This document shows positions 1-64,000 of a DNA stretch of 64,000 nt, in pieces (positions within the stretch are counted from its first letter, which is position 1; the number at the start of each line of letters is the position of its first letter). The position numbers were made by a program, and so were the translations under genes. Below the pieces are notes generated by a model. It searched no databases. It was not told the DNA's origin and worked only from the letters and a program-made list of their open reading frames with translations. The DNA comes from Clostridia bacterium (GTDB lineage: Bacteria > Bacillota > Clostridia > Oscillospirales > CAG-272). The DNA lies in the NCBI GenBank assembly GCA_017451915.1, contig JAFTNJ010000002.1, forward strand, positions 7,357 through 71,356, written 5' to 3'.

Positions 1-2
1 GC

Positions 3-137
3 ATTGCCGTGGGGATTGTGGGGCTGGGGATGGTCCTGGTCAACTATCCTATGTATCAGTCGCTTTTGGACCGTCGGAAAAAGAAATATGCGCCCCGGAT
101 CATTCAGCTCAGCGAAAAGATCATGGGCGGTCAATAA
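3..137 (+). CDS. C-terminal end of an unidentified membrane protein; the CDS enters from upstream of the window
   Basis: The frame is open from the window edge to TAA 135-137 and translates ...IAVGIVGLGMVLVNYPMYQSLLDRRKKKYAPRIIQLSEKIMGGQ. It is missing from the ORF track only because no start lies in the window. No family recognised. Confidence 0.35.
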   Translation: MAVGIVGLGMVLVNYPMYQSLLDRRKKKYAPRIIQLSEKIMGGQ

Positions 138-177
138 AAATATAAAGAAAACAAATAAAAAAAGGAGAATGATTATC

Positions 178-480
178 ATGGGAGAATTTTTTAAGAAGGC
201 ATTTAAGGACATGAAGGAGAGTGCCAAGGCACAGCACGAGGTCGATAAGGCGGAATTTGCAGCCGTCAAGGCAGAGTCCAAGGCCAATTTTGAGGAGAAT
301 CGCGGTCACAATACCTTTGCCAAGGCGAAGGAGATGGGCAAGCAGAGCTGGGACGATGCCCATATGACCCCCGCGCAAAGAGCCGAGAGAACCCGACAGG
401 AGCAGGAGGCGCGGATTGCCGAGGCCAAGGCGAGAACCGAGGCTGCCAACGCCCGTTATGACGCCGCCAAAAAGAAATAA
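178..480 (+). CDS. small K/A/E-rich hypothetical protein (100 aa)
   Basis: ORF 4..480 trimmed to ATG 178, which lies 10 nt after AAGGAG 162-167. A strong terminator follows. No family recognised. Confidence 0.5.
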   Translation: MGEFFKKAFKDMKESAKAQHEVDKAEFAAVKAESKANFEENRGHNTFAKAKEMGKQSWDDAHMTPAQRAERTRQEQEARIAEAKARTEAANARYDAAKKK

Positions 481-502
481 GGTCAAAAGGAAAGTATTTC
501 CG

Positions 503-546
503 GCAAGGCCCCCGCAAAAGTGCGGGGGCCTTGCGATTTTTTTTTC
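503..546 (+). terminator. intrinsic terminator
   Basis: 13-bp GC-rich stem GCAAGGCCCCCGC (503-515) / GCGGGGGCCTTGC (522-534) followed by a T-run to 546. Confidence 0.85.
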
Positions 547-633
547 AAAAAAAGGGCAAAACGCAAACAAAACTTTAACATTTGTGTGTTACAATAGGGA
601 TAACTTCAAAAAAAGAACCCGGGAGGTTGAAAA

Positions 634-1305
634 ATGTTCAAAATTTTGGTTGTTGAGGATGACCGTGATTTGAATCGCAGCGTTTGCTCTTTTTTGAATC
701 ACAGCGGCTACCAGGCCGTAGGCTGCCTTGGCGCCGAGGATGCCTACGACGAAATGTACCGCACCACCTTTGACCTCATCGTTTCGGATATTATGATGCC
801 CGGCATTGACGGCTTTGAGTTTGCCAAGACCGTGCGGTCGCTGAACAACGATATTCCTATTCTGTTCATGACCGCCCGCGACGATTTTGCCTCCAAGCAG
901 CGGGGCTTCCGCATTGGCATTGATGATTATATGACCAAGCCCGTCGACCTGGATGAGCTTTTTCTTCGCATTGGCGCCCTTCTGCGCCGCTCCAAGATCG
1001 CTTCCAGCCGCCGCCTGGAGGTGGGGAGCTTTGTTATGGACGCCGACGAGCGCTCCGCCGTCCTCAACGGAGAGGAGATTCCTCTGACCGCGCGGGAATT
1101 CGACCTGCTTTATAAGCTTCTTTCCTATCCCAAAAAGACCTTTACCCGTACCCAGCTCATGGACGAATTCTGGGACGTGGATACCCAGACCGGCACCCGC
1201 ACCGTGGACGTGTATATGACCAAGCTCCGTGCCAAGCTGTCGGGCTGTGACGCCTTTGAGATCCAGACGGTGCACGGCCTGGGATATAAGGCGGTGATCA
1301 AGTGA
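634..1305 (+). CDS. OmpR-family response regulator
   Basis: Receiver motifs (VVEDD, DLIVSDIMMPGIDG, K in MTKP) plus a winged-helix C-terminus (LTAREFDLLYKLL...VDVYMTKLRAKL). The stop overlaps the next gene's start (GTGA). Confidence 0.9.
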   Translation: MFKILVVEDDRDLNRSVCSFLNHSGYQAVGCLGAEDAYDEMYRTTFDLIVSDIMMPGIDGFEFAKTVRSLNNDIPILFMTARDDFASKQRGFRIGIDDYMTKPVDLDELFLRIGALLRRSKIASSRRLEVGSFVMDADERSAVLNGEEIPLTAREFDLLYKLLSYPKKTFTRTQLMDEFWDVDTQTGTRTVDVYMTKLRAKLSGCDAFEIQTVHGLGYKAVIK

Positions 1306-2399
1306 AGCGGTCGGGTTGGGCAGGCAAGCTCCTGCAGGGGTTGTACAATTATTTTCTCTTTTTCTTTCTTTCGGCCTTCCTGGTTTCCTGTACGACCATG
1401 CTGTTTGTCAGCGTGCTGTCCGCGTCCCTGGAGGTCACCCTTACGGAGGAAAACCTGCAAATGGCGGCAAAGCTGACCTTTTTAAACGTCGTTCTCATCA
1501 GTACGCTGTTTACCCTGGTTGACGTCGTGCGCCGAAAGCTGACCACCGAAAAGGTGACCCGACACATCACCACGGCCGCCCGGGAGATCGTTAAGGGGGA
1601 TTTTGACGTCCGCATTGCCCCTATCAGTCACTTTTCGGCAGATGAAAACTACAACGTGATCATAGATTGCTTTAACACCATGGCCTCCGAGCTTGCCAGC
1701 GTGGAGACCCTGCGTACCGATTTTATCGCCAACGTGTCCCATGAAATGAAAACGCCCCTGACGGTGATGCAGAATTACGGTCGGCTGCTTCAGACCCCCG
1801 ATCTGTCCGAGGAGAAGCGTGTGGAGTACGCCAAGGCGATTACCGATGCCTCTCGCCGCCTGTCGGACATGATGACCAACATTCTCAAGCTCAACCGCCT
1901 GGAGAATCAGCAGATCTATCCCCGTGCCGAGGTCTACGATCTTGGGGAGCAGCTTTGCGAGAGCCTGTTGCAGTTTGAGGACGTGTGGGAAGCCCGCGGT
2001 ATCGAGATCGACACCGCCCTGGAGGAGCAGATCCTCGTCTCGGCCGATCGGGAGCTGCTGCTTTTGGTGTGGAACAATCTTTTTTCCAACGCCTTCAAGT
2101 TCACCGAGCAGGGAGGACGGGTTCGCCTTTCCCTGGCGGCCGAGGGGGAGTATGCCGTGGTGCGGGTGGAGGATACCGGTTGCGGAATGTCTCCCGAGGT
2201 CGGTGCCCATATTTTTGAAAAATTTTATCAGGGCGACACCTCCCACGCGTCTCAAGGCAACGGTCTTGGACTGGCCCTGGTCAAGCGGGTGGTGGATATT
2301 TTGCAGGGCGAGATCGGCGTGGAGAGCACCGTGGGGGTGGGAACCGCCTTCACCGTGCGGATTCGGAGGGTAGAGAATGCGTTGGAAGAAGCTCGGTAA
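1302..2399 (+). CDS. sensor histidine kinase (two N-terminal TM helices, HisKA, HATPase_c)
   Basis: H-box FIANVSHEMKTPLT, N-box WNNLFSNAFKF, G1 VEDTGCGM and G2 GNGLGLAL. Translationally coupled to the response regulator. Confidence 0.9.
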   Translation: MKRSGWAGKLLQGLYNYFLFFFLSAFLVSCTTMLFVSVLSASLEVTLTEENLQMAAKLTFLNVVLISTLFTLVDVVRRKLTTEKVTRHITTAAREIVKGDFDVRIAPISHFSADENYNVIIDCFNTMASELASVETLRTDFIANVSHEMKTPLTVMQNYGRLLQTPDLSEEKRVEYAKAITDASRRLSDMMTNILKLNRLENQQIYPRAEVYDLGEQLCESLLQFEDVWEARGIEIDTALEEQILVSADRELLLLVWNNLFSNAFKFTEQGGRVRLSLAAEGEYAVVRVEDTGCGMSPEVGAHIFEKFYQGDTSHASQGNGLGLALVKRVVDILQGEIGVESTVGVGTAFTVRIRRVENALEEAR

Positions 2400-3288
2400 G
2401 GCCCTTTTATTTCCCCCCATGGTCCTCATGCTCCTCCTGATTCCCGTGGCCACGGTGTTTCTCGTTTACGCCATGGTGGTTTTGGGAACCGAATCGGCCG
2501 TGGCTATTGTATCCTACGTTTTGGCGGCCTACACCTTAACGGTGTGGTGCTTCCGTATTCCTGCGCTGATCGTCTTTTTCAAAACCTTCAGGGAGGAAAA
2601 TAAGCTGGCAAGACGCTGGTTGGAGGACGATCGCCTGCGGGTTAACGTCTCTCTTTACGGATCGCTGATCTGGAATCTTGCCTACGCGATCTTTCAGCTT
2701 TGGCTGGGGATCTATCACCGCACCTTTTGGTTTGGTTCCCTGGCGGGCTATTATTTTCTTCTTGCCGTAATGCGCTTCTTTTTGGTGCGGTATACCGGAA
2801 GCCATCGGGCGGGAGAGCAGATCGAGGTCGAGCTGAAAAAATACCGCGCCTGCGGCTGGGTCTTTCTTTTAATGAACCTGGCCCTGGCCTTGATCGTTTT
2901 CTTTATGGTGTATTGGAATCGAACCTTCCGTCACCATGAGATCACCACCATTGCCATGGCGGCCTACACCTTTACTGCGTTTTCCGTTGCCATTGTCAAT
3001 CTGGTCAAATACCGCAAATATCACAGCCCTGTTTATTCGGCCTCCAAGGCCATCAGCCTTGCCGCGGCGTGCGTTTCTATGTTGACCCTGGAGTCGACCA
3101 TGCTCAATACCTGGGGGCAGGAGGGCGATGCATCCTTTCGCAGGATCATGCTGGCGGCCACGGGAGGCGTGATCTCCCTGTTTATCATTGCCATGGCGAC
3201 GGTTATGATCGTCCGGGGGAGCAGAGCACTGAAGCAAAGAACCGCAATGGAAAAAGAGAAGGAGAAGGGACATGGAAGAAAAGTCTAA
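2377..3288 (+). CDS. polytopic membrane protein of unknown function, co-operonic with the two-component system
   Basis: ATG 2377 lies 7 nt after GGAGGG and overlaps the kinase 3' end by 23 nt. About 8 hydrophobic helices. No family recognised. Confidence 0.6.
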   Translation: MRWKKLGKALLFPPMVLMLLLIPVATVFLVYAMVVLGTESAVAIVSYVLAAYTLTVWCFRIPALIVFFKTFREENKLARRWLEDDRLRVNVSLYGSLIWNLAYAIFQLWLGIYHRTFWFGSLAGYYFLLAVMRFFLVRYTGSHRAGEQIEVELKKYRACGWVFLLMNLALALIVFFMVYWNRTFRHHEITTIAMAAYTFTAFSVAIVNLVKYRKYHSPVYSASKAISLAAACVSMLTLESTMLNTWGQEGDASFRRIMLAATGGVISLFIIAMATVMIVRGSRALKQRTAMEKEKEKGHGRKV

Positions 3289-3679
3289 TCAAGGATTTAC
3301 CTACACGTATTCCGCCAAGGAGCAGGCCGAGATCCGCAGGATCCGGGAGAAGTACGCGCCAAGGGCCGAGGAAGAGGATAAAATGGAGCGGTTGCGCCGT
3401 CTGGATCTGCGAGTTACCCAACGAGCGCAAACGGTTGCGCTGATTCTTGGCGTGCTTGGCACCCTGGTCCTGGGGTTGGGAATGAGCCTGGTGATGTCGG
3501 ATCTGGGAGAGCTCCTGGGGGCGTATCGGAAGCTGGCCATGCCCTTGGGGATCCTTATTGGTGTGCTGGGGTGTATTCCCATCGGTTTTGCCTACCCGGT
3601 GTACCATGTCATCCTTCAGCGGGAGCGGGAAAAAATCGCCCCCGAGATCCTCCGCTTGACCGAGGAATTGCTCAAATAA
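3272..3679 (+). CDS. small membrane protein (135 aa; charged N-terminus, two TM helices)
   Basis: GGAGAAGGGA lies before ATG 3272, which overlaps the preceding gene. A terminator follows. Confidence 0.55.
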   Translation: MEEKSNQGFTYTYSAKEQAEIRRIREKYAPRAEEEDKMERLRRLDLRVTQRAQTVALILGVLGTLVLGLGMSLVMSDLGELLGAYRKLAMPLGILIGVLGCIPIGFAYPVYHVILQREREKIAPEILRLTEELLK

Positions 3680-3738
3680 CGCAGGACATTCCTGTAAAAT
3701 CGAGGTTTTGGGGAGTGTTTTTCGAAAAAAACCGGTTC

Positions 3739-3786
3739 CCATCCCCCCGCTGTTCGCCGCGAACAGCGGGGGGATGGTTTTTTGTT
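3739..3786 (+). terminator. intrinsic terminator ending the two-component operon
   Basis: Stem CCATCCCCCCGCTGTTCG / GAACAGCGGGGGGATGG with loop CCGC, then TTTTTTGTT. Confidence 0.85.
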
Positions 3787-3873
3787 TCTTCTTCCGGTGA
3801 CATCGGCGGTGGAAAAATGAAAATATACTGTAAATTTTTATAGTTGTATTTATTACTTTTTATATCAAGTCTA

Positions 3874-3902
3874 TTGCATATATATAAGAATCGTGATATA
3901 AT
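3874..3902 (+). promoter_or_regulatory. sigma-A-type promoter of the giant-lipoprotein operon
   Basis: TTGCAT 3874-3879, 17-nt spacer, TATAAT 3897-3902 preceded by TG (extended -10), set in a very AT-rich 140-nt gap. Confidence 0.6.
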
Positions 3903-3934
3903 GAAATATGTAACGAAAAATGGGAGGTGAAATC

Positions 3935-6859
3935 ATGAACAAACGACGTTTTTTGGCATTGCTTTTGCTTTGCTCCATGCTCTTTGGGATGATCTCGTGC
4001 CTTCCGGAGGAGGATGACGACGAAGATGTTTACGAGGGCGACATTCTCCTGCACTACTACGTGAATCACGAGGATCCCGCCGGAGAAATGGGCATGATCT
4101 GGGCCAGTGACGGCTGGACGGGTTGGAGCGATTTCCCCAAACGCTTCGGCTATCGCTTTATGGGCTTTTATCTGGATCCCGACTTTCAGACCCTTGCCGT
4201 GGATACCGAGGGCGAGGTTCTTCAGTACCCCGCGGAGGGCGAGCCCATGTATTCCCGCTGGGAGCCCCACACCTTCCACATTCAGTTCGAGGTGGGAACG
4301 GATTGCAAGCTGCTTTCGGAGAAGAATGAGATCGATCTGCTTTACGGAAGCACGGTGGAATCCCTCCCCTTGGCCGAAAAGGAAGGACTGCTCTTTGTTG
4401 GCTGGAAGGACGTCAACGGCAATCTGGTCTCCAACGGCGGCGAGCCTCTTCCCGCCCACAAGCTCTTTACCGACAAGGCTTACGTTTTTAACAGCTATCG
4501 GGCGGTGCTCTCCCCGGTCTTCCGTACCGATGCCTGCATCGTTACCTTTGACTACAACGACGGCACCGGAAAGACCGAGACGCTGGAGGTTCCCCGGGGA
4601 ACCTATCTTACCGAGTCCCAATTTCCCCAGATGGATGACGGAACCAAGCGGATTGCGGCGTGGTCTCTTTACTCCGGTGGAATGAGCAGCTTTACAGAGG
4701 AGATCAACGGGGACATTACCCTCTACGCCTCCTGGCAGAGATACAAACAGGTGACCTTGAACGATACGGTGGGCAAACAGACCACGGTTTACGTTTACGA
4801 GACCCAAGGCTTTGACCTATTGAGCTATGATGAGATCTTCCGCCCCGGCTATCTTTTGGAGGGCTGGTACGACAATGCGGCGTATTCGGGCAATCCGATC
4901 TCCAACCTGACCTATGAAACGGCGGCGGAAACGTATTACGCCAAATGGACCCAAGCAACCTACGTTATTGACTTTGATAAGCTTTCCGCCGGGGAGTCGA
5001 TTGCCTCCTTCACCTATCAAATGGGAGAGAGCATTGCTCTGCGGGAGCTTTCCCGCACCGGCTACACCTTTGAGGGCTGGTGCACCCGGGAGGATCTCTC
5101 GGATCCCCCCATCAAGGAGATCACCTCCGAGTTCTGGGGGTCCTACACCCTTTACGCCAAGTTCACCCCGGATCGTTACACCCTTTCCCTGATGCCCGAG
5201 GGCGGAGCCCTGGACAAGGACGGGATTGAGGTAGACTACGGCGGTTTCTATCAGCTCCCGGTTCCCGTACGGGCCGGAAGTACCTTCCTTGGCTGGTTTG
5301 ACGGCACGGGGAAGAACGCTACGGCTTATACCGACACCGACGGCAAGGCCTTGCAGGCGTATCCCCATCTGTCCAACATTACCCTGTATGCCCATTGGTC
5401 GGTTCAGACCTTTACCGTTCGCTTTGACTTTGGTAACGGCACGGAGGAATCCTATGTGTATTCCTACGGGGACCGTCTGCATTTCCCCAACGAGCCTGTC
5501 AAGGAGGGAATGTTCTTTGCCGGGTGGTATGACCGGGACTACGTCCGCAGCTACGATACCAACACCCCGGTGACCTCGGATCTGGTGCTCTGTGCCAAAT
5601 GGAGTGAGACCAATCCCTTGGCTGTGGGTTCGCCTCTCTATTTCGTGGGAGAGGTCAACGGCATAGTTCACTTCCGCGGACACTATTACAAAGTCTTCAA
5701 GATCACCAGCACCTGGGACCAGGCCCAAAGCCTTTGCGCGTCCATGGGAGGACATCTGGTGACCCTGACCAGTCGCAGCGAAAACGATTTCGTATTTCAG
5801 CTTTGCAAATCCAACGGGACCCATAACTACCATCTCGGTGCCACCGACCGCTCCTTTGAGAGCGTTTGGCAATGGGTGACCGGGGAGGAATGGGACTACG
5901 CCAACTTTGCTCCCTCCGAGCCCGGTGGAGGAACCGGCGAGAATTATCTTGCCTTTTGGACCGGCCGCTTTGACGGCAGCTGGGTGGATTATTCGGGCCA
6001 GGGCTACTTCGTTTGCGAGTGGGAGACCCAACCCGATCTGCTTTCCGGCATGGGGCAGTATAACGGCAACGCCTACCGGGTGTTTGCGGGCTCCTACAGT
6101 TGGGATCAGGCCAAGGCTCTTTGCGAGGCCTTGGGCGGTCATCTTGCCACCCTGACAACGGCGGGAGAGGATCGTTACGTTTACCAGCTTTGTAAGAGCA
6201 ACGGTGCCCTCACCTGCTATCTGGGCGCTTCCGATCGGGAGGCCGAAGGAGAATGGAAGTGGGTCACCGGTGAAAAATGGGAGTATTCCCGCTTTGCGGC
6301 CGGCGAGCCCAGTAGCGGAAGGAGCGAAAACTTCCTTTCCTTCTATTCGGGACACACCGACGGTGGCTGGAACGATTATTCCGGCTCCACCTCCTTTGTT
6401 TGCGAATGGGAGGCCGGGGACGTGGACGATGCCCTTTCCAATTTTGCCTACGTGATCAGCGATGACGCAACCTACAACGGCGCCTTCTATTACGCCGGGC
6501 ATTTGTACCAGATTCTTTCCGCCGAAATGGATTACGAGGCGGCGCAGGCCTACTGTCAATCCCTGGGCGGACATCTCGCAACCGTGGAAACCGCCGAGGA
6601 GAACGCCGCGCTCTATTCCTACATCTCCCGTTCGGGCAATATCTTCTGTGCCCTGGGAGGCTCGGATAAGGACGTGGAGGGAACCTGGGTGTGGGTCAAC
6701 GGCACGCCCGTTCCTGCTACCAACTGGGCAACCAACGAGCCTAACAACGCCAGCGGTGCCGAGCATTATCTGTATTTTGCGGAGGGCGGATACGGAACCT
6801 GGAACGATACTACTTGGCGCAACCGTTTCCTTTGCGAATGGGATTACTGTCCCCGATGA
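3935..6859 (+). CDS. lipoprotein with Listeria-Bacteroides (Flg_new/InlB B-repeat type) repeats and three C-terminal C-type lectin domains (974 aa)
   Basis: ORF 3920..6859 trimmed to ATG 3935 after GGAGG 3922-26. Signal MNKRRFLALLLLCSMLFGMISC carries a lipobox. GY-F-GW repeat motifs recur throughout. There are three W-DQA-CxxxGGHLATL...W-WVTGE...EP...FVCEWE modules. Confidence 0.85.
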   Translation: MNKRRFLALLLLCSMLFGMISCLPEEDDDEDVYEGDILLHYYVNHEDPAGEMGMIWASDGWTGWSDFPKRFGYRFMGFYLDPDFQTLAVDTEGEVLQYPAEGEPMYSRWEPHTFHIQFEVGTDCKLLSEKNEIDLLYGSTVESLPLAEKEGLLFVGWKDVNGNLVSNGGEPLPAHKLFTDKAYVFNSYRAVLSPVFRTDACIVTFDYNDGTGKTETLEVPRGTYLTESQFPQMDDGTKRIAAWSLYSGGMSSFTEEINGDITLYASWQRYKQVTLNDTVGKQTTVYVYETQGFDLLSYDEIFRPGYLLEGWYDNAAYSGNPISNLTYETAAETYYAKWTQATYVIDFDKLSAGESIASFTYQMGESIALRELSRTGYTFEGWCTREDLSDPPIKEITSEFWGSYTLYAKFTPDRYTLSLMPEGGALDKDGIEVDYGGFYQLPVPVRAGSTFLGWFDGTGKNATAYTDTDGKALQAYPHLSNITLYAHWSVQTFTVRFDFGNGTEESYVYSYGDRLHFPNEPVKEGMFFAGWYDRDYVRSYDTNTPVTSDLVLCAKWSETNPLAVGSPLYFVGEVNGIVHFRGHYYKVFKITSTWDQAQSLCASMGGHLVTLTSRSENDFVFQLCKSNGTHNYHLGATDRSFESVWQWVTGEEWDYANFAPSEPGGGTGENYLAFWTGRFDGSWVDYSGQGYFVCEWETQPDLLSGMGQYNGNAYRVFAGSYSWDQAKALCEALGGHLATLTTAGEDRYVYQLCKSNGALTCYLGASDREAEGEWKWVTGEKWEYSRFAAGEPSSGRSENFLSFYSGHTDGGWNDYSGSTSFVCEWEAGDVDDALSNFAYVISDDATYNGAFYYAGHLYQILSAEMDYEAAQAYCQSLGGHLATVETAEENAALYSYISRSGNIFCALGGSDKDVEGTWVWVNGTPVPATNWATNEPNNASGAEHYLYFAEGGYGTWNDTTWRNRFLCEWDYCPR

Positions 6860-6901
6860 ATTCGGGTTTGCATAAGATTTTAACCTTTGGAGGAGAACGT
6901 T

Positions 6902-9900
6902 TTGAAGAGAAGATTTTTATGGATCCTGTTGGGTCTGCTGCTCCTGGCGGTCTGCTTTACCGCCTGCGATTCGGGGGACGATCCCGACGTTGGCTCTCAG
7001 CAGGGCGGTGATGTTACCGTTACCTATTACATCACCGTAGGCGGCGAGGCGAATCAGTTCATCGCTTACGACGGTGTGCTGGAGCTCTACGATATCCCCG
7101 CGCGTATGGGATACGAGTTCCTGGGCCTTTACGATGCGCCCGAGGGCGGTAGCCAGATCGTAACGCCCATGGGCACCGGCAACGTGCAGGTTACCAAGCC
7201 CCTGACGCTGTACGCCCATTGGAGAGCACTCTCCTATACCATCACCTTCCTTCCCGGGGAGGGCTCCCTGCCCGAGGGGCAGAGCACGATGACGGTGCTC
7301 TACGGGGAGACCCTGAGCATCTTCCCGATTCCCGAGCGGGAGGGCTATGATTTCGTTGGTTGGGACGACGGTTACGGCGCCCTCTGCTCCACCGGCGGCA
7401 CGGTCAATGAGGACAAGAGAGTTTTTGACGAAAGCTCCTACTATTTTGTCAATACCGGCGTGACCCTCCGTGCCCAATGGAAGGAAAAGAAGCTTGCCGT
7501 GGTATTCGATTACAACGACGGCACCTACAAGACCGACGCTATGGAGGTGGCCTACGGTCTGCCTCTGGATCCCTCTACCTTCCCCCAGGTGGACGACGGA
7601 ACCAAGTTCATTACGGGCTGGTCCCTCAGCCGCAGCTCTCAGATCAACTTTGAGGGCAAGGTGACCGAGGATCTGACCCTCTACGCGATCTGGCAGGAGT
7701 ACAAGACCCTCTCGATCTATACCGAGATCGGTACCGAGCCCGAGCAGATCCGCATTTTCCGCAACGAGATCTTCGAGTGTCCCACCCCCACCAAGGATGG
7801 CTATTGGTTCGACGGCTGGTATTCCTCCACGCTCTTCTCGGGTCTGCCTCTGACCAACGTGACCTTTGGCGCGGGTGTCAGTGAGATCTACGCCAAGTGG
7901 ACCCCTGTGGAGTACAAGATCCAATTCGTAACCAACAACGGCACGTCCCTGCCCGACGGAAGCTATACCATTGAGACCTCCGTTACCCTGCCCACCCTGC
8001 AGAAGGATTATTGCAAGTTCCTTGGCTGGTGCATGAACGAGGATCTTTCGGACATTCCCATGCTCACCCTTCCCACGGGGCTGACCGGGGACATGACCCT
8101 GTACGCCAGCTTCCGCGGTGAGAACCGCGCCATGATCCTGGATCCCGACGGCGGCTTTGTTTCCAACAGCTTTATCACCGTGGAATACGGCAAGAGCTAC
8201 GTGCTGCCGGTTCCCATGCGGGACGGCTACGCGTTTGTTGGCTGGTACTCCGCGGACGGAGTTCAATACACCGATGCCAACGGCAACGCCCTATTTGAGT
8301 GCGATCTCACGGTGCCGGACATTTCCCTGATTGCAAAATACGACAAGAAATATTACGTTCTCTACGATTCCAATCTGACCGGTGCCGGCTCCATCACCGT
8401 CAACGAGTATTATCTGGCGGGAGAAACGGTTACGGTGGAGCTCAAGGTCAATCCCGGATACCGTTACATAAGCATGTCTTACAACGGCACGCCTCTGGTG
8501 ACCGGACTGAAATACACCTTTGTGATGCCTGAGGAGAACGTGACCATTACCGGTACCTTTGAGGCTTTGGTCTACCGCGTGGGACTCAATCCCAACGGCG
8601 GCTTCAGCAAGGACAACATGGCAACCCTGACCTTTGGTCAGTCGTATAGCCTGCCCGTGGCCTGGAAGACGGGAATGCTCTTTGTTGGTTGGCGTACCCC
8701 GGATGGGGAATTGCTCACCGACGAGAACGGCAACTCTTTGAAGGCATGGCACCTGACCGAGAGCATGAGCCTGGAGGCTTCCTTTGTGGAGAATCCCGAC
8801 GGTGACGCCTTCATTTTGGTGTACGACGTTGAAACCTTCCTTTCCATGAAGGAGAATCCCTCCAAGACCTACACTCTGGTCAGCAACATTGACCTGTTGG
8901 GTGTGACCTGGACTCCCTTCGAGTTCAGCGGCAACCTCAACGGCAACGGCTTTACCATTAAGAATCTGACCGTTACTACTTCCGCTGACTACGGCGGTAT
9001 GTTTACCACGCTGACCGGAACGGTGCGGGACCTCAATTTTGAAAACCTGACGGTCACCAATACCCAAACCGGCCTGAATCACACCGGCGGTGTGTGTGGC
9101 TACCTGAATTCGGGTACGCTGAATAACGTTCATATCAAATCGGGCAGCATTACGGCAAAGAATGCCGATCTGGGCGGTCTGGTTGGTAATATGAGCAAAA
9201 ACGGCGCCAACATCGTTAAAAATTGCAGCAACAGCGCACAGGTCCTCAACGAATCCACCTCGGGGCAGCGTGCTACCGGCGGTATCGTGGGTTATTACCA
9301 GAACAATGCCGGATTGGTTACCGATTGCGTTAACCACGGCGCGGTGTCCGGCTCCAACTGTGTGGGCGGTATCCTCGGTTATATGGAATTTACCGGTGTT
9401 CTTCCCACCCAAAACCTGATCAACTACGGTGAGATCAACGGTACGACCTACGTGGGCGGCCTGATCGGTCGCATTAACACGGGCTTGGATTCCTCCATCC
9501 AATGGAATTCCGTCAACCACGGTAAGGTAACGGGTACCACCTACGTGGGCGGTTTGATTGGTGAGCTCTATGCCTCCACCGGTGGAAATCGCACGCTGGT
9601 TCTGAGTGATTTTACCAACCACGGAGAGACCGTGGGAACCGAGTGTGTGGGCGGCGTGATTGGCCGAATCCACATCAGCTCGGGTGGCTACGTCAAGCTG
9701 GACGCCGCTAAACTGATCAACGACGGCGCGGTGACCGGACGCAACTACGTGGGCGGTCTGCTCGGTTACGGTTATACCGATACCGACGAATCCAAGATCG
9801 TCAACTCGCAAAGCAGCGGTGTCATTACGGCAGAGTACTACCTTGGCGGTATTGCGGGTAGGCTGGAGAACATTCAGCTGGATTCCTGCTCCAATAAGGG

Positions 9901-12900
9901 AACCACCATTACCTGTACGGGTAGTCTGACACAAAATTCCACCTATTATACTTACGCGGGCGGCTACGTGGGCTACGGCGAGTGCGTTACCAACTGTATC
10001 AACGAGGCCGCGATTACCATTCTTCAAAAGGGTAGCTACGTTGGCGGTATCGCCGGATATACCGTCGGTGCCATCAACGGCTGTACCAACACCGGGGCGA
10101 TTACGGCTCCCGAGTGTGATTACGTGGGCGGTATCGTTGGATTCAACCTCGTTGACGATTCCGGCACCTCCTCTCAGCTTACCAACAGCGGAGCGATCGT
10201 TGGTCAAAAATATACCGGCGGTATTTTCGGTCGGTGTCAGTTCTCCCATTGGGATAACCGTACGGGCACGATTTCCAATTACATCAACAGCGGCACGGTC
10301 ACCGGTACCGTGTACGTTGGCGGTCTCTTTGGTGAATTCTACTCCGCGGCCGACGGTGGAGACGCCTTCACGGTTCAGCTTTCCGCCCTCAAGAATACCG
10401 CTGACGTTACGGGTACGAGTTACGTAGGCGGTTTGATGGGTCGAGGCATTGCCGATACCAATGCTTCCAAGCTCACCGAATCCTCCAGCGCGGGTGTGAT
10501 CACCGCCGAGTATTACGTGGGCGGTCTGGCAGGAATGCTGGATACCCTGACCATGGACAACTGCTCCAACAAGGGCAGCACCGTAAACGCCACCAAATAT
10601 CTGTTGGATGGCACCAACTACTACACCTACGCCGGCGGCTACGTTGGCTACGGTTACATTATTATTAATTGTAAGAACGAAGCCGATCTGACCTGCGCAG
10701 AGCAGGGAAGCTACGTGGGCGGTATTGCCGGATATACCAGCAGTTACGTGACCAAGTGTAGCAACACCGGCGCCATCTCGGCTCCCAAGTGCAACTACGT
10801 GGGCGGTATTGTGGGATATATGTCCATCTCCGATACAGCCGCCAGCGAATCCTTGGAGAACAGCGGCGCTGTGACGGGTAAGAACTACGTGGGCGGTATT
10901 GTCGGATACTGCAGATGCTACCATTGGGATCCCCGCACGGCGACCTTCAACAAGTACGTCAACAGCGGTGCCGTGAACGGTGAGGAATGCGTGGGCGGTA
11001 TCTTTGGCGAGCTTTACACCTATGCCGACGGCAGCGACGTTTACACCGTGACCATGAGTGCCTTCCAGAACATGGGCGACGTTACGGGTATCAAGTACGT
11101 GGGCGGTCTGCTCGGCAAGGGCTATTCGGACCATTGGAGCACCATGACGGGCTCCTCGGTTTCCGGAACGATCACGGGTGAAACCTACCTGGGCGGCTTG
11201 CTTGGATATTTCGAGCATCTGAACGTGTCGGGCTGCTCCAATGCGGGAACCACGTTGACCGTTACCGGCAAGTCCGAATACATCGGCGGCTTTGCAGGAT
11301 ATTTGCACGGATCCATCAGCTCCTGCACCAACGTCATTGACGTGGTCGCACCCGAAAGCAATTACGTGGGCGGTATCGCGGGATATCTCTACATCAACGA
11401 GACCACGACCTCGGAGCTCCTGTCCAACACCGGTACCGTGAAGGGTAAGAATTACACGGGCGGTATCGCCGGACGCTACCAGCTTTACCATTGGGATAAC
11501 CGCACGGGAACCCTTTCCAAGTACACCAACAGCGGTGCGGTGACCGGTGCCGAATACGTGGGCGGTATCATCGGTGAGATCTACTCCGCGGCAGATAGCG
11601 GCGATGTTTACACCTTCTTCCTCTCCGAGTTTACCAACACGGGCAACGTGACCGGTAGCCACTACGTTGGCGGCTTGCTGGGTAAGGGTCGCTCGGATAC
11701 GGGCAACTCCAAGCTTTCCTCCTCCACCAGCTCCGGCGTGATTACTGCCGAGTACTACGTGGGCGGTCTGGCAGGCTATATGGAGAGCGTACAGATCGAG
11801 ACCTGCTCCAACACGGGCAGTACCGTAAACGCCACCAAGTATCTGGTGGACGGAACCAACTATTATACCTACGTCGGCGGTTACGTCGGACGCGGATATA
11901 TTATTAATAATTGTAAGAACGAAGCCAATATTCTCTGCACTCTGCAGGGAAGCTACGTTGGTGGTATTGCCGGTTATACCGATCACTATATTACCAACTG
12001 TAGCAACAGCGGAACCGTTACGGCCCTCAAGTGTGATTACGTGGGCGGTCTTGCCGGTTACGTTTACCTTCCCGCAACGGCGGTCTGCGAGAGTCTAACC
12101 AACACCGGCGCGGTGAAGGGCAAGAACTACGTAGGCGGTATGATCGGTTACCTCAAGGCCTACTACAGCAACGGCGGTACGGCAACCTTCTCCAATCTTA
12201 CCAATAGCGGCGCGATCACCGGTACCGATTACGTTGGCGGTATGATTGGTGAACTCTACGCAGACGCCTATAGTAGCAGCTCCTTTACGGTTCTGATCGC
12301 TGAGTTCAAGAACACGGCCAACGTCACGGGAACCAACTACGTGGGCGGTCTGATCGGTAAGGGATATACCGACACCTGGAACAGTAGGTTCACCGGATGC
12401 ACCAACGAGGGCACGGTCACGGGTACCTCCTACCTGGGTGGTCTGGCCGGTAAGCTTCAGTACTTTGGTGTGGAGAACTGCACCAATGAGAACACGGTTC
12501 TTGCCGTGACCGGCAAGGGCGATTACATCGGCGGTCTGATCGGTTACGCGCATTGCATGATGAATTCCTGCAGCAACAGCATCGACGTTATCGCTATCAA
12601 TAGCAATTACGTGGGTGGCGTTGCGGGTTACATCTACGTGAACGAGACCTTCACCTCCTCCTTGCTGGAGAACGTTGGAACGGTCACCGGTAAGGATTAC
12701 GTTGGCGGTATTGCCGGACGTATCGAGGGCAACCATTGGGATAACCGCACGGGTACGCTTCTTCAGTACACCAATAGCGGCGATATTACGGGTGCTATGT
12801 GCGTTGGCGGCCTCGTGGGCGAGGTCTACGGCAATGCCGATAGCGGCGACGTCTTTACCATGCTGATTTCCGAAATGGAAAGCACGGGCAAGGTGAAGGG

Positions 12901-15076
12901 TACCTACAACGTAGGTGGCCTGTTCGGTGAATGCGACACCGACACGCTGAACTCCAAGATCTCTTTGAGTACCGCGATCTGCACCGTGACCGGTGAGTAT
13001 TACGTTGGCGGTATCGTTGGCTGGAGTGATATGAAGCTGGAGCAGTGCACCAATGCGGGATGCACCGTGGAAGCTACGAAGTACGTTCTCAAGGATTCTG
13101 TAAACTGCACCTATCTGGGCGGTATGGCAGGCTACTGCGGCTCCACCATTTCCGATTGTGTCAACGAGGCTACCCTGATCGTCACCGGCAAGGGCAACTA
13201 CGTTGGCGGCGTGGTCGGTTATGCTACCGGAGCATTGAATTCCTGCTCCAACGTGGTCAATATCTCGGCTCCCGTCAACAGCTACGTGGGCGGTGTGGCA
13301 GGTTATATCCGTATTTCCGAGGGCTTTACCTCCGCGTTCCTGGAGAATAGCGGTAACGTTACGGGTAAGAACTACGTGGGCGGTATTGCCGGTCATTACG
13401 AGGGCTACCATTGGGATAACCGCACGGGTACCATTTCCCAGCACAAGAACAGCGGTGCGATCCTCGGTGAGGAATACGTGGGCGGTATTGCCGGTAATCT
13501 CTACTCGGTGGCCGACGGCGGTGACACCTACACCCTGCTCATCACCGAAATCGAGAACACGGGCAACGTTACGGGTAAGTGCTACGTTGGCGGTTTGTTC
13601 GGCAAGGGATCGAGCGATAACGGAAATTCCATGATCTCCGCCGGCTCGGTGGTCTGCGAGGTTACGGGTGAGTATTACGTGGGCGGTCTTGCCGGACGGC
13701 TGGATGCTATCGGGCTGGAGGCCTGCACCAACCGCGGAACCACCGTTAACGCCACCAAGCATTTCCTGGACAATTCGGTTTATTACACCTATGCCGGCGG
13801 CTTTGCCGGATACGGATACAAGGTTTCCGAGTGTACCAATGAGGCTACGCTGGTGATTGGTGGCAAGGGCTGCTACGTTGGCGGCGTGGTTGGTTACTGC
13901 GTCAACGCCCTCACCTCCTGCTCCAATATCATGAACGTGATCGCTCCCGAAAGCAACTACGTTGGCGGTATTGCGGGCTATGCTTACAGAGACGGCGATC
14001 TGACGATGAGCGATCTCTCCAACAGCGCAACCGTAACGGGTAAGAACTACGTGGGCGGTGTGTTTGGATATCAGCATTTGTACAACTATTACAGCAAGTC
14101 AGCAAGCCTTGGAAACTTTGTCAACAGCGGCAACGTTACGGGTGCCGAGTTCGTTGGCGGTATCGTTGGTGAGCTTTACGCCGTAGGTGACGGCGGTGAT
14201 ACCTATAAGGTGATCATGACCGAGTACGTGAATACCGGTAATATTACGGGTACGCACTACGTAGGCGGTCTGATCGGTAAGGGCGCAACCGACCACGGGG
14301 ACTCCAAGATCATGGATAGCTCCAGCGCGGGCGTGATCACCGGCACTTATTACGTCGGCGGTCTGGCGGGTTATTTGAATACCGTTCAGATGGAGGCCTG
14401 CTCCAACGCCGGAACCACCCTCAAGGGTCTTGGCCACTTTGTGGACGGTAGCGAGAACCGCACCTATGCCGGCGGTTACGTTGGCTACGGCTACTCCGTT
14501 AAGGATTGTAAAAACGAAACCGATATCATTTTCACCGACGTTGGCGGATGCATTGGCGGTATTGCGGGATACGCCACCTGGATCGTGGATTCCTGCACCA
14601 ATACGGCGAACATCGTTGCTCCTTCCTCGGATTACGTGGGCGGTATCGTTGGATATCTTTACAATAACGGAAGCGTTACCTCGTCCGCTCTGGAGAACAC
14701 CGGCCTGATCTCGGGTAACAATTACGTGGGCGGTCTGATCGGTAAATATCAGCTTTACAATTATTACACCAAGACCGCAACCCTTTCCAACTACGTCAAC
14801 CGCGGTGCCGTGAACGGTGCCGAGCACGTAGGCGGTATCGCCGGAAATCTGAACGCATACGGCGATGGCGGAGATACCTACAAGGTTACCATGACCGAGA
14901 TCTTTAATACCGGTAATATTAACGGTAAGAATCTGGTTGGCGGCCTGATCGGTGCGGTGGAAACCGACCACAGCGGCTCTGCTTTGTCAGATTATGCGTC
15001 CGGCGGAACGGTAACCGCGATCTCGGGCACCGGCGGCGAGCTGTTCGCTCAAGTCAAAAATCTGGTCGTAAACTAA
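6902..15076 (+). CDS. giant lipoprotein (~2724 aa): Flg_new-type repeats followed by a ~2000-aa GLUG-motif beta-helix-like repeat array
   Basis: ORF 6887..15076; the likely start is TTG 6902 after GGAGGAG 6889-95. Signal KRRFLWILLGLLLLAVCFTAC carries a lipobox. The N-terminal third is collinear with the preceding protein. After that come dozens of xYVGGxxG turns. Confidence 0.85.
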   Translation: MKRRFLWILLGLLLLAVCFTACDSGDDPDVGSQQGGDVTVTYYITVGGEANQFIAYDGVLELYDIPARMGYEFLGLYDAPEGGSQIVTPMGTGNVQVTKPLTLYAHWRALSYTITFLPGEGSLPEGQSTMTVLYGETLSIFPIPEREGYDFVGWDDGYGALCSTGGTVNEDKRVFDESSYYFVNTGVTLRAQWKEKKLAVVFDYNDGTYKTDAMEVAYGLPLDPSTFPQVDDGTKFITGWSLSRSSQINFEGKVTEDLTLYAIWQEYKTLSIYTEIGTEPEQIRIFRNEIFECPTPTKDGYWFDGWYSSTLFSGLPLTNVTFGAGVSEIYAKWTPVEYKIQFVTNNGTSLPDGSYTIETSVTLPTLQKDYCKFLGWCMNEDLSDIPMLTLPTGLTGDMTLYASFRGENRAMILDPDGGFVSNSFITVEYGKSYVLPVPMRDGYAFVGWYSADGVQYTDANGNALFECDLTVPDISLIAKYDKKYYVLYDSNLTGAGSITVNEYYLAGETVTVELKVNPGYRYISMSYNGTPLVTGLKYTFVMPEENVTITGTFEALVYRVGLNPNGGFSKDNMATLTFGQSYSLPVAWKTGMLFVGWRTPDGELLTDENGNSLKAWHLTESMSLEASFVENPDGDAFILVYDVETFLSMKENPSKTYTLVSNIDLLGVTWTPFEFSGNLNGNGFTIKNLTVTTSADYGGMFTTLTGTVRDLNFENLTVTNTQTGLNHTGGVCGYLNSGTLNNVHIKSGSITAKNADLGGLVGNMSKNGANIVKNCSNSAQVLNESTSGQRATGGIVGYYQNNAGLVTDCVNHGAVSGSNCVGGILGYMEFTGVLPTQNLINYGEINGTTYVGGLIGRINTGLDSSIQWNSVNHGKVTGTTYVGGLIGELYASTGGNRTLVLSDFTNHGETVGTECVGGVIGRIHISSGGYVKLDAAKLINDGAVTGRNYVGGLLGYGYTDTDESKIVNSQSSGVITAEYYLGGIAGRLENIQLDSCSNKGTTITCTGSLTQNSTYYTYAGGYVGYGECVTNCINEAAITILQKGSYVGGIAGYTVGAINGCTNTGAITAPECDYVGGIVGFNLVDDSGTSSQLTNSGAIVGQKYTGGIFGRCQFSHWDNRTGTISNYINSGTVTGTVYVGGLFGEFYSAADGGDAFTVQLSALKNTADVTGTSYVGGLMGRGIADTNASKLTESSSAGVITAEYYVGGLAGMLDTLTMDNCSNKGSTVNATKYLLDGTNYYTYAGGYVGYGYIIINCKNEADLTCAEQGSYVGGIAGYTSSYVTKCSNTGAISAPKCNYVGGIVGYMSISDTAASESLENSGAVTGKNYVGGIVGYCRCYHWDPRTATFNKYVNSGAVNGEECVGGIFGELYTYADGSDVYTVTMSAFQNMGDVTGIKYVGGLLGKGYSDHWSTMTGSSVSGTITGETYLGGLLGYFEHLNVSGCSNAGTTLTVTGKSEYIGGFAGYLHGSISSCTNVIDVVAPESNYVGGIAGYLYINETTTSELLSNTGTVKGKNYTGGIAGRYQLYHWDNRTGTLSKYTNSGAVTGAEYVGGIIGEIYSAADSGDVYTFFLSEFTNTGNVTGSHYVGGLLGKGRSDTGNSKLSSSTSSGVITAEYYVGGLAGYMESVQIETCSNTGSTVNATKYLVDGTNYYTYVGGYVGRGYIINNCKNEANILCTLQGSYVGGIAGYTDHYITNCSNSGTVTALKCDYVGGLAGYVYLPATAVCESLTNTGAVKGKNYVGGMIGYLKAYYSNGGTATFSNLTNSGAITGTDYVGGMIGELYADAYSSSSFTVLIAEFKNTANVTGTNYVGGLIGKGYTDTWNSRFTGCTNEGTVTGTSYLGGLAGKLQYFGVENCTNENTVLAVTGKGDYIGGLIGYAHCMMNSCSNSIDVIAINSNYVGGVAGYIYVNETFTSSLLENVGTVTGKDYVGGIAGRIEGNHWDNRTGTLLQYTNSGDITGAMCVGGLVGEVYGNADSGDVFTMLISEMESTGKVKGTYNVGGLFGECDTDTLNSKISLSTAICTVTGEYYVGGIVGWSDMKLEQCTNAGCTVEATKYVLKDSVNCTYLGGMAGYCGSTISDCVNEATLIVTGKGNYVGGVVGYATGALNSCSNVVNISAPVNSYVGGVAGYIRISEGFTSAFLENSGNVTGKNYVGGIAGHYEGYHWDNRTGTISQHKNSGAILGEEYVGGIAGNLYSVADGGDTYTLLITEIENTGNVTGKCYVGGLFGKGSSDNGNSMISAGSVVCEVTGEYYVGGLAGRLDAIGLEACTNRGTTVNATKHFLDNSVYYTYAGGFAGYGYKVSECTNEATLVIGGKGCYVGGVVGYCVNALTSCSNIMNVIAPESNYVGGIAGYAYRDGDLTMSDLSNSATVTGKNYVGGVFGYQHLYNYYSKSASLGNFVNSGNVTGAEFVGGIVGELYAVGDGGDTYKVIMTEYVNTGNITGTHYVGGLIGKGATDHGDSKIMDSSSAGVITGTYYVGGLAGYLNTVQMEACSNAGTTLKGLGHFVDGSENRTYAGGYVGYGYSVKDCKNETDIIFTDVGGCIGGIAGYATWIVDSCTNTANIVAPSSDYVGGIVGYLYNNGSVTSSALENTGLISGNNYVGGLIGKYQLYNYYTKTATLSNYVNRGAVNGAEHVGGIAGNLNAYGDGGDTYKVTMTEIFNTGNINGKNLVGGLIGAVETDHSGSALSDYASGGTVTAISGTGGELFAQVKNLVVN
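9500..15000 (+). repeat. in-frame tandem super-repeat inside the giant gene (units of about 675 nt and 567 nt)
   Basis: The anchor CATTGGGATAACCG (HWDNRTG) recurs at 10247, 10922, 11489, 12734 and 13409, giving spacings of 675, 567, 1245 and 675 nt. Degenerate equivalents lie near 12170, 14085 and 14760. Confidence 0.8.
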
Positions 15077-15103
15077 CGACCTGAAAATAAAAGGAGAAAA
15101 ACT

Positions 15104-18100
15104 ATGAAGATCAAACTTTTGAGCGTTGCGATTCTGCTCATTCTTGCGAGTTTGTTGTTGGTATCCTGCGATACGGCCCTGGAGCTTGCCGCACCCACCA
15201 ACATTCGTTATGACGGAACGCATATCACATGGAATGCGGTGGAAAATGCCGACAGCTACACCGTGCAGATCAACAATGGGGAAGCCTACACCGTTAATTC
15301 GCCCCTGTACCCCTACGAGGCAAACGGTGCCACCTTTTCAGTAACCGTTACCGCGGTCTCCGATGCCAAAAAGGTGATCAAGTCCGGGGAAACGGTGGTC
15401 AATTTCAAGCCCCTGGGCTCCATTGACACCATTCGCATCAGCGATGACGGCGTTCTTTCCTGGGACGTTGTCAACCATGCCACCGCCTACACCCTGAAGG
15501 TGGACGGCGTTGAGCATTCCGGTACCGTTACGGGAACCACCTACGCAGGTCTTCCCGTAGGTCGCCACAGCGTACAGGTGCGTCCCGTGATCGACGGTGA
15601 CACCTCCTACTACTCCTCCTGGAGTAACGCGGTGGTGGTGGAGATCCTGGGATCGGTTGCCAAGGATGATATCACCTACGACAACGGCTACATTAAGTGG
15701 AAGTACGTAAACGGCGCGCAGTACTACGAAGTATCCGTGAACGGCGTTCCCCTGGATTCCAAGTGCACCGGAACCCAGATCGAGTACGATCCCAACAACA
15801 CCGGATTTGAGGTGACTGTTAAGGCCATCGGTAACCACAGCTCTACCTTCGACGGCAAGGTTTCCGATGCCAAGAAGTTCGTCTTCCTGGATACCGTTAC
15901 CAACATTATCGTTGAGGACGGCATTCTGAAGTGGGATCCCATCAACGGTGCCGACGGCTACAAGATCAAGCTCAACGGCTCGGTTTATGCCCAAACTCTG
16001 ACCGAGTGCAAGTTTGATAAGCTTTCCGCCGACGTAACCACCGACGTATCCATTATGCCCATCAGCAACGATACCACCTATTTCTCGGGTTGGTCGGATA
16101 CCAAGAGCGTGCTGATCCTCTCGGCTCCTGTCATCCGTTGGAACGACTATGAGCTGGACGGCCAGGCAAACAGCAACGTTTATTGGGATGGCATTGCCAA
16201 TGCCGCAGGCTATGCGGTTCGTTTGACTCTGCCCGATGGCTCTACCGTGATCGAAACCTTTGGCGAGACCCAGCGGTACTTCCAGCAGGCCTACCTGCAG
16301 ACCGGTACCTATCTGGTAGAGGTCAAGGCCCTTGCCAACACCACCTCCAGCAATGTTTACGATTCGGTTTACTCCGCGTCGATCAAGGTAGTTCGTCTGG
16401 CTGCTCCCAAGGCTGCCGGAACCAACTACATCACCAGCAATCCCAACGACCTGGACGACGGCTTTACCGTTACCTTTGATAAGGTTGCCGGCGCTACCCA
16501 GTACCGTCTGTATAAGGACAACGTGCTGGACCGCACCATCTCGGGCAGCAATAACCAGTTTGTGGTAAAGGATCTTGCCGCCGCAGGCGTGATCGAGGAG
16601 CAGACCTACAACTACGCCATTCAGAGCGTTGGCTCGGTGCAGACCGTCAACGGCCAGATCGTGGCAACGTTGAGCTCTCTGACCGCAAACTCCCACAAGT
16701 TCTCCATCACCGTGCTGGCAACTCCCGCATCGCCTGATATTGACGGCTACAAGTATTCCTACGGCATGGTCAATAAGGCTGCCGGCTACGTGATCGACGT
16801 TGGCGGACAGAGCTTCTCCAGCGGCGAGACCTCCTACGAGCTGAGTATGCTGGAGGCCGGCGTTTACAGCGTTAGTGTTTGCGCCAAGGGCAACGGAACC
16901 AACGTTCTGCCCTCCAACTACTCCGCCCCCATCAGCGTACACCGCCTGGAGGCACCCACCAACGTGCGCATCGATACCTCCGAGGCCTCCGAGGGTGTTC
17001 TGACCTTCAACCCCGTGCTCTATGCTTCGGGCTACTATATCGTATTCAATAACGATGGCAATCCCATTCCCGTGGACACCATCAGCAACATGAACCAGTA
17101 CATTACCGAGCAGGGTACCACCGTATATCTGCAGAGCTCGGCCAACTACTTCAATACCGACAGAACCGTTTACTACATGACCTCCAAGCCGGGTACCACC
17201 ACCAACTTTATCAAGCTGGCGGCTCCCACCTTTGGTGACGTGGCCTTCAACCGCAACCAGCTGATCTGGAAGGCTCCCGTTAACGTCAACACCCAGGCCT
17301 ACACTCCCACCTACGAGGTCTACTATCCCAACGGTATGATCTACAACGGTGAGAAGAACGGTACCACCATGGATATTACCCACCTGGAGGGCGGACAGAG
17401 CTACGAGTTCCAGGTAAAGGCCATCGGTAACGGCACCAACTTCATCAACTCCGAAAAGTCTGCCGTAGTCAGCATCTACAAGCTGGCAACGCCTCAGGTG
17501 AGCCGTGTGGACGGTGCCTACACCTGGAACGGTGTTGCAGAGGCCGTCAGCTACGCCATCTACATTGACGGTGTTTTGATGGAGACCTTTGTTCACGAGC
17601 CCGGAAAGACCTATTCCTACGTTCCCAATTTCACCGAGCTGAAGGTTTACACCGTGGAAGTGATTGCCATTGGTGACGGCGGATACCGCAGCATCGATTC
17701 CTCTCCTTGCACCATTCTCCAGGAGACCAAGCAGCTGCAAACACCTGATTTCAGTCTCTCCTACAGCGACGCTTACTACACCGAGTCGGGTACGGTCAAC
17801 GTGACCATCACCAAGGAAAGCCCCTATGCCAAGGGTTATGCCTACACGGTTGGCGGCGCAACCTATGAGAAGACCGAAACCACCTATTCCTACCGTCCCA
17901 ATAGCGTAGGCAACATCGTTGCAAGAGTTTACGCCATTGGCGGTAACTTCGACGAGAACGGCGTTTACTATCTGGATTCCCAGTCCGTGGGTGGCAACAG
18001 CAGATATTCCATTACGCTGCTGGCATCTCCCGATCCCGCTTCCTTTACTCTGACGGCCGACGGCCTTTTGAAGTGGCCTGCCATCTCCGGTACCGGCAAG

Positions 18101-18286
18101 TATGAGCTGGAGATCTCCGTCGACGGCGTGATCACCACCGTGACGGTGAGTGGCGCAAGCTACGATCTGAACAAGAGTGGCATCAACGTCAGCAAGGTCA
18201 GCACGCTGATCGTACGCGTGCGCGCCCTTGGTAACGGCGTGGATACCGTTACCTCTGCCCAGGCAGAGAAGCGTTGGGATCTTTGA
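15104..18286 (+). CDS. lipoprotein made of about 12 tandem FN3/Ig-like modules (1060 aa)
   Basis: AAAGGAG lies before ATG 15104. Signal MKIKLLSVAILLILASLLLVSC carries a lipobox. The module signature aP-n...g-l-W--v-gA--Y-v recurs about every 85-90 aa. Confidence 0.8.
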   Translation: MKIKLLSVAILLILASLLLVSCDTALELAAPTNIRYDGTHITWNAVENADSYTVQINNGEAYTVNSPLYPYEANGATFSVTVTAVSDAKKVIKSGETVVNFKPLGSIDTIRISDDGVLSWDVVNHATAYTLKVDGVEHSGTVTGTTYAGLPVGRHSVQVRPVIDGDTSYYSSWSNAVVVEILGSVAKDDITYDNGYIKWKYVNGAQYYEVSVNGVPLDSKCTGTQIEYDPNNTGFEVTVKAIGNHSSTFDGKVSDAKKFVFLDTVTNIIVEDGILKWDPINGADGYKIKLNGSVYAQTLTECKFDKLSADVTTDVSIMPISNDTTYFSGWSDTKSVLILSAPVIRWNDYELDGQANSNVYWDGIANAAGYAVRLTLPDGSTVIETFGETQRYFQQAYLQTGTYLVEVKALANTTSSNVYDSVYSASIKVVRLAAPKAAGTNYITSNPNDLDDGFTVTFDKVAGATQYRLYKDNVLDRTISGSNNQFVVKDLAAAGVIEEQTYNYAIQSVGSVQTVNGQIVATLSSLTANSHKFSITVLATPASPDIDGYKYSYGMVNKAAGYVIDVGGQSFSSGETSYELSMLEAGVYSVSVCAKGNGTNVLPSNYSAPISVHRLEAPTNVRIDTSEASEGVLTFNPVLYASGYYIVFNNDGNPIPVDTISNMNQYITEQGTTVYLQSSANYFNTDRTVYYMTSKPGTTTNFIKLAAPTFGDVAFNRNQLIWKAPVNVNTQAYTPTYEVYYPNGMIYNGEKNGTTMDITHLEGGQSYEFQVKAIGNGTNFINSEKSAVVSIYKLATPQVSRVDGAYTWNGVAEAVSYAIYIDGVLMETFVHEPGKTYSYVPNFTELKVYTVEVIAIGDGGYRSIDSSPCTILQETKQLQTPDFSLSYSDAYYTESGTVNVTITKESPYAKGYAYTVGGATYEKTETTYSYRPNSVGNIVARVYAIGGNFDENGVYYLDSQSVGGNSRYSITLLASPDPASFTLTADGLLKWPAISGTGKYELEISVDGVITTVTVSGASYDLNKSGINVSKVSTLIVRVRALGNGVDTVTSAQAEKRWDL

Positions 18287-18361
18287 TTAACCACTGCTTA
18301 AAATAACCCTGTGGGGCGCATGAGCTTTCCGTTTGTGCGCCCCATGTTACGGAGAACTGCT

Positions 18362-19183
18362 ATGAGTCAAGTATTTTTCAATCTTCTCGTTCATTTGTTT
18401 TATTTTATCGGAACGGTGTTTTTGATCGGCTTTGCCATTCATCACCTGAATCGGTTGTTCTACCGACTGTTGGATTACCGTATGGGGATCTGCTATGCCA
18501 CCGGCGTGATCGGAACCCCCATTCACGAGCTGAGTCACGCGGTTGCCTGCTTGCTGTTCCGTCACAAGATCCAAGAGATGCGCCTGTTCCAGATCGACCG
18601 TGAGAGCGGCGTTCTTGGCTACGTGTCCCATTCCTACAATCCCAAAAGCCTTTACCAACGGGTGGGGAATTATTTCATTGGCGTGGCACCCATCCTGGTG
18701 GGAACGCTGTTCCTTTGCTGGATGATGAAGCTGCTGCTGCCCGAGGCCTTTTCCGAGTTTACCGAGTACCTGGGGGATTTTTCCTACTTGCAGGGCAAGG
18801 GTGTTTCCTGGAAATGGCTGGCCTATGCCTGGGCGGTCTTTTGGGGAAGTATAGAGATCCTGTTTTCGTCGATCTCCGCGGGGCTCCATTGGTGGATCTT
18901 TATGATCCTGGCCCTTTGTGTGTCCATTCACATGAACCTGAGCGGTGCCGATATCAAAGGGGCGCTTTCGGCCCTGCCGTTGCTGGCCGTTTTGCTGGCG
19001 GTGGCGCACGCGGTGCTGTTCTTCCTGCCCGGTGATCTTTACGCGGGCTTTGTGCAGGGGGTCAACGTAGCGGGAAGCTACCTGACGGGGATCCTATTGC
19101 TCTCTCTGTTGCTCTCGGTCTTTTCGGTGGGACTTGCGGCCGTTGGTGCCGGGATCTCCCGCTTGTTGGGGCGGAGAAGATAA
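18362..19183 (+). CDS. polytopic membrane protein with an HExxH motif (DUF3267-like putative zincin)
   Basis: ORF 18311..19183 trimmed to ATG 18362 after GGAG. HELSH follows the first TM helix and there are about 6 TM helices. Confidence 0.6.
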   Translation: MSQVFFNLLVHLFYFIGTVFLIGFAIHHLNRLFYRLLDYRMGICYATGVIGTPIHELSHAVACLLFRHKIQEMRLFQIDRESGVLGYVSHSYNPKSLYQRVGNYFIGVAPILVGTLFLCWMMKLLLPEAFSEFTEYLGDFSYLQGKGVSWKWLAYAWAVFWGSIEILFSSISAGLHWWIFMILALCVSIHMNLSGADIKGALSALPLLAVLLAVAHAVLFFLPGDLYAGFVQGVNVAGSYLTGILLLSLLLSVFSVGLAAVGAGISRLLGRRR

Positions 19184-19207
19184 GACAAAACCGAAGAAAA
19201 AACAAAA

Positions 19208-19233
19208 GGGCTGACCGTGTGTACGGTCAGCCC
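19208..19233. terminator. bidirectional terminator between convergent genes
   Basis: GGGCTGACCG / CGGTCAGCCC stem with loop TGTGTA. An A-run lies upstream and TTTC downstream. Confidence 0.7.
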
Positions 19234-19254
19234 TTTCAAATATAAATTCAAAAG

Positions 19255-19806
19255 TTACGGGCGCATGATTTTAACAAAACGGAACATCTCGTCGGGGCCT
19301 TCGTCATCGCAGGGCTCCTCCTCAGGGGGCGAGTTGGGGTCCGCATGGAGGGCGTGAAAGAATTCGACGATGTGAAATCCGCACTTGTTGACGTAGAAAT
19401 GAATATTTCGCTTTTCAAAATAGGGAGTGCAGGTCTCCCAGATTCGGGTCTCGGGGTGGAGTGCCTCCACCGCCTGCCACGCGGCAAAGCCGATCCCCTT
19501 GCCGTGGGCCTCGGGAGCGACGAAAAGGATCTCCAGATGGTTGTGATGCGTTTCCTTGTTGATCGCAAGAATCACTCCGCCCACCGCCTTGTCCTCCAAT
19601 AGAATACGGTAGGTTTCGTTCTTTGGATCGTCCATGCAGTGCTCGATGGTCTCGCGGGAGATGATCTCGCCTTCTTCGTCGGTGTGATCATCGCGCCGGC
19701 CAAATTCCATCATGGCGCCGTATTGAAAGGCCCATTGGTTGTCCAAAATGAATTGCTCGCGGTCATCCTCCCGCAGGGGGGATAGGGTGATGGTTGCGTT
19801 TTTCAT
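19255..19806 (-). CDS. GNAT-family N-acetyltransferase
   Basis: ORF trimmed to the ATG after CAGGAGG (MKNATITLSPL...). Acetyl-CoA motif region VAPEAHGKGIGFAAW. Confidence 0.75.
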   Translation of the reverse strand: MKNATITLSPLREDDREQFILDNQWAFQYGAMMEFGRRDDHTDEEGEIISRETIEHCMDDPKNETYRILLEDKAVGGVILAINKETHHNHLEILFVAPEAHGKGIGFAAWQAVEALHPETRIWETCTPYFEKRNIHFYVNKCGFHIVEFFHALHADPNSPPEEEPCDDEGPDEMFRFVKIMRP

Positions 19807-20019
19807 AATAACCTCCTGAAAATAAAAAATACCCGGCAACGCACAAGGCGAATACCGAGCTCACTCGACATCTTCTCCAACAGGCGGCCGCGATACGATC
19901 GCTCCCCTACACTACGGTGTACTGTCCTCCGATGACTTCTGCCTCATTATACCACGGGATTGGGAAAAATGCAAGAGCAGGAGCCAAGAAAGGTTACAGG
20001 ATCAAAAAAAATTGCAAAA

Positions 20020-20083
20020 ACTTGTTGACAAGTAAACAAGTTTGTGGTATACTGTTATGGTACTTGTTGAAATTTCAACAAGT
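20020..20083 (+). promoter_or_regulatory. promoter with two palindromic operators sharing an ACTTGTTGA half-site
   Basis: TTGACA 20025-30, 17 nt, TATACT 20048-53. Palindrome ACTTGT-TG-ACAAGT (20020-33) lies over the -35. A perfect 22-bp palindrome ACTTGTTGAAATTTCAACAAGT (20062-83) lies after the -10. Confidence 0.65.
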
Positions 20084-20098
20084 CGAAAGGAGTCGAAT

Positions 20099-20578
20099 AT
20101 GAAGGCACGCTTTGAAACCTTTACCGTGCTGATTGCAAAAATCAGCAGGAATATCCGAAAGATCAAGAACCGGGAAATGGCGGAATACGGGCTCCGCAGT
20201 GCCCACGTTTCCTGCCTGTACTATCTTTATTTGTCCGAGTCTCTCACGGCTACCGATCTCTGCGAGCGTTGTGAGGAGGACAAGGCAACCATCTCCCGCG
20301 CCTTGGATTTTTTAGAGGAGAAGGACTTTATTCTTTGCCAATCCAAGCACGCCAAGCGCTATAACAGCCCGCTCTCTCTGACCGAGAAGGGAAGAACGGT
20401 TGGAAAGCAGATCGTTGATAAGATCAACTGCGTTCTGGACGAGATCTGCAACGACCTGACCGAGGAGCAGCGGCTTGCCTTTTATCACAGCCTGGCCGTG
20501 ATCAGCCATAGCCTGGAGCTTTGCGTGAATGGAATCAGTAAAGCCAAAACAATGAAAAAGACGGATAGCGTCGGATAA
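20099..20578 (+). CDS. MarR-family transcriptional regulator
   Basis: ORF trimmed to ATG 20099 after AGGAG. Winged-helix region LTATDLCERCEEDKATISRALDFLEEKDFI. Confidence 0.8.
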   Translation: MKARFETFTVLIAKISRNIRKIKNREMAEYGLRSAHVSCLYYLYLSESLTATDLCERCEEDKATISRALDFLEEKDFILCQSKHAKRYNSPLSLTEKGRTVGKQIVDKINCVLDEICNDLTEEQRLAFYHSLAVISHSLELCVNGISKAKTMKKTDSVG

Positions 20579-20592
20579 GGAAAGGGAACCCT

Positions 20593-21807
20593 ATGTTTAT
20601 ACTCAAAAAAATCGGATGTCGCATTTTCCAGCTGGCATTCCGTGCCGCGTTGCCGATCCTGCCCTATCGGGAGCCTAAGATTCTGGATTCCTGCGAGGCA
20701 CTTGGCGACGTATGCAAAAGCGAAACGCTTTCGTCGGTGCTTCTGGTCACCGATGCGGGCATTGTGAAGAACGGCTTGACGGCCTTTCCCGAGGCGGTGC
20801 TGAAGAAGCATGGAATTACTTACGCGATCTACGACGGGACCCAACCCAATCCCACGGTCAACAACGTGGAGGAGGCTCTGACGCTGTACCGCAGGCATGG
20901 GTGCCGGGGGCTGATCGCCATTGGCGGGGGCTCGGCCATGGATTGCGCCAAGGCGGTGGGTGCTCGGGTGGCGTATCCCAAAAAGGCGGTTGGCAGCATG
21001 GGGGGAGTTCTGCGGGTGCTTCGCAGGATCCCTACCCTCATTGCCATTCCCACCACGGCGGGAACCGGAAGCGAGACCACCCTGGCGGCGGTGATCACCG
21101 ATCCTGCCACCCATCACAAATACGCAATGATGAGCTTCCCCTTGATCCCCCATTACGCGGTGTTGGATGCCTCCCTTACCTACACTCTTCCACCCCATAT
21201 GACCGCTACCACGGGGATGGACGCCCTGACCCATGCGGTGGAGGCCTACATCGGTCGCTCCACCACTCGAGAAACGCGACGACTTGCCCTGGAGGCCACG
21301 GCACGGGTGTTTCAATACCTCAAGCGGGCGTATGCCAACGGGAGGGATCACGAGGCGCGGGAGCAAATGCTCCACGCCGCTTATCAAGCGGGCGTTGCCT
21401 TTTCCAAGTCCTACGTGGGCTACGTTCATGCCATTGCCCATTCCCTGGGGGGACGCTACGGCACACCTCACGGCCTGGCCAATGCGGTGATCCTGCCCTA
21501 CGTTCTGCAAAGCTACGGCAAGAGCGTGCACAAAAAGCTACACCGTTTGGGCATGGCTGCCGGTGTTTGCACCGCGGCGGATGGCTTTGAGGAGGGGGCA
21601 AGAAAATTCATTGCCGCCATTCGAGAGATGAATGCGGACCTGGGAATTCCCGACGTTCTCACCGGAATCGGGAAGGAAGACATTCCCGCCATGGCACGGC
21701 ACGCCGAGAAGGAGGCCAATCCCCTCTATCCCGTGCCCAAGCTGATGACGCAGGCCGAGCTGGAGTCCTTATATTATCAAATTGCAGATTGGAGAAAAAC
21801 GAAATGA
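20593..21807 (+). CDS. iron-containing (group III) alcohol dehydrogenase
   Basis: Motifs GGGSAMDCAK, TTAGTGSE and histidine-rich metal-site regions (HAVEAY, HAIAHSLGG). Confidence 0.85.
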   Translation: MFILKKIGCRIFQLAFRAALPILPYREPKILDSCEALGDVCKSETLSSVLLVTDAGIVKNGLTAFPEAVLKKHGITYAIYDGTQPNPTVNNVEEALTLYRRHGCRGLIAIGGGSAMDCAKAVGARVAYPKKAVGSMGGVLRVLRRIPTLIAIPTTAGTGSETTLAAVITDPATHHKYAMMSFPLIPHYAVLDASLTYTLPPHMTATTGMDALTHAVEAYIGRSTTRETRRLALEATARVFQYLKRAYANGRDHEAREQMLHAAYQAGVAFSKSYVGYVHAIAHSLGGRYGTPHGLANAVILPYVLQSYGKSVHKKLHRLGMAAGVCTAADGFEEGARKFIAAIREMNADLGIPDVLTGIGKEDIPAMARHAEKEANPLYPVPKLMTQAELESLYYQIADWRKTK

Positions 21808-23186
21808 CGAATCAGGAAATACAGAGTCTGCTGGAAGAGCAGAGGGCCTTTTACCGAAGCGGCGCAACGATTCCCGTCAAATTCCGCGTGGAGCAGCTGA
21901 AAAAGCTCTATGCCGCGGTTAAGAAATACCAAAACGAGATCAACGACGCCCTGACCGCCGATCTTGGAAAAAGCCACTATGAGGGCTTTATGTGCGAATC
22001 GGGACTGGTGCTGACCGAGATCAGCTACATGATCAAGCATACCAAGCGATTTGCCAGACGTAAGACGGTGCCCACCCCTTTGGCGCAGTTTCCTTCGCAC
22101 AGCTACAAGCAGCCCGTGCCCTACGGCAACGTGCTGATCATGAGCCCCTGGAACTATCCCTTCCTTTTAACGCTGGATCCTCTGGCCGACGCCATCGCGG
22201 CAGGAAACACGGCCATCGTCAAGCCCAGCGCGTATTCCCCCGCCACCTCACGGATCGTAGAAAAGATCCTGCGGGAGTGCTTTGCTCCCGACTACGTTGC
22301 CGTGGTGACCGGCGGCAGAGCCGAAAACACCGCTCTGCTGGATCAAAAATTTGATTTCGTCTTCTTCACGGGGAGTCAGGCCGTGGGCAGGGAGGTGCTT
22401 CGCCGCACCGCCGAGCATCTCACGCCCGCCGTCCTGGAGTTGGGAGGCAAAAGTCCCTGCATCGTGGACGCAAGTGCAAATATAGGACTTGCGGCCAAGC
22501 GCATCGTCTTTGGAAAATATCTCAACTGCGGGCAGACCTGCGTGGCTCCCGACTACGTGCTTTGTGAGCGCTCGGTCAAGGACGCCTTTGTCAAGGCCGT
22601 GACCGCCGAGATCCAAAAGCAGTACGGTGCCGACCCGCTGAAGAACAAGGACTACGGTAAGATCATCAACGAAAAGCATTTTGCCCGTCTGTGCGGGTTG
22701 ATCGATGAAAAGAAGGTGGTGGTTGGGGGAAAGACCAACGCGGCTACCTGTCAAATCGCCCCCACGGTGATGGACAACGTCACCTACGAGGATGCCGTTA
22801 TGGGAGAGGAGATCTTTGGTCCCATTCTGCCCATTCTTACCTTCGAGAGCTTCGATGGTGTGGTGGACGGTTTAAAGACGCAGGAGAAGCCCCTGGCCCT
22901 CTATCTGTTTACAAGCAATCCAAAGCATATCAAGCGTGTTACCACCGAGCTGTCCTACGGCGGCGGTTGCATCAACGACGTGGTGATCCACCTTGCCACC
23001 AGTGCCATGGGCTTTGGCGGCGTGGGAGAGAGCGGTATGGGAAGCTATCACGGCAAGGACGGCTTTGACGCTTTTTCTCATTTCAAATCCATTGTGGATA
23101 AAAAGACCTGGCTGGATCTTCCCATGCGCTACCAGCCCTACCGAAGCAAGCTCTACGAAACCCTTTTGCATATATTCCTGAGGTGA
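21804..23186 (+). CDS. class-3 type NAD(P)+ aldehyde dehydrogenase
   Basis: The start ATG 21804 overlaps the ADH stop (ATGA). Motifs ELGGKSPCIVD, catalytic C in GQTCVAPDYVL, and EEIFGPILPI. Confidence 0.85.
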   Translation: MTNQEIQSLLEEQRAFYRSGATIPVKFRVEQLKKLYAAVKKYQNEINDALTADLGKSHYEGFMCESGLVLTEISYMIKHTKRFARRKTVPTPLAQFPSHSYKQPVPYGNVLIMSPWNYPFLLTLDPLADAIAAGNTAIVKPSAYSPATSRIVEKILRECFAPDYVAVVTGGRAENTALLDQKFDFVFFTGSQAVGREVLRRTAEHLTPAVLELGGKSPCIVDASANIGLAAKRIVFGKYLNCGQTCVAPDYVLCERSVKDAFVKAVTAEIQKQYGADPLKNKDYGKIINEKHFARLCGLIDEKKVVVGGKTNAATCQIAPTVMDNVTYEDAVMGEEIFGPILPILTFESFDGVVDGLKTQEKPLALYLFTSNPKHIKRVTTELSYGGGCINDVVIHLATSAMGFGGVGESGMGSYHGKDGFDAFSHFKSIVDKKTWLDLPMRYQPYRSKLYETLLHIFLR

Positions 23187-23189
23187 TCC

Positions 23190-23879
23190 ATGAAGAAATC
23201 GAAAAACATTTTATTGGCGATCAATCTTGTATGCATCGCAACCATTTTTGCACTGAATTACGTTTATCAGAGCCACGGCTTTGATTTTACCCTCAAATGC
23301 CTGTGCAGCGGTCTGTTCGCCCTGCTGGGGTTGATCAATCTGGGCGTTGCCCTGCGGGGAGGGGAACGGTTGCCCTTTTTCCTTGGCATGGCGGCAGGCT
23401 TGGTTTTTGCCTTCCTTGGGGATGTCCTCATTGGATACGATTTTATCGTTGGCGCCGGGACCTTTGCCCTGGGACATATCTGCTTTGTGGTGGCCTATTG
23501 CTTTTTGCAGAGGATGCAGCGATTGGACGTCCTGCTCAGCGGAATCCTGTTCCTTGGAGCAACGGCGTTCCTGCTCTTTTGTCCCCTGCTCACCTTTGAG
23601 GTGGAGATCTTCAAGGTGGTCTGCGTGGTCTACGCGTTGATCATTTCCACCATGCTTGGCAAGGCTGTGGGAAATGCCCTGCGGGAAAGAACCGCCGTTA
23701 CGGTAACGGTAGCCGTGGCGAGTGCGCTGTTCTTCTTCTCCGATCTGATGCTGGTGTTTGACTGGTTCATCGGACGCTGGAGCTGGACCGACCACGCCTG
23801 CATGGGCACCTACTATCCCGCGCTCTGCCTTCTGGCACTTTCCATGTGCCTTCAAATTCGATTTCCGAGAAAGGAGTAA
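23190..23879 (+). CDS. YhhN-family membrane protein (lysoplasmalogenase family)
   Basis: Eight hydrophobic helices with YhhN signatures AFLGDVLI, FALGHICFVVAY and LFFFSDLMLVF. Lies 3 nt after the ALDH stop. Confidence 0.7.
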   Translation: MKKSKNILLAINLVCIATIFALNYVYQSHGFDFTLKCLCSGLFALLGLINLGVALRGGERLPFFLGMAAGLVFAFLGDVLIGYDFIVGAGTFALGHICFVVAYCFLQRMQRLDVLLSGILFLGATAFLLFCPLLTFEVEIFKVVCVVYALIISTMLGKAVGNALRERTAVTVTVAVASALFFFSDLMLVFDWFIGRWSWTDHACMGTYYPALCLLALSMCLQIRFPRKE

Positions 23880-23885
23880 AGATCT

Positions 23886-24725
23886 GTGAAAACCCAAATC
23901 ATTGTAGACTCCACGGCGGATCTGATGCCCGAAATCAAAGGCCGTGTTCGAGTGGTTCCTCTGACCCTCCGTTTTGGAGAGGAGGAATATATCGACGGTG
24001 TTACCATCGATAACAAAACCTTTTATGAAAAGCTCATCGAAAGCGATGTTCTGCCCACCACCAGCCAAGGCACCCCGTATGCCTTTTCCAAGGAGCTGGA
24101 GCAGGTAACGGCGGCCGGTGATAGCGCGGTGGTGATCACCATTTCCTCCAAGCTTTCCGGCACCTACCAAAGCGCAACCATCGCGGCTGCGGAGTATGAC
24201 AACGTTTACGTTGTGGATAGCGGAAGCGCGGCCATGGGAAGTGGGATCCTGGTAGAATTGGCGGTTGAGCTGATGGACGAGGGCCTGGATGCCAAGAGCA
24301 TTGCCGAGCGGCTGGAGGAGGAAAAGAAAAAGATCGTTATTGTGGCTCTGGTGGACACGCTGGAGTATCTCAAGCGCGGCGGTCGGATCTCCAAAACCGT
24401 GGCCTTTGCGGGAACCGTGCTGAACATCAAGCCGGTCATTTCGGTGATCGAGGGAGAGATCCGTATGCTTGGAAAAGCGCGGGGCTCCAAGATGGGGAAC
24501 AATCTGCTGGTGCAGGAGATCGAAAAGGCTGGCGGTGTGGATTTTTCCAAGCCGGTTTTGCTGGGCTACGCAGGACTCTCCGATGCCCTGCTGGTGAAGT
24601 ACATTGAGGACAGTCGGTTCCTCTGGGAGAGGGGGCTGCCGTCGGTTCGCTACACCACCATCGGTAGCGTGATCGGTACCCACGTGGGCCCCGGTGCCAT
24701 CGCCGTGGCATTCTTTAAGAACTGA
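23886..24725 (+). CDS. DegV-family fatty-acid-binding protein
   Basis: GTG start 6 nt after the YhhN stop. Typical DegV N-terminus (IIVDSTADL) and motifs TSQGTP and KLSGTYQSA. Confidence 0.85.
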   Translation: MKTQIIVDSTADLMPEIKGRVRVVPLTLRFGEEEYIDGVTIDNKTFYEKLIESDVLPTTSQGTPYAFSKELEQVTAAGDSAVVITISSKLSGTYQSATIAAAEYDNVYVVDSGSAAMGSGILVELAVELMDEGLDAKSIAERLEEEKKKIVIVALVDTLEYLKRGGRISKTVAFAGTVLNIKPVISVIEGEIRMLGKARGSKMGNNLLVQEIEKAGGVDFSKPVLLGYAGLSDALLVKYIEDSRFLWERGLPSVRYTTIGSVIGTHVGPGAIAVAFFKN

Positions 24726-24747
24726 TCTTCTGCGGTACAATAAACAT

Positions 24748-24794
24748 AGGAGCGTCCTGCGCACGGTTGCAAAGAGGTCGCTCCTTTATTTTTG
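24748..24794 (+). terminator. probable intrinsic terminator
   Basis: AGGAGCG...CGCTCCT stem followed by TTATTTTTG. Confidence 0.5.
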
Positions 24795-24825
24795 CGTATG
24801 GAAGCGTTTTTATTGCGGCATTCTA

Positions 24826-24879
24826 TTGACATGGCACGGTGGATATGTTATAATAAATTGAACTCAATTGAATTGAGTT
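24826..24879 (+). promoter_or_regulatory. gpx promoter with a 9-1-9 palindromic operator
   Basis: TTGACA 24826-31, 17 nt, TATAAT 24849-54. The perfect palindrome AACTCAATT-G-AATTGAGTT (24861-79) lies between the -10 and the RBS. Confidence 0.65.
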
Positions 24880-24900
24880 ATTATATTATGGAGGTGCGAT

Positions 24901-25440
24901 ATGAACGCATACGATTTCAAGGTGACGCAAAGGGACGGCAGTGAACTATCTCTGGAGACGTACAAGGGCAAGGTATTGCTTGTGGTCAATACCGCCACGG
25001 GATGTGGGTTTACGCCCCAATATCAGGAATTACAGCAGCTCTACGAGGAATTCTCCGCACAGGGCTTTGAGATTCTGGATTTTCCCTGCAATCAGTTTGG
25101 AGCGCAGGCACCGGGGGACAATGAGGAGATCCATTCCTTTTGTACCGGCCGCTTTGGAATCACCTTCCCGCAATTCGCAAAAATCGACGTCAACGGTGAG
25201 AATGCCGCTCCCCTGTATCAATGGCTGACGCAAAATACCGAGTTTGGCGGTTTTGGCAGGTCTCCTATGGCACTGATGTTGGCGGGAGTGGTCAAAAAGA
25301 CCGATAAGGATTATAAGAGCAACGGTAAGATCAAATGGAATTTTACCAAGTTTCTTATTGATCGCAAGGGCGAGATCGTTGCGCGCTTGGAACCGACGGA
25401 AATGAAAAAGCTGCGGGACGCGATCCAAGCCTGTCTGTAA
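24901..25440 (+). CDS. gpx: glutathione peroxidase (Cys-type)
   Basis: Motifs VNTATGCGFTPQY, FPCNQFGAQ and WNFTKFLI. Confidence 0.9.
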   Translation: MNAYDFKVTQRDGSELSLETYKGKVLLVVNTATGCGFTPQYQELQQLYEEFSAQGFEILDFPCNQFGAQAPGDNEEIHSFCTGRFGITFPQFAKIDVNGENAAPLYQWLTQNTEFGGFGRSPMALMLAGVVKKTDKDYKSNGKIKWNFTKFLIDRKGEIVARLEPTEMKKLRDAIQACL

Positions 25441-25518
25441 GGAAATTCCGCGAGGGGACTTGATCATTTTGCCAAACCGTGTTATAATATAAAAAGAGTC
25501 CCACATCGGAGGTGTTTT

Positions 25519-25956
25519 ATGAGTCGATCCCAATACGATGCCTTAAAGCTGGAAAATCAGCTCTGCTTTCCTCTGTACGCCGCCGCCCGCGAGGTGGTAA
25601 AGCAATACCGTCCCTATCTGGACGCCTTGGATCTCACCTATACCCAATATATCACGCTGATGGTTTTGTGGGAGCAGAAGGAGCTGACTGTCAAGGCCCT
25701 GGGAGAGCGGTTGTTCCTCGATTCGGGAACCATGACGCCCGTGCTCAAAAGTCTGGAGGCAAAGGGGTACGTGACTCGCAAACGGAGCGAGGCCGACGAG
25801 AGGTCGGTCCGCGTTCTTCTTACGGAACGCGGCAAGGCGTTGCAAGAGTCTGCCGTGGAGATCCCCCCCAAGGTGGCGGACTGTGTTGGATTGGAGCCCG
25901 GGGAGGCACTTCTTCTTTACGAGCTCCTTTATAAGATCTTAAACCGAACCCAATAA
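25519..25956 (+). CDS. OhrR-like MarR-family peroxide-sensing regulator
   Basis: N-terminal LENQLCFPLYAAAR carries the conserved sensing Cys position. The wHTH region is LTYTQYITLMVLWE...TVKALGERLFLDSGTMTPVLKSLE. Confidence 0.75.
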   Translation: MSRSQYDALKLENQLCFPLYAAAREVVKQYRPYLDALDLTYTQYITLMVLWEQKELTVKALGERLFLDSGTMTPVLKSLEAKGYVTRKRSEADERSVRVLLTERGKALQESAVEIPPKVADCVGLEPGEALLLYELLYKILNRTQ

Positions 25957-25965
25957 ACGCTTTGA

Positions 25966-25991
25966 GGGCTGACCGAAAAAACGGTCAGCCC
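25966..25991 (+). terminator. hairpin terminator with a weak U-tract
   Basis: GGGCTGACCG / CGGTCAGCCC stem with loop AAAAAA. Confidence 0.5.
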
Positions 25992-26140
25992 GATTGCAAT
26001 TCTCCAAAAAGTATGCTATAATAAATCAGAAATTGAGTATCCCTTTCCTCTACCGATGGTTTACTTCTCCTCACTAAACCACCGGTGGGTGGATTTTTTG
26101 CGCGACGGGAGCTATACTGGATGCGAAAGGAGGAAGACGC

Positions 26141-26749
26141 ATGGATCAGTTGAAAATCGGAAAATTTATTGCCGAGTACAGAAAAAAAGCAAAACTAACA
26201 CAAATGCAGTTGGCCGAAAAGCTGGGGATCACCGACAAAGCGGTTTCGAAATGGGAACGGGGCATGGCAATGCCCGATTCTTCCATTATGCTGGAGTTGT
26301 GTGATATTCTGGGGATCAGCGTCAACGAATTATTGAGTGGGGAGAAAATCAGTATGGAAAACAGCAATCAGAAAAATGAACAGCTTTTGCTTGACATGGC
26401 AAAGGAATTGGAACGCAAAAACAAAACGATCTGGACCTCTATGTGGGCCATCATGATCGTAAGCATGACCGCCCTCTTTGCGGGGCTTCTCGTTGCGCGC
26501 TTTTTGATCCCCGAAGGGATCTGGCAGCTTGTTGTCATTCTTGGGATCTGCGTTTTGTTTTTGATCCCTTGCTTTTATGCATTAAAGCTGGAGATCAGTG
26601 TGGGTGCGTACAAGTGCAAGCATTGCGGTCACGAGATCGTGCCCACGTATTCCGAGGCTCTTTGGGCAATGCACCGCGGAACCACGCGGTATTTAAAGTG
26701 CCCGAATTGCGGAAAACGCACCTGGTGCAAGAAGGTATTGAAGAAATAA
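26141..26749 (+). CDS. XRE-family HTH protein with two TM helices and a C-terminal CxxC...CxxC zinc ribbon
   Basis: HTH LTQMQLAEKLGITDKAVSKWERG, then hydrophobic helices, then CKHCGHEI...CPNCGKRTWC. Confidence 0.75.
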   Translation: MDQLKIGKFIAEYRKKAKLTQMQLAEKLGITDKAVSKWERGMAMPDSSIMLELCDILGISVNELLSGEKISMENSNQKNEQLLLDMAKELERKNKTIWTSMWAIMIVSMTALFAGLLVARFLIPEGIWQLVVILGICVLFLIPCFYALKLEISVGAYKCKHCGHEIVPTYSEALWAMHRGTTRYLKCPNCGKRTWCKKVLKK

Positions 26750-26779
26750 GCCCTCCGCCGCGGCGGAAGGCCGAACACA

Positions 26780-26829
26780 AAAAGACAGCCGAAAGCAGGT
26801 CGTAACAGACCTGCTTTCGGCTGTCTTTT
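26780..26829. terminator. bidirectional terminator between convergent genes
   Basis: Perfect 22-bp stem AAAAGACAGCCGAAAGCAGGTC / GACCTGCTTTCGGCTGTCTTTT with loop GTAACA. Confidence 0.85.
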
Positions 26830-26846
26830 AGGAAGGGAAGCAATCG

Positions 26847-28286
26847 TTACGCCTCGTCCTTCCAAATGTTTTCCGGCTTGCCTTGATACTTCTTTTTGAA
26901 GATCCTTCTGCGGAACATATAGACCGTATAGGCCAACCAGAGTACAAAGAAGATTGCACAGGCAATGACGGCGTTGGTTACCGATTGGCTTGCAAAGCTC
27001 AACAAAAAGAGCAGGGGAGCGATCATTACCATGGCGGGGAAATTGGAAAGAATATACAGGCTGGAGGTGGGGGTGCGCAAACCGGGATCGATCTCCTTCA
27101 TCAGGATCATACCGTTGGAGGCGGTACCGGTCATGGTGCCAAAGCACATCAGGAAAAACTCGTGCTCAAAGCCCTTAAAGCATTCCTTTGCAACCATACG
27201 GATGTAGATGTAGGTGATCAGGGTGCCCACCAGGCTCAGGATCACAATGGGAAGAATGTAGTTCTTGATGTCGTTGATCTCAATGGCGGCGACGCCCGCA
27301 ACGATCATCAGGTCAAAGGAGAAGCCGGAGATGCGATCCATTTGATAATTGTTGATGTATTCCCGATGCATCAGGTTGCCGCGGCGGAGATGCTTGACCA
27401 CAAAGCGGATCAGCATGGCCGCGAGAGACGCCCACAGGAAGTTGAAGCCCCAGGCAATGCTGTTGGTAAAGGCCGAAAGCTTGCCCAGCAGGAACATCAA
27501 ACCAAAGGACAGGGCATACGCCAGAGCCACAAAGCCTACCTGGATGGTGAACTTATCCACCGACTCATTGTCGGGGATCTCGGCACCGCTGGGATTGGTT
27601 TGATCCACGATCTCCTGGGAGGGATTGGATTTACGAACGTAGAGGTTTCCTCTTTTTTTGTGAATGTTGATATACAGCACACCAAAGATCGATGCCACCA
27701 CAAAGCCAATGGAGGCCAGGGAAAGGCCAAAGCTGCCGTTTCCTGCAAACTGGGTGGCAGGGGTGTTGGTAAAGTTGATGTCCCAGCTCAGAGCGTTTCC
27801 GGGGCCCTGACCAAAGGCCAGAGGCAGGATCAGACCGCAGATGTAGGAAACTACCTTTTCCCCGTGTTGGGTCAGGAAAAACAGGATCAGAGTAATGCCA
27901 AGACCAACAAAGGCCTGGAGCATATAGGAGCCGCCCTGCAGCGCGCCAAACTCCACCACCTGGGAGCGGTTGGTCTTATGGGTGCTTTTTTCGGTCTTCA
28001 AGGACATGGCGGCAAAGCCGATGGCCAGGCAATGGTAGGTGATCACCTGCATCAGGCGATTGTCCACCAGGGTAAAATCAAACTGCTTGCAGATGACGTC
28101 TACCGCCAGCAGCAGTCCTCCGCCCAGCAGCGCAGAGGGAATCAGGCATTTTCGGAACAGGGGGATCATACGGCGCAGAATGTTACCCAGCATCAGGAAC
28201 AGCAAAAGCAGTCCCAGTTGAACCATAAAGCCCCACACGGCGTCGTAGTTTGCCAGGGTAAAGTCCCAGCTTGATACGTGATCCAT
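26847..28286 (-). CDS. sodium/glutamate symporter family (GltS-like) transporter
   Basis: ORF 26847..28331 trimmed to the ATG after GGAGG (MDHVSSWDF...). Polytopic, with a GltS-like N-terminus. Confidence 0.55.
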   Translation of the reverse strand: MDHVSSWDFTLANYDAVWGFMVQLGLLLLFLMLGNILRRMIPLFRKCLIPSALLGGGLLLAVDVICKQFDFTLVDNRLMQVITYHCLAIGFAAMSLKTEKSTHKTNRSQVVEFGALQGGSYMLQAFVGLGITLILFFLTQHGEKVVSYICGLILPLAFGQGPGNALSWDINFTNTPATQFAGNGSFGLSLASIGFVVASIFGVLYINIHKKRGNLYVRKSNPSQEIVDQTNPSGAEIPDNESVDKFTIQVGFVALAYALSFGLMFLLGKLSAFTNSIAWGFNFLWASLAAMLIRFVVKHLRRGNLMHREYINNYQMDRISGFSFDLMIVAGVAAIEINDIKNYILPIVILSLVGTLITYIYIRMVAKECFKGFEHEFFLMCFGTMTGTASNGMILMKEIDPGLRTPTSSLYILSNFPAMVMIAPLLFLLSFASQSVTNAVIACAIFFVLWLAYTVYMFRRRIFKKKYQGKPENIWKDEA

Positions 28287-28512
28287 AAAGAATATCCTCC
28301 GTTTTTTAGAATTCGGAACGTGATTTTTCAACCCCTACGGTGAAAAACCTGCCAAACGGCGTGTTCATTATACCACAAAAAGGGACTTTTGTCAACTTTT
28401 TTTAACATTCCCCTTGCAGAAGGGGGCTTTTCTCCCGTAGCAAGGTGCTTTGGAACGGTGTCCATCGCGTCCAACGTGTCGTTAAAAATCATTCGATTGG
28501 CCTTTTGAACGC

Positions 28513-28541
28513 TTGAAAAATTCACAAAATCGTGCTATAAT
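28513..28541 (+). promoter_or_regulatory. sigma-A-type promoter, about 210 nt upstream of the next CDS
   Basis: TTGAAA 28513-18, 17 nt, TATAAT 28536-41. Confidence 0.6.
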
Positions 28542-28757
28542 AACCCGTTGATACCTCGGAAATTGCAAAGGCGATCCCGTGCAATACAGGAAGATCCAGG
28601 GCGCCGGGCCGTGGAATTTTCCTTACCGTTCCTGTCCGGCGTGTGCGCGGCAGATACACGGTACAGACGAAAAAGATCGCCGAAGCAACCGGCATCCGAA
28701 GCTATCAAAGTCATGCCGGACGACTTGCCCGACAGAAAAGGTCGTTAATAAGTGCGT

Positions 28758-29936
28758 ATGAAAGAAACACATGAATTTTTAATTCCCGATTATTATTCCA
28801 AATTTTCCTGCAAGATGGGAGCCTGTCGCGCCGCCTGCTGTGTCGGCTGGCCTATTTCCATCTCAATGACGAACTATTTTTATCTGCTGGGACTTGACTG
28901 TAAAAAGGATCTGCGTGGCCGTCTGGACTGCGGACTGCGCGTGATAGACCATCCAACCGAGGAGGAATACGCCCGCTTTGAACCGCGGTATGACGGAAAC
29001 TGTCCCTTGCGTATGCAGGATGGGCGTTGTGCGCTGCACGCCGAGCTTGGCGAGGAGATCCTTCCCGACGTCTGCCGTCTCTATCCCCGCGGCATCCGTG
29101 CGGAGGACGGGATCTATGAGTGCTCCTGTGCCAACAGCTGCGAGGCGGTGCTTGAGCTGTTGCTTGAACAGAAGGAGCCGATCTCCTTTTCCTTCAAGCA
29201 AATGACGGTGCAGACCCCACCTCTGGTTGAGCGAATGTCTTTTTTTGAAACGCTCGGCGTTGAGCAGAGGATCCGTCTGCATCTGGGTTGCATCATGCAG
29301 GATCGTAGCATGACGCTTCCCCGGCGAATGATCTGCATCGGAGATACCCTTGACCGTATGGATCTTGCCTTTGAAGCCAAGGATAAGGCCATGCTTGACC
29401 GTATATTGAGTGAGACGCCAACGCTTGGCCCCGATGCGTTTTCGGAAAAAGACGTGGAATCCAAGCATTTGGAGTTCGGACTGCAGATCGTTGAGCAGAT
29501 GATTGCGATTCTGGACGGGCGAAGCCAAAGCATTCGCGCTTGTGGAGAGGCGGCACTTTCCTATTTTGGAGAGGGGGAATCTGCCATTGTCCGGTATCGC
29601 GAGGCGAGGTCACATTTCGAGGATATCCTGCCCGATTGGGAGATCTTTTACGAGCATATGCTGGTCAATCATATGTTCTTTTCACGCTTTCCCTTTCAGG
29701 ACAGACCCGAAAGCATGCACAGCGAGTATGTGGCACTTTGCGCCGTCTACGCGATCCTGCGGTTCCTCGGCCTTGGATGCATGGCGGAGAGCAAAGAGAA
29801 GGAGGCTTTGATTGACGGTATGGCGGCGACCTTCCGACTCATCGAGCACACCGAATTTGACCGTTTTGCCTCCCATCTGCTGGGAAGGCTTGGCTGTACG
29901 GCAAAAGAACGTCTTTACGATCTGATGCTTCTGTAA
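28758..29936 (+). CDS. FliB-like cysteine-cluster protein (flagellin lysine-N-methylase / YkgJ-type family)
   Basis: N-terminal FSCKMGACRAACCVGWPISI, later GNCPLRMQDGRCALH and CRLYPR. The start is ATG 28758 or GTG 28752. Confidence 0.6.
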   Translation: MKETHEFLIPDYYSKFSCKMGACRAACCVGWPISISMTNYFYLLGLDCKKDLRGRLDCGLRVIDHPTEEEYARFEPRYDGNCPLRMQDGRCALHAELGEEILPDVCRLYPRGIRAEDGIYECSCANSCEAVLELLLEQKEPISFSFKQMTVQTPPLVERMSFFETLGVEQRIRLHLGCIMQDRSMTLPRRMICIGDTLDRMDLAFEAKDKAMLDRILSETPTLGPDAFSEKDVESKHLEFGLQIVEQMIAILDGRSQSIRACGEAALSYFGEGESAIVRYREARSHFEDILPDWEIFYEHMLVNHMFFSRFPFQDRPESMHSEYVALCAVYAILRFLGLGCMAESKEKEALIDGMAATFRLIEHTEFDRFASHLLGRLGCTAKERLYDLMLL

Positions 29937-30021
29937 CGCATATGAACAACCAAATTTTCCATAAAAAACAAAGCAAACGTCGGGAAAATGTGAAAAAAAT
30001 ATGAATTTTTTTGTCAACCTA

Positions 30022-30050
30022 TTGACATCAGCACTTTAACGTGATAAAAT
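30022..30050 (+). promoter_or_regulatory. promoter of the ilv-leu operon
   Basis: TTGACA 30022-27, 17 nt, TAAAAT 30045-50. Confidence 0.7.
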
Positions 30051-30076
30051 GCTACCAAAATTTAATAGCAACAAAA

Positions 30077-30536
30077 GCTGTGACGAAGAATGGTCAAGAT
30101 GCAAACGCATTTCAGAGAGCCGATGGGTGGTGTGAATCGGTATGTAACGATCTTGTCCTCTCCCTTCTGAGCCGGAAGCCTGAAGCAAACGTGTGTAGGG
30201 CGACCCGTGTATGCTACGTCAGTGCATAGAGGTTGATGGACTTCGAAATCAAAGGCGTTGATGAAGACGGAAACTGCAACGATTTTCACAGAGAGTCGGG
30301 GATGGTGTGATCCCGATAAAGGACTGTAGATTTCTTATCCCTTCTGAGCCGGAAGCCCCAAAGGTGTAAGCACCCAGTAGGCGCTCCCCGTGTATGCTAC
30401 GTTAGTGCATAGAAGTTGATGGACTTCGAAGAGGTGGCGGAATATTTGTATCCGCAATTTGAGTGGTACCGCGAGTGTTTTATCAGCACCCGTCTCAAAG
30501 CAAAATTTTTAGGCTTTGAGACGGGTGTTATTTTTT
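30077..30536 (+). promoter_or_regulatory. T-box leader with a tandemly duplicated Stem I to Stem III module
   Basis: AGAGAG bulges at 30114-19 and 30290-95. Distal loops are GGGTGGTGTGA and GATGGTGTGA. The T-box sequence AATTTGAGTGGTACCGCGAG lies at 30456-75. A terminator lies at 30487-30536. Confidence 0.8.
30487..30536 (+). terminator. T-box-controlled intrinsic terminator
   Basis: 15-bp stem CACCCGTCTCAAAGC / GCTTTGAGACGGGTG followed by TTATTTTTT. Its CTCAAA can instead pair with TTTGAG of the T-box to form the antiterminator. Confidence 0.85.
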
Positions 30537-30588
30537 GTCCCGGAGCCGCCATATCATCAAACAGATCTTATGAAAGGCGGAGATTGTT

Positions 30589-31779
30589 ATGTTATCCCTC
30601 GATAAAGTATTCAATGCGCAAACGGTTCTAAGGAACCTCGTTCGTGAAACAAAGTTGGTAAGAGCTTACGGAATTGCCCCCGATTGTGAGCTCTATTTAA
30701 AGCCCGAAAACCTGCAGATTACCGGTTCCTTTAAGGTTCGGGGATCCGCATATAAAATTGCGATGCTGACCGACGAGGAAAAGAAAAAGGGCGTGATTGC
30801 CTGTTCCGCCGGAAACCATGCGCAAGGCGTGGCTCTTGCGGCAACCCAAAATGGGATCAAGTCCTTGATTTGTCTACCCGACAGCGCACCCATCTCCAAG
30901 GTGGAGGCCACCAAGGGATACGGCGCGGAGGTGTGCCTTGTGGAAGGCTGCTACGATGATGCCTACCAAAAAGCACTCGAGCTTCGTGACCGAGAGGGAT
31001 ATACCTTCGTTCATCCCTTTGACGATGAAAACGTCATCGCGGGGCAGGGCACGATTGCCCTTGAAATTCTGAACGAGCTGGACAACATCGACGCCATCGT
31101 CGTTCCCATCGGCGGCGGGGGACTGATTTCCGGCATTGCCTATACCGCAAAGCAGATCAGACCCTCCATTCGGATTTACGGTGTGCAGGTGGCGGGGGCT
31201 CCCAGCATGTACAACTCGGTCAAGGACGGAGAGATCGAGTGCCTGTCCTCGGTTTCCACCATCGCGGACGGTATTGCGGTCAAGAAGCCCGGCGAAAACA
31301 CCTACGCTCTCGTAAAGGAATACGTGGATGAGATCGCCCTTGTGACCGACGATGAGGTCTCCTCCGCGATTCTGGCACTCATCGAAAAGCAAAAAATGAT
31401 TGCCGAGGGCGCGGGAGCCACGGCGGTGGCGGCGGTGATGTTTGATAAATTCCATTTGAAGGGCAAACGGGTGGTTGCCGTGGTATCGGGCGGGAACATC
31501 GACGTTACAAGCCTTTCCCGTGTGATCGATCGCGGACTTCTCAAATCGGGACGCTCCTCAAGCCTTCTCATCGAGCTGATCGACAAGCCCGGACAGCTCA
31601 AGGAGATCTCCCGCATCATTGCCGATTGCGGCGGGAACGTCACCGGTGTGCATTATGAAAAGGGCGATACCGAGAGCGTCAACGGCTGTTTCCTCCGTAT
31701 TGAAATGGAAACAAGGGATTTTGAACACGTCAACCTCATTACCCAAACGCTTCGTGCCGAGGGATTCAAATTGGTGTAA
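30589..31779 (+). CDS. ilvA: threonine ammonia-lyase (threonine dehydratase)
   Basis: PLP lysine motif GSFKVRG, SAGNHAQGVA, and a C-terminal ACT-like domain. Confidence 0.85.
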   Translation: MLSLDKVFNAQTVLRNLVRETKLVRAYGIAPDCELYLKPENLQITGSFKVRGSAYKIAMLTDEEKKKGVIACSAGNHAQGVALAATQNGIKSLICLPDSAPISKVEATKGYGAEVCLVEGCYDDAYQKALELRDREGYTFVHPFDDENVIAGQGTIALEILNELDNIDAIVVPIGGGGLISGIAYTAKQIRPSIRIYGVQVAGAPSMYNSVKDGEIECLSSVSTIADGIAVKKPGENTYALVKEYVDEIALVTDDEVSSAILALIEKQKMIAEGAGATAVAAVMFDKFHLKGKRVVAVVSGGNIDVTSLSRVIDRGLLKSGRSSSLLIELIDKPGQLKEISRIIADCGGNVTGVHYEKGDTESVNGCFLRIEMETRDFEHVNLITQTLRAEGFKLV

Positions 31780-31807
31780 TGGTGTAATTTTGAAGGGAGT
31801 TAAAGTT

Positions 31808-32185
31808 ATGAGTAATCAAATTCAAACAAACAAAGCACCGGCGGCAATTGGCCCCTACTCGCAAGCAGTCGTTGTAGGCAATCTCATTTTTACCTCCGGA
31901 CAAATTCCGCTCCATCCCGAAACGGGAATTTTGGAGGGGAATAACATCACCGAGCAAACACACAGAGTTTGCAAAAATTTGGAGGCCGTTCTGATCGCCT
32001 CGGGTTCCTCTCCTGCCAAAGCGATCAAGACCACCTGCTTTTTGAGTGATATGGCGGATTTCGCCGCATTTAATGAAGTATACGCGCAGTATTTTACCGA
32101 AAAGCCCGCCAGAAGCTGTGTGGCGGTAAAGGATCTTCCCAAAGGCGCTCTTGTCGAGGTGGAAGTCATTGCAGAAAAGGAGTAA
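31808..32185 (+). CDS. ridA: RidA-family enamine/imine deaminase
   Basis: Inner part of ORF 31619..32185, starting at ATG 31808 after GGGAG. Motifs APAAIGPYSQA, GQIP and ARSCVAVKDLPKGALVEVE. Confidence 0.9.
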   Translation: MSNQIQTNKAPAAIGPYSQAVVVGNLIFTSGQIPLHPETGILEGNNITEQTHRVCKNLEAVLIASGSSPAKAIKTTCFLSDMADFAAFNEVYAQYFTEKPARSCVAVKDLPKGALVEVEVIAEKE

Positions 32186-32191
32186 GACGTG

Positions 32192-33865
32192 ATGATGGAT
32201 GCAAGTAAATACCGAGTGGGATATTTTCCCGTTGGCAAAGAATATAACAAGTGGGTCACCAAGGACCACATTCAAAAGCCACCCGCGTGGTGCTCGGTGG
32301 ATATGCGCGATGGCAACCAGAGCCTGATCATTCCCATGAGCCTTGAAGAAAAATTGGAATATTATAAGATGCTTCTTGAGGTTGGATTCAAGGAGATCGA
32401 AGTTGGTTTTCCTGCCGCAAGCGAAACCGAATATGAGTTTCTCCGCACGCTGATCGATAACAGGATGATTCCCGAGGACGTGACCGTTCAGGTGCTGACA
32501 CAATGCCGTGAGCATATCATCCGAAAGACCTTTGATGCCTGCAAGGGCGCGCCCAGCGCAATCATTCACTTTTACAATTCGGTCAGCGTAGCCCAGCGCG
32601 AGCAGGTGTTCAGAAAATCCAAGGATGAAATCAAGCAGATCGCCGTAGACGGCGCAAGGCTCGTCAAAAAGCTGGCCTCGGAATATGAAGGGGACTTCCG
32701 ATTCGAATATTCCCCCGAGTCCTTTACGGGTACAGAGCCCGAATATGCTTTGGAGGTCTGCAACGCGGTTCTTGACGTGCTGGAACCAAGCGAGACCAAC
32801 AACGTGATTATCAATCTTCCCGTGACTGTGGAAATGAGCCTCCCTCACGTGTACGCCTCGCAAGTGGAGTATATGAGCGAAAACCTCAAATACCGCAAAT
32901 TTGTAACCCTTTCTTTGCATCCTCACAACGACAGAGGTACGGGTGTTGCCGATACCGAGCTGGCTCTTTTGGCGGGTGCTGACCGTGTAGAGGGGACGCT
33001 GTTTGGCAACGGCGAGCGGACGGGCAACGTGGACGTTATCACGCTGGCAATGAATATGTACTCTCACGGTGTTGATCCCAAGCTCGACCTTTCAAACATG
33101 AACGAGCTTGTAGAAAAATACGAGAAATGCACCCGAATGCACGTCTATGAAAGAGCCCCTTACGCGGGCGCGCTGGTATTTGCGGCGTTTTCGGGCTCCC
33201 ATCAGGACGCGATCGCCAAGGGCATGAAATACCGTACAAAGAACAAGCTCCACGAGTGGAGCGTGCCGTATATTCCCATCGATCCCAAGGATATTGGCAG
33301 AACCTACGATGCCGATGTGATCCGTGTGAACTCTCAAAGCGGTAAGGGCGGCATCGGGTATCTCTTGGAGCAGACCTTTGGATACAATCTTCCCGCCAAA
33401 ATGCGCGAGCACTTCAGCTATCTGTGTAAAAGCGTGTCCGATCACGAGCACAAGGAGCTCAAGCCCGATGAAATTTTGGACATCTTCACCACAAACTATT
33501 TGAATCTTAACAGCGGTATATCGGTAACGGATTTTGACTTTATGCGTGAAAACGACGCAGTAAAAATCAATATTACGTTTCAAAAGAACGGTGAAGAAAC
33601 CGAGCTGGAAGCCGAGGGCAACGGTACGCTGAGTGCTGTGAACAATGCGCTCTGCGAATATACGGGCGAGGAATACACGCTGCAGGTGTTCACCCAGCAC
33701 AGTATGCAGGGCGACGGTTCTCACAGCGTTGCGGCATCCTATATCGGCCTTGAGCGTGAGGACGGCACAATGTATTGGGGTGCGGGTACAGACACCGACG
33801 TGATTACCGCAAGCACCAAAGCGCTGCTGAGCGCATTCCATAATATGATCCAAGGAGGAAACTGA
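32192..33865 (+). CDS. leuA: 2-isopropylmalate synthase (long form)
   Basis: Motifs [12 protein letters not shown] and [11 protein letters not shown] plus a C-terminal regulatory domain. ATG 32192 lies 9 nt after AAGGAG; GTG 32189 is also possible. Confidence 0.9.
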
Positions 33866-33866
33866 A

Positions 33867-35126
33867 ATGGGAATGACTATGACGCAAAAGATCCTCGCAG
33901 CTCATGCGGGACTGGACAGGGTTGAGGCAGGACAACTGATCTCGGCAAGGCTGGATATGGTTCTCGGGAACGATATTACCACGCCCGTTGCAGTTAATGA
34001 ATTTAAAAAAGCGGGATTTGATTCCGTGTTTGATAAAGACCGCGTGGCCATCGTCCTTGACCACTTTGTTCCCAACAAGGACATCAAGGCGGCGGAGCAA
34101 TCCAAAACCTGCCGTGAATTCGCCTGCGCTCATTGTGTGAGCCACTTTTACGACGTAGGTAAGATGGGCATTGAACACGCGCTTCTTCCCGAGCAGGGTG
34201 TGGTTACCGCAGGCGATTGCATTATCGGTGCGGACAGTCACACTTGCACCTACGGCGCACTCGGCGCGTTCTCCACCGGCGTCGGCTCTACCGATATGGC
34301 GGCAGGCATGGCAACGGGAATGGCGTGGTTCAAGGTGCCCTCGGCGATCAAATTCCATCTGACGGGAACGCTTCCCTCAAATTGCAGCGGCAAGGATGTG
34401 ATCCTTTCCATCATCGGTAAGATCGGTGTGGACGGAGCCCTTTATAAGAGCATGGAATTTGTGGGCGACGGCGCTCACGGACTTTCTATGGATGACAGAC
34501 TTTGCATCTGCAACATGGCAATCGAAGCGGGGGCAAAGAACGGTATTTTTCCCGTAGATGACATAACGCTTGATTATCTGAATGGCCGAAGCGAAAGAGC
34601 CCCCGTTGTTTATGAGGCCGACGCCGACGCGGAATACGAAAAGGTGATCGATATTGACCTTTCAAAAATCGTTCCCACGGTTGCATGTCCCCACCTTCCC
34701 GAAAACACGCGTCCCGCAAGCGAGCTTCACGGTATCAAGGTGGATCAGGTGGTGATCGGCTCCTGTACCAACGGCAGAATGGAGGATATGGAAGCGGCAT
34801 ACAAGATCTTGAACGGTAACAAGGTTGCCAACGGCGTACGTTGTATCATCATTCCCGGTACGATGCAGATTTTGCGCGAGTGCGTAGAGCGTGGATATTA
34901 TACCGCGTTCATTGATGCGGGCGCGGTGGTGTCCACACCTACCTGCGGTCCCTGCCTCGGCGGTTACATGGGCATTCTTGCCGCGGGCGAAAAATGCGTT
35001 GCCACCACCAACCGTAACTTTGTTGGCCGTATGGGGCACGTTGACAGTGAGGTGTACCTTGCCTCTCCCCATACTGCCGCCGCAAGTGCGCTGACCGGCT
35101 ATATCACCGAATACAAGGAGGCGTGA
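33867..35126 (+). CDS. leuC: 3-isopropylmalate dehydratase large subunit
   Basis: Aconitase-type motifs [19 protein letters not shown] and CGPCLG. Confidence 0.9.
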
Positions 35127-35128
35127 AC

Positions 35129-35626
35129 ATGAATACACAAGGAAAGGTTTTTAAATATCCCGATAACGTGGACACCGACGTTATCATCCCTGCACGGTAT
35201 CTGAATACCCCCGATGCAAAGGAGCTTGCGTTGCATTGTATGGAGGATATCGACGCTGAATTTGTGAAAAGGGTTCAGACCGGCGACGTGATGGTTGCAG
35301 GATGGAATTTTGGCTGCGGCTCGTCCCGTGAGCACGCACCGCTTGTGATCAAGACCTGCGGTACGGGGTGTGTGATTGCAAAGAGCTTTGCCCGTATTTT
35401 CTACCGCAATGCCATCAACATCGGACTTCCCATTTTGGAGTGCGAAGAAGCGGCCGAAGAGATCCGTGGGGGGGATGCGGTCAAGGTGGATTTTGATACG
35501 GGTGTCATTACCAACGTAACTACGGGAAAGACCTATCAGGCACAGCCTTTTCCGCTGTTCATTCAGAACATCATTCAATGCGGCGGACTGCTTAAATCTT
35601 TGAAAGAAGGCGAAAACAATGGTTAA
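35129..35626 (+). CDS. leuD: 3-isopropylmalate dehydratase small subunit
   Basis: ATG 35129 lies 8 nt after AGGAGG. Motif [11 protein letters not shown]. Confidence 0.9.
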
Positions 35627-36686
35627 AAATATCGCAGTGATCCGCGGTGACGGCATCGGCCCCGAGATCGTTGAACAAGCCCTGCACGTGCTTGATAGGG
35701 TTGCCGCACTGTACGGTCACACCTTCAACTATACCGATGTGGATATGGGTGGATGCGCCATTGATAAATACGGCGATCCGTTGCCCGAAAGTGAACTAAA
35801 AAAATGCATCGAATCGGACAGCGTTTTGCTGGGAGCTGTGGGAGGGAACAAATGGAACGACGTGCCCGGCCATATGCGACCCGAAAAAGGACTTCTTCGC
35901 CTCCGCGCGGGAATGGGCGTTTACTCCAACAACCGTCCCGCAAAGATCTGGAAACAGCTTGCGGATGCCTCTCCGCTGAAAAAGGAAATTGTTGATAAAG
36001 GCATCGATTTTATCATTGTTCGCGAGCTGATCGGGGGCATCTACTTTGGAGAGCACAAAACCGAAGGGGACGTTGCTACCGACGTTTTGACCTACAGCGA
36101 GGCCGAAATCGAGCGGATCGGAAGGATCGGCTTTGAAACGGCACAAAAGAGAAACAAAAAGCTTTGCTCGGTAGAAAAGAGTAACGTTCTCGATTCCAGC
36201 CGCCTTTGGAAGAAGGTGATGCACCGACTCGCCGACGAATATCCCGACGTTGAGCTTTCGGATATGCTTGTTGACAACTGTGCGATGCAGATCGTCAAAA
36301 ATCCCGCGCAGTTTGACGTTATCGTCACCGAGAATATGTTTGGCGACATCCTTTCGGATGAGGCATCGATGATTACAGGCTCTATCGGTATGATCCCTTC
36401 GTCAAGCCTTGGCGCAACTACCTGCGGACTGTATGAGCCGATCCACGGTTCCGCTCCCGATATTGCGGGGCAGGATAAAGCGAACCCCATTGGTACAATC
36501 CTCTCGGCCGCTATGATGCTTCGCTTCAGCTTTGATATGCGTGATGAGGCGGATGCCATCGAAAATGCCGTTTCCGCGTATCTTGACGCAGGGTATCGCA
36601 CCGCCGATATTATGAGCGAGGGAGAAAGCCTCGTTGGCTGTCGTCGGTGCGGCGAGCTGATTGTTGAAAATTTAAGAAAGGGGTGA
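35619..36686 (+). CDS. leuB: 3-isopropylmalate dehydrogenase
   Basis: Motifs [30 protein letters not shown] and GSAPDIAG. Confidence 0.9.
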
Positions 36687-36691
36687 GGAAT

Positions 36692-38361
36692 ATGCAACTT
36701 TGCGGTGCAGATATTCTTGTAAAAACCTTAATTGAACAGGGCTGTAAAACGGTTTTCGGTTATCCCGGAGGTCAGATCTTGAACGTGTACGACAGCCTTT
36801 ATAAATATCAAAACGAGATCCACCACGTTTTGACCGCCCACGAGCAAGGCGCGGCACACGCGGCAGACGGCTACGCGCGGACCACGGGCAAGGTCGGTGT
36901 TGTGATCTCCACCTCGGGGCCCGGTGCTACCAACCTGGTCACCGGCATTGCCACCGCGTATCTTGACTCCGTCCCGATGGTCGCGATCTGCGGAAACGTA
37001 CCAACCACCCAGATCGGTACGGATAGCTTCCAGGAGATCGATATTACCGGTATTACGCTGCCCATCACCAAGCACAATTATTTTGTCAGCAACGTGGAGG
37101 CTTTGGCGGACACCGTTCGTGAGGCCTTCCGACTTGCCCAATCGGGCAGACCGGGGCCGGTGTTGATCGACGTTCCCAAGGACGTGCAGATCGCAACCTG
37201 CGAATATGAAGCGGGGACTCCCGTGGAGAAGGACGCCCCCTTTGCCGCAAAGGACGTACGGATCCAAGAAGCGGCAGAGATCATCAATTCTGCCAAACGC
37301 CCCTTCATTTACTTTGGCGGCGGCGTGATTACGTCGAATGCACAGGAGGAGGTGCTGGCTCTTGCGGAAAAGATTGACGCCCCCATCGGTTGCTCTCTCA
37401 TGGGACTTTCGGCAATTCCCACCGATCATCCGAGATTTCTTGGTATGCAGGGAATGCACGGGCATTATGCGTCCTCCATGTCCATGCACAACGCCGATGT
37501 GATTCTATCTCTCGGGGTTCGCTTTAACGACCGCGTTACGGGCAACCGCACCAAATTTGCCACGGGGGCCCGCATCGTTCACGTTGACGTGGATGGCTCG
37601 GAGCTGAATAAAACGGTCAACTCGGTTTGCGGTCTACGTGGAGATGTAAAGCTTACCCTGCAAAAGCTTCTGCCTCTTTTGAATGAAGGTGCCAAGCCCG
37701 ATTGGATGGCAAGGGTCAGTGCCTTCCGAGAGGAAGAGGAAAGCTATCTCGACAACCGCGCGGGGCTCACACCTCGCAGAGCGATCTTGACCCTAAACAA
37801 GCATCTCGGAGAAACCACCGCCGTTTGTACCGACGTGGGGCAACACCAGATGTGGTCGGCGCAAAGTCTTCATTTCAAAACCGCAAGACGCTTTGCCTCC
37901 AGCGGTGGTCTTGGCACCATGGGGTACGGCTTCGGCGCGGCCATCGGCGCGGCGTACGGTACGGGCGAGAGAAGTGTTCTCGTCACGGGTGACGGAAGCT
38001 TCGGCATGAATCTCAACGAATTGGCGACCGCGGTTCGCTATGGCGTTCCCGTGGTGGTGGTCATTATGAACAACGGTGTGCTGGGAATGGTTCGCCAATG
38101 GCAGACTTTGTTCTATGATAAGCATTATTCCAACTCGGTACTCGAAAGAAAGACCGATTTTGCCGCCTTTGCCAAAGCCTTTGGCGCGGATGGCGAAGCG
38201 GTGACAACCCCCGAGGAATTGGATGAGGCTCTCGGTCGCGCGTTTGCATACGACGGCCCTTATATCATCGATTGCAAGATTGATCAGGACGAATTCGTTC
38301 TTCCCATGCTCCCGCCCGGCGGATGTATGGATGATATTATTACAAAATTGGAGGTGGAACA

Positions 38362-38365
<4 letters not shown>
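36692..38365 (+). CDS. ilvB: acetolactate synthase large subunit (ThDP-dependent)
   Basis: Motifs GYPGG, HEQGAAHAADGYAR and GLGTMGYGFGAAIGA...GDGSF...NNGVLGMVRQWQ. ATG 36692 was chosen over GTG 36683. Confidence 0.9.
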
Positions 38366-39907
<1,542 letters not shown>

Positions 39908-39941
39908 TTTTAATTTGTGCAACGAAACAACCGCATATTTT

Positions 39942-40041
39942 GCCCTCTCCGTCACGCTTCGCGTGCCACCTCTCCCAAAGTGAGAGGCTTACATTATAGG
40001 CTCCCCCTTTGGGGGAGCTCCCGCAACGCGGGTGAGAGGGC
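39942..40041 (+). repeat. about 100-nt multi-hairpin GC-rich element in the ilvC-ilvD spacer
   Basis: Outer arms GCCCTCTC (39942-49) / GAGAGGGC (40034-41) enclose two hairpins: CCTCTC/GAGAGG (39969-87) and GCTCCCCC/GGGGGAGC (40000-18). Confidence 0.6.
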
Positions 40042-40069
40042 GACGGTTAGATTCCGAAAGGAGAAAAAT

Positions 40070-41725
40070 ATGTCAAAAGAAAATGTAGTTACAGGTGTTC
40101 ACAATGCACCTCACCGTAGCTTGTTCCATGCTTTGGGGCTCACCGAGGAAGAACAAAAACGCCCCTTGATCGGTATCGTCAGCTCCTATAACGAGATCGT
40201 TCCCGGACACATGAATCTTGATAAGATCGTGGATGCCGTCAAGCTGGGCGTTGCCATGGCAGGCGGAACTCCCATCGTATTTCCCGCCATTGCCGTTTGC
40301 GACGGCATTGCCATGGGACACACGGGAATGAAATACTCCCTCGTTACCCGTGATCTGATTGCCGACAGCACCGAGGCGATGGCACTTGCCCACGGCTTTG
40401 ACGGACTTGTGATGGTGCCGAACTGCGACAAAAACGTTCCCGGACTGCTCATGGCGGCGGCGAGAGTGAATATCCCTACCGTTTTTGTCAGCGGCGGCCC
40501 CATGCTTGCCGGCAGGGTGGAAGGGAAGAAGACCAGTCTTTCCTCCATGTTTGAGGCGGTGGGCGCGTATAACGCGGGCAAGATTACCGACGAAAAGCTC
40601 TATGAATACGAATGTAAGACCTGTCCCACCTGCGGCTCCTGCTCGGGTATGTATACCGCAAACTCCATGAACTGCCTGACCGAGGCGCTTGGCATGGGGC
40701 TTGGCGGAAACGGCACCATTCCCGCCGTTTACTCCGCGCGCATCGAGCTTGCCAAGCACGCGGGTATGGCGGTAATGAAGCTGCTGGAGAAGAATATCCG
40801 TCCCCGCGACATTATGACCAAGGAGGCGCTGATGAACGCCCTCACGGTGGATATGGCACTGGGATGCTCCACCAACAGTATGCTTCACCTTCCTGCCATC
40901 GCCCACGAGTGCGGTGTGGACCTGAACCTGGATATTGCCAATCAGATCAGCGAAAAGACTCCCAACCTCTGCCATCTGGCGCCCGCGGGCAGAACCTATA
41001 TGGAGGATCTGAACGAGGCGGGCGGCGTCTATGCCGTGATGAACGAGCTGACCAAAAAGAATCTGCTTTATACCGATTGCATGACCGTGACGGGCAAGAC
41101 CATTGGTGAGAACATCGCGGGTTGCGTCAATCTCGACCCCGAGGTCATCCGTCCGATCGAAAATCCCTACAGCGAAACGGGCGGTATTGCGGTACTCAAA
41201 GGAAACCTCGCCCCCGAGGGAAGCGTGGTCAAGCGATCTGCGGTGCTTCCCGAAATGCTGGTGCACGAGGGGCCCGCAAAGGTGTTTGATTCCGAGGAAG
41301 AGGCGCAGGCGGCAATCAACGGCGGCAAGATCGTGGCGGGGGACGTGGTCGTGATCCGCTACGAAGGCCCCAAGGGTGGCCCGGGGATGCGCGAGATGCT
41401 CAACCCCACCTCTGCCATCATGGGTATGGGGCTTGGCAACAGCGTGGCACTCATCACCGACGGACGCTTCAGCGGTGCGACGCGAGGCGCTTGCATCGGT
41501 CACGTTACCCCCGAAGCCGCTTCGGGCGGTATGATCGGTGTGGTAGAGGACGGCGATATCATCTGCATCAACATCCCCGAAAACACCATTGAGCTAAAGG
41601 TGGATGCCGAGGTCCTTGCCGAGCGTATGAAGCATTTTGTGCCCAAGAAAAAAGAGCTTTCGGGCTACCTGAAACGCTATGCGGCATTGGTTTCGGGCGG
41701 CGCGTCGGGGGCAATACTGAACTGA
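40070..41725 (+). CDS. ilvD: dihydroxy-acid dehydratase
   Basis: ORF 39917..41725 trimmed to ATG 40070 after AGGAG ([18 protein letters not shown]). Motifs CDKNVPG and [15 protein letters not shown]. Confidence 0.9.
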
Positions 41726-41726
41726 T

Positions 41727-42890
41727 ATGAAAGCGCTTAAGGAAAAATTGTTTGCTCTGTGCATTTTCCGCGATCTTTTGGAGGATGCGGTATTTGACGC
41801 GCTGTTTACCCACATCAAGCACCCATCCGTTGCAAGCTATGCCGAATTCGTATCTCTCCTGTATGCGGCAAACGGTGGCAATCTGGGAGAGTATGTGAAG
41901 GAGCTCTGCTGGAACAGCGAAAATGTTTTTGTAAAAACGGTTGGCGCAAAAAAATCCATCCCCAGCTATATGCGGGATGCCGTGGAAGCAGAATTGGATA
42001 TTTTGCAAGAGGTGTCGACCATGGATAAGGAAGCTCTTTGCGCTCCTCTAAAGTACAACGGCTTTCTTCCGGACTTCACCACCACCGAGCTGCGGTTAAA
42101 GGAGATCTATCTGCACCGTGCCGAGAATATCGGGAAATACGGCTACGGTATTTATGCCAAGAACCGGATGTTTAACGTAAGCGAAGCCGGCGATATCGTT
42201 CCGGTTCGCAATCCCGACAAAACCGAGCTTTCGGATCTTGTGGATTATGCGCGTGAGAGAGGCATCATCCTGGAGAATACCAAGGCCCTGCTTGCCGGAA
42301 AGCCTGCGGCGAACATTCTGCTCACGGGGGATGCGGGCACGGGCAAATCCTCTACCGTAAAGGCGGTTGCAAACGCCTTGTGGAGCGAGGGGCTTCGCAT
42401 TGTTGAGGTGCGGAAGGATCAGCTTCGCTTGATTCCCAAGGTGCTTGACGAGCTGTCCGGCAATCCGCTCAAATTCGTTTTGTTTATCGACGACCTTTCG
42501 TTTTTAAAGGATGATGATAACTTTAACGCGCTGAAAGCGGTGTTGGAGGGATCGGTCACGGCAAAATCAAGCAACGTGGTGATCTATGCCACAAGCAACC
42601 GCCGCCACATTGTTAAGGAAACCTTTTCCGGCCGCGAAGGGGATGACGTGCATCGCAACGATACCATGCAGGAGCTGGTCTCTTTGTCGGAGCGCTTTGG
42701 AATTCATGTTACGTTTTCCAAGCCCGGTAAGGAAACCTTCCTTCACATCGTTCATCATCTGGCAAACGAAAACGGCATTGATATGCAAACGGACGAGCTG
42801 GATCTGTTAGCCGAGCGTTTTGCGCTGGAGCGCGGCGGCAGAAGCGCAAGACTTGCAAGGCAGTTTATTGACGGAATACTTGCGAGGTGA
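41727..42890 (+). CDS. DUF815-type P-loop ATPase
   Basis: Walker A GDAGTGKSS, Walker B FVLFIDDLSF, and YATSNRRH. Starts 1 nt after the ilvD stop. Confidence 0.7.
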   Translation: MKALKEKLFALCIFRDLLEDAVFDALFTHIKHPSVASYAEFVSLLYAANGGNLGEYVKELCWNSENVFVKTVGAKKSIPSYMRDAVEAELDILQEVSTMDKEALCAPLKYNGFLPDFTTTELRLKEIYLHRAENIGKYGYGIYAKNRMFNVSEAGDIVPVRNPDKTELSDLVDYARERGIILENTKALLAGKPAANILLTGDAGTGKSSTVKAVANALWSEGLRIVEVRKDQLRLIPKVLDELSGNPLKFVLFIDDLSFLKDDDNFNALKAVLEGSVTAKSSNVVIYATSNRRHIVKETFSGREGDDVHRNDTMQELVSLSERFGIHVTFSKPGKETFLHIVHHLANENGIDMQTDELDLLAERFALERGGRSARLARQFIDGILAR

Positions 42891-42897
42891 AAGGGAT

Positions 42898-43335
42898 ATG
42901 TATTTTGATGATTTAAAGATCGGTATGGCGGTGGATACCGCCCCTGCCGTGATTGAAAAAGAAAAAATGGTGGCTTTTGCCCGCGATTACGATAATATTC
43001 CGCTTCATACCGATGAGGAATATGCAAAGGCCACGCCCTTTGGTAAATTGATTGCTCCCGGAGTGATGTCCTTTATGTCGGTGTGGGCAAGGTATTTGGA
43101 GGTGGACTTTTTTGGGGAAGAGCTGCTCGCGGGAAAGTCCACCAAGATCGAATGGTTAAAGCCCGTATATGCCGACGACGTTCTGACGGGAACGGCAACG
43201 GTGACCAACCTGATCAAACGCAATGCGCGAAACGGTCTTGTGGAGATCACGATCCAGGCATTTAACCAAAACGGCGAGCTTGTGTTGACCAACGTAACCG
43301 AAGCGGTTGTAAAATGCAAGCCTGCCATCCAATAA
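42898..43335 (+). CDS. MaoC-like (hotdog-fold) dehydratase domain protein
   Basis: ORF 42820..43335 trimmed to ATG 42898 (MYFDDLKIGM...). MaoC-type motif PLHTDEEYAKATPFGKLIAPG. Confidence 0.7.
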   Translation: MYFDDLKIGMAVDTAPAVIEKEKMVAFARDYDNIPLHTDEEYAKATPFGKLIAPGVMSFMSVWARYLEVDFFGEELLAGKSTKIEWLKPVYADDVLTGTATVTNLIKRNARNGLVEITIQAFNQNGELVLTNVTEAVVKCKPAIQ

Positions 43336-43342
43336 CGAAAAG

Positions 43343-43367
43343 GGCTGACGGAAAGTATCCGTCAGCC
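43343..43367 (+). terminator. hairpin terminator ending the ilv-leu transcription unit
   Basis: GGCTGACGG / CCGTCAGCC stem followed by TTAATAAT. Confidence 0.55.
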
Positions 43368-43387
43368 TTAATAATCTGTAGGGCAGT

Positions 43388-43423
43388 AGAAAAGAAAAAG
43401 GCTTTGCGGTTGCTCTCAAAGCC
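43388..43423 (-). terminator. minus-strand terminator just downstream of the tRNA-like fragment
   Basis: GGCTTTG (43400-06) / CAAAGCC (43417-23). On the minus strand it is followed by TTTTTCTTTTCT. Confidence 0.55.
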
Positions 43424-43435
43424 GAGTTTGCAAAA

Positions 43436-43517
43436 GGTGACGGGATTCTGAACCCAAACGCGCGGCAAAATGTGATCTGCCCGGAGCTTGGGCGATGTCG
43501 CGCGTTCTACCAAATGA
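43436..43517 (-). pseudogene. degenerate tRNA-Pro-like fragment (candidate distal att repeat)
   Basis: AGGTGACGGGATTCTGAACCCA (43435-56) matches the tRNA-Pro 3' end (45072-92) at 21 of 22 positions. A D-loop-like TTTGGTAGAACGC is also present. The middle is replaced by an unrelated GC hairpin. Confidence 0.55.
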
Positions 43518-43543
43518 AAAACACACGAAAATATAAAAAAATA

Positions 43544-43572
43544 TTGACAAAATGTATACTTCGGTGTATAAT
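43544..43572 (+). promoter_or_regulatory. consensus sigma-A promoter inside the AT-rich islet
   Basis: TTGACA 43544-49, 17 nt, TATAAT 43567-72. Confidence 0.7.
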
Positions 43573-43578
43573 AAAAGA

Positions 43579-43800
43579 GCCAAACTAACTAAATAAGAGT
43601 GAAAGACGGGTGTGCTATCTTTATTTATAGGGATAGTTAGACTCTTTTTGACCGTACTATTTTCGTTGGTGAATTTGACAAAATGCAAATTCCTCTTTCA
43701 TCGAAAATAGTATGTTACACTCTTTTCACGAAAAGTTAGTTTGGCGACTATCGGAGTTTGCGTTTTTGTGCGCTTACTACGGTAGGCGCACTTTTTGTTT
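43579..43800 (+). promoter_or_regulatory. about 220-nt structured leader or small RNA ending in a terminator
   Basis: 12-bp long-range pairing GCCAAACTAACT (43579-90) / AGTTAGTTTGGC (43734-45). Nested 10-bp inverted repeat ACTATTTTCG/CGAAAATAGT. The terminator lies at 43768-43800. Confidence 0.5.
43768..43800 (+). terminator. intrinsic terminator 24 nt upstream of the islet CDS start
   Basis: 10-bp stem GTGCGCTTAC / GTAGGCGCAC with loop TACG, then TTTTTGTTT. Confidence 0.8.
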
Positions 43801-43823
43801 GAAAATGAAGAAGGGAAAATACT

Positions 43824-44846
43824 ATGGAAGCGAAGAAGAGAGAACTAACCTCAACACAAATCGGAGCGTATATTCGTCAAGCGGCAGATCTTGAAAAGGA
43901 TATCTATACCTTACAAGAATCTGAAAAAGCATTTGTTGCTAGTGCCAATGAATTGCGACAAAAAGATCTTAGTCCTGTCAAGCCGGAGTATGTAGACTAT
44001 CCTCCTCACCCCATTCGTGATCCTCACTTAACTCTTAAACAGCAAATTGGTAGTTTTATCGGAGTGGCTCTCGGTCTTTGGCTGTTCGACATTATTGTTT
44101 TTTTAATTGTTTATGCTATTTTTTACTGTTTTATTATGCCGGAGCGTTTTGAAATCAGTGTAAAGGCGGGGGGGATCGGTGTTTTAATTTTTATATTCAT
44201 TATGTATTTTCTCATCGGTGAGAACAATAAAAATAGTGAAAAAAAGTACAACAGAGAATTGGGAGAATATAATTCAAAATGCAAATCTGTTAATGCAAAA
44301 AATAAGATAATTGAAATGGAATATAGCAAACAATGCGATGTTGCGAAAGAAAAATATAAGAAAATCTGTGAAAGAGCCGATATTATTCAAGGACAAGCAA
44401 ATATCATTCATGAAAAACTCAAATACCTAATGGTTGTTCGAAACCAATTTTATTCTCTTGGTATTATACCTCCGGACTATCGTACCATGGATTGCATATA
44501 TGTTTTAGATCATATTTTTACCAATGACCTTGCCTCTGATGTTAGAAGTGCAATTCTATTGTATAAAGATTGGGAGTTTAGAGGAGATGTCATACGGGGA
44601 ATGAGTAACATTATTAGCCGACTATCCAGCATAGATAGCCGGATGTATTATCTTACCCAGGATATCAGCAGTATCAGGAGGACAGTTGATCTTATGAGTC
44701 AAGATACGTTTCGTATAGCCGAGGCTCAAACTGTTCAAAGTCGTTCGGTTGATATGATTTTGGAAAATAGCAAGGCCACTCGGTATGCATCAGAAATGGT
44801 GCAAAAGCATATTGAAGAAACGAAAAAATACTATGATGTCAAGTGA
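43824..44846 (+). CDS. hypothetical membrane protein (340 aa; coiled-coil N-terminus, two TM helices, long helical C-terminal domain)
   Basis: AAGGG lies before ATG 43824. The gene is AT-rich compared with its flanks. No family recognised. Confidence 0.7.
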   Translation: MEAKKRELTSTQIGAYIRQAADLEKDIYTLQESEKAFVASANELRQKDLSPVKPEYVDYPPHPIRDPHLTLKQQIGSFIGVALGLWLFDIIVFLIVYAIFYCFIMPERFEISVKAGGIGVLIFIFIMYFLIGENNKNSEKKYNRELGEYNSKCKSVNAKNKIIEMEYSKQCDVAKEKYKKICERADIIQGQANIIHEKLKYLMVVRNQFYSLGIIPPDYRTMDCIYVLDHIFTNDLASDVRSAILLYKDWEFRGDVIRGMSNIISRLSSIDSRMYYLTQDISSIRRTVDLMSQDTFRIAEAQTVQSRSVDMILENSKATRYASEMVQKHIEETKKYYDVK

Positions 44847-44867
44847 TAAAGAATTTTAATTTCTAAA

Positions 44868-44903
44868 AACCGATGGTGTGATGCTGTAGCACCATCGGTT
44901 TTG
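44868..44903 (+). terminator. intrinsic terminator
   Basis: AACCGATGGTG / CACCATCGGTT stem followed by TTTT. Confidence 0.75.
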
Positions 44904-45033
44904 ACGTGATATATCGACCTATAATTAAAATTAGCTTTGTGCCCATAAGTAGTGTGCTGGTGCTTTTTTAGCGCAAAGTGATCAAATGCAGGCATTTGAG
45001 GGGCTCGAATCGGTAAGCATCAACGAAAAAACA

Positions 45034-45058
45034 AAAAGAGAGGGCAAGCCTCTCTTTT
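45034..45058. terminator. hairpin terminator downstream of tRNA-Pro on the minus strand
   Basis: AAAAGAGAGG / CCTCTCTTTT stem flanked by A/T runs on both sides. Confidence 0.6.
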
Positions 45059-45065
45059 CGTTTTT

Positions 45066-45142
45066 TGGTCGAGGTGACGGGATTCGAACCCACGACTTCT
45101 ACGTCCCGAACGTAGCGCTCTACCAAACTGAGCCACACCTCG
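45066..45142 (-). tRNA. tRNA-Pro (anticodon CGG), CCA-encoded
   Basis: The reverse complement folds by hand into a cloverleaf. Acceptor is CGAGGTG/CACCTCG, D arm GCTC-AGTTTGGTA-GAGC, anticodon arm CTACG-TTCGGGA-CGTAG, T arm GTGGG-TTCGAAT-CCCGT, with discriminator A and CCA. Confidence 0.9.
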
Positions 45143-45150
45143 ATTGTTTT

Positions 45151-45263
45151 TGATGTTGTATCGGGATTCGAACCCACGACTTCTACGTCCCGAACTGCTG
45201 AGAGCCAAAAAGCTGTGTTTTTTGGCGCGAGGCTTTGCTCATACCAAACTGAGCCACACCTCG
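45151..45263 (-). pseudogene. tRNA-Pro-like sequence disrupted by a ~41-nt insert and lacking a pairable acceptor stem
   Basis: The 5' 25 nt and the anticodon-loop-to-T-arm part are identical to the tRNA-Pro. The 5' anticodon-stem strand is replaced by an insert holding hairpin GCCAAAAA/TTTTTGGC. The 3' acceptor strand ATACAAC cannot pair with CGAGGTG. Confidence 0.6.
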
Positions 45264-45287
45264 AAGTGATTTTCCTCATACCTTGAT

Positions 45288-45316
45288 AGTATAGCATTTT
45301 TTTACGGGTTTGTCAA
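45288..45316 (-). promoter_or_regulatory. promoter of the tRNA-like / tRNA-Pro transcription unit
   Basis: On the minus strand: TTGACA (plus 45311-16), 17 nt, TATACT (plus 45288-93). Confidence 0.65.
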
Positions 45317-45500
45317 TCTTTTTTTCAAAAGTTTTTTGGTGGAGCCCGGGTCCTTTTTGATTTTTTTGTCCTTTCTTGCACTTTTTTGGACAAAAATAGG
45401 AATTCTTTTCTAAAATTGTTGACAGAGTCTTTCCCTTTATGCTATAATGTACGGTAGTGTTTTTCATCGCGTATGCGACGGAAGGAGGCGTATCGGTTCT

Positions 45501-45758
45501 ATGAAAAGAGCTTTTTGGAGCGGATTCTGGATCCTTTCCGCCCTTCTGCTTTGCCTTTTGGCGGGCTGTACCCCGTCCTCTACGCAAACACCTCCGCAGG
45601 TCTCCGCCAACACCACGGCGGCAACCCCGACCACGGCGTCCGTTACCACGCAAATTCCCCAAACCACGGAGAGTGCGGAGCCATCGGCCGAGGTCACCGG
45701 GGCCTGGGAATCCTACGTTCCCAACGAAACCGACGAGGATCATACCAAGCGGTACTGA
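45501..45758 (+). CDS. small T/P-rich lipoprotein (85 aa)
   Basis: ORF 45447..45758 trimmed to ATG 45501. Signal MKRAFWSGFWILSALLLCLLAGC carries a lipobox. Confidence 0.6.
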   Translation: MKRAFWSGFWILSALLLCLLAGCTPSSTQTPPQVSANTTAATPTTASVTTQIPQTTESAEPSAEVTGAWESYVPNETDEDHTKRY

Positions 45759-45913
45759 TTCTTTCCAAAAGTCTGTTTATATTTTAACAAAATCGAGATT
45801 TTTTTCGCATAACGTCTTGATTTTTCGAAGAGAATATATTACAATATGGATATTATGAGAAAGTACGTTGCTTCCCCGTGGGAGCAGCTGAGCAAAAGGA
45901 AGGGTTAACTACA

Positions 45914-46990
45914 ATGGCAGAATTCAGAAAAATTGGTGTTTTGACTTCGGGCGGAGATGCTCCCGGTATGAACGCTTGCATCAAGGCGGTGGTAAACAAA
46001 GCACTTTCCATGGGCATTGAGGTGGTTGGCGTGGTTGGCGGTTACGCCGGACTGATGAACGGCGACCTCATTCCCCTGACCTATCAATCGGTCAACAATA
46101 TTGTGGCACAGGGCGGTACCATGCTCTATTCCAGCCGTTGTCCCGAGTTCAAATATGAAGAGGGCGTTCAAACCGCGGTCAAGACCTGCCGCGAGAACGG
46201 CATTGACGCTCTGGTCTGCATTGGCGGCGACGGAACCTTCCGCGGTGCTACCGATATGACCAATCACGGCATTCCCTCCATCGGTCTGCCCGGAACCATT
46301 GATAACGATATTACCGCAACCGACAATACCATCGGCTTCCACACCGCCGTGGAGACCGCGCTTGATTTGATCGACTGTCTGCGTGACACCTGTGAGTCCC
46401 ACGCCCGTTTGAACGTGGTGGAGATCATGGGACGCGATTGCGGTCAGTGCGCGCTCTACGCCGCTATTGCTTCGGGTGCCGTGGCGGTTGCCATTCCCGA
46501 GGTTCCCTTTGACGAGGCGGCGGCACTGGAAAAGATCCGCACCCTCCGCGCGCAGGGCAAGCGCAGCATGATCGTGGTAGTTGCCGAGGGTGTGACCAAT
46601 CCCGACGGTACTCCCTATGCCGAGACCCTTGCCAAGCGCATTGAGGCCGAGACGGGTGTGGAGACCAAATTCGCCCGTCCCGCGCATATCGTGCGCGGCG
46701 GAAGACCGGTTATGAAGGACCGTACTCTGGCTACCGCAATGGGTGTAAAGGCCGTTGAGCTGTTGGTAGAGGGCAAGAGCAACCTGGTGATGTGCGAGAT
46801 CGATAGCAACATCGTTCCCATCGATATCAACTTTGCTCTGATCACCGACCGTATGTATAAAAACAAGCTCAAGGACGGCGATCTTGACTCCTTTACTTCC
46901 GAGCAGCTTGGCAAGATGCGCACCATCTGCCACCGCAGAACCGAGGAGCTGAAGTCGCTCTACAAGATTGCTATGGACGTTAGCTTCTGA
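45914..46990 (+). CDS. pfkA: ATP-dependent 6-phosphofructokinase
   Basis: ORF trimmed to ATG 45914 (MAEFRKIGVLTSGGDAPGMNA). Motifs IGGDGT, PGTIDNDI and MGRDCG. Confidence 0.9.
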   Translation: MAEFRKIGVLTSGGDAPGMNACIKAVVNKALSMGIEVVGVVGGYAGLMNGDLIPLTYQSVNNIVAQGGTMLYSSRCPEFKYEEGVQTAVKTCRENGIDALVCIGGDGTFRGATDMTNHGIPSIGLPGTIDNDITATDNTIGFHTAVETALDLIDCLRDTCESHARLNVVEIMGRDCGQCALYAAIASGAVAVAIPEVPFDEAAALEKIRTLRAQGKRSMIVVVAEGVTNPDGTPYAETLAKRIEAETGVETKFARPAHIVRGGRPVMKDRTLATAMGVKAVELLVEGKSNLVMCEIDSNIVPIDINFALITDRMYKNKLKDGDLDSFTSEQLGKMRTICHRRTEELKSLYKIAMDVSF

Positions 46991-47002
46991 TCTATATGGA
47001 AC

Positions 47003-47040
47003 AAAGGTCTCTTTTTGCGGGAGACCTTTTTCCTTTTCTT
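47003..47040 (+). terminator. intrinsic terminator after pfkA
   Basis: AAAGGTCTC / GAGACCTTT stem followed by a T-rich tract. Confidence 0.7.
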
Positions 47041-47079
47041 GTTTTTTCGGCAAAATCCCAAGAAAATTACGCTTTCTTA

Positions 47080-47108
47080 TTGACGAAACGCCTTTTTGAT
47101 GATATAAT
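47080..47108 (+). promoter_or_regulatory. tyrS promoter
   Basis: TTGACG 47080-85, 17 nt, TATAAT 47103-08. Only about 35 nt of leader, so there is no room for a T-box. Confidence 0.6.
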
Positions 47109-47145
47109 AAACTGTTGAAGACAAGTGTACACAGGAGGATATGAT

Positions 47146-48369
47146 ATGACACTTTACGAAGAATTAAAATGGAGAGGTCTGATCCAGGATATTTCCGATC
47201 CCAAGCTGATCGACAAACTGAATGCGGGAGGACTGACCTTTTATATTGGCACCGACCCCACCGCAGATAGCCTGCACCTGGGACATTATTCCTCCTTTTT
47301 GATTACCCGCCGTTTGGCCAATGCGGGGCACACCCCTCTGCTTCTGGTAGGCATGGCCACCGCTCTGATCGGCGATCCCCGCGGCACCGTGGAGCGCAAA
47401 CTCTCCGACCGTAAGGAGGTAGAGCGCAACTTTGAGGCACTCAAGGCCCAGCTGGCAACCATCTTCCCCTACGAGGTGGTCAACAACTACGATTGGGTCA
47501 AGGACATCAACGTAGTGGAATTCTTCCGTGACTACGGAAAATATATCAACGTGGGCTATATGCTCTCCAAGGATCTGATCCGCCGCCAGATGGAAAGCGG
47601 CATCTCCTACGCGGAGTTCTCCTATATGCTGATCCAGGGTCTGGATTTCAAGTATCTGCACGAGAACCGCGGCGTGGATCTGCAGGTGGCAGGCTCCGAC
47701 CAGTGGGGTAACATTACCACGGGTATCGAGCTGATCCGCAAGACCACGGGTGACGAGGTGTACGCCTTTACCATGCCTCTGGTTACCGACTCTCACGGCA
47801 ACAAGTTTGGCAAGAGCGAGGGCAACGCGGTATGGCTGGACAAGAACAAGACCAGCTCCTATCAGCTCTATCAGTTCCTGCTCAACTCCGAGGACAGCAT
47901 GGTTATCGAGTACCTCAAGCGCTTGACCTTCCTTACCAAGGAGGAGATCGAGGCCATCGAGGCCGAGCACAAGGCGGCTCCCGAAAAGCGTCTGGCACAG
48001 AAGAAGCTGGCCGAGGAGATCCTGAACGATCTGCACGGCGAGGGCGCGTACGAGTCGGCAGTTAAGATCAGTGAGCAGCTCTTTGCAGGCAACATCAAGG
48101 AGATCCCCGTACAGGATCTGCTGGCAGGCTTGAAGGACGTTCCTCACTTTGAGACCGCAGGCGGTCCCGTGCTGGACGTGCTGGTGTCCTCGGGCATCTG
48201 CTCCTCCAAGCGTGAGGCAAGAGAGTTCCTTTCCGGCGGTTCTCTGATGCTCAACGGCGAGCCCCTGCGCACCATGGACGTTACCATCGGCCCCGACACG
48301 GCTCTGGGCGGCAAGTACGTTGTGATCCGCAGAGGTAAGAAGAAGTACTACCTCGGCGAACTGGTATAA
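47146..48369 (+). CDS. tyrS: tyrosine--tRNA ligase
   Basis: ORF trimmed to ATG 47146 after AGGAGG. HIGH-type motif DSLHLGH, KMSKS-type KFGKS, and a C-terminal S4 domain. Confidence 0.9.
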   Translation: MTLYEELKWRGLIQDISDPKLIDKLNAGGLTFYIGTDPTADSLHLGHYSSFLITRRLANAGHTPLLLVGMATALIGDPRGTVERKLSDRKEVERNFEALKAQLATIFPYEVVNNYDWVKDINVVEFFRDYGKYINVGYMLSKDLIRRQMESGISYAEFSYMLIQGLDFKYLHENRGVDLQVAGSDQWGNITTGIELIRKTTGDEVYAFTMPLVTDSHGNKFGKSEGNAVWLDKNKTSSYQLYQFLLNSEDSMVIEYLKRLTFLTKEEIEAIEAEHKAAPEKRLAQKKLAEEILNDLHGEGAYESAVKISEQLFAGNIKEIPVQDLLAGLKDVPHFETAGGPVLDVLVSSGICSSKREAREFLSGGSLMLNGEPLRTMDVTIGPDTALGGKYVVIRRGKKKYYLGELV

Positions 48370-48379
48370 ATGAAATAAA

Positions 48380-48418
48380 GAAGCGTCCATACGGCAAGTA
48401 TGGACGCTTCTTGTTGTT
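48380..48418. terminator. bidirectional terminator between convergent genes
   Basis: 13-bp stem GAAGCGTCCATAC / GTATGGACGCTTC. Confidence 0.8.
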
Positions 48419-48950
48419 ATTCTTGTTCTTTCATTTTCGGGGTGCGGTCGTAGCGGTACATGGAAATGCCAAGGGACACCATGGAGAGAATGTCCCCCAC
48501 GCAGGAGCCGTAGGCGCCGCTGAGAAAATTGTAGGCCAGCCAGAAGGGAGAGCCCAGAATCGAGAGCCGCCGCACGTTGCGTTCCTTCTCAAACCAAAAG
48601 GCGTTGATGTGGCAAAGCACGCCAACAATGGGGAGGACGCCCAGGGGATCCTTGGTCAGGATCTGTACGTAGATTCCCGAGCCCAGAATCAGGACGTTGA
48701 CCGCCGCAATCACGATCCAAAGGTGCTTTTTTATAAAGGGCGTGTTTTTCCGTCCTGCCACTACGGTGGAGATGGCACCCGCAACGTCCAGCACCGCTCC
48801 CGAAAACGCCCCCAGCAGCAGATACTGCAGGATATAGAGCAAACGGGAGGTCAGATTCAGGAGCAGAATGTTCTTCTTTTTCTTTTGCAGGTAGCCCAGC
48901 ATGTAAAAGAAGACGGCCAAAAGACCTATGGCAAGTGCGAGATAATTCAT
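48417..48950 (-). CDS. YgjV-family inner membrane protein
   Basis: 177 aa with about 5 TM helices. N-terminus is similar to the YgjV family (LGYLQKKKKNILLLNLTSRLLYILQY). Confidence 0.55.
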   Translation of the reverse strand: MNYLALAIGLLAVFFYMLGYLQKKKKNILLLNLTSRLLYILQYLLLGAFSGAVLDVAGAISTVVAGRKNTPFIKKHLWIVIAAVNVLILGSGIYVQILTKDPLGVLPIVGVLCHINAFWFEKERNVRRLSILGSPFWLAYNFLSGAYGSCVGDILSMVSLGISMYRYDRTPKMKEQE

Positions 48951-50410
48951 TCCATCTCCTTTATATCTGCGTCCGCAGGCAGAAAGTCACCAAAGGTCAA
49001 AAGCAGAGGAGAATCGGTCAGGGGAATGTTTGTCAGCTCCACGCAACCGTTGCCCTTGTCGACCCACATCTTTTCGGGAATCGAATAAATGCTGCCGTCG
49101 GCCAGGTCGATCAGTCGAACCCGGGTCAGATCCAGCGCGGCCACCTCAAAGGAGATGGTGCCGGCGTAGGTGGTGGAAAGGATCTGGGTGGAGTTCCAGT
49201 AGGCCAGAGCCGCGCCACCGCCCGGACGGCGGAAGCCGTACATACAAACCGTACGGTCGGTGCAGTCGGTGTCGTGGACCCAGCGGGAGGCCTTGACCGT
49301 GCGGCGAATGGGAAGATCTACGGAGGTAAAGTCTCCGCGGAAGATCTCGCAGAGCACCTGCATGGTGCGGAAGGAGGGCTTGGGACGGTATTCTCCGGTG
49401 GCCACGCCGTTCTCGTCAAAGTCGGCACTCAAAAGACCAAAGTAGCCGTAGTCCAGATAGGTGTTCACATGGCCCACCTTGCCAAACTGGGCTTCGATCA
49501 TATCCACGGTGGTAAAATAGGAGCTGAAGAGCACGCCGCCCGCCAGATCGTGCAGGGTGCCGCGCAGGAGGTATTTGACCTGCTTGGCGGTATCCCAGGC
49601 ACAGCTGTGCATGGCTCCGGCTCCGTCGCCCCGGGTCTGGGCACCGGCTTCTCCCTGGATCAGAGCGATCTTCGGATTGTATTGGTCCACCAGGGCGCGG
49701 AGGGTGCGGATGAAGGTGGGGCGCAGAGTATCGTCAATGGCGTAGACGTGGAAGGTGACCGCGTCGATCACGTCTCCCATGCCCTGCTGGAAGGCGGTGC
49801 TGATATAGGTGAGGTCGTAGGAGTGGGAGACTGCCAGTCCCATGATCTTGGCCTCGGGATTGGCGTTGCGGATCACCTTGGCGGTGGCCACGCAAAAGGC
49901 ACCGTACTCGGCGGCGTTGGGGGTGTGGGTATCCACGTCCCAGGAGTGTCGCCAGGCATACTTCATATCCGGCTCGTTCCAGATCTCAAACCAGCGCACC
50001 CGTCCCGCAAAGTGACGCACCGTGGCGTCCACGTAATTGCGCCAGCCCTCGCGCTCCTCCTCGGTTTCGATGGGAGGACAGCCGACGGCACCAAAAATGG
50101 GGGCGGCGTGGGCGGAATAGAGGGGATTGCCGTAGCACAAACAGATCCAGGGCTCGGTTCCTCTGGCAATGAGATTATCTACAATGTCGTCCAGCCACTC
50201 AAAATGGTACACGCCCTTCTCGGTCTCGGTGCGTGCCCAGCCCGATTGGATCCGTACCCAATGCACCCCCAGGTTGCCTACCGGGTCGTAGGCCTTTTCG
50301 GGGTGAAAAACACCGCGATCCAGCTTTTCAAAGCCAACGCCAATGCGTTCTGCGCGGTGGGTGCCTGCGTGCTCCAGGGAGAGGACTCCCGTTTTTATCA
50401 ATCGTTCCAT
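48947..50410 (-). CDS. clan GH-A (TIM-barrel) glycoside hydrolase, GH39/GH5-like
   Basis: Acid/base motif FEIWNEPD and candidate nucleophile in IQGEAG. No signal peptide. The exact GH family could not be determined by eye. Confidence 0.5.
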   Translation of the reverse strand: MERLIKTGVLSLEHAGTHRAERIGVGFEKLDRGVFHPEKAYDPVGNLGVHWVRIQSGWARTETEKGVYHFEWLDDIVDNLIARGTEPWICLCYGNPLYSAHAAPIFGAVGCPPIETEEEREGWRNYVDATVRHFAGRVRWFEIWNEPDMKYAWRHSWDVDTHTPNAAEYGAFCVATAKVIRNANPEAKIMGLAVSHSYDLTYISTAFQQGMGDVIDAVTFHVYAIDDTLRPTFIRTLRALVDQYNPKIALIQGEAGAQTRGDGAGAMHSCAWDTAKQVKYLLRGTLHDLAGGVLFSSYFTTVDMIEAQFGKVGHVNTYLDYGYFGLLSADFDENGVATGEYRPKPSFRTMQVLCEIFRGDFTSVDLPIRRTVKASRWVHDTDCTDRTVCMYGFRRPGGGAALAYWNSTQILSTTYAGTISFEVAALDLTRVRLIDLADGSIYSIPEKMWVDKGNGCVELTNIPLTDSPLLLTFGDFLPADADIKEME

Positions 50411-50500
50411 AATAGAACCGTCCTTTGCTTTGATTTCGCCTTATTATAGCACGCCCGGAAGAAAAAAACAAGGGGAGAATCTGCAAAATTAGCAGTAAAA

Positions 50501-50950
50501 TTAAATTCAGCCACCACTTTGAAGTGGTGGCTTTTTTTAAAACGAAAACCACCGGCAGTGCCGGTGGTACCAAAAAGCTTTCGCTTTGCCGAGGTTATTT
50601 ATCCGAGCAAAGCGAGGAGTCAAGTAGCCTTCTCCTGCGGGAGAAGGGGCACCGCGGCGGGGTTCCCCGAAGCGAGCTTGCGAGCTTTGGGGGTTCTCGC
50701 GTTAGCGGTGGATGAGGAGTTACTTTTCGTTATCGTTAAGGACACCTCATCCGGCACTTGTCGCTTGCGACATATGACACCATTCCCCCACTGGGGAAGG
50801 CTTGGGTTAGATATGGGCCACATCTGTGGCGGTGGGGCAATTGCCGCAAGTGGCGGAGTGTTCGACGAGCCTATAGGCTCTGCGTGTGGAATGCCCCAAG
50901 GGGGCTTGTGCAAGCCACCAGTACGGCTGGTGATCATGACTACATGCAGA
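50501..50950. repeat. noncoding array of at least 12 different short GC-rich hairpins
   Basis: Examples are GCCACCAC/GTGGTGGC (50501-22, followed by T7), ACCACCGGC/GCCGGTGGT (50539-59) and CCTTCTCC/GGAGAAGG (50619-38). Others are GGATGAGG/CCTCATCC (50701-43), TTCCCC/GGGGAA (50774-89), GAGCC/GGCTC (50858-71) and CACCAG/CTGGTG (50907-23). Confidence 0.6.
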
Positions 50951-50974
50951 AAGCAAAGAAAACGGCCCCGCACG
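50942..50974 (-). terminator. terminator of the XRE gene
   Basis: GCCCCGC / GCGGGGC hairpin, followed on the minus strand by CGTTTTCTTTG. Confidence 0.65.
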
Positions 50975-51003
50975 AGGCGGGGCGAAAAAGCATTCGAGTC
51001 AGC

Positions 51004-51870
51004 TTAATGTTGGGTCAGTGCTAAAAACTCACCACAACCGAATCCTGCTTCATTATGAATGAGTCTCTCAATCAATCGGAAAGTTACGGCGGTTTCAACC
51101 GCTTTGACTTTGTGGAGTAGATAATGTGCTCCGTTATTCGTTTCCAGTTCTACGATGTGCAGAGATATCAATTTTTCCAAAGCTTCCAATACATCCTCTG
51201 TGGAAATTCCAATGGAACGGGATAATTCATTTGGCTCAATATCGATTGTAAAGTATTCGGGGTCTTTACAGTCAAACGGTGCCGAACTCTGAAAATACTC
51301 GTTGCAAATATGTGAAAGAACTTGTCTTACATTTGCATCCGATAACTTCTTAATACCAGATGCAACTTCCGGCTTTTCAAATATTGAACCGATATCAGTC
51401 GGTGTCATACCGGAATCAATCACGGTGAGAGCATTAGAAATAAAGGTGGCGCCTGTGGTGTCGGATAAACAACATATTGTGTAAAACTGCTTTATTCGGT
51501 CGTACTTTTTCGTAGAAGGATTCTGTTCTGCTTTCAAAAAATCCCATGAATTACAATTCACTAAATTCGTTTGATTGCACAGGGAGTCAATTATGATCGC
51601 TTGTGCAGCTTTTGGGAAATCGTGAACAGCATCCATATTGAAAACGTGCGATTCCTCCTGTATGGATGGAACGATTCGTTCCGTAAACAAATCATCTAAG
51701 GTGACATCAAGTGCGGTAGCGATTCGAGGAAGTATCATTACATCCGGCATAGAGATTTCCAATTCCCATTTTGATATCGCCTGATTGGTTACGCCGAGTC
51801 GTTGCCCTAATTCCTCTTGCGTATATCTTTTTCTTTTTCTGAAATAAGCAATATTCTTTCCCATTGACAT
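51004..51870 (-). CDS. XRE-family HTH protein with an uncharacterised ~220-aa C-terminal domain
   Basis: HTH YTQEELGQRLGVTNQAISKWELE. AGGAGGAG lies before the ATG. Visibly more AT-rich than the surrounding genes. Confidence 0.75.
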   Translation of the reverse strand: MSMGKNIAYFRKRKRYTQEELGQRLGVTNQAISKWELEISMPDVMILPRIATALDVTLDDLFTERIVPSIQEESHVFNMDAVHDFPKAAQAIIIDSLCNQTNLVNCNSWDFLKAEQNPSTKKYDRIKQFYTICCLSDTTGATFISNALTVIDSGMTPTDIGSIFEKPEVASGIKKLSDANVRQVLSHICNEYFQSSAPFDCKDPEYFTIDIEPNELSRSIGISTEDVLEALEKLISLHIVELETNNGAHYLLHKVKAVETAVTFRLIERLIHNEAGFGCGEFLALTQH

Positions 51871-52039
51871 AATAGGCTCCTCCTTCTCTTGGATGATTAT
51901 ATTATAGCATATTTACGATAAAAGGTAAAGCGATTCGTTGGATACTTCGAGTTTTAATTCGTAATAAAAATCACTGTTTGGTTGGAAAGAAGACATGCAA
52001 TTGATGACTATAATACCAGATTAAAAAAGTTTTTTCCGA

Positions 52040-52330
52040 CGCTTGTGTCTGGGACAAGCATAGCGCGTGACTGGCCACTGCGCCAACTCGGGTAGATGTC
52101 CAAACTCACTATCAGCAAAAGTACCGCGCACAAAAGCCTTCCTCCGGGAGGAAGGGGGACCACGAAGTGGTGGAAGGAGCCCGCGAGACTTTAAGCTTAA
52201 GCGAGTTTTTATTGTAACGCGCGCTCTCTCAGTCAGCTGCGCTGACAGCTCCCTCCCGGAGGGATCCTTTCGTAAGTTCGCGCCGACAAAAATACCACCA
52301 AAGAAAATTCTTCGGTGGTGTTAGTTATTT
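52040..52330. repeat. noncoding cluster of GC-rich palindromes and hairpins
   Basis: CCTTCCTCC-G-GGAGGAAGG (52137-55), CCAC-GAAG-GTGG, GTCAGC-TGC-GCTGAC (52232-46), CCCTCC-C-GGAGGG (52251-63) and ACCACCAAAG...CTTCGGTGGT (about 52294-52319). Confidence 0.55.
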
Positions 52331-52368
52331 CTTCGCTAAAGATGCATAGCAGAAGGGCTTTTTTATTT

Positions 52369-53247
52369 TCATAGGAACAGCTTTTGCAGCCGCTTGCAGG
52401 TGTCGGGGGCGGGGGGGCAGAGGGGCAAACGGTATTCGGGAGCGCAAATTCCAAGGAGGGAGGCCACGTATTTGACGGGAATGGGATTGACCTCCCAAAA
52501 GAGTGCCCTTTGCTTTGTAAGCAGTCCCCGCGCTCTCTGCTCGGCCAGACGGAGGTTTTGTTGAACGAATAAGCGGTAGATCTCGTTCATTTCCAGGGGG
52601 AACAGGTTGGAGCAGACCGATACCAGCCCCACGGCTCCCAGCTTGAGGGCGGGGAGGAATTGGTCGTCATTGCCGGCGTAGACGTCCAGATCGTCGCGGC
52701 ATTCGGAGACCAGTGCCTCCAAAAGACCCAGATCTCCCGAGGCCTCCTTTACTCCCACAATGGTGGGATGCTTGGCCAGGGCGCGGTATTCCTCCATGGT
52801 CAGGGAAACGCCGGTGCGGGAGGGGACGTTGTAAAGGATGAGGGGGCGGTTGGCGGCGTTGGCAATGGCATTGTAGTGGAGCAGAAGCCCCTGGTGGGAG
52901 GCCTTGTTGTAGTAGGGGGTGACTGCCAAAAGACCGTCGGCTCCTGCCTCGCAGGCGTTTTGAGCCAGCTCCACAGCGCGGGCGGTGGAGTTGGAGCCGC
53001 AGCCCGCCAAAAGGGGGAGGCGTCCGCCGATGCGCTCCTTGGCAAAGGCGATGAGGTCGTGATGCTCGGCGTAGGTCAGGGTGGCACCCTCGCCGGTGGT
53101 TCCGGCCACCACCAGGGCATCCACGCCCCCGGCGATCTGGGTCTCAATCAGGGCGGCAAAGGCATCGTAATCCACGTTGCCGTTGCGAAAGGGGGTGATC
53201 AGGGCGGTGGCGACCCCGTGAAAGAGAGTTGGCTTGTGAAGACTCAT
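52369..53247 (-). CDS. dapA: 4-hydroxy-tetrahydrodipicolinate synthase
   Basis: ORF trimmed to the ATG after GGAAGGAG (MSLHKPTLFHGV...). Motifs GTTGEG and YNVPSRTG. Confidence 0.9.
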   Translation of the reverse strand: MSLHKPTLFHGVATALITPFRNGNVDYDAFAALIETQIAGGVDALVVAGTTGEGATLTYAEHHDLIAFAKERIGGRLPLLAGCGSNSTARAVELAQNACEAGADGLLAVTPYYNKASHQGLLLHYNAIANAANRPLILYNVPSRTGVSLTMEEYRALAKHPTIVGVKEASGDLGLLEALVSECRDDLDVYAGNDDQFLPALKLGAVGLVSVCSNLFPLEMNEIYRLFVQQNLRLAEQRARGLLTKQRALFWEVNPIPVKYVASLLGICAPEYRLPLCPPAPDTCKRLQKLFL

Positions 53248-53407
53248 GGGGATTCTCCTTCCCAAAAATGGTTCAAAAATATTTTCGTGTGTTTACAAAT
53301 AGCGGTTGAAAACCCGGGGAAGATATGATAAAATAGAGGACAATAAGAGCGGTTCCCATAGCAGAATATGCGTGTGAGGACCAAAAGTTACAAAAAGGGA
53401 TAGAGAC

Positions 53408-54487
53408 ATGAACAACGCCATTATCAACGAAAAGCCCATAACCGATCTGAAAACCTCGGATTTTTACTACGATCTGCCCCAGGAGCGGATCGCCCAGCAC
53501 CCCATGGAGAAGCGGGACGAATCCCGCCTGATGGTGTTGGACCGAAAGAACGGGACCCTGGAGCACAAGCAGTTTTTTGATATTCTGGACTACCTGAATC
53601 CCGAGGACGTGCTGGTGATCAACGATTCCAAGGTGATCCCCGCGCGCCTGTACGGACACGCCGAGGGACGGGAGGAGGCCGCCGTGGAGCTACTTCTTCT
53701 GCGTCAGCGGGAGCTGGACACCTGGGAGTGTCTGGTCAAGCCCGGCAAGCGTGCCCGCATTGGTATGAAGAGCATCTTTGGCAACGGAGCTTTGGTGGGC
53801 GAGGTGATCGACATTGTGGAGGAGGGCAACCGCCTGATCCGCTTTTCCTACGATCATGAAAAATACGCCAATATTTACGAGATCCTGCAGGTCATCGGCC
53901 TGATGCCCCTGCCGCCCTATATCACCGAGCAGCTCAAGGACAACGACCGCTACCAAACAGTCTATGCCCGGGAGGAGGGCTCGGCGGCAGCGCCCACGGC
54001 GGGATTGCATTTTACCCCCGAGCTGTTGCAGAAGATCAAGGAAAAGGGCGTTGCCATCGCCCCGGTTATGCTTCACGTGGGACTTGGCACCTTCCGCCCC
54101 GTGAAAGCCGACAACATTAACGACCATATCATGCACACCGAGTTTTTCTCGGTGCCCGAAGAAAGCGCGCGAATCATCAACGAGCGAAAGGCCAAGGGGG
54201 GACGCTTGATCTGCGTGGGAACCACCTCCTGCCGCACCATCGAGTCGGTGGCAGAGGAGAACGGACACATTCCCGCCATGAGCGGCGACACGGGGATCTT
54301 CATCTATCCCGGCTACCGCTTTAAGGCGGTGGACGCCCTGATCACCAATTTCCATCTGCCCGAAAGCACCCTTCTCATGTTGGTGTCGGCCTTCTACAAC
54401 CGGGAAAAGGTGATGGAGGCCTATCACACGGCGGTGGAGGAGGAGTATCGGTTCTTCAGCTTCGGCGACGCGATGTTTATAGAATAA
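53408..54487 (+). CDS. queA: S-adenosylmethionine:tRNA ribosyltransferase-isomerase
   Basis: Motifs [28 protein letters not shown] and RFFSFGDAM. Confidence 0.9.
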
Positions 54488-54502
54488 ATGAAAAACCACA
54501 CT

Positions 54503-54550
54503 GTAGGGGCGACCATCGGTCGTCCGCGGACGTGCAATGCACGCCCCAAC
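54503..54550 (+). repeat. GTAGGGGCG...CGCCCC multi-hairpin element
   Basis: The outer arms enclose mini-hairpins GACC-ATC-GGTC, CGTCC-GC-GGACG and GTGCA-A-TGCAC. It starts 16 nt after the queA stop. Confidence 0.55.
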
Positions 54551-54592
54551 GAAAGAATTTTCACAATGTTTATGCAAAAAAATCTCAACCTG

Positions 54593-54621
54593 TTGACAAA
54601 ATGATTTCTTCATGGTACAAT
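54593..54621 (+). promoter_or_regulatory. promoter with an extended -10
   Basis: TTGACA 54593-98, 17 nt, TG-G-TACAAT (54613-21). Confidence 0.65.
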
Positions 54622-54704
54622 AATCTTGCGAATGGGGGACGGCACCCATAACAAAAAACGGAATTCGCAAAAAATGCAAATAAAATGCAAGGGGGAAGAC
54701 ACCC

Positions 54705-55316
54705 ATCGAAAAAAACGTAATTGTAGTAGATGAGCAAGGAAACGAGTATGAAGCGACCTACCCAAAGAGGGCAAAGGGGCTTGTTAAATCAGGCAGGGCA
54801 CGCTTTGTAGATGAAAATAAAATATGCCTTGCGTGTCCGCCAAATCATAATTTGGAGGATCAAACCATGGAAGAACATAACCATACTACCGCTACCGATG
54901 TAGAACAAAACGATCAGCCCACAGTGGCGTACATTTTAGGACAGATCGAAAAGATTTTTGACGATAATAGGCATATTCAAGAGGCACTTGCGAAGCTTGG
55001 GAACGTCAAATCGGAAGGTCCCGGAGACCTCGGCGCACAAGCCAAGGCACAGGGAATTGCGGACGTAGTCAAGTGTCACGAGACCACCAATCAACAGCTC
55101 TTGAGCTTTTACAAAAAGATTTATGATGATCTTACGGATCAAGGAAAGAAGCGTAGAGCAGAAAGGGTTGATCTGGTGAAATCGGTTCAGCTTTCGATGC
55201 TTGATACGATGAGAATGGCGTTGTATCAACATGAAGATGACCTGCTTGCCTGCGCGAACAGGGTGCAGGGCCGTCTTGACGCGCTCTGCACGGATATTCT
55301 TTGTGATAAAATTTAA
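54705..55316 (+). CDS. hypothetical protein; start uncertain (first canonical start is TTG 54852, but the frame is open and coding-like from 54684)
   Basis: The in-frame upstream peptide is IEKNVIVVDEQGNEYEATYPKRAKGLVKSGRARFVDENKICLACPP. AAGGGGGAAG (54689-98) lies 6 nt before ATC 54705. The stop at 55316 is firm. Confidence 0.4.
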   Translation: MEKNVIVVDEQGNEYEATYPKRAKGLVKSGRARFVDENKICLACPPNHNLEDQTMEEHNHTTATDVEQNDQPTVAYILGQIEKIFDDNRHIQEALAKLGNVKSEGPGDLGAQAKAQGIADVVKCHETTNQQLLSFYKKIYDDLTDQGKKRRAERVDLVKSVQLSMLDTMRMALYQHEDDLLACANRVQGRLDALCTDILCDKI

Positions 55317-55333
55317 AATCCAACGCGATTTTT

Positions 55334-55362
55334 CCCGAGGATGAAAATCCTCGGGCTTTTTT
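55334..55362 (+). terminator. intrinsic terminator
   Basis: CCCGAGGAT / ATCCTCGGG stem with loop GAAA, then CTTTTTT. Confidence 0.85.
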
Positions 55363-55380
55363 GTCTCTATATGCTTGCAA

Positions 55381-55468
55381 TATGCGCATAATATGCGCAT
55401 AAATATAGCAGAAATTGTAAAAATGTTGTGTATAACATATTGACAAGCATGGAAGACTATGGTATAAT
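55381..55468 (+). promoter_or_regulatory. tandem 10-bp palindromes upstream of a consensus promoter
   Basis: TATGCGCATA at 55381-90 and 55392-401, an 11-bp register. TTGACA 55440-45, 17 nt, TATAAT 55463-68. Confidence 0.6.
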
Positions 55469-55491
55469 AGGGAGGAAAGGAGCGTGATGTT

Positions 55492-55692
55492 ATGGCAAAG
55501 GTTTCCACCAACGTCAGTATCGATGCCGACGTGAAAACCAAGGCGCAGGAGCTGCTGGCGGATCTGGGACTCGATCTCTCCACGGCAATCAATATCTTCT
55601 TGCGTCAAATGGTGCGTGAGAATGCCATTCCCTTTACGGTGGGACGCGACACGGCGGAGCATCACGGCTCTGCCAAACCATCCAAGGAATAA
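55492..55692 (+). CDS. RelB/DinJ-family antitoxin-like protein (66 aa) with no adjacent toxin gene
   Basis: Ribbon-helix-helix N-terminus VSIDADVKTKAQELLADLGLDLSTAINIFLRQMV is typical of DinJ/RelB. Confidence 0.75.
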   Translation: MAKVSTNVSIDADVKTKAQELLADLGLDLSTAINIFLRQMVRENAIPFTVGRDTAEHHGSAKPSKE

Positions 55693-55731
55693 TCCCTATT
55701 TTGAAAAATTGAGAAACAGGAGGAGGCAACG

Positions 55732-56688
55732 GTGACGAATCAGCAAGTGCTCCTTGCCGTTGTTGGACCTACGGCGAGTGGAAAAACGGCGTTGTCCGTG
55801 GCTCTGGCCAAGGAATTGGGCGGGGAAGTCATTTCCTGCGATTCCATGCAGATCTATCGGGGCATGAATATCGGCACCGCCAAGCCCTCGGAGGAGGAGA
55901 CCCTTGGCGTACCCCATCACCTCATCGACGTTGCCGACCCCGAGATCGCCTTTTCCTGCGCCGATTACGTTCCCCTGGCGCAACGCGCGGTAGAGGACAT
56001 CGCGGCGCGGGGCAAGCTCCCCATCGTTTGCGGAGGCACGGGGCTTTATCTGGACAGTCTTTTGCGCGGCGGACTCCCGGAGGAGTCGGCGTCGGACCCC
56101 GCTCTGCGGGAGGAGCTACTGACTTTTGCCGCTACCCACGGTAACCCGGCGTTGCATCAGCGGCTGGAGGCGGTGGATCCCGAGAGCGCGGCCAAAACCC
56201 ACCCCAACAACGTCAAGCGGGTGGCGCGGGCACTGGAGATCTATTACACCACGGGGGTGACCAAGACCGAGTACGATCGGCGGTCCCAAGAGATCAAGTC
56301 TCCCTATGCCCCCCGTGTCATCGGATTGCGTTATCCCGAGCGGGAGATTCTCTACCGCCGCATTGACGCGCGGGTGGAGCAAATGCTGGAGCAGGGGCTG
56401 TTGCAGGAGACCGAGGCCCTTTGGAAGCGAGGCGTGTTTGAGCGCAACGCCACGGCGGCGCAGGCGATTGGATATAAAGAATTGCTGGGCTATTTGCAAG
56501 GAAAGGAATCCCTGGACGCGGCGGTGGAACGCCTCAAGCTGGCCACCCGTCATTATGCCAAGCGGCAAATGACCTGGTTTGGTGCCAAGGATTACGTACA
56601 GTGGTTGGATATGACCCGGGAGGGCGTTCTGCGTCCCTTTGGGGAGATCTTAGAGGAGACTCTGCGGCTGGCAACACGGCGGCAGTAG
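55732..56688 (+). CDS. miaA: tRNA dimethylallyltransferase
   Basis: GTG start after AGGAGGAGG. P-loop GPTASGKT, and motifs SCDSMQIYRGMNIGTAKP and HHLID. Confidence 0.9.
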   Translation: MTNQQVLLAVVGPTASGKTALSVALAKELGGEVISCDSMQIYRGMNIGTAKPSEEETLGVPHHLIDVADPEIAFSCADYVPLAQRAVEDIAARGKLPIVCGGTGLYLDSLLRGGLPEESASDPALREELLTFAATHGNPALHQRLEAVDPESAAKTHPNNVKRVARALEIYYTTGVTKTEYDRRSQEIKSPYAPRVIGLRYPEREILYRRIDARVEQMLEQGLLQETEALWKRGVFERNATAAQAIGYKELLGYLQGKESLDAAVERLKLATRHYAKRQMTWFGAKDYVQWLDMTREGVLRPFGEILEETLRLATRRQ

Positions 56689-56712
56689 TACCGCGCGGGA
56701 AGGGAGGAGGCC

Positions 56713-57954
56713 GTGACACGGCGGGAGTTTTTAAAAAAATATCTCATCAAATTTTCGGCTTTTTTGCTTCTGGCGGGTTTGATCGTTTACACGGTTTATC
56801 ACGTGGCGGGGTCCTCCACCGGCGGACTTCTGACCACCCCGGTACGGCAGATCACCGACGTGCGTCTGGAGAGTGGGCAGGCCTATCTGTTCCGTCAGGA
56901 GCAGGTGCTGTCGGTACCGGCGCAAGGAGTGGTCAATGCCACCGAGTCCAACGGAAATAAAGTGGAAAAGAACGCGATCCTGGCCCAGGTGTGGGACGGC
57001 TATGCTCCGGAGGAGCGTGCCGAAGCACAGGCTCGGTTGGATCGCCTGAATCGCGCCCTGGGTGTGCTGACGGCAAGTCGGCTTCCCGCGGGAACGCCCT
57101 TGAGCATGGCCGACAAATATAAAACCGAGGCGGCGGCACTGTATCTGCAAATGCAACAAACCATTGCCAAAGGGGATTGGAGTGCTCTCGGTGCTATTTC
57201 GGACGAAATGCTGGTGCGCCTGAACCAATACGGACTTCTGACAGGAAAGACCCAGGGCATGGAGGACATGATCACCGCCTTGACCCGGGAGCGGGACGCC
57301 CTGCTGCTTGGGAATTGTACCACGGTGCAGAACACCCTATCCTCGGGATATTTCTATGACCGTACTTACGTGGACGGCTATGAATCCCTCTTTACTGCCG
57401 AGGCTCTGGAGGGGCTGACCGAGGAATCCCTGGAGCACTTGAAGCAGGCAGCCCCCACCATACAGGAAACGGCCACTACCGTGGGAAAAATGGTTTACGG
57501 CTACACCTGGTACCTGGCGGTGGAGCTGGATTGCTCGGCGTCGTGGTTTGAGAACGAGCAGCTGTATCGTTTGCAATTTCCCACCGCGGACGGTGCCGCG
57601 CTGACCATGACCTGTCAGCGGCTGATTCCCAAAACCAACGGTGGATGCATTGCGGTCTTTCGCTCCGACGAGCTGCCCACCTGGTTCTCCTATCGGCGCA
57701 GTCAGGCGGTGGAGGTGGTTATGGGCAGTACCGAGGGCTACTACGTTCCTGCCGCGGCATTGATAACGCGGGAGGGAGAACGGGGCGTTTATATTTTTCG
57801 TGACAGCACCGTTTATTTCCGCCGCATCGAGATCCTCTACGAGGGGGACGGTTACTGCATGGTAGCCGAAAACGGTGGACGGGACGGCTACTTGGATCTG
57901 TACGATATTATGATTACGTACGGAACGAATCTATACGACGGGAAGGTGTACTGA
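56713..57954 (+). CDS. membrane-anchored protein with HlyD/membrane-fusion-like architecture
   Basis: GTG start after GGGAGGAGG. N-terminal TM helix, then beta/coiled-coil/beta organisation. The family call is tentative. Confidence 0.4.
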   Translation: MTRREFLKKYLIKFSAFLLLAGLIVYTVYHVAGSSTGGLLTTPVRQITDVRLESGQAYLFRQEQVLSVPAQGVVNATESNGNKVEKNAILAQVWDGYAPEERAEAQARLDRLNRALGVLTASRLPAGTPLSMADKYKTEAAALYLQMQQTIAKGDWSALGAISDEMLVRLNQYGLLTGKTQGMEDMITALTRERDALLLGNCTTVQNTLSSGYFYDRTYVDGYESLFTAEALEGLTEESLEHLKQAAPTIQETATTVGKMVYGYTWYLAVELDCSASWFENEQLYRLQFPTADGAALTMTCQRLIPKTNGGCIAVFRSDELPTWFSYRRSQAVEVVMGSTEGYYVPAAALITREGERGVYIFRDSTVYFRRIEILYEGDGYCMVAENGGRDGYLDLYDIMITYGTNLYDGKVY

Positions 57955-58658
57955 TGCAGGATCTATCATACATGGATCGGAATTTGGCCGAGATCCGGGA
58001 GCGGATCCGGGGGGCTTTGGAGCGTAGCGGCCGGGAGCAGGTTACCCTGGTGGCGGCCATTAAATATACCGATGCCGAGCACGTCAATTATCTGCACCGC
58101 GTCCTCGGTATCCGCGACGTGGGGGAGAATCGGGTCCAGCAGCTGCTGGAGCGATGGGACGCCCTGGATCGGGAGGATCTGCGGATCCATTTCATCGGCA
58201 AGCTACAGCGAAACAAGGTCAAATATATCATCGACAAGGTCTGCATGATCCACTCTCTGGATTCGGTGGGGCTTGCCGAGGAGATCGAAAAGCAGGCGGC
58301 AAAGCACGGCTTGATTATGGACGTGCTGGTGGAGATCAACAGCGGCTGTGAGGAGAACAAAAGCGGTCTGTTGCCGCAGGACGTGGCCGTGTTCTGTCAA
58401 GGGTTGGCCGCCTATCCGCACCTGCGTTTGCGCGGATTTATGACCATGGCGCCAAAATGCGACAAAAAAGAGGAGTATCAAAAATATTTTCAAAAAACTT
58501 CTCGGCAATGTCTTGACATTTGGCAAAAAACACTTCATAATATAGGTAGACCCTTACTTTCTATGGGAATGTCCGATAGCTTTGAGGCCGCCATTGAGGA
58601 GGGGGCCGATCTGATCCGCGTCGGCAACGCCCTGTTTGCCCGACGGGAGTCGGATTGA
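57954..58658 (+). CDS. YggS/YlmE-family pyridoxal-phosphate homeostasis protein
   Basis: PLP lysine in VAAIKY, HFIGKLQRNK, and C-terminal SMGMSDSFEAAIEEGADLIRVG. Confidence 0.85.
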   Translation: MQDLSYMDRNLAEIRERIRGALERSGREQVTLVAAIKYTDAEHVNYLHRVLGIRDVGENRVQQLLERWDALDREDLRIHFIGKLQRNKVKYIIDKVCMIHSLDSVGLAEEIEKQAAKHGLIMDVLVEINSGCEENKSGLLPQDVAVFCQGLAAYPHLRLRGFMTMAPKCDKKEEYQKYFQKTSRQCLDIWQKTLHNIGRPLLSMGMSDSFEAAIEEGADLIRVGNALFARRESD

Positions 58659-58713
58659 GCATCGTTTTAAATTTTTGGAAAATATATTGAGGAAAAAAGA
58701 GGAGGAACACAAA

Positions 58714-59226
58714 ATGAATGTGCTGAAGAGATTTATTCGCAATGACCCCGCAGACGTAGAAGAGGATTACGAGGATATTTATGTGATTCCCGACGATCTG
58801 AAAATGGAGATGCCCGGTGAGGATGCCGAGGCGCAGATCTCCGCTTTGAATAGCCCCGCACGCAAGGATCCCGAGATCCATCCCGTTTCCGCCGACAAGG
58901 TATCTCTCAAGCTCCTGCAGCCCAAGAGCCACACCGAGGCTACCAAGATCGCGGATAAGCTGAAGGAAGGCTGCATCGTCCTGCTGGACATCGCCAACCT
59001 GACCAAGGAGCAGGCCCGCCGCCTGGTGGACTTCCTGGCCGGCGTTGCCTATGTATTGGGTGGCGAAATGATCAAGACCAATAAAAATACCATCGTTGTT
59101 TCTCCCGCCGGGGTGGACATTTCCGGCTTTGCCCAGGAGGAGCCCGCCGAGGCCCCCGCAAAGGACGAGAGCGTAGAAGAGGAATATGAGGAAGTGTACG
59201 ACACGGCTGTGGCAGAGGAGGTTTAA
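58714..59226 (+). CDS. sepF: cell division protein SepF
   Basis: ORF trimmed to ATG 58714 after GAGGAGG. Conserved core includes LLQPKSHTEATKIADKLKEGCIVLLDI. Confidence 0.85.
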   Translation: MNVLKRFIRNDPADVEEDYEDIYVIPDDLKMEMPGEDAEAQISALNSPARKDPEIHPVSADKVSLKLLQPKSHTEATKIADKLKEGCIVLLDIANLTKEQARRLVDFLAGVAYVLGGEMIKTNKNTIVVSPAGVDISGFAQEEPAEAPAKDESVEEEYEEVYDTAVAEEV

Positions 59227-59321
59227 TCTCTCTTGCCGCGCAACAGGGGCTGTCTCCAATCGTTGATTTGGGACAGCCCGTTTTATCCCAATGCTACCCA
59301 TAAGGAGGGGAATCGGTAATT

Positions 59322-59603
59322 ATGGTTGCAGATGCAATCCTTTATTTTATTCAGCAGTTCGTGCTGATCTTTATCGACATCATTGACATTGCACTCCTGG
59401 TGCGCGCGATCCTTGGCTGGTTTGATCCCATGCGGGAGTGGCGCATCTCGGAGATCCTGTATGTGGTCACCGAGCCCATCATTTTGCCCGTGCGTCGCCT
59501 GTGCGAGCGCATGAATTGGTTTCAGGGCGTTCCTCTGGACGTTCCCTTTATGATCACCTGGTTGTTGCTCATGGTGATCCAAATGCTCTTTACCGCCCTA
59601 TGA
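59322..59603 (+). CDS. YggT/YlmG-family membrane protein
   Basis: 93 aa with two TM helices and typical motif ILGWF...PILLPVRR. Confidence 0.8.
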   Translation: MVADAILYFIQQFVLIFIDIIDIALLVRAILGWFDPMREWRISEILYVVTEPIILPVRRLCERMNWFQGVPLDVPFMITWLLLMVIQMLFTAL

Positions 59604-60427
59604 GCGGCGGGAGCGAATCGGTTGGCCGTCCTCTTTTGCAGGCGCGGCTGGAGGACGCGGTGGCGGGATGTGAAAAGGGAATGGTCATGGCGTTGTCCTT
59701 TCTTACCCCTCTGGAGCGGCGACGCGCCGAGATCTTGCTTCGGCAACGGGGGGCATGGGAGCAGGCCTGGTTTTGGGGCGGCTACGAGGACGCCGAGCGG
59801 GCAACCCTCTTTCTGTTGCCCGATTATCTGCTGACCTGCCTGAGCGGTCCTCTGCATCAATGCCGGGCGGAGGAGCTTTGCGCTCTGCTGGAGGAGTGGA
59901 TCTCCGAGGAGGTCTGCGCCCTGCGGATCACGGGGAGCAAATTCCGCACCCTGACCCATCGGGATTATCTTGGTGCTATTTTGCATCTTGGTTTGGAACG
60001 GGATGCCTTGGGGGACATTGCGGTGCAGAATGACCATGCGGCCATTTTGTTCTGTACGCCCACGGTGGCAACCTTTTTGACCGAGCATCTGCAAAAGGCG
60101 GCCAACGATGCCGTGCGGTGCTCCCGTTGTGTTTTGGATGAGAGCTTTACCGATGGAAGAAGCTACCGTCCCATCAGCGACACCGTGGCGTCGGCGCGTC
60201 TGGATTGCGTGGTGGCGGCCCTGATCAACGCCTCCCGGGAGGCGGCACAAACGGCGATTCGCGCAGGACGGGTCGAGGTGGAATACGAGGTGGTGGAGCG
60301 CACCGATCTTGTGCTCACGCCGCCAACGGTGCTCTCCATTCGAGGACACGGACGCTACATTCTGCGCGCCTTTGACGGAACCACCGCCAAAGGACGTCTG
60401 CGCCTGCGCGCCGATCAGTTGATCTGA
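59600..60427 (+). CDS. YlmH-like RNA-binding (S4 domain) protein
   Basis: ORF 59438..60427 trimmed to ATG 59600, which overlaps the yggT stop. FLTPLE N-terminal motif and a C-terminal S4-like domain (ARLDCVVAALINASREAAQTAIRAGRVEV). Confidence 0.75.
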   Translation: MSGGSESVGRPLLQARLEDAVAGCEKGMVMALSFLTPLERRRAEILLRQRGAWEQAWFWGGYEDAERATLFLLPDYLLTCLSGPLHQCRAEELCALLEEWISEEVCALRITGSKFRTLTHRDYLGAILHLGLERDALGDIAVQNDHAAILFCTPTVATFLTEHLQKAANDAVRCSRCVLDESFTDGRSYRPISDTVASARLDCVVAALINASREAAQTAIRAGRVEVEYEVVERTDLVLTPPTVLSIRGHGRYILRAFDGTTAKGRLRLRADQLI

Positions 60428-60443
60428 TCAGGATATAAAAAAT

Positions 60444-60480
60444 CGGAGCTTCCGAACGGTTTGCGGAAGCTCCGGTTTTC
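60444..60480 (+). terminator. intrinsic terminator
   Basis: CGGAGCTTCCG / CGGAAGCTCCG stem followed by GTTTTC. Confidence 0.7.
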
Positions 60481-60546
60481 TATTACTCTCATTGGAATAC
60501 CAATCGGCAAAGAAAACAACATCTCTGCCGAATTTCGTTTGTGTGT

Positions 60547-60609
60547 CCGTAGGGGCGTTCTTTGAACGCCCGCGGGCGAACCGCCGCTTGCGGCTTTCGC
60601 CCCTACCGG
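60547..60609 (+). repeat. GTAGGGGCG...CGCCCCTAC multi-hairpin element
   Basis: 9-bp outer arms (60549-57 / 60598-606) enclose GGCGTTC-TTT-GAACGCC, GGCG-AAC-CGCC and GCCGC-TT-GCGGC. Confidence 0.6.
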
Positions 60610-60705
60610 GTTATCTGTGATCATCCTTGCGAGAAGCCACGTAACGGCGTGTGTTCTACTTATAGGTTGATATAAAACCCTTTTGAAAGTTTTTAGGAAG
60701 GGGTG

Positions 60706-60739
60706 TGGGGGAACCTTTTTTGTAAAAAAGGTTCCCCCA
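60706..60739. terminator. bidirectional terminator (serves the minus-strand hexuronate genes)
   Basis: TGGGGGAACCTTTTTT / AAAAAAGGTTCCCCCA near-perfect palindrome. Confidence 0.75.
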
Positions 60740-60758
60740 CATTCTCTTTTTTATTCCA

Positions 60759-61589
60759 TTAAACTCCGCTATACGCCGCGAAGCCGCCGTCCACGGGTAC
60801 GACCACGCCGGTAACGAAGCCGCTGGAGGCATCGTCTGCCAGCCAGAGAAGGGTACCGATCAGATCACTGACCTCACCAAAGCGCTTTTGGGGAGTGGCG
60901 TTCAGGATCTTATTGGTTCTCGCGGTGGGCTGTCCGTCCTCGGTAAAGAGGAGGGCACGGTTCTGGTTGGTGACAAAGAAGCCGGGAGCAATGGCGTTCA
61001 CGCGGATGCCGCAGGGGGCAAAGTGAACGGCCAGCCACTGGGTAAAGTTGGAGATGCCTGCCTTGGCCGCGCTGTAGGCGGGGATCTTGGTCAGGGGACG
61101 GAAGGCGTTCATGGAGGAAATGTTGATGATGTTTCCTCCGGTCTTGACCATGTCCTTGGCAAAGACCTGGGTTACCAGGAAGGCCGAGGTGATGTTCAGG
61201 TCAAAGACGAACTTCAGTCCGCTCTCCTCCAGATCAAAGAAGGTTTTCAGGCCCTCGGTGTCGGGGGTCATGATCTCGTTGTCGCAGGTGGCGCGGGGAT
61301 TGTTTCCGCCGGCACCGTTGATCAGGAAGTTGACCGGGCCAAAGGTGGCGGTGATCTTTTCGTAGGCCGCTTCAATGCTGGCCTTGTCCAGGCAGTTGGT
61401 GGGAACGGCCAGAGCGTTCTCTCCAATGCTTGCGGCAACGGCTTCTGCCGCCTCGGCGTTGATGTCCAGGAGCGCTACCTTGGCGCCGCATTCTGCCAGG
61501 GCGCGGGCAAATTCGCTCATCAGGATGCCGCCGGCACCGGTTACCACGGCAACCTTGCCGCTCAGGTCAATTTTGTAGGGTAATTTCAT
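60759..61589 (-). CDS. SDR-family oxidoreductase, YjmF/UxuB-like (probable D-mannonate oxidoreductase)
   Basis: Motifs TGAGGILM, NGAGGN and YSAAK. Operonic with uxuA. Confidence 0.6.
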   Translation of the reverse strand: MKLPYKIDLSGKVAVVTGAGGILMSEFARALAECGAKVALLDINAEAAEAVAASIGENALAVPTNCLDKASIEAAYEKITATFGPVNFLINGAGGNNPRATCDNEIMTPDTEGLKTFFDLEESGLKFVFDLNITSAFLVTQVFAKDMVKTGGNIINISSMNAFRPLTKIPAYSAAKAGISNFTQWLAVHFAPCGIRVNAIAPGFFVTNQNRALLFTEDGQPTARTNKILNATPQKRFGEVSDLIGTLLWLADDASSGFVTGVVVPVDGGFAAYSGV

Positions 61590-62527
61590 TTTCGTTCCTC
61601 CGTAGTAGATTCGTTGAAGAATTGAATGATATAGGGCTCGTCCTCCCGGAAGCCGATCTCACAGCGGGAGAGGATCCAGGTCTTGCCCCCGTCGGGGCTT
61701 CCTTGATAAAAGAGATAGATTTTTCCGTCCGCGTCTTCAAAGACATAGGGGTGTCCCGACTCGGACGCGTTCCAGTCGCCTTCCTTTCCACAGGGGAGGA
61801 AGGGGGCCTCCAAAGGCTTTTCAAAATGCACGCCGTCCTCGGATACCGCGTAGCCGATCTGCTGGGGCGTGCAGTTGTAGGAGCCGCCGTAGAACATATA
61901 GATTTTGTTGTTATGAACCAACGTTGCCGCGGCTTCAATACAAGCACCTTCCCAAGGTTGCTCGGGGGTCAAAACAGAAGCGTTGACGGCTTGCGTCCAT
62001 TGCGTGCGGGAGTAATCCGAATACAGAGGCGCATAGGCACATCCCTGCATCTGGATCTTAAAATCCTTGTCGCGGGTGGCAAAATAGAGGAACAGCTTGT
62101 CCCCAAAGGCCACCACGTCGGCGTCAATGGCTCGCCCGCAGCACCAGTCGGTGGAGGGAGAGAAGATGGGATTGGTGGGATCCTTTTGGAAGTGGATACC
62201 GTCGGTGGAGGTGGCGTGGCAGATGGCGTCTTTCTCTTTGTTTCCGTAGGTTTGGTAAAAGAGATGAACTACGCCGTTTTCCAGGTATGCCCCGGGGGCA
62301 CCGATGCCTTTTTTCTCGCATTCCTGCTCCAAGGGGAGGAAGCCGAAGAACTCCCAGCGTTCCATATCCTTTGATGTGGCAATGCCAACGGTCAGGCGTT
62401 TTTTGGAGTCGGGCGTCTCTCCCGGGATCCAGGAGCTGAAATAAAGAAAATAGGTGTTGCCAAGACGGACCACGGCGGGATCCTTGGTAAAGCTTTCGTA
62501 GATGCCGTGATGGTCGGAAAAACGCAT
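61586..62527 (-). CDS. five-bladed beta-propeller glycoside-hydrolase-like protein (GH43/GH130-like)
   Basis: Repeated blade motifs (KDPAVV...YFLYF, APGAY...HLFY, IDADVV...LFLYFA, IEAAA...IYMFY, SGHPYVF...IYLFYQG). The family could not be resolved by eye. Confidence 0.4.
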   Translation of the reverse strand: MRFSDHHGIYESFTKDPAVVRLGNTYFLYFSSWIPGETPDSKKRLTVGIATSKDMERWEFFGFLPLEQECEKKGIGAPGAYLENGVVHLFYQTYGNKEKDAICHATSTDGIHFQKDPTNPIFSPSTDWCCGRAIDADVVAFGDKLFLYFATRDKDFKIQMQGCAYAPLYSDYSRTQWTQAVNASVLTPEQPWEGACIEAAATLVHNNKIYMFYGGSYNCTPQQIGYAVSEDGVHFEKPLEAPFLPCGKEGDWNASESGHPYVFEDADGKIYLFYQGSPDGGKTWILSRCEIGFREDEPYIIQFFNESTTEERK

Positions 62528-62528
62528 T

Positions 62529-63560
62529 TTATCTCATTTTTTCCACAGCCTCAAAGAGACCGTAGAGATAGGTCGCGCCCAGGGCTCTGTCGTACAGTCC
62601 GTAGCCGGGCTTGCCGTCCTCGCCCCAGATGTTGCGTCCGTGGTCGGGACGGACGTAGCCGTCAAAGCCGCTCTCCACAAGGGCTTTCACAATGCCAAAC
62701 ATATCCAGGCTTCCGCTCTCGGTCAGGTGTCCGCTCTCGCAGAAGTCGAGCTCGCCCTCGTGTCTGATCTGACGCAGGTGGGCGAAGTAGGAACGGGGAG
62801 CCAGAAGACGCGCCATGGCTACCATATCGTTGCCGCGTCCCGCGCCCAGGGAGCCGGTGCAAAGGGTGATGCCGTTGTGAGGATTGGGAACGGCCGTAAA
62901 GAGCTTGTTGTAGCTTTCCATGCCCGTGATGATGCGGGGCAGACCGAACATATCCCACGGCGGGTCGTCGGGGTGAATGGCCATATTGATGCCGGTCTCG
63001 TCGCAGGCGGGCATGATTCCGTTCAGGAAATAAACCAAATTGTCAAAGAGGGTGTCGTGGCTCATATCCTTGTAGGAATCCAACAGAGTATTGAGCTCGT
63101 CCGAGGTGTAGCTCTCGTCCCAGCCGGGCAGATGCAGATCGTGGGGATCCAGACGCATCAGCTCGTCGTGGCAGTAGGAAAGGGAGTTGGAGCCGTCGGG
63201 AGCCACGGTGTGCAGATTGGTGCGGAGCCAGTCGAACACGGGCATAAAGTTGTAGCAGATGCACTTGACGCCGACCTTGCCCAGATTGCGAATGGTCTCG
63301 GCGTAGTTGGCAATGAGGCGGTCGCGAGTGGGACGTCCCAGCTTGATGTCCTCGTGGACGGGGACGCTTTCAATAACCTCCATTTCCAGCCCGTTCTGAT
63401 CACAAAGCTCCTTGAGGCGGAGGATGCGATCCATGGGCCAGACCTCTCCTACGGGGATGTCGTAAACGGCGGTAACCACGCCGCTCATGCCGGGGATCTG
63501 ACGAATGTAGGAAAGGGGAATGCTGTCGCCCTCTCCGTACCAGCGAAACGTCATTTTCAT
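62529..63560 (-). CDS. uxuA: mannonate dehydratase
   Basis: N-terminus MKMTFRWYG plus typical UxuA motifs (NFMPVFDW, HPDDPP). Confidence 0.85.
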   Translation of the reverse strand: MKMTFRWYGEGDSIPLSYIRQIPGMSGVVTAVYDIPVGEVWPMDRILRLKELCDQNGLEMEVIESVPVHEDIKLGRPTRDRLIANYAETIRNLGKVGVKCICYNFMPVFDWLRTNLHTVAPDGSNSLSYCHDELMRLDPHDLHLPGWDESYTSDELNTLLDSYKDMSHDTLFDNLVYFLNGIMPACDETGINMAIHPDDPPWDMFGLPRIITGMESYNKLFTAVPNPHNGITLCTGSLGAGRGNDMVAMARLLAPRSYFAHLRQIRHEGELDFCESGHLTESGSLDMFGIVKALVESGFDGYVRPDHGRNIWGEDGKPGYGLYDRALGATYLYGLFEAVEKMR

Positions 63561-63605
63561 AAGCGCGAATCCTTTCTTTATTTTTTTATTTCATTCGATG
63601 GGAAA

Positions 63606-64000
63606 TCAAAGGGAAATGGGAGCACCGTTGGATCCGTACATCGCCAGGATCAAACGGATGACCTTGGCGGCCTCCTCGCCGTGAATGGGGAAGGGAATTC
63701 CTTCGCCAATACAACGGTAGAAGTCCGAGATCAAAAGGGTGTGCCCCGCGCCCCACACCGCCTTGCCGTGGGCATCGCCACTGCTCTTGGAGAACAGGAC
63801 CTCGCCGTCCAGGATCAGCTGGGAGGCCTCGGCGTGAAGCTTCTTTTTGGAGTTGAGATAGAAGCGGAGATGGGCGGGGAAGGTGGCACCGCAGGCGGTG
63901 GTGGCAAAGAAGTGGAAGGAGCTGCCGTTGGGGCAGGAAAAATGCGCCACAGCGGTGTCCTCCACCTCGATCACACCGGGCAGGTGGTCGTTGGCAATGT
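63606..64000 (-). CDS. C-terminal part of a Gfo/Idh/MocA-family oxidoreductase (5' end lies beyond the window)
   Basis: The frame is open to the window edge. The C-terminal alpha/beta domain pattern (...HGEEAAKVIRLILAMYGS) is typical of this family. Confidence 0.5.
   Translation of the reverse strand, partial: IANDHLPGVIEVEDTAVAHFSCPNGSSFHFFATTACGATFPAHLRFYLNSKKKLHAEASQLILDGEVLFSKSSGDAHGKAVWGAGHTLLISDFYRCIGEGIPFPIHGEEAAKVIRLILAMYGSNGAPISL

Follow-up and report, generated by a model that had tools for sequence, protein, structure and literature searches.

C-type lectins are usually regarded as an invention of animal innate immunity, and the presence of three C-type lectin domains (CTLDs) in a single bacterial protein raises the question of what this protein is and what it might bind. 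Its gene lies on the forward strand (3935-6859) of the window, a stretch of 64,000 nucleotides from contig JAFTNJ010000002.1 of a Clostridia bacterium, and encodes a predicted lipoprotein of 974 aa. We consider it reasonably probable that the product is a membrane-anchored, Ca-dependent glycan-binding surface lectin or adhesin, encoded together with two other giant lipoproteins. A preliminary description of the locus had placed three animal-type modules at 5681-6026, 6071-6412 and 6499-6846, carrying EPG and WVD, EPS and WND, and EPN and WND respectively. The domains as we delimit them are the following.

5666-6037, forward strand: CTLD1, aa 578-701, with EPG at 5918-5926 and WVD at 5981-5989 (Lectin_C, alignment, profile, model)
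6053-6421, forward strand: CTLD2, aa 707-829, with EPS at 6305-6313 and WND at 6368-6376 (Lectin_C, alignment, profile, model)
6485-6856, forward strand: CTLD3, aa 851-974, with EPN at 6737-6745 (E935, N937) and WND at 6800-6808 (N957, D958) (Lectin_C, alignment, model)

These boundaries come from a profile built in this analysis and enclose the three modules described earlier; the positions previously given for EPN and WND in the third module are exact, and the motif pairs of the first two are present. The Pfam Lectin_C model (PF00059) matches the whole protein in three stretches (E 7e-37) and each module taken singly with 49.6 (CTLD1), 49.0 (CTLD2) and 53.3 bits (CTLD3), covering model positions 2 or 3 to 106 of 107. 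The curated cut-off is 22.6 bits, and the E-values reached exclude chance as the source of the matches. A profile search found no other CTLD among the open reading frames of the window.

The Ca sites were compared by alignment to DC-SIGN and MBP-A, using sequences verified as exact PDB chains. The residues E, P, N, E, W, N and D are all conserved in CTLD3 and in its ortholog. All five ligands of Ca site 2 (E935, N937, E943, N957 and D958) are present in CTLD3 and kept in the ortholog; CTLD2 has four of the five and CTLD1 three. At site 1 of CTLD3 the equivalents D911, E915 and N938 are retained and the fourth is His944, this fourth ligand being His or Asn in the window domains, not Asp. All three modules have cysteines C1 and C4 but neither C2 nor C3, so that there is no C2-C3 disulfide. 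In CTLD1, C2 is replaced by Tyr and C3 by Gly; in CTLD3, which ends in FLCEWDYCPR followed by the stop codon, they are replaced by Tyr and Trp. The ortholog's CTLD3 lacks C4 as well, and CTLD2 has an additional cysteine pair (C753 and C761). In the region of the WIGL motif the modules read YHLGATD, CYLGASD and CALGGSD, keeping Leu-Gly and the next Asp but not the Trp. The C2-C3 disulfide of animal CRDs braces the Ca-site loops; in CTLD3, Tyr945 and Trp961 may conjecturally take its place, and C874-C967, C905-C972 and C753-C761 are candidate disulfides of the window protein. The absence of the C2-C3 disulfide and the non-Asp fourth site-1 ligand count against the Ca-dependent glycan-binding explanation. 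The label "animal-type" thus holds for the motifs and the fold, including a complete site 2 in CTLD3, but not for the disulfide signature.

The CTLD3 model predicted by AF2 has a pLDDT of 90.6 and a pTM of 0.84, and its block means over the long-loop region lie at 91-98; the three-domain model has a pLDDT of 88.3. The expected order of elements is found in the models: beta0/beta1, two helices, beta2, the long-loop region and beta3-beta5. In Foldseek comparisons, CTLD3 superposes on the CRDs of collectin-11, DC-SIGN, SP-D and langerin with an rmsd of 1.8-2.5 Å and a TM of 0.71-0.78. Its top matches are sugar-bound EPN CRDs (4yli, 9srk, 2xr6, 1k9i, 1k9j and 4m18; rmsd 1.8-2.3 Å, TM 0.73-0.78), the geometry of the Ca site being judged solely from the overall superposition of predicted models, in which AF2 places no ions. 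The confident prediction of a CTLD fold that superposes on CRD crystal structures (rmsd from 1.8 Å), together with the full-length Lectin_C matches, supports the earlier view that these are classical CTLDs rather than CLec domains of the DGR/FGE type.

The best PDB matches by sequence are the mannose-receptor family, DC-SIGN/DC-SIGNR, langerin, mincle, collectin-11 and SP-D. With the animal EPN-type CRDs (DC-SIGN/DC-SIGNR, MBP-A, collectin-11, SP-D, langerin and mincle) the window domains have the Pfam family and the fold in common, at 24-32% identity; the EPN, Glu and WND ligands of site 2 and three of the four ligands of site 1 are identical in CTLD3. The window domains differ in lacking the C2-C3 disulfide (C2 is Tyr or Phe and C3 is Gly or Trp), in having WIGL cut to xLG, in their own extra cysteines (C753/C761, C905 and C972), and in standing on a bacterial lipoprotein stalk; a neck, a coiled coil and a collagen region are all missing. 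The mannose-receptor family (MR, DEC-205, PLA2R, Endo180 and FcRY) resembles the protein in its tandem CTLDs and is the best match of the whole region by sequence (E 2e-27) and of the three-domain model by Foldseek (E 2e-22), but its score is merely additive over repeated domains and its inter-domain arrangement is not superposable on that of the model (rmsd ~19 Å, TM ~0.3). The features of that family (CysR plus FNII, 8-10 CTLDs and a C-terminal TM helix) were not found in the protein, CysR and FNII being absent. Bacterial and phage proteins of the CTLD superfold, namely the C-terminal domain of intimin/invasin and the Mtd/TvpA/FGE-type variable proteins of DGRs, resemble the window domains in a distant superfold and in a ligand-binding part at the tip of surface proteins (PMC8286594); they belong to other sequence families and lack the EPN/WND Ca site, whereas the window domains match Lectin_C over its full length.

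A profile search of genome contigs returned one true ortholog (L004, 74% identical), the other five loci matching the Flg_new stalk only. Metagenome contigs gave stalk-like matches and no further ortholog, so the conservation of the Ca site rests on two sequences. Selection appears purifying in each CTLD, with a dN/dS against the ortholog of 0.08-0.20, as compared to 0.86 in the linker between CTLD2 and CTLD3, all values being rough because dS is near saturation. CTLD2 is the most conserved module (85% identity, dN/dS 0.08), followed by CTLD1 (74%), and CTLD3, which has the best site, is the least conserved (62%). That the modules with incomplete sites are conserved more than CTLD3 favors another reading, in which the domains bind proteins or other non-carbohydrate ligands, as CTLDs of the NK-receptor, snake-venom and lithostathine types do, and EPN and WND are kept for structural Ca2+ only. 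The CTLD fold binds many types of ligands, proteins included. Many CTLDs bind non-sugar ligands, and CD23 and lithostathine are among the matches of the three-domain model. We nevertheless regard this reading as rather unlikely, as CTLD3 keeps all five residues of the site in both orthologs and the best structural matches are sugar-bound CRDs.

Prokaryotic relatives of the domains bear on the same issue. More than 1000 homologs of the lectin domains were found, and among the best 120 all those with an organism name are bacterial or archaeal, with the exception of one bivalve protein; they include proteins of Clostridia (P0037), Ruminococcus (P0081, P0084), Hodarchaeales (P0012) and Planctomycetota (P0074), and their NCBI names include "lectin-like protein" and "C-type lectin domain-containing protein". 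The preliminary description had called such domains uncommon in bacteria, which was overstated: Lectin_C domains occur widely among prokaryotes and carry annotations there already, and the window protein is an ordinary member. It is to this prokaryotic "lectin-like protein" family that the window domains truly belong, with identities of up to 51% per domain. The best 120 homologous proteins hold 270 domains, of which 130 have EPN and 188 have cysteines C1 and C4 only; the full set of four cysteines is confined to the eukaryote-like P0108 and P0114. The motif pair found most often in these domains is EPN with WND; together with QPD plus WND it predominates (89 EPN-complete and 31 QPD-complete domains), a pattern expected if sugar binding is under selection and one that again argues against domains that bind only proteins or other non-carbohydrate ligands.

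A signal-like N-terminal segment is present, by a simple hydropathy rule, in 91 of the 117 homologs with a complete N-terminus. The partners of Lectin_C in the homologs (SLH, dockerin, Big_2, GH25 and ricin-B) are extracellular, glycan-related company. The closest homolog, P0001, has three CTLDs in the same order and the final CEWDxxC motif in common with the window protein, and its cassette is again membrane-distal although the anchor is at the opposite end of the protein. P0001 and P0004-P0010, the closest relatives, are type-I membrane proteins in which a signal peptide is followed by the CTLDs, by Cys-rich repeats and, at the C-terminus, by a TM helix, whereas the window protein carries the cassette at its C-terminal end, fused to a lipoprotein made of Flg_new repeats. 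Flg_new and Lectin_C occur together in just one further protein among the best 120 matches, P0070. Genes for DO-GTPase2, GAP1-N2 and Imm33 adjoin some of the close homologs. In the literature searched, we found no paper on a characterized prokaryotic PF00059 (canonical CTLD) domain; the "bacterial C-type lectin" of PMC8092209, considered as a precedent, is LecB, which has a different fold.

The N-terminal part of the gene and the region ahead of it indicate how the domains would be displayed and expressed.

3739-3787, forward strand: strong intrinsic terminator with an 18-bp stem, 13 G-C pairs and a T-run (terminator scan and sequence)
3874-3902, forward strand: putative promoter lying in an AT-rich spacer (read by eye)
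3922-3937, forward strand: Shine-Dalgarno sequence GGGAGGTG (3922-3929) and start codon ATG 3935 (sequence and 974-aa public record)
3935-4000, forward strand: predicted lipoprotein signal peptide MNKRRFLALLLLCSMLFGMIS followed by C, the predicted lipidation site Cys22 (sequence pattern and ortholog lipobox)
4001-5644, forward strand: stalk, an acidic linker and then at least five Listeria-Bacteroides repeats (Flg_new, PF09479 / TIGR02543; profile matches)

The longest form of the open reading frame begins at 3920, but the 979-aa version starting at this ATG was not found in public assemblies; the version on record there is the 974-aa product from ATG 3935. This record and the Shine-Dalgarno sequence GGGAGGTG at 3922-3929 point to ATG 3935 as the true start. 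The terminator ends an upstream two-component-system operon and parts it from the lectin gene. Regulation of the lectin gene by the response regulator and histidine kinase of that operon is a possible but unsupported idea, with the strong terminator lying between. The putative promoter consists of TTGCAT (3874-3879), a spacer of 17 nt and an extended -10 element, TGaTATAAT (3894-3902), and was not listed by a promoter scan because its -35 hexamer fits the consensus at three of six positions.

Read by eye, the signal peptide follows the pattern MNKRR-FLALLLLCSMLFG-MIS-C, in which a basic n-region leads into a hydrophobic core and then into a lipobox with Cys as its last residue. At the equivalent place of the lipobox MISC, the ortholog has the canonical LASC (LLGLASC); a lipobox in both proteins lends support to the earlier identification of a lipoprotein. 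PF09479 matches aa 1-575 with 135 bits in five stretches, above the cut-off, and TIGR02543 with 65 bits, and the stalk of ~550 aa also weakly matches the B-repeat region of internalin models. Flg_new and Lectin_C are the only domains returned by a Pfam search with the protein. It resembles Listeria-Bacteroides repeat (Flg_new / InlB B-repeat) surface proteins in these stalk matches and differs from them in lacking an LRR domain and an LPXTG or GW anchor, its anchoring being predicted to occur through N-terminal lipidation instead.

Three genes follow closely on the same strand.

6902-15076, forward strand: lipoprotein-like protein of ~2724 aa, starting 43 nt past the lectin stop (public gene call)
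15104-18286, forward strand: lipoprotein of 1060 aa with lipobox LLVSC and weak fn3 and DUF4992 matches, after a gap of 27 nt
18311-19183, forward strand: polytopic membrane protein that has an HELSH motif and weakly matches Peptidase_M50B, after a gap of 24 nt

The longest open reading frame of the second gene begins at TTG 6887, 27 nt past the lectin stop, and the public call at 6902. With gaps of 24-43 nt, a terminator upstream and a hairpin (19203-19238) downstream of the fourth gene, the group may well be co-transcribed. In the product of the second gene, the first ~480 aa are a Flg_new stalk paralogous to that of the lectin protein (34% identity, E 5e-78), and the head is a different one, made of at least eight repeats of 225 aa with GLUG motifs. 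Two lipoproteins with a paralogous stalk and different heads suggest a surface adhesion or glycan-capture module. The surroundings of the operon are chromosomal housekeeping genes. No glycan-utilization genes were found beside it, which, like the low conservation of CTLD3 (62%), counts against the glycan-binding explanation.

That the other products of the operon are surface proteins and not glycan-degrading enzymes would also fit a lectin head directed not at host or dietary glycans but at those of bacterial cell walls. These could be the cell's own wall polymers, the head then helping to retain or organize the surface layer, or those of other bacteria, with a part in co-aggregation or targeting. 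Some homologs fuse Lectin_C to SLH or to a GH25 muramidase (P0013, P0018 and P0044), where wall binding would be natural, and EPN-type CRD sites accept GlcNAc. A long stalk with a distal head nonetheless resembles an outward-reaching adhesin more than a wall anchor, and we hold wall binding to be distinctly unlikely. On present evidence we regard as close to refuted the view that the protein belongs to a defense system or is a receptor-binding CLec protein diversified by a DGR or derived from a phage: CLec-fold domains are the usual DGR targets (PMC5758913, PMC11661182), and DO-GTPase2, GAP1-N2 and Imm33 genes occur beside some close homologs, but the Pfam match is to Lectin_C and not to an FGE-type domain, the neighboring genes are chromosomal housekeeping, the DGR reading was dropped because no TR/VR-like repeat touches 5645-6856 (searched within 3000-20000) and no reverse transcriptase (RVT family) was found among the window ORFs scanned, and the phage and defense readings because the operon proteins have no PADLOC or PHROG match.

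For the glycan-binding surface lectin that we favor, the following mechanism can be proposed. The lectin would sit on the cell surface of a monoderm gut bacterium of the Clostridia, a relative of Oscillospiraceae/Ruminococcaceae. The protein would be exported and probably lipid-anchored through Cys22, and the Flg_new stalk of ~550 aa would carry the three CTLDs at its membrane-distal tip. CTLD3 is predicted to hold Ca2+ at site 2 through E935 and N937 of EPN, E943, and N957 and D958 of WND. The bound ion would in turn coordinate sugars with equatorial 3- and 4-hydroxyls (of the mannose, GlcNAc, glucose or fucose type), as in DC-SIGN, MBP-A and collectin-11. Some animal CTLDs that bind sugars have the pair EPS and WND, and CTLD2, which has it too, may bind in the manner of CTLD3. 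In CTLD1 (EPG, WVD) the canonical site has probably been lost, and this domain could have another ligand or serve as a spacer. Avidity would come from the three domains in tandem. The lectin gene is the first of four close-set genes, whose products are the three large lipoproteins and a membrane protein resembling a metalloprotease.

A wider proposal, which we put forward as a long shot, is that prokaryotic Lectin_C domains form a large clade of Ca-dependent lectins without the C2-C3 disulfide and that the DC-SIGN/MBL-like EPN site of this lipoprotein binds the glycans read by host lectins. If so, its target glycans, of the high-mannose, fucose or GlcNAc type, would be carried by mucus, IgA, dietary material or other microbes, and the commensal would either rival or imitate the C-type lectin recognition of its host; an adhesin reading the sugars of DC-SIGN and MBL would be of a new kind among commensals. 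Such domains would also provide cysteine-poor CTLD scaffolds that can be expressed in bacteria, and would bear on a prokaryotic origin of the animal CTLD. A stalked protein with three CTLDs and one predicted intact mannose-type Ca site is an easily expressed candidate for the first biochemistry on a prokaryotic PF00059 domain. The value of the finding lies in the family more than in the single gene: a large prokaryotic branch with its own cysteine signature (C1 and C4 only, Tyr at C2) and, in a sizeable share of its domains, EPN or QPD retained alongside WND.

A single long open reading frame on the + strand (3920..6859) spans the interval in which the preliminary description had placed a bacterial lipoprotein with three C-type lectin domains (CTLDs). 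A Shine-Dalgarno sequence, GGGAGGTG, lies at 3922-3929 and overlaps ATG 3920, which leaves ATG 3935 as the real start. Public assemblies record the corresponding 974-aa product and hold no record of the 979-aa form that would begin at ATG 3920. The N-terminus, MNKRRFLALLLLCSMLFGMIS-C, is read as a lipoprotein signal, and the sole ortholog found (MAG "Clostridia bacterium HGM12691"; 74% identity across all 974 residues) carries a textbook LASC lipobox at the equivalent place, which upholds the assignment to the lipoproteins. Behind the signal come an acidic linker, a stalk that contains five or more Flg_new (PF09479) repeats (Pfam E 6e-38) and the three CTLDs; the C4 cysteine of CTLD3 is C967, and the protein terminates five residues later.

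Lectin gene and its domains (domain limits from a profile built in this analysis)
3935-6859, + strand, lectin gene
5666-6037, + strand, CTLD1
6053-6421, + strand, CTLD2
6485-6856, + strand, CTLD3

Pfam Lectin_C (PF00059) matches three stretches of the protein (E 7e-37). Scanned singly, the modules score 49.6, 49.0 and 53.3 bits (cut-off 22.6) and cover model positions 2/3-106 of 107; no further ORF in the window matches our CTLD profile. The motifs EPN (6737-6745) and WND (6800-6808), together with EPG, WVD, EPS and a second WND, lie exactly where they had been reported. At the level of sequence, the three-CTLD observation is thus confirmed; a chance match is ruled out. The closest solved relatives by sequence are animal C-type lectins only, both for the three-domain region (DEC-205, FcRY, PLA2R, mannose receptor) and for the single domains (DC-SIGN/DC-SIGNR, langerin, CD23, mincle, collectin-11, SP-D; E ~1e-12).

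The predicted fold agrees with this assignment. An AlphaFold2 model of CTLD3, built from 64 related domain sequences, reached a pLDDT of 90.6 and a pTM of 0.84, with the long-loop region also at high confidence. Its top PDB matches in Foldseek were collectin-11 (4yli, 9srk), DC-SIGN (2xr6, 1k9i), DC-SIGNR, SP-D, langerin and mincle, on whose crystallized carbohydrate-recognition domains (CRDs) it superposes at an rmsd of 1.8-2.5 A (TM 0.71-0.78). In a three-domain model (pLDDT 88.3), helices and strands follow an identical order in all three domains, and the match to the tandem CTLDs of the mannose-receptor family is domain by domain only (whole rmsd ~19 A).

DC-SIGN and rat MBP-A (both exact PDB chains) served as references for an alignment of the modules of the window protein and of the ortholog, with E347, N349, E354, N365 and D366 (DC-SIGN numbering) taken as the ligands of Ca site 2.

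Residues at the five Ca-site-2 positions, with ligands retained
CTLD3: E935, N937, E943, N957, D958 (5/5)
CTLD2: E, S, E, N, D (4/5)
CTLD1: E, G, E, V, D (3/5)

The ortholog likewise has 5/5 ligands in CTLD3 and E, S, E, N, D in CTLD2. At site 1, D320 and E324 are present in all modules and N350 is retained in CTLD3; D355 is replaced by His in CTLD3 and by Asn in CTLD1 and CTLD2. The preliminary description thus read the motifs correctly, and CTLD3, singled out there for EPN and WND, has the sequence features of a mannose-type CRD. The expected disulfide cysteines are only partly there: C1 and C4 are retained, while C2 (Tyr/Phe) and C3 (Gly/Trp) are gone from all three modules. CTLD3 of the ortholog has lost C4 too. 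Extra cysteines kept in the prokaryotic clade are C753 and C761 (6191-6217), C905 (6647-6649) and C972 (6848-6850). In "type A" domains (FC..., CWLG) one pair joins helix alpha2 to the start of beta2, and "type B" domains have a cysteine at beta2 plus one beyond C4 (CEWDxxC); these may form clade-specific disulfides substituting for C2-C3. All three CTLDs appear to be under purifying selection, with dN/dS against the ortholog of 0.135, 0.084 and 0.198 for CTLD1 to CTLD3 and 0.86 for the linker between CTLD2 and CTLD3, all rough values with dS near saturation.

In the closest homologue, P0001, the same three-CTLD order stands directly behind the signal peptide, with Cys-rich repeats next and a TM helix at the C-terminus. 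The lectin cassette is at the far end from the membrane anchor in both architectures, the arrangement of a binding head that reaches outward, so we take the window protein for a putative multivalent lectin, stalked and lipid-anchored. Sugars of the Man/GlcNAc/Glc/Fuc type would be bound by CTLD3, and perhaps also by CTLD2, by way of bound Ca2+; the canonical site of CTLD1 is probably lost. We consider Ca-dependent sugar binding reasonably likely, and the ligands could come from host mucus, diet or other microbes. That the CTLDs bind non-carbohydrate ligands seems to us unlikely.

A search with the three-CTLD region (E <= 1e-3) returned 1012 proteins, some named at source "lectin-like protein" or "C-type lectin domain-containing protein". 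The best 113 all come from prokaryotic genomes or metagenomes, and a bivalve protein at rank 114 is the first from an animal; to call such domains uncommon in bacteria is an overstatement. Named sources include Clostridia, Ruminococcus, Planctomycetota, Deltaproteobacteria, Hodarchaeales, Methanofastidiosia and Nitrosopumilus. Of the homologues whose N-terminus is complete (117), 91 show a signal-like N-terminal segment (simple hydropathy rule). Among the 270 CTLDs of the best 120 of the 1012 proteins, EPN occurs in 130, QPD in 45, EPS in 25 and WND in 164; site 2 is complete in 89 EPN-type and 31 QPD-type domains. A C1..C4-only pattern is found in 188 of the 270; in 88 of these Tyr stands at C2, more often than any other residue. 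Only five domains have all four cysteines, from P0108, which bears EGF domains, and P0114, a Mya arenaria protein. The window CTLDs share up to 51% identity with prokaryotic domains versus 24-32% with animal CRDs, and by these comparisons they are typical of a large prokaryotic family branch and not recently acquired from an animal. Their sequences place them in the canonical CTLD family, and they would act in the same way as its members, but they and most prokaryotic relatives lack its C2-C3 disulfide. The protein is not a member of the mannose-receptor family, nor do its CTLDs belong to intimin/invasin or to the DGR CLec group.

In the homologues, Lectin_C occurs together with SLH, dockerin, Big_2, GH25, ricin-B and Laminin_G_3 domains, with peptidases and, in one case, with Flg_new. 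Relatives in which it is fused to GH25 or SLH leave room for a head that binds bacterial cell wall, a reading we hold to be rather improbable, more so than non-carbohydrate binding. The closest two-CTLD homologues, P0009 and P0008, are type-I membrane proteins (L010:5477-9488 and L011:518-9416) encoded immediately 3' of DO-GTPase2, GAP1-N2, Transglut_core and Imm33 genes, and L010 has three tandem Lectin_C genes; these surroundings may place extracellular CTLD receptors in the setting of a conflict or signalling system.

In the window, the lectin gene heads a group of closely spaced genes.

3739-3777, strong terminator, 5' of the lectin gene
6902-15076, gene for a ~2724-aa lipoprotein-like protein, beginning 27-43 nt past the lectin stop, by start codon
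3' of the ~2724-aa gene (gap 27 nt), gene for a 1060-aa lipoprotein
18311-19183, gene for a polytopic membrane protein, last of the group (gap 24 nt)
19203-19238, hairpin closing the group

The terminator and an AT-rich spacer, with a putative extended -10 element (by eye), separate the lectin gene from an upstream response regulator and histidine kinase. Those genes (634-3679: OmpR-type response regulator, histidine kinase, two small membrane ORFs without Pfam match) recur on public contigs L001-L003. The N-terminal ~480 aa of the ~2724-aa neighbour are paralogous to the lectin stalk (34% identity, E 5e-78; 79-80% between nt 4547-4668 and 7505-7626), and its head has at least eight copies of a 675-nt (225-aa) repeat bearing GLUG motifs. 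As judged from these similarities, the two proteins have a common stalk and different heads. The ortholog has the same downstream neighbour. The polytopic membrane protein has a HELSH (HExxH) motif and matches Peptidase_M50B weakly; it may have a part in processing the lipoproteins or in their release.

The remaining window carries housekeeping genes of the chromosome (ilv/leu genes, TyrRS, PFK, QueA, MiaA, others). TyrRS is identical (100%) to its counterpart in an NCBI "Clostridia bacterium" MAG and ~92% identical to the enzymes of Ruminococcaceae/Oscillospiraceae MAGs; the sample codes of exact-match contigs resemble what we take to be the naming scheme of ruminant gut studies. Low-GC patches at 42001-46000 and 50001-52000 (0.41-0.47 vs ~0.55 elsewhere in the window), with an ORF without Pfam match (43824-44846) and an HTH_3 gene (51004-51870, - strand), may be small foreign-DNA islands. 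At the far end of the window, ~55 kb away from the lectin gene, 61586-63560 (- strand) codes for a GH43-like glycoside hydrolase and for UxuA (mannonate dehydratase); no other carbohydrate-active genes were seen in the window. We regard a DGR, phage or defence role as nearly excluded, with no PADLOC or PHROG match for the proteins of the lectin gene group, no template/variable repeat touching the CTLD DNA within 3000-20000 and no reverse transcriptase among the window ORFs scanned; with the Lectin_C matches and predicted fold, this sustains the original reading of classical CTLDs rather than DGR/FGE-type domains.

The protein is a member of a known, annotated family, with a predicted function only, and is neither rare nor structurally surprising. 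Among the homologues listed, many canonical Lectin_C proteins come from archaea (P0012, P0013, P0038, P0045, P0058 and P0060; sources include Asgard [Hodarchaeales/Hodarchaeota], Methanofastidiosia and Nitrosopumilus), which is relevant to the origin of animal CTLDs. We found no study characterising a prokaryotic PF00059 domain in the literature searched, a weak negative given its partial journal coverage, and the lectin protein is a good candidate for a first biochemical test of such a domain.

Follow-up and report, generated by a model that had tools for sequence, protein, structure and literature searches.

A five-gene operon of a gut Clostridia bacterium with a probable role in the cleavage and salvage of vinyl-ether lysolipids

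Within the window, the stretch of 64,000 nucleotides of a gut Clostridia bacterium that was analysed, five genes form one operon encoding a MarR-family repressor, an iron-type alcohol dehydrogenase (Fe-ADH), a class-3 aldehyde dehydrogenase (ALDH), a membrane protein of the YhhN/TMEM86 family and a DegV/FakB-type fatty-acid-binding protein. This operon probably cuts vinyl-ether (plasmalogen-type) lysolipids and detoxifies the released aldehyde to a fatty acid for membrane synthesis. What is conserved of it is a core of MarR-ADH-ALDH, to which DegV is often added, and this core is widespread without YhhN.

The five genes all lie on the forward strand, as do the other features given below unless stated, and are tightly packed. 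Their intergenic distances, read from the junction sequences, are 14, -4 (an ATGA overlap), 3 and 6 nt, exactly reproducing those originally given, and a purine-rich ribosome-binding site precedes all five starts. One strong promoter is found upstream (-35 TTGACA at 20025-20030, a 17-nt spacer and a TG-extended -10 TATACT at 20048-20053, with 11 of 12 consensus matches) and one intrinsic terminator downstream (24748-24794, a hairpin followed by the U-run UUUAUUUUU; -20.2 kcal/mol, z -2.8), which together with the short gaps bears out the prediction of a single operon. The following consensus promoter (24826) belongs to gpx, and this gene and the second stress gene, OhrR, adjoin the operon. An antisense ORF of 517 aa (23211-24764) was judged to be spurious because the family matches sit on the forward strand.

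The MarR gene (20099-20578) begins with an ATG at the position first assigned to it and encodes a protein of 159 aa whose Pfam scores barely exceed the cut-off (PF12802, 29.1 bits against 27; PF01047, 26.5 bits) and which reached no NCBIfam equivalog. Its promoter/operator region (20020-20083) holds two operator-like palindromes. Site 1 (20022-20039, TTGTTGA-N4-TAAACAA) overlaps the -35 element, while site 2 (20062-20083), a perfect palindrome of 22 bp with a single occurrence in the 2.2-Mb genome, lies between the -10 element and the ribosome-binding site. Paired TTGTTGA-N4-TCAACAA sites approximately 40 bp apart were identified in 24 of 27 related loci, where they precede MarR or, if an AMP-ligase gene comes before it, that gene, and MarR is kept in the same place in 21 of 34 close loci of the YhhN-centred survey described below. 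The protein is presumed to be an autoregulator of the operon, acting through these putative operators over its own promoter.

The group III Fe-ADH (20593-21807, 404 aa; PF00465, E 1e-43; PF25137, E 4e-47) possesses a conserved N-terminal extension (CRxFQxxFRxALPxLPYREP), and 31 relatives all share its GGGS motif (G111-S114) and its metal ligands (D210, H214, H279 and H293). It scores below every substrate-specific NCBIfam cut-off (best 291 bits against 550). For the ALDH (21804-23186, 460 aa; PF00171, E 7e-87), the earlier class-3 assignment was confirmed, the top solved matches all being ALDH3 enzymes (Staphylococcus aureus 6K0Z, 445 bits; ALDH3A1; FALDH 4QGK, 402 bits) and the motifs WNYP, ELGGKSP, CGQTCVAPDY and EEIFGP being present. 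These nearest solved relatives act on lipophilic aldehydes. No substrate-specific family cut-off of NCBIfam was reached by the ALDH. The best model, that of the benzaldehyde dehydrogenase MdlD (NF045701), was rejected at 430.5 bits against a cut-off of 550, and the solved benzaldehyde dehydrogenase 5UCD (PpBADH) scores below other class-3 enzymes at 340 bits.

The fourth gene (23190-23879) encodes an integral membrane protein of 229 aa, a candidate lysoplasmalogenase, which matches PF07947 over model positions 4-181 of 182 (88.6 bits, cut-off 25.6) and is the sole YhhN match of the genome. Its AlphaFold2 model (pLDDT 94.4, pTM 0.90), for which the input alignment mistakenly included four ABC-ATPase rows, has eight helices (residues 2-28, 33-57, 61-81, 85-106, 111-130, 139-165, 169-194 and 198-224). 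The characterised members of the family, namely rat and human TMEM86B, human TMEM86A, Lpg1991 and Rv1401, are all lysoplasmalogenases (PMC3137066, PMC9052158, PMC11994398). The essential residues of TMEM86A/B are K43/53, G81/87, D82/88, H104/108, G182/175, S189/182, D190/183 and Y213/206, and the mycobacterial protein (MtbYhhN) has a cluster of K68, D102, H125, D211 and Y234. When matched by published numbering and spacing instead of direct alignment to the characterised proteins, K36, G77-D78, H96, S184-D185 and Y208 of the operon protein correspond to both sets in order and spacing, with a D-to-Y spacing of 23 in it, TMEM86A, TMEM86B and MtbYhhN alike. Among 53 true relatives, fused forms included, G77, H96, S184, D185 and Y208 never vary, and K36 and D78 show conservation of at least 90%. 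The position of G182 of TMEM86A, seven before the SD pair, is occupied by Ala.

The DegV gene (23886-24725, GTG start) encodes a protein of 279 aa (PF02645, E 1e-70; TIGR00762, 255.5 bits against a cut-off of 99.7). Its motifs PTTSQ, SSKLSGT, LKRGGRI and HVGPG align with the DegV family protein of Thermus thermophilus (2DT8) and, following work on FakB of S. aureus, are taken to be fatty-acid- and FakA-binding motifs. As an equivalog of FakB1 (NF038249) it was rejected, scoring 132 bits against a cut-off of 350. The protein falls in an operon-linked clade separate from its paralogue, the FakA-adjacent FakB. Two deeply split DegV clades go with the module; members of one lie inside ADH-ALDH, those of the other after YhhN, and both are distinct from the FakA-adjacent FakB. 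DegV recurs as a partner, having been recruited at least twice, and occurs in only 11 of 47 close loci. An AMP-binding acyl ligase lies under the same operator pair in five to six species, and that two lineages of DegV, as well as this ligase, have repeatedly joined the module suggests that its product is a fatty acid. A fatty aldehyde dehydrogenase function of the ALDH, with a preference for long-chain aliphatic substrates, would be in keeping with these partners and with the YhhN fusions described next.

Linkage was surveyed in loci from 80 different species-level genomes holding YhhN relatives, with loci termed close when YhhN was at least 60% identical. In 33 of 39 close loci the gene directly before YhhN is the ALDH, the commonest distance being 3 nt, and 27 of 36 have an ADH. 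Conservation of the YhhN-ALDH-DegV linkage, posed as a check with the original prediction, is strong within this YhhN subfamily for ALDH, with ADH, and DegV is found in the minority of close loci given above. Beyond this genome the linkage extends to loci with 38-50% YhhN identity and recurs in other gene orders, such as YhhN-ALDH (G595), YhhN-MarR-ADH-ALDH (L158) and ADH-YhhN (L068, L069, L072 and L080), and also as fused proteins. One ORF of 1125 aa (P0121), found in two independent assemblies, encodes YhhN-FeADH-ALDH, and genome G467 encodes a YhhN-ADH protein of 639 aa. As NAD(P) domains are fused at the C-terminus of YhhN in these proteins, the C-terminus and the hand-over of the aldehyde would be on the cytoplasmic side.

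Searches centred on the ALDH give a different view of the role of YhhN. YhhN adjoins the ALDH in 2 of 80 metagenome contigs, the other 78 having no YhhN nearby, and in 2 of 21 genomes of a class sample that hold both genes, while 15 sampled genomes with an ALDH 70-83% identical have no Pfam YhhN match genome-wide. Class-3 ALDH occurs in 51% of YhhN-positive and 19% of YhhN-negative genomes of the class sample, figures which overstate the association because related genomes are not independent. On the ALDH tree, which combines two samples chosen differently, YhhN adjacency requires at least 6-10 gains or losses. YhhN is therefore not the organising gene it was first taken for, most orthologous MarR-ADH-ALDH(-DegV) cassettes having none nearby and often standing in genomes without any; it would be an optional front end that has been repeatedly gained and lost, and the aldehyde of the cassette need not derive from vinyl-ether cleavage.

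In the host genome (87% complete, so that absences are provisional), no FabF, FabZ or PlsX was found, and the bacterium seems to be unable to make its own fatty acids. A FabA/FabZ match is missing in 17 of 25 sampled genomes with an ALDH at least 60% identical, compared with 143 of 399 overall. The genome encodes FakA (553 aa, C21:41012-42673, with Dak2, FakA-like_M and FakA-like_C domains), which adjoins another DegV gene, and has three DegV, two PlsY and six GDPD proteins in total. As matches for FabF and FabZ were not found in the host, nor for FabA/FabZ in most genomes with a close cassette, scavenging of lipids from neighbours and host is likely a major selective force in gut Clostridia.

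With slightly more confidence than doubt, we read these genes as one MarR-repressed operon that handles long-chain fatty aldehyde at the membrane, YhhN supplying it from lysoplasmalogens. YhhN, as a membrane hydrolase of eight helices, would cut the vinyl-ether bond of 1-alkenyl lysophospholipids (lysoplasmalogens), which most likely come from outside the cell, from neighbouring anaerobes or from host or dietary lipid, to give a glycerophosphodiester and a fatty aldehyde. The class-3 ALDH would turn this aldehyde into a fatty acid, and the Fe-ADH may reduce excess aldehyde to alcohol, a redox-neutral disposal suiting a fermenter, or may instead channel fatty alcohols into the same route. The dedicated DegV/FakB protein would bind the acid and present it to FakA, the acyl-phosphate entering phospholipid synthesis via PlsY. 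MarR would sit on the two promoter palindromes, from which a lipid ligand presumably releases it. In this scheme the substrates, the way in which the ADH reaction runs, what MarR binds as a ligand and where the lipid comes from are, like all of the enzymology, predicted. More tentatively, and with doubt somewhat outweighing confidence, fatty-acid-auxotrophic gut Clostridia may cross-feed on the vinyl-ether lipids of others by physically coupling YhhN to an ADH/ALDH pair, as in the fused proteins of some lineages. On the cytoplasmic side this pair would oxidise the fatty aldehyde or dismutate it, and a specialised FakB clade would pass the acid to FakA. If this is true, the operon would represent the first bacterial plasmalogen-catabolic and salvage pathway, and alkenyl chains would count among the nutrients from which acyl chains are derived in the gut.

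It is also conceivable, if unlikely, that the operon is a general cassette for the salvage and detoxification of fatty aldehydes and fatty alcohols. The aldehyde would then have other sources, for instance digesta containing free fatty aldehydes or alcohols, the waxes of plants, or vinyl ethers that were hydrolysed chemically, and YhhN would act on another lipid substrate or a different ether or acetal lipid, or serve in uptake or flipping of a lipophilic substrate. That the cassette is complete and widespread without YhhN, even in genomes lacking any YhhN match, fits such a role, as does the fact that it also takes different optional partners (a C45/CBAH Ntn hydrolase, or an OYE-type flavoenzyme together with AcnX), and assays exist for just four or five YhhN proteins. 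However, those characterised, from animals, Proteobacteria and Actinobacteria, share one activity, which releases the substrate class of class-3 ALDH; the residues essential for it are kept here, and the independent YhhN-ADH and YhhN-ADH-ALDH fusions favour a direct metabolic hand-over. Should the YhhN link fail, the MarR-ADH-ALDH-DegV cassette for fatty aldehydes, widespread in gut Firmicutes, would still need explaining.

The original prediction of a plasmalogen module stands as regards the operon, the linkage and the enzyme families. It is not supported in making YhhN the core, and turnover of the cell's own plasmalogens is the less favoured reading. Such turnover, in which the operon would clear lysoplasmalogens from its own membrane and recycle the chain, would involve the same chemistry as our preferred explanation, and the genome does hold a gene of the plasmalogen synthase (PlsA) type (972 aa, with two BcrAD_BadFG domains and DUF2229, beside a 431-aa ORF). 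We nonetheless regard it as improbable, since DUF2229/PlsA gave no match in three of five other operon-bearing genomes (the completeness of which was not established) and a YhhN match is found in only 2 of 25 species of the genus, one of them a remnant of 37 aa. An inducible MarR and a patchy, laterally spread distribution are a better fit to an environmental substrate, for which YhhN of Mycobacterium tuberculosis, acting on foreign lipid, offers a precedent (PMC9052158). Least probable is the detoxification of non-lipid aldehydes, such as aromatic or short-chain ones of plant or fermentation origin, with YhhN and DegV as unrelated passengers. In its favour, MdlD is the best NCBIfam model of the ALDH, the solved structures closest to the Fe-ADH are those of enzymes for ethanol, methanol, 1,3-propanediol and lactaldehyde, and the stress genes adjoin the operon. 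Against it, the MdlD score is under its cut-off, the solved benzaldehyde dehydrogenase ranks below lipid-aldehyde and mammalian class-3 enzymes, the two DegV lineages and the acyl ligase that joined the module point to a fatty-acid product, the fusions are with a lipid-handling membrane enzyme, and gpx-ohrR is served by a separate promoter and does not stay beside the module in other loci.

A large part of the membrane lipids of both animal cells and anaerobic bacteria consists of plasmalogens. To our knowledge, their degradation and recycling by bacteria is essentially undescribed, and we know of no downstream partners for the few bacterial YhhN enzymes that have been assayed. The words "degradation" and "lysoplasmalogen" are absent from the text of a 2022 review of bacterial plasmalogens. 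No paper on an operon made up of these families turned up in the literature searched, in agreement with the earlier statement on its novelty, and a salvage route of this kind for plasmalogen lysolipids has probably not yet been described in bacteria. The operon and its fused relatives suggest a concrete pathway from hydrolase through aldehyde oxidation or reduction to FakB, with a candidate gene for each step, a candidate regulator and a defined predicted operator.

Parts of this pathway resemble known systems. Of the solved proteins, the AldH of S. aureus (4,4'-diaponeurosporen-aldehyde dehydrogenase, 6K0Z) is nearest in sequence to the operon ALDH. It is likewise a bacterial class-3 enzyme, and its substrate is a long lipophilic aldehyde (PMC12410373), but it serves carotenoid pigment synthesis in another gene context, and its substrate specificity is not transferable. 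With FakB of the FakA/FakB system, by which Firmicutes (S. aureus, Streptococcus) incorporate exogenous fatty acids, the operon DegV shares the fold family as well as the motifs for the carboxylate and for interaction with FakA, and FakA and PlsY are encoded in the host genome; in contrast to FakB, the operon protein scores below the FakB1 cut-off and belongs to a separate clade within an aldehyde-oxidising operon. Lpg1991 of Legionella pneumophila and MtbYhhN (Rv1401) are, when compared without direct alignment, similar stand-alone YhhN proteins of about 230 aa with eight transmembrane helices, the Lys/Asp/His/Asp/Tyr cluster and a proposed role against foreign lysolipids (PMC9052158). No description of their genes in an operon with aldehyde-handling enzymes was found in the literature searched. 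Their authors assume beta-oxidation of the aldehyde, whereas here dedicated ADH, ALDH and DegV genes follow, in a strictly anaerobic host that shows no sign of making fatty acids.

In mammals, plasmalogen catabolism proceeds from PLA2 to the lysoplasmalogenase TMEM86A/B, of the YhhN family, and on to the fatty aldehyde dehydrogenase ALDH3A2. The operon has the same succession of YhhN-family hydrolase and class-3 ALDH, with the catalytic residues of both conserved, and would likewise convert aldehyde to reusable fatty acid. It differs in having no PLA2-type gene and an ALDH without the membrane anchor of mammalian FALDH, in including an Fe-ADH and in the proposed passage of the acid to FakB/FakA, where mammals use acyl-CoA synthetase and beta-oxidation. 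Unlike the mammalian route, the operon co-transcribes both enzymes, which are even fused in some relatives, under the presumed repressor MarR.

The five genes of the operon lie on the plus strand and encode MarR (20099–20578), an iron alcohol dehydrogenase (Fe-ADH; 20593–21807), an aldehyde dehydrogenase (ALDH; 21804–23186), YhhN (a TMEM86-type candidate lysoplasmalogenase; 23190–23879) and DegV (a FakB-type fatty-acid binder; 23886–24725). The ORFs and junction sequences confirmed the positions of the original prediction and its gaps of 14, −4, 3 and 6 nt, as read from the sequence, and each product matches its family above the curated cut-off, MarR barely so. A near-consensus promoter (20025–20053, plus strand), a hairpin with a U-run 3′ of DegV (24748–24794, plus strand; −20.2 kcal/mol, z −2.8) and a separate promoter for the next gene, gpx (24826; 12/12 consensus), define a single transcription unit of approximately 4.7 kb. 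The gene gpx is followed by that of an OhrR-like MarR regulator (24826–25956; 170 bits against a cut-off of 200); this pair was ruled out as part of the operon, having its own consensus promoter and no conserved neighbourhood to the module. A 517-aa antisense frame over YhhN and DegV (23211–24764, minus strand) was also rejected as an unsupported artefact of GC-rich coding sequence.

Two palindromes of the TTGTTGA-N4-TCAACAA type flank the operon promoter. The first overlaps the −35 element, and the second, a perfect 22-mer with a single occurrence in the 2.2-Mb genome, occupies the interval from the −10 element to the ribosome-binding site. Such a pair, with sites approximately 40 bp apart, was found 5′ of MarR, or of an AMP-ligase gene preceding MarR, in 24 of 27 MarR-bearing loci (MarR conservation being counted from a cluster of in-frame ORFs together with an HMM). 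As judged from sequence, this is the classic layout of a putative autoregulated MarR repressor. Where a gene for an AMP-binding acyl ligase precedes MarR, the pair sits before the ligase instead, which places the acyl ligase in the same regulon.

Linkage of YhhN, ALDH and DegV across Clostridia was borne out only from one side. YhhN was scanned in one genome per species, giving 80 loci, nearly all from MAGs of ruminant or other gut Clostridia, and counted by a clean HMM re-scan free of ABC-transporter ATPases. Among YhhN proteins at least 60% identical to that of the window, ALDH directly precedes YhhN in 33 of the 39 loci with enough sequence (modal gap 3 nt), accompanied by ADH (27/36), MarR (21/34), DegV (11/47) or the ligase (5/28). 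At 50–59% identity the ALDH link falls to 3/20, with ADH–ALDH–YhhN recurring in three distant relatives (L074, L082, L083) and ADH–YhhN in four (L068, L069, L072, L080). Nine loci with YhhN relatives of 50–56% identity (L056, L061, L063–L067, L070, L071) share another conserved neighbourhood, comprising a PHP-domain protein, a PanE/ApbA-like reductase, a metallophosphoesterase and repeated Pfam-less 370-aa proteins, pointing to another, unrelated function or group of partners for YhhN. Within the window's own order, YhhN was found in 12 of 301 sampled genomes, none of them close and none with a syntenic relative, so the close relatives belong to other lineages. Of 25 genomes from the window's genus, two have YhhN, in one case as a 37-aa remnant. 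This remnant, in genome G022, is a 37-codon 3′ end (L002:974–1084; 78% identical) with neither ALDH nor DegV alongside, and this sister species seems to have lost the operon.

When contigs were instead chosen by ALDH similarity (62–82%), nearly all of the 80 metagenome contigs carried ADH–ALDH, with MarR in many of them and DegV in some; however, YhhN adjoined ALDH in only two. Of 399 evenly sampled Clostridia genomes, 89 had a class-3 ALDH, 41 a YhhN and 21 both, with the two genes adjacent in only 2 of these 21; ALDH occurred in 51% of YhhN-positive vs 19% of YhhN-negative genomes, these linkage and co-occurrence counts coming from related genomes rather than independent samples. No YhhN match was found anywhere in 15 genomes, most at least 93% complete, whose ALDH is 70–83% identical to that of the window; 12 of 13 loci fetched from them keep ADH–ALDH, five of the 12 with MarR and seven with DegV. 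On the ALDH tree, YhhN adjacency requires at least 6–10 changes and a YhhN-less clade is nested within the main YhhN-linked clade, while branches of 0.1 or less connect genomes of five GTDB families, a sign of lateral spread. From the ALDH side, therefore, the stable unit is MarR–ADH–ALDH, with YhhN, DegV and the ligase as interchangeable additions. A few loci carry further additions of this kind, namely a C45/choloylglycine-hydrolase (CBAH)-type Ntn hydrolase (L017:3152–4390, and L043, between ALDH and YhhN) and an OYE-type Fe-S flavoenzyme, BaiCD/bilirubin-reductase-like, with the large and small subunits of AcnX (L004:3553–5622, L039:6762–8036, L041:3961–4404).

These results could be explained by a general fatty-aldehyde cassette, with the YhhN of the window doing something else. 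The interchangeable partners are consistent with this, but we consider it rather unlikely, given the fused proteins. One 1125-aa ORF (P0121; L094:8001–11378), present in two independent assemblies, encodes YhhN, Fe-ADH and ALDH in that order, a 639-aa YhhN–FeADH protein is encoded at L195:4743–6659 in a genome of ~1 Mb (G467), and P0122 is a truncated YhhN–ADH. The case for YhhN and both dehydrogenases acting on one metabolite stream rests most strongly on these Rosetta-stone fusions, which also place the C-terminus of YhhN on the cytoplasmic side.

The window's YhhN is the only one in its genome, and every family member assayed has been a lysoplasmalogenase (PMC3137066, PMC9052158, PMC11994398). 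Of eight proposed positions mutagenised in TMEM86A/B all except one mattered, and the corresponding cluster of MtbYhhN comprises K68, D102, H125, D211 and Y234. K36 and D78 are conserved in at least 90% of 53 true YhhN relatives, fused forms included, and G77, H96, S184, D185 and Y208 in all of them. Matched by published numbering and spacing rather than by direct alignment, residue order and spacing agree with TMEM86A/B and MtbYhhN, the D-to-Y distance being 23 in all four proteins; seven residues ahead of the SD pair, the window's YhhN has Ala where TMEM86 has Gly. AlphaFold2 modelled an eight-helix bundle (pLDDT 94.4) from alignment A2, which contained four rows of ABC ATPases, alignment A4 being clean. 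No solved YhhN structure exists, and searching the PDB with a profile yielded nothing beyond a chance match.

The 87%-complete MAG gave no match to a ketoacyl synthase, FabA/FabZ or PlsX, absences in MAGs being provisional, and among 31 genus members a ketoacyl-synthase match occurs in only 6, mostly within long ORFs. The genome does contain FakA, three DegV, two PlsY (contigs C12 and C63) and six GDPD genes, with FakA and a DegV together at C21:41012–43537. By its gene content the organism resembles a fatty-acid auxotroph that depends on scavenged lipids, and it likely still makes vinyl-ether lipids, as it has a gene for a PlsA-type plasmalogen synthase (with a 431-aa ORF, C21:50655–54884). 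Its GDPD enzymes are able to use the glycerophosphodiester product. FabA/FabZ matches are lacking in 17 of 25 sampled genomes with an ALDH at least 60% identical, compared with 143 of 399 overall. Many others of the 399 have only a weaker match (~E 1e-19 to 1e-21), and type II fatty-acid synthesis may often have been lost in the class. The PlsA gene would suit turnover of the cell's own plasmalogens, an explanation we regard as improbable, since three of five other operon-bearing genomes gave no PlsA match. In four of these five, no ketoacyl synthase was found either.

The closest solved relatives of ALDH are 6K0Z (445 bits), the 4,4′-diaponeurosporen-aldehyde dehydrogenase of S. aureus (PMC12410373), ALDH3A1 and the fatty aldehyde dehydrogenase 4QGK (402 bits); with the motifs WNYP, ELGGKSP, CGQTCVAPDY and EEIFGP intact, they uphold the predicted assignment to class 3. 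Detoxification of a non-lipid aldehyde, to which the top NCBIfam model (MdlD) might point, is very improbable, as that model stays under its cut-off (430 vs 550) and benzaldehyde dehydrogenase 5UCD (340 bits) ranks below 6K0Z and 4QGK. The ADH belongs to the group III iron enzymes and keeps its GGGS motif and Asp/His3 site intact; it reached no substrate-specific NCBIfam model, and its solved relatives act on small alcohols. Its N-terminal extension has a conserved motif, but nothing shows membrane binding and we make no claim for an anchor. DegV passes TIGR00762, with motifs as in solved fatty-acid-binding DegV/FakB proteins. Module-linked DegV proteins form two deeply split clades, both apart from the FakA-adjacent housekeeping FakB: one lies between ADH and ALDH or ahead of YhhN, the other, including the DegV of the window, after YhhN, and one locus (L036) carries both. 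These separate recruitments and the alternative acyl ligase indicate a fatty acid for reuse as the end product.

We are confident that the operon acts on a long-chain aldehyde of lipid origin and that the resulting acid is salvaged. For the complete route we lean, with some reserve, towards the following. YhhN would cut a lysoplasmalogen, most likely foreign, within the membrane; ALDH would convert the fatty aldehyde to the acid, with ADH reducing surplus aldehyde or bringing in alcohols; the operon's DegV would bind the acid for phosphorylation by FakA and use of the product by PlsY; and MarR would repress the operon until it meets a lipid ligand. The operon anatomy, its conservation, the fusions, the conserved residues and the gene inventory of the genome are as observed; all substrates, the direction of ADH, the MarR ligand and the lipid source we infer.

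In line with the original prediction, whose author was not aware of a described salvage operon of this composition, full-text literature searches turned up no paper on a bacterial YhhN encoded in one operon with DegV or with enzymes that handle aldehydes, and degradation is not covered in a review of plasmalogens in bacteria. All five genes are of known families, and the chemistry proposed for the operon parallels that of mammalian plasmalogen catabolism.

Follow-up and report, generated by a model that had tools for sequence, protein, structure and literature searches.

The leader of an ilv-leu operon in a 64,000-nt stretch of Clostridia bacterium DNA (hereafter the window; all features described here lie on its + strand) is a T-box leader, at 30071-30536, with two tandem copies of the tRNA-decoding part (30071-30248 and 30249-30432) ahead of a single Stem III, a single T-box/antiterminator and a single terminator (30437-30536). 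This two-decoder leader with one discriminator is real, and its two modules carry different specifiers, CUC (Leu, 30160-30162) upstream and AUC (Ile, 30337-30339) downstream. We propose, from sequence comparison, that the two decoders may act in series on the shared discriminator, either uncharged tRNA giving read-through (OR-type), a reading that we hold to be evenly poised between right and wrong.

Two decoding modules before one discriminator

We searched the leader with the Rfam T-box model RF00230, whose gathering score is 93 bits. When the leader was searched alone, copy 2 together with the discriminator (30249-30500) scored 78.9 bits (E 2.5e-17) and copy 1 scored 55.1 bits (E 3e-11) with 57 antiterminator model positions deleted; on the whole window the E-values were 2e-15 and 3e-9. 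The original prediction had proposed such a search and named a single scoring module as the outcome that would count against it; both modules score. Because both copies lie below 93 bits, a default whole-window Rfam scan at the gathering threshold returns no T-box match, and annotation pipelines overlook the leader. As judged from these alignments, the T-box homology of both copies is nevertheless beyond doubt. Homologous leaders do exceed the threshold: L048 scores 94.2 bits, and L070, from clade E (see below), combines a full T-box at 95.7 bits with a decoder-only match at 63.2 bits, the pattern found in the window.

The repeat unit consists of Stem I, Stem II, a IIA/B pseudoknot and a small extra hairpin, with a spacing of 175-183 nt. 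In the upstream (Leu) module, 30071-30248, which is supported by the 55.1-bit match, by covariation in 18 genomes and by conservation against neutral controls, Stem I (30077-30172) contains a K-turn, the base helix GAAG/CUUC, the AG bulge (30113-30119) and the distal loop (30125-30135), and is followed by Stem II (30175-30204), the pseudoknot (30206-30228) and the extra hairpin (30229-30244); a Stem III, T-box sequence or terminator of its own is absent. The downstream (Ile) module, 30249-30432, which lies within the 78.9-bit hit and is also recognized by an nhmmer profile, has the same layout: Stem I (30255-30349) with K-turn, GAAG/CUUC, AG bulge (30289-30295) and distal loop (30300-30310), then Stem II, the pseudoknot (30389-30411) and the extra hairpin (30412-30427). 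The GA/K-turn motif reads TGACGAAG (30081-88) in copy 1 and TGATGAAG (30259-66) in copy 2, and K-turn and specifier loop take the form UGAC/UGAU-GAAG ... CUUC-UGA-GC in both modules. The AG bulge is CAGAGAG in each copy, and the distal loops are GGGTGGTGTGA (30125-35) and GGATGGTGTGA (30300-10), with the distal-loop motif GGGUGGUGUGA at 30125 and GGAUGGUGUGA at 30300. Bulge and distal loop are near-invariant across 24 aligned modules, the upstream distal loop being divergent in L021 and L030, and both modules align to the Stem II and IIA/B pseudoknot parts of the Rfam model. The hallmark motifs listed in the original prediction were all located, and the Rfam model and the relatives agree that this is a genuine T-box. 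A small ATG-initiated frame is present inside Stem I.

Both specifier triplets fall on the Rfam specifier positions, CUC in the loop UCCU-CUC-C directly 5' of the CUUC helix, and AUC in the loop UCUU-AUC-C, again 5' of CUUC. The 3' sides of the two loops are UCCUCUCC and UCUUAUCC, in which the GAA of the canonical S-turn (AGUA/GAA) is absent, and the codon is followed on its 3' side by C here and by any of the four bases (C, A, G or U) in relatives rather than consistently by a purine. Single-decoder relatives have this atypical loop too, so it is not specific to the dual design and is a peculiarity of the lineage. We also considered an alternative specifier frame, CUC/UUA (both Leu), and rejected it: UUA is not conserved (CCA or CUA elsewhere), whereas AUC is invariant.

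The copies match at 42 of 44 positions between 30204-47 and 30387-430 and at 23 of 25 between 30156-80 and 30333-57, the segments 30162-80 and 30339-57 being identical, as had been described. Compared across relatives, these long identical stretches are mostly motifs kept in every relative (the K-turn 3' strand with the Stem II base, and the IIA/B pseudoknot) rather than a sign of recent duplication; the upper Stem I helices differ between the modules (CCGAU/AUCGG upstream, UCGGG/CCCGA downstream). The decoders are 10 nt apart (the first ends at 30244, the second starts at 30255; the Rfam hits are 12 nt apart) and are joined by an A-rich, single-stranded linker, GAAAUCAAAG (30245-30254). Among relatives this linker varies in sequence and in length (given as about 10-16 nt and as about 10-25 nt), and holds no conserved contact marking a defined docking geometry.

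Stem III (GCGGA..UCCGC, 30437-30455) is present in a single copy outside the repeat, according to the Rfam and discriminator alignments. The original prediction had the whole part from Stem I to Stem III duplicated; the tandem decoder repeat stands, but the hairpin GAGGUU..GACUUC (30229-44 and 30412-27) that had been taken for Stem III is the extra hairpin. The T-box sequence (30456-75) and antiterminator together occupy 30456-30499 (Rfam alignment and sequence). Antiterminator helix A1 is formed by UUUGAG (30458-63) with CUCAAA (30494-99), and the bulge UGGU (30464-67) has as its predicted partner an ACCA 3' end, with discriminator base A73, a base common to Leu, Ile and Val tRNAs. The intrinsic terminator (30487-30536) is a perfect 15-bp stem (30487-501 with 30513-27) followed by a T-run (30528-36), and folds at -43 kcal/mol (z -6.4). 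Its 5' arm overlaps the antiterminator 3' strand, and the two structures are thus mutually exclusive; the complementarity of TTTGAG and CTCAAA and the perfect inverted repeat had both been called correctly. In minimum-free-energy folds of the single modules and of the whole leader, z-scores were about 0 and the terminator alone stood out; such folds are uninformative for Stem I, as expected for a motif-rich RNA.

Upstream of copy 1 lies a sigma-70-type promoter, TTGACA-17-TAAAAT with an extended -10 TG (30022-30050; 11 of 12 matches). A promoter scan detected no second promoter-like site in the leader region and none between the modules, and both decoders are therefore expected on one transcript. 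A terminator scan limited to loops of at most 8 nt detected no terminator between the modules; it missed the real terminator as well, since the loop of the latter is 11 nt. The untranslated leader is about 530 nt long, with the upstream module at its extreme 5' end. The regulated operon (30589-42890), annotated with NCBIfam and Pfam, consists of ilvA (30589-31779), ridA (31808-32185), leuA (32189-33865), leuC (33867-35126), leuD (35123-35626), leuB (35619-36686), ilvB (36683-38365), ilvN (38362-38868), ilvC (38888-39907), ilvD (39917-41725) and a DUF815 ATPase gene (41727-42890). An RNA family search found no further RNA element within 30589-42890. We considered whether the 410 nt separating ilvA from leuA might hold a second regulator and discarded the idea: ridA lies there, and an RNA family match is absent.

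An adjacent-sensor riboswitch is by definition one whose sensor domains are less than 20 nt apart and whose first sensor has no terminator (PMC12452182). The leader corresponds to this arrangement, with two neighbouring decoders and a sole platform at 30437-30536; it does not correspond to a complete tandem, which has an antiterminator and a terminator per unit, as 30071-30536 holds one T-box sequence and one terminator. That a single antiterminator/terminator lies behind two modules, unlike in complete tandem units, had been the core of the original prediction and is borne out by the Rfam model and by the relatives. The modules had also been regarded as duplicate tRNA-docking copies; both are decoders, but they are not equivalent, one reading Leu CUC and the other Ile AUC. 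Because the specifier codons differ, the question becomes one of two-input sensing rather than of tRNA stoichiometry.

Decoder order, codon identity and conservation in relatives

We found the arrangement [Leu][Ile][one discriminator] in 18 species-level genomes, and 6 species of a more distant clade (clade E) have the modules the other way round, [Ile AUC][Leu CUC], before their one discriminator; about two dozen gut bacterial species retain the two-decoder/one-discriminator design. Loss of the upstream copy in relatives had been named as a point that would speak against the original prediction, and in these 18 and 6 species-level genomes the copy is conserved. Seventeen of the 18 dual genomes have CUC as the upstream triplet and the remaining one has the synonymous CUG, while the loop positions next to it are variable; the downstream AUC is present in all 18 and is invariant in dual and single-Ile relatives alike. 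At least three metagenomic contigs (L094, L126 and L169) carry [Val GUC][Ile AUC] before an ilvA-ilvBNCD-DUF815 operon without leu genes. Of the CUC relatives among the matches listed, the one closest to this Val lineage is L131, with 92% identity and a difference at codon base 1; the link between a Val codon and leu loss comes from a single lineage, one event. Among the matches listed in the metagenome pattern scan, about 90% were false positives in which the first CAGAGAG lay in an upstream coding region (a 368-nt family and others), and the genuine ones all belonged to the same ilvA-leader family.

Other relatives carry a single decoder, Leu (L010) or Ile (L002 and others), joined to the same discriminator via the same linker. 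All ten single-Leu leaders precede leu genes. Many close relatives place a single decoder before the same mixed operon (Ile only in L006 and L027, Leu only in L010), so the second input has been dispensable in evolution. L018 and three clade-E genomes keep a Leu decoder with leu genes not directly after ilvA; in these four genomes, ilvBNCD still serve leucine synthesis. Across leaders, having any Leu decoder goes only partly with having leu genes, and phylogeny confounds the comparison. One relative, L048, has a complete tandem, a Leu unit followed by an Ile unit, each with its own promoter, T-box and terminator. Traces of exchange between copies were also seen: L012 and L035 share variants across both modules, and module 1 of L023 has a Stem II of the module-2 type.

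The alignments indicate that the upstream decoder is under purifying selection. For covariation, the structure was transferred from the Rfam alignment and pairs were counted on module-1-only sequences from the 18 genomes. In the upstream decoder 90.2% of cells were paired, against 31-43% when partners were slid, and 12 base pairs showed changes on both sides, a score reached by none of 500 shuffles. Pseudoknot pairs of the upstream module were formed in 97.8% of cases, and its Stem II contains three pairs with compensatory changes. Mean pairwise identity was 0.753 for the upstream decoder (0.744 for Stem I alone), 0.832 for module 2 and 0.813 for the discriminator; as controls, DNA upstream of the promoter gave 0.509 against 0.505 when shuffled, and ilvA four-fold sites gave 0.376 against 0.255 expected at saturation, that is, they are near saturation. 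Clade E gives an identity of 0.905 for the upstream decoder and of 0.637 for four-fold sites. Copy-to-copy identity was 0.702 within a genome and 0.688 between genomes, an excess too weak for gene conversion to explain the conservation. RNAalifold on a mixed alignment of both module types gave a poor structure, because MAFFT misaligns the two Stem I types, and was replaced by the analysis above. What the sequence comparison shows is the two-decoder architecture, conserved with the modules in either order, together with selection on each module and codons that match operon content.

A shared discriminator and the alternatives to it

The proposed mechanism would run as follows. The upstream module would dock tRNA-Leu via CUC and the downstream module tRNA-Ile via AUC, each bringing its own K-turn, elbow-binding AG-bulge/distal-loop platform, Stem II and IIA/B pseudoknot. 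To get to the shared discriminator, the docked tRNA-Leu would have to span the flexible A-rich linker together with the downstream module in its folded state. Either uncharged tRNA would stabilise the antiterminator at the UGGU bulge, which fits A73, and a shortage of leucine OR of isoleucine would then induce the mixed ilvA-leuACDB-ilvBNCD operon. What we infer here is that each module binds a tRNA, that the upstream tRNA can get to the discriminator, and that the logic is OR. Two complete T-boxes in series amount to AND logic, so that induction by either signal is impossible with them. Charged and uncharged tRNAs bind Stem I alike and are discriminated only at the discriminator, where the UGGN bulge pairs with NCCA, and decoding and discriminator domains are modular, with a flexible linker between them (PMC7583486). 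Since aminoacylation is read only there, and only one discriminator is present, the upstream module could report leucine starvation only through the shared site, and competition between two docked tRNAs is the most likely form of such control. We think it somewhat short of an even call that the leader is a natural RNA OR gate in this full sense, with Leu and Ile tRNAs (Val and Ile in the sister lineage) docked side by side and competing for one discriminator. Several observations speak against the OR model: the upstream decoder is separated from the discriminator by about 180 nt of folded RNA, contrary to the molecular-ruler view; the linker is variable, the specifier loops look atypical, and single-decoder relatives have the same operon.

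In the prevailing view the T-box works as a molecular ruler, with a single tRNA clamped between Stem I and discriminator, a geometry that speaks against a distant decoder reaching that site and leaves room for an indirect role: the upstream module would bind tRNA-Leu, the 3' end of this tRNA would never enter the discriminator, and the module would only help or hinder the co-transcriptional folding of the downstream module or of the discriminator, set a threshold, or tie read-through to both tRNAs (AND or modulatory logic). We consider this unlikely, though it deserves attention. A module with all tRNA-docking motifs and under selection is what such a role needs too, and the modules have near-identical K-turn 3' strands and terminal hairpin arms, making cross-pairing possible; these segments form an inverted repeat, the minimum-free-energy fold pairs both hairpin regions, and cross-pairing is feasible in almost every genome. 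However, a module that never presents its tRNA to the discriminator cannot report leucine charging, and, Stem I being blind to charging, there would be no reason to keep a Leu codon or to switch to Val when leu genes are lost. AND logic would also suit a mixed Ile/Leu operon poorly, and the divergence of the upper Stem I helices (CCGAU/AUCGG versus UCGGG/CCCGA) favours independent local folding. A hairpin-swap model, in which the 5' arm of the decoder 1 hairpin pairs with the 3' arm of that of decoder 2 and loops out decoder 2, was set aside: the sole informative hairpin variant, L023, favours local hairpins over cross-pairing, although this test is without power because the arms are nearly invariant.

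The existence of the complete Leu-then-Ile tandem in L048 raises the question of whether the upstream module is a relic of such a leader that lost its first antiterminator and terminator, with only the Ile T-box regulating and with recency or gene conversion from the functional copy accounting for the persistence of the upstream one. The exchange traces in L012, L035 and L023, the weak excess of within-genome identity and the frequency of single-Ile leaders among close relatives would fit this, but we judge it improbable: although neutral sites of the same genomes have almost reached saturation, the upstream Stem I is still 74% identical, with compensatory changes, and is too unlike the downstream one to have been repaired by conversion. 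The codon is invariant or synonymous in the 18 genomes and switches to Val alongside operon content, and in clade E, where the order is reversed, it is the Ile module that would have to be dead. Tandem repeats are easily deleted (L010 resembles a deletion product), so that persistence itself argues for selection. That the module derives from a T-box Stem I but serves a function unrelated to tRNA, such as stabilising the 5' end, acting in pausing or processing, or binding a protein, seems to us very improbable indeed. The position at the very 5' end of the ~530-nt leader and the sub-gathering Rfam score would agree with it, but the specifier triplet, AGAGA bulge, GGUG distal loop, Stem II S-turn region and IIA/B pseudoknot are all conserved, and the triplet changes solely to synonymous or operon-matching codons.

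Comparison with known T-boxes and tandem riboswitches

T-boxes are understood as one tRNA and one switch, and tandem T-boxes as complete units in series. A full-text literature search found no description of two decoders with one discriminator; a listing in Vitreschak et al. 2008 is possible. If the shared-discriminator reading is true, the leader would be a modular heterotypic T-box in which interchangeable Leu, Ile and Val decoders work in either order on one discriminator; it would be the first natural OR-type riboswitch and the first T-box shown to accommodate two tRNAs simultaneously, and its discriminator would be reachable from a decoder ~180 nt away, contrary to a strict molecular-ruler picture. 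It makes testable how partially tandem T-boxes work, whether RNA performs OR logic and what separation of decoder and discriminator is tolerable, and would show, in a simple natural rule, how mixed biosynthetic operons can be placed under multi-input control, besides serving as a template on which tRNA-responsive logic could be engineered.

With the canonical T-box (RF00230; B. subtilis ilv-leu) the leader shares the K-turn, specifier loop, AG bulge/distal loop, Stem II, IIA/B pseudoknot, Stem III, a T-box sequence with a UGGN bulge, and mutually exclusive antiterminator and terminator. The Bacillus subtilis ilv-leu leader has a CUC leucine specifier (Marta et al. 1996, in PMC2494555); here too a branched-chain amino acid operon is preceded by CUC for Leu, and the third codon position obeys the 'C rule'. 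Unlike the canonical form, the window leader has two full decoders with different codons before one discriminator, specifier loops without the GAA half of the S-turn or the invariant post-codon purine, and an extra hairpin between pseudoknot and Stem III. Complete tandem T-boxes are known from B. subtilis thrZ and Firmicute trp operons; they too have at least two Stem I domains per leader, by duplication, and units for branched-chain amino acids may differ in specificity (L048). 'T-box T-box' leaders of ilv/leu genes have been described (PMC12452182). In complete tandems each unit has an antiterminator and a terminator, giving an AND gate in series or a sharper response, whereas the first unit in the window lacks Stem III, T-box sequence and terminator, and only ~10 nt separate the modules.

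Partial rather than complete duplication is a feature shared with T-boxes with duplicated terminator-antiterminator elements, reportedly described by Vitreschak et al. 2008, of which our leader is the mirror image: there the platform is doubled behind one specifier domain, here the specifier domain is doubled before one platform. Those duplicated platforms are probably part of the 'partially tandem T-boxes' of a 2020 review, which gives their mode of action as unknown (PMC7583486). The use of one discriminator for two tRNAs, with genes serving two amino acids, also recalls the NT-box. This two-codon element of Clostridium acetobutylicum (Saad et al. 2013 PNAS, cited in PMC4574755 and PMC7778990) reportedly has a single Stem I with two overlapping codons and accepts one tRNA at a time; unlike it, the window leader has two separate full decoders that could be occupied simultaneously. 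Among tandem riboswitches, that for guanine and PRPP is an IMPLY gate (PMC5912903), and a 2022 survey counted OR among the logic functions 'not naturally observed' (PMC9481103). Like the tandem glycine and guanine-PRPP riboswitches, the leader combines two sensors without an intervening terminator, one expression platform and two-input logic; those riboswitches sense small molecules, whereas the window leader is proposed to sense two tRNAs, and their aminoacylation, at a shared site.

A repeated decoder before a single discriminator

We showed that one transcript carries two complete, selected T-box decoders of different specificity ahead of one discriminator. The only promoter-like site found by a promoter scan of the leader region, a strong one (TTGACA-17-TAAAAT with an extended -10 TG, 30022-30050, + strand) lies 540 nt upstream of ilvA and predicts a transcript start about 10-20 nt 5' of the first T-box element; a FliB-like flagellin lysine-N-methylase gene (NF038110; 28752-29936, +) ends 135 nt before this promoter. 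The original prediction had proposed tandem tRNA-binding modules with one antiterminator/terminator, and every motif it listed was found where it had been placed. The tandem repeat is real: the 44-nt segments at 30204-47 and 30387-430 have two mismatches, as do the 25-nt segments at 30156-80 and 30333-57 (the latter both in the loop), and the spacing is 175-183 nt. The terminator is likewise single (a perfect 15-bp stem, 30487-501/30513-27, +, then a T-run), and the 5' arm of this stem shares sequence with the antiterminator's 3' strand. The proposed extent of the repeat, from Stem I to Stem III, did not hold for Stem III: in the Rfam alignment Stem III (GCGGA..UCCGC, 30437-55, +) is single-copy and directly 5' of the T-box sequence, and the hairpin taken for it is an extra element (GAGGUU-GAUG-GACUUC, 30229-44 and 30412-27, +) between the IIA/B pseudoknot and Stem III. 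Hence only the decoding part (Stem I, Stem II, IIA/B pseudoknot and extra hairpin) is repeated, and the discriminator is not. In genomes with saturated neutral sites, both copies keep the extra hairpin's arms (GARGUU/GACUUC) nearly unchanged; the arms show no compensatory changes among the [Leu][Ile] leaders (clade A) and covary in locus L048 (GGGAUU/GAUCCU), which points to sequence-specific constraint beyond simple pairing.

The Rfam T-box model had been expected to recognise both copies and one antiterminator, which was the case when the leader was searched alone: 30249-30500 scored 78.9 bits over the full model and 30071-30236 scored 55.1 bits with 57 Stem III and antiterminator positions deleted. 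At the gathering score, the model matched nothing in the whole window. The window's leader falls below this threshold because of insertions; homologous leaders pass it, among them that of locus L070, with a full T-box at 95.7 bits and, further upstream, a decoder-only match of 63.2 bits. A permissive scan of the whole window again found both copies (E 2e-15 and 3e-9), its only other match being the tRNA-Pro(CGG) gene (45066-45142, -) downstream of the operon.

At the model's specifier positions, the upstream module presents CUC (Leu; 30160-62, +) and the downstream module AUC (Ile; 30337-39, +), the conserved 25-nt block of the two copies reading UCCUCUCC versus UCUUAUCC. All 18 two-module genomes have AUC as the downstream triplet; 17 have CUC upstream, L023 has the synonymous CUG instead, and the loop bases flanking both triplets vary. 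Judged by these triplets, the two modules specify different tRNAs, Leu and Ile. An alternative frame reading UUA (Leu) in module 2 was rejected, UUA not being conserved. The T-box bulge, UGGU, pairs with an ACCA end, and A73 is common to bacterial Leu, Ile and Val tRNAs; therefore, one discriminator can fit all three.

Of the structural T-box hallmarks, the leader lacks just two, the canonical S-turn and a purine following the codon, and both are also missing in single-decoder relatives. The specifier loops (30156-30163 and 30333-30340 in the window, and those of relatives) are pyrimidine-rich and lack the GAA half of the S-turn; in the window's lineage, any of C, A, G and U can follow the codon in place of the usual purine. 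The 3' side of the loop would be just N-codon-N if the neighbouring helix is extended by GG/CC pairs. The upstream Stem I distal loop of L021 and L030 is AGUUAGCUGAAA or GAUUAGCUGAAA, versus the usual GGUUGGUGCGA, and elbow binding by this module may be altered or lost there.

Leader states and selection on the upstream module

Our set was 80 loci with an IlvA relative (74-95% identity); each came from an Oscillospirales MAG of gut or rumen origin, with one genome per species. We searched it with nhmmer profiles, one each for module 1, module 2 and the discriminator, extracted the specifier context and read the leaders directly. Five leader states were found upstream of ilvA, and representatives of each were confirmed by Rfam. 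As the original prediction implied, the upstream copy is kept in relatives: [Leu][Ile][one discriminator] occurs in the window and 17 other genomes, and the reverse order, [Ile AUC][Leu CUC][one discriminator], in the six genomes of clade E (IlvA about 75% identical). A single Ile T-box precedes ilvA at about 17 loci, and a single Leu T-box in 10 close relatives and in more distant ones (e.g. L049, L054). In the single-Leu leader L010 (1839-2091; one Rfam T-box), Stem I and Stem II are of the module-1 type, and they are joined to a terminal hairpin of the module-2 type (GAAGUU) and the usual linker to Stem III. It looks like what remains of a dual leader after its repeats recombined and deleted the stretch between them, and indicates that the Leu decoder works directly with this discriminator. 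The fifth state, two complete units (Leu then Ile), was found in L048, with two full Rfam T-boxes. There the whole regulatory unit (TTGACA..TATAAT promoter-like site, T-box and terminator) is duplicated at 136-1036; the units are about 90% identical, the first with a CUC (Leu) codon and the second with an AUC (Ile) codon. A transcript begun at the first promoter would face both terminators, one begun at the second just the Ile terminator.

A metagenome scan with an architecture-specific pattern gave further members of clades A and E among the matches listed, most of which were false positives, and revealed [Val GUC][Ile AUC][one discriminator] in at least four contigs (L094, L126, L160, L169). 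L081 and at least about 75 other loci, an abundant human-gut single T-box, were rejected; they match the dual pattern solely through a chance CAGAGAG in the coding region before the leader, so motif-spacing scans easily yield false dual T-boxes.

With the structure transferred from the Rfam alignment to the 18 upstream modules alone, standard pairs filled 90.2% of cells, versus 31-43% when partners were slid by 1-3 columns. Both sides had changed at 12 pairs (K-turn stem, base helix, middle and distal Stem I helices, Stem II), and the covariation score was reached by 0 of 500 shuffles. Mean pairwise identity across the 18 clade A genomes was 0.753 for the upstream module (Stem I alone, 0.744), 0.832 for the downstream module and 0.813 for the discriminator; it was 0.509 for the 180 nt upstream of the promoter, 0.505 for shuffled sequence and 0.376 at ilvA four-fold degenerate sites (saturation expectation, 0.255). 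In clade E, the upstream decoder reached 0.905 versus 0.637 at four-fold sites. Traces of exchange between copies exist (L012 and L035 have variants common to both modules, and module 1 of L023 carries a module-2-type Stem II), the within-genome excess of identity being small (0.702 versus 0.688, permutation p ~0.006); conversion could not maintain the upstream Stem I, because the two Stem I sequences are too different. By these comparisons, the two-module leader is conserved and under selection.

Codons and operon content

Most [Leu][Ile] leaders are followed by ilvA-ridA-leuA-leuC-leuD-leuB-ilvBNCD, and the [Val][Ile] leaders by ilvA-ilvBNCD-DUF815, without leu genes. Close single-Leu leaders have leu genes downstream in 10 of 10 cases, and where ilvBNCD directly follows ilvA, one-decoder leaders are always of the Ile type. 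L018 and half of clade E keep the Leu decoder with leu genes not directly after ilvA. The nearest CUC-bearing relative of the [Val][Ile] leaders, L131, is 92% identical in its leader and differs in the first codon base; the Val switch counts as one evolutionary event, since it occurs in a single lineage. The match between codon and operon content is suggestive, not statistical proof.

L001 (5595-6020) and L154 (2525-2806), whose genomes retain the Leu+Ile dual leader, hold short fragments between ridA and ilvB that match leuA and leuB and are apparently left over from a deleted leuACDB block. In the window, ilvA and leuA are separated by a Rid-family enamine/imine deaminase gene (31808-32185, +; TIGR00004, 166 bits) that many, though not all, relatives share; this fits the known role of RidA, which clears the reactive enamine that threonine dehydratase produces. 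The operon seems to end with a DUF815 AAA-ATPase gene (41727-42890, +; PF05673, 276 bits), which begins 2 nt downstream of the ilvD stop; L094 and L169 likewise have a homologue (65% identical) 3' of ilvD in their Val+Ile operons. L094 has a tRNA-Leu(UAG) gene (878-961, +) about 900 nt upstream of its dual leader.

Mechanism and known systems

Both module orders are viable, and either decoder occurs alone before the same discriminator. Charged and uncharged tRNAs are told apart solely at the T-box discriminator, Stem I binding both (PMC7583486). Because charging is read only there, an upstream module that selection maintains with a codon matched to the operon can convey Leu charging only through the 3' end of its tRNA at the single discriminator. 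We propose that tRNA-Leu docked upstream would present its 3' end to it, and that either uncharged tRNA, Leu or Ile, would stabilise the antiterminator. This OR-type logic, tentative though quite possibly correct, would suit an operon with an Ile-specific ilvA, a Leu-specific leuACDB and a common ilvBNCD. About 180 nt of folded RNA lies between the upstream decoder and the discriminator; the A-rich inter-module linker is variable in length, suggesting a flexible tether with no fixed geometry. For a hairpin-swap conformer, in which decoder 2 would be looped out, the data speak neither way.

An indirect or AND-type role of the upstream module appears less likely. Complete T-boxes in series would give AND, and a 2025 survey (PMC12452182) reads 'T-box T-box' leaders of BCAA genes in this way. 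In a complete tandem T-box each unit has its own expression platform; the window leader is not one, because its first unit has none, a distinction that the original prediction had drawn correctly. That the upstream module is a relic of such a tandem is improbable, as the rates, the codons and the reverse module order all speak against it, and a role unrelated to tRNA is more improbable still.

The original interpretation is supported, with the anatomy of the repeat corrected. The leader is conserved and selected, and its two-input mechanism is open to testing. A full-text literature search, with several key T-box papers outside it, found no description of two heterotypic decoders with one common discriminator. 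By architecture, the window's leader fits the riboswitch class of adjacent sensors with a single platform, a class so far made up of small-molecule aptamers. The abstract of Vitreschak 2008 reportedly describes a partial T-box class with a duplicated terminator-antiterminator, of which the window leader, with its duplicated decoder, is the mirror image. Its closest functional analogue is the two-codon NT-box, in which one Stem I presents two overlapping codons to one discriminator.

Follow-up and report, generated by a model that had tools for sequence, protein, structure and literature searches.

Can a single discriminator serve two decoding domains that read different tRNAs? In T-boxes, the textbook example, one site of the RNA reads tRNA identity and another reads tRNA charging, with the tRNA itself used as the ruler. 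Two identity readers combined with one charge sensor challenge this one-to-one geometry. Such a combination is found in the window (the whole stretch of 64,000 nucleotides analysed here), where a T-box leader occupies positions 30071-30538 of the plus strand, between a FliB-like gene and ilvA. This leader contains two decoding modules of about 180 nt each, made of Stem I, Stem II and a IIA/B pseudoknot, and only one Stem III, one antiterminator and one terminator. A preliminary description of this DNA had proposed that the two Stem I copies carry a Leu and an Ile specifier in front of a single terminator. The features of the leader and of the operon that follows it are collected in Table 1.

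Table 1. Features of the leader and of the downstream operon, in window coordinates, with the sequence elements or matches on which they are based.
Feature	Position	Strand	Elements or basis
Promoter-like site	30022-30050	+	TTGACA, 17-nt spacer, TAAAAT, TG before the -10; 11/12 matches
Decoding module A (predicted tRNA-Leu reader)	30071-30247	+	RF00230, 55.1 bits; lacks its own Stem III, antiterminator and terminator
Module A Stem I	30077-30172	+	K-turn GCUGUGAC 30077-84 / UGAGC 30168-72
Module A lower helix	30085-88/30164-67	+	GAAG/CTTC
Module A upper helix	30095-100/30150-55	+	CAAGAT/ATCTTG
Module A AG bulge	30114-18	+	AGAGA
Module A distal loop	30125-35	+	GGGUGGUGUGA
Module A specifier CUC (Leu), then C30163	30160-30162	+	RF00230 codon columns and conservation
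Module A Stem II	30174-30205	+	
Module A IIA/B pseudoknot	30206-30228	+	
Module A extra hairpin	30229-30244	+	
Decoding module B (predicted tRNA-Ile reader)	30249-30430	+	Within full-length RF00230 match, 78.9 bits
Module B Stem I	30255-30349	+	K-turn GCGUUGAU 30255-62 / UGAGC 30345-49
Module B lower helix	30263-66/30341-44	+	GAAG/CTTC
Module B upper helix	30270-73/30331-34	+	GAAA/TTTC
Module B AG bulge	30290-94	+	AGAGA
Module B distal loop	30301-11	+	GAUGGUGUGAU
Module B specifier AUC (Ile), then C30340	30337-30339	+	RF00230 codon columns and conservation
Module B Stem II	30351-30388	+	AGUA/AAA S-turn-like motif
Module B IIA/B pseudoknot	30389-30411	+	
Module B extra hairpin	30412-30427	+	
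Stem III, single copy	30437-30455	+	GCGGAAUAUUUGUAUCCGC; Rfam alignment
Antiterminator, single copy	30460-30497	+	T-box bulge UGGUACC 30464-30470
Intrinsic terminator	30487-30538	+	15-bp perfect stem 30487-30501/30513-30527, then UUAUUUUUUGU (U-tract)
Regulated operon ilvA-ridA-leuACDB	30589-36686	+	NCBIfam matches
ilvA	30589-31779	+	TIGR01127
ridA	31808-32185	+	TIGR00004
leuA	32189-33865	+	NF002991
leuC	33867-35126	+	TIGR02083
leuD	35123-35626	+	TIGR02084
leuB	35619-36686	+	TIGR00169

A default Rfam scan at the gathering threshold reported no T-box in the window. When the scan was made permissive, the RF00230 model returned two adjacent matches. The downstream match (30249-30500) covered the full length of the model (78.9 bits, E = 2.4e-17). 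The upstream match (30071-30236; 55.1 bits, E = 3.1e-11) was aligned with the antiterminator portion of the model deleted. Both scores are lower than the gathering score of 93 bits, and homologues of the more distant group reach 94 to 96 bits. The permissive scan of the whole window detected no further T-box. Thus, standard annotation and surveys performed at that threshold miss such leaders, and partial copies are missed altogether, which leaves an incomplete description of how abundant Clostridia of the gut and rumen regulate branched-chain amino acid synthesis.

Both copies displayed the anatomy of a T-box decoding domain, with the same order of elements: K-turn, 4-bp lower helix, small specifier loop, upper helices, AG bulge and distal loop, then Stem II, followed by the IIA/B pseudoknot and an extra 5-bp hairpin. 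The GA motif at the base of Stem I aligned to the K-turn columns of the model in both cases. The AG bulge (AGAGA) and the distal loop (GGUGNGA-like), which form the platform for the tRNA elbow, were also present twice, and compensatory changes were detected in Stem II and the pseudoknot of each copy. Only one antiterminator was found, with its 7-nt bulge and in competition with an intrinsic terminator (30460-30538), copy A having none. The helix and loop coordinates of the preliminary description were all correct for both Stem I copies. Helices of 4 bp would be trivial when considered alone, but RF00230 matches both copies.

Folding with a T-box-aware model had been suggested as a check of the specifiers. 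In the RF00230 alignment, CUC followed by C and AUC followed by C occupy the codon and following-base columns, and the CUUC strand of the lower helix comes next. Both triplets lie on the 3' side of their loop and match the amino acids of the regulated operon. These loops are very small. In copy A the 3' side reads UCCUCUCC (30156-63), and G30092 and G30093 can pair with C30158 and C30157, leaving U-CUC-C. In copy B it reads UUAUCC (30335-40), and pairing of G30269 with U30335 (G-C in 13 of 18 relatives) leaves just U-AUC-C. The overlapping triplets CCU and UCU of copy 1, kept by the preliminary description as alternative specifiers, had to be discarded. Indeed, these frames are not conserved (CUG/CUA/CUU and GCU/ACU in relatives), conservation being limited to the CUC frame, and C30157 and C30158 are probably base-paired.

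Two further points concern the surroundings of the codon. The base that follows it is C in both copies, as had been noted, rather than the usual purine. This was taken as a reason to doubt the specifiers, but the base is C, A, G or U among relatives; C is thus lineage variation, and no conserved purine was found at this position in the two copies or in the relatives. The specifier-loop S-turn that was to be looked for is absent in its canonical AGUA/GAA form: the 5' sides of the loops read AAUGGU and ACG, and the 3' sides contain no GAA. An S-turn-like motif, AGUA/AAA or UGUA/GAA, sits in Stem II instead.

The strong promoter-like site upstream of module A predicts a transcript start near 30057. 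No second promoter-like site was detected between 29900 and 30620, and hence none between modules A and B. One promoter would then produce one transcript carrying both modules plus the single discriminator. Motility of the organism is suggested by the gene located 5' of the leader (28752-29936, plus strand), whose product is a FliB-like flagellin lysine-N-methylase (NF038110, E = 1.1e-48). Neither the window nor any of the fetched loci contained a tRNA-Leu or tRNA-Ile gene; the sole tRNA gene of the window is a tRNA-Pro(CGG) (45066-45142, minus strand).

The single terminator proposed in the preliminary description was confirmed, with one antiterminator and one terminator at 30460-30538. Only a few bases, and no expression platform, separate the last hairpin of module A (ending at 30244) from the K-turn stem of module B (starting at 30255). 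Folded alone, the antiterminator region formed helix A1, the 7-nt bulge and helix A2. The terminator stem is an inverted repeat with 100% complementarity, and its 5' arm overlaps the 3' strand of the antiterminator. The segment 30431-30540 folds at -43 kcal/mol (z = -5.8), and none of 200 shuffles folded as well. The leader therefore has the architecture of a tandem-aptamer riboswitch, with two sensor domains and one expression platform, and not that of a full tandem, where each unit possesses its own antiterminator and terminator.

The bulge sequence TGGTACC is common to every type of genomic leader described below, and its UGGU is found alike in Leu-only, Ile-only, dual and Val/Ile leaders. 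This UGGU would pair with the ACCA 3' end of the tRNA. Among tRNA identity elements, the A73 discriminator is common to bacterial tRNA-Leu, tRNA-Ile and tRNA-Val. The presence of UGGU in all leader types fits this shared A73, a common discriminator being a precondition for sharing the bulge. Two candidates for a second acceptor-binding site were also considered and rejected. The UGGU on the 5' side of the module A specifier loop (30091-94) has its two G residues probably paired with C30158 and C30157, and the motif is missing in four relatives (L003, L004, L021 and L030). The loop of the module-end hairpin (UGAUGG, which includes UGG) varies freely in sequence among species.

The leader was compared with 80 ilvA loci from species-level genomes (IlvA identity 74-95%) of uncultured gut and rumen Clostridia of the Oscillospiraceae/Acutalibacteraceae type. 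Units were mapped in these loci using nhmmer, MAFFT and a purpose-written Stem I scanner. Two units in the order Leu then Ile, with one T-box bulge, were found in 18 leaders including that of the window. The upstream triplet was CTC in 17 of these and CTG in the other (L023), and the downstream triplet was ATC in all 18. The order was Ile then Leu, again with one bulge, in six more distant genomes (L062, L070, L071, L073, L078 and L080; IlvA about 75%), where the upstream partial copy carries ATC followed by A and the downstream full copy CTC followed by U. Each of the 24 dual genomic leaders contains one TGGTACC bulge. Across about 70 homologous Stem I units, the specifier register of the genomic leaders holds only CTC/CTG or ATC.

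Other layouts were detected in the same set of loci. Single-unit leaders are of the Ile type (ATC) in about 17 cases and of the Leu type (CTC) in about 17. In some of the latter, such as L010 and L024, a Leu-type Stem I adjoins the same discriminator, which indicates that this module type can work with this antiterminator. In the single module of L010 (1837-2018), Stem I and Stem II are of the Leu type but the 3' end is of the Ile type (GAAGU arm followed by GAAGAG), as though inter-repeat recombination had deleted the intervening segment. Finally, in one locus (L048, 221-965) a complete Leu T-box with its terminator is followed by a complete Ile T-box that also has one, and a promoter-like TTGACA...TATAAT lies between the two. 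This full tandem may be an evolutionary relative of the partial tandem, or an intermediate in its history. As relatives place the same operon under Leu only, Ile only or two complete T-boxes, the dual arrangement is not required.

The existence of L048, with the same Leu-then-Ile order, provides a plausible ancestor from which module A could have decayed after losing its terminator, and module A does have the lower Rfam score (55.1 bits). Selection on the modules bears directly on this reading. Covariation was tested on an explicit T-box architecture including the pseudoknot, with pairs counted on upstream-only and downstream-only alignments. In the upstream modules (18 species), 90.7% of cells were paired, against 31-43% with slid partners; 12 pairs showed compensatory changes, and no shuffle matched the observed covariation score. 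The downstream modules gave 97.0% against 36-55%, also with 12 compensatory pairs. The pseudoknot UAUGC/GCAUA was 96-98% paired. Moreover, the K-turn was intact in all 18 upstream modules, and the AG bulge and distal loop were kept, apart from AGAAA with UGAUG in three modules and GCUG in two. In these alignments, structural selection acts on the terminator-less upstream module in the same way as on the complete one. Such maintenance of the helices and pseudoknot of module A by compensatory changes, together with a conserved K-turn and specifier and nearly conserved elbow-platform motifs, is not what is expected of a relic. In addition, the layout persists from 95% down to 75% IlvA identity, in both orders and with a Val variant. 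Decay of a former complete T-box is thus largely refuted, and we regard it as very improbable.

The support for Stem I comes from this comparison and not from folding energy, since single-sequence folding of Stem I gave no better energies than shuffles (z = 0.17 and -0.83). A consensus fold of the 18 upstream copies by RNAalifold was rejected as wrong, GAAG being paired with the CUUC of the 3' hairpin. The extra 5-bp hairpin ends every module in single and dual leaders, with conserved arms (GARGU/ACUUC) and a variable loop, and the distant group has an equivalent hairpin (GCGA-UGUUGG-UCGC). The AGAAA form of the AG bulge was seen only with the distal loop UGAUG, in the upstream modules of L003, L004 and L042 and in L040 (4/4, never otherwise). 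This association may reflect tertiary covariation within the platform of interdigitated T-loops on which the tRNA elbow stacks.

Modules A and B share about 45% identity in Stem I. Between species, Stem I identity is 0.68 for the upstream copies and 0.77 for the downstream ones. A recent duplication followed by point mutation was considered as the origin of the two units and is excluded by the 45% figure; judging from this divergence, the units are two aptamer lineages joined together. In the segment from specifier to Stem II (about 30156-30180 and 30333-30357), identity between modules was 0.778 within a genome versus 0.752 between genomes (permutation p = 0.006), and 16 of 18 dual leaders have the same base after the codon in both of their modules. 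This within-genome homogenisation is weak and hints at occasional gene conversion sparing the first codon base.

In another reading, the proximal module alone (Ile in the window) would control the terminator, the distal module binding tRNA in an accessory role. The distal module might then assist folding during transcription, increase the tRNA concentration locally, protect from RNase or act as a charge-blind, tRNA-holding brake. This reading accounts for the canonical spacing of module B to Stem III and the antiterminator, and for the somewhat faster evolution of the distal module (Stem I identity 0.68 versus 0.77). Furthermore, single-module Ile leaders run the same ilvA-leuA operon in six genomes.

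Metagenomes were scanned with the junction signature as query, i.e. the 3' arm of the hairpin, a short linker and the next K-turn. Among 65 matches, 29 were genuine partial tandems with a single bulge. They comprise 25 Leu-then-Ile leaders, three Val-then-Ile leaders and one short contig (L087) in which only the Ile module was detected. The downstream triplet was ATC in 29 of 29. In the three Val-then-Ile contigs (L105, L117 and L119), GUC precedes AUC. Two of them, L105 (leader at about 6400-7000, minus strand of the locus) and L119, have ilvA followed directly by ilvB, the acetolactate synthase large subunit (TIGR00118, E = 4.7e-138), without ridA or leuA. The third, L117, has a different terminator and a feoB-like gene after the leader, which suggests a rearrangement.

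Leu-then-Ile leaders precede ilvA-(ridA)-leuA in 13 of 15 assessable genomic cases, the exceptions being L001 and L018 (ilvB after ilvA), and precede ilvA-ridA-leuA in all 15 metagenomic contigs with enough sequence. The Leu-only leaders first identified are all placed before ilvA-leuA (9/9). Ile-only leaders lack a downstream leuA in 11 of 17 cases, and six of these 11 have ilvB. In L001 (4095-4244) and in L114, ilvB is preceded by a leuA remnant made up of roughly its first 50 codons, which suggests a recent deletion of leuA in operons still bearing a Leu-then-Ile leader.

The distal specifier thus changes with the controlled genes, which would be difficult to account for if it were not read. 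It is retained as Leu, turns to Val along with operon content, and is Ile in the reversed order, all of which points to amino-acid-specific sensing, and a charge-blind module would be of no obvious benefit. Control by the proximal module alone therefore appears rather unlikely. The assignment of CUC and AUC as specifiers, made in the preliminary description, now has three kinds of evidence in its favour: the RF00230 columns, the conservation of the triplets across species and the link to operon content.

We favour a mechanism in which both modules communicate with the shared bulge. Stem I does not discriminate between charged and uncharged tRNA; charging is sensed only by the antiterminator (PMC7583486). 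A distal module unable to reach the bulge could thus not report starvation. Since only the bulge senses charging and both modules are kept by selection, we infer that the tRNA of either module reaches it. Whichever module holds it, a tRNA would pair through its 3' end with the shared UGGU, and uncharged tRNA-Leu or uncharged tRNA-Ile would each block termination, resulting in an OR gate. ilvA (Ile) and leuABCD (Leu) would then be switched on when either amino acid is short. Such a gate is well matched to an operon in which a step specific to Ile is combined with the Leu branch, whereas a full tandem needs both.

The geometry argues against this OR gate. About 185 nt of folded RNA (module B) separate module A from the discriminator, and T-boxes are molecular rulers for tRNA, so that access from the distal module is not obvious. 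To our knowledge there is no structural precedent for a distal tRNA reaching the discriminator. The missing canonical S-turn, the C after the codon, the Rfam scores under the gathering score and the alternative layouts of relatives also count against the favoured reading. In the minimum-energy fold of the whole leader, the module-end hairpins (30229-44 and 30412-27) exchange arms. This arm swap would loop out module B and place module A in the canonical position beside Stem III, and it would toggle which tRNA meets the single UGGU bulge. As an answer to the distal geometry, such a swap is speculation drawn from a folding model. The hairpin arms are nearly invariant; the sole variant, the upstream module of L023 (arm ACCUC), slightly disfavours the swap.

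The contact predicted between the repeated hairpins of the two modules could also indicate cooperation, both tRNAs being needed, for example if occupancy of module A were required for module B to fold correctly or to dock on the discriminator. Cooperation is known from tandem aptamers that share an expression platform, as in the glycine riboswitch (PMC12452182). However, one acceptor-binding bulge reads the charging of one tRNA at a time. AND logic is already provided by a full tandem, as found in the relative L048, and an operon with Ile-specific and Leu-specific branches would be poorly served by a requirement for both starvations. We consider a cooperative gate of this kind distinctly unlikely.

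Returning to the OR gate, the present analysis demonstrates the anatomy of the leader, its specifiers, the conservation and covariation, the single expression platform and the link to operon content, while tRNA binding, distal access and the OR logic are our inference. Taken jointly with this gate, the description of the leader as a partial-tandem, dual-specificity T-box, in which module A would read tRNA-Leu through CUC and module B tRNA-Ile through AUC, likewise has roughly an even chance of being right. The more general proposal is tentative and falls somewhat short of that: a natural two-input T-box, with interchangeable Leu, Ile and Val modules in series before one discriminator, forming an OR gate over uncharged tRNAs. 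If either tRNA does reach the bulge, the leader would be a natural RNA OR gate over amino acids, a logic that is impossible for full tandems. The modules would then be swappable, since natural leaders include Leu, Ile and Val versions as well as both orders, which would make them attractive for engineering.

This leader shares with canonical T-boxes of branched-chain amino acid operons (RF00230) the same elements in the same order, the UGGN bulge, the overlapping terminator and the biosynthetic targets. The Bacillus subtilis ilv-leu leader, as cited in PMC12452182, senses tRNA-Leu. Unlike in a canonical T-box, the decoding part is present twice here, with different specifiers and one discriminator. 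The specifier loop is also tiny (3' side U-NNN-N), with neither the AGUA/GAA S-turn nor a conserved purine after the codon.

Morales and Merino (2025, PMC12452182) catalogued full tandem T-boxes, with two or three complete units in series, ahead of trp, thr and ilv/leu genes, ilvA and leuA among them. According to the same article, T-boxes tend to occur as complete tandem units, tandem riboswitches sense identical ligands, and both aptamers may need their ligand; the word 'specifier' has no occurrence in it. The present leader resembles these tandems in having more than one T-box element in the leader of one amino-acid operon, and branched-chain amino acid operons of Bacillota are enriched for tandems. 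It differs from them, as there is no platform between the units and the amino-acid specificities are different, whereas full tandems have a terminator per unit and are treated as sensing identical ligands.

Partially tandem T-boxes are mentioned in a review that lists their modes of action as unknown and an open question (Zhang 2020, PMC7583486). They are probably the general class of this leader; the review gives neither their anatomy nor their specificities. Two decoding modules of different specificity with one antiterminator were not found described in our full-text search, which left aside the comparative papers of 2008-2010. We therefore consider, with moderate but not high confidence, that the dual-specificity form has been undescribed so far. 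Duplicated terminator-antiterminator elements were reportedly noted by Vitreschak et al. in 2008; they would be the opposite kind of partial duplication to the one found here.

Two other systems combine a single platform with more than one input. In the NT-box of Clostridium acetobutylicum, as related in PMC5622331, two overlapping codons in one specifier loop are used for two tRNAs (Saad et al. 2013). In that account, as here, one T-box expression platform is proposed to answer two tRNAs. The NT-box described there has one Stem I, whereas the leader of the window has two separate, complete decoding modules, with its specifiers in two Stem I domains and overlapping frames that are not conserved. 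Finally, the leader resembles the glycine riboswitch in the succession of two sensor domains and a single expression platform. In the glycine riboswitch, both domains cooperatively bind the same small ligand; here, two different tRNAs would be read, and their charging would be sensed at one shared site.
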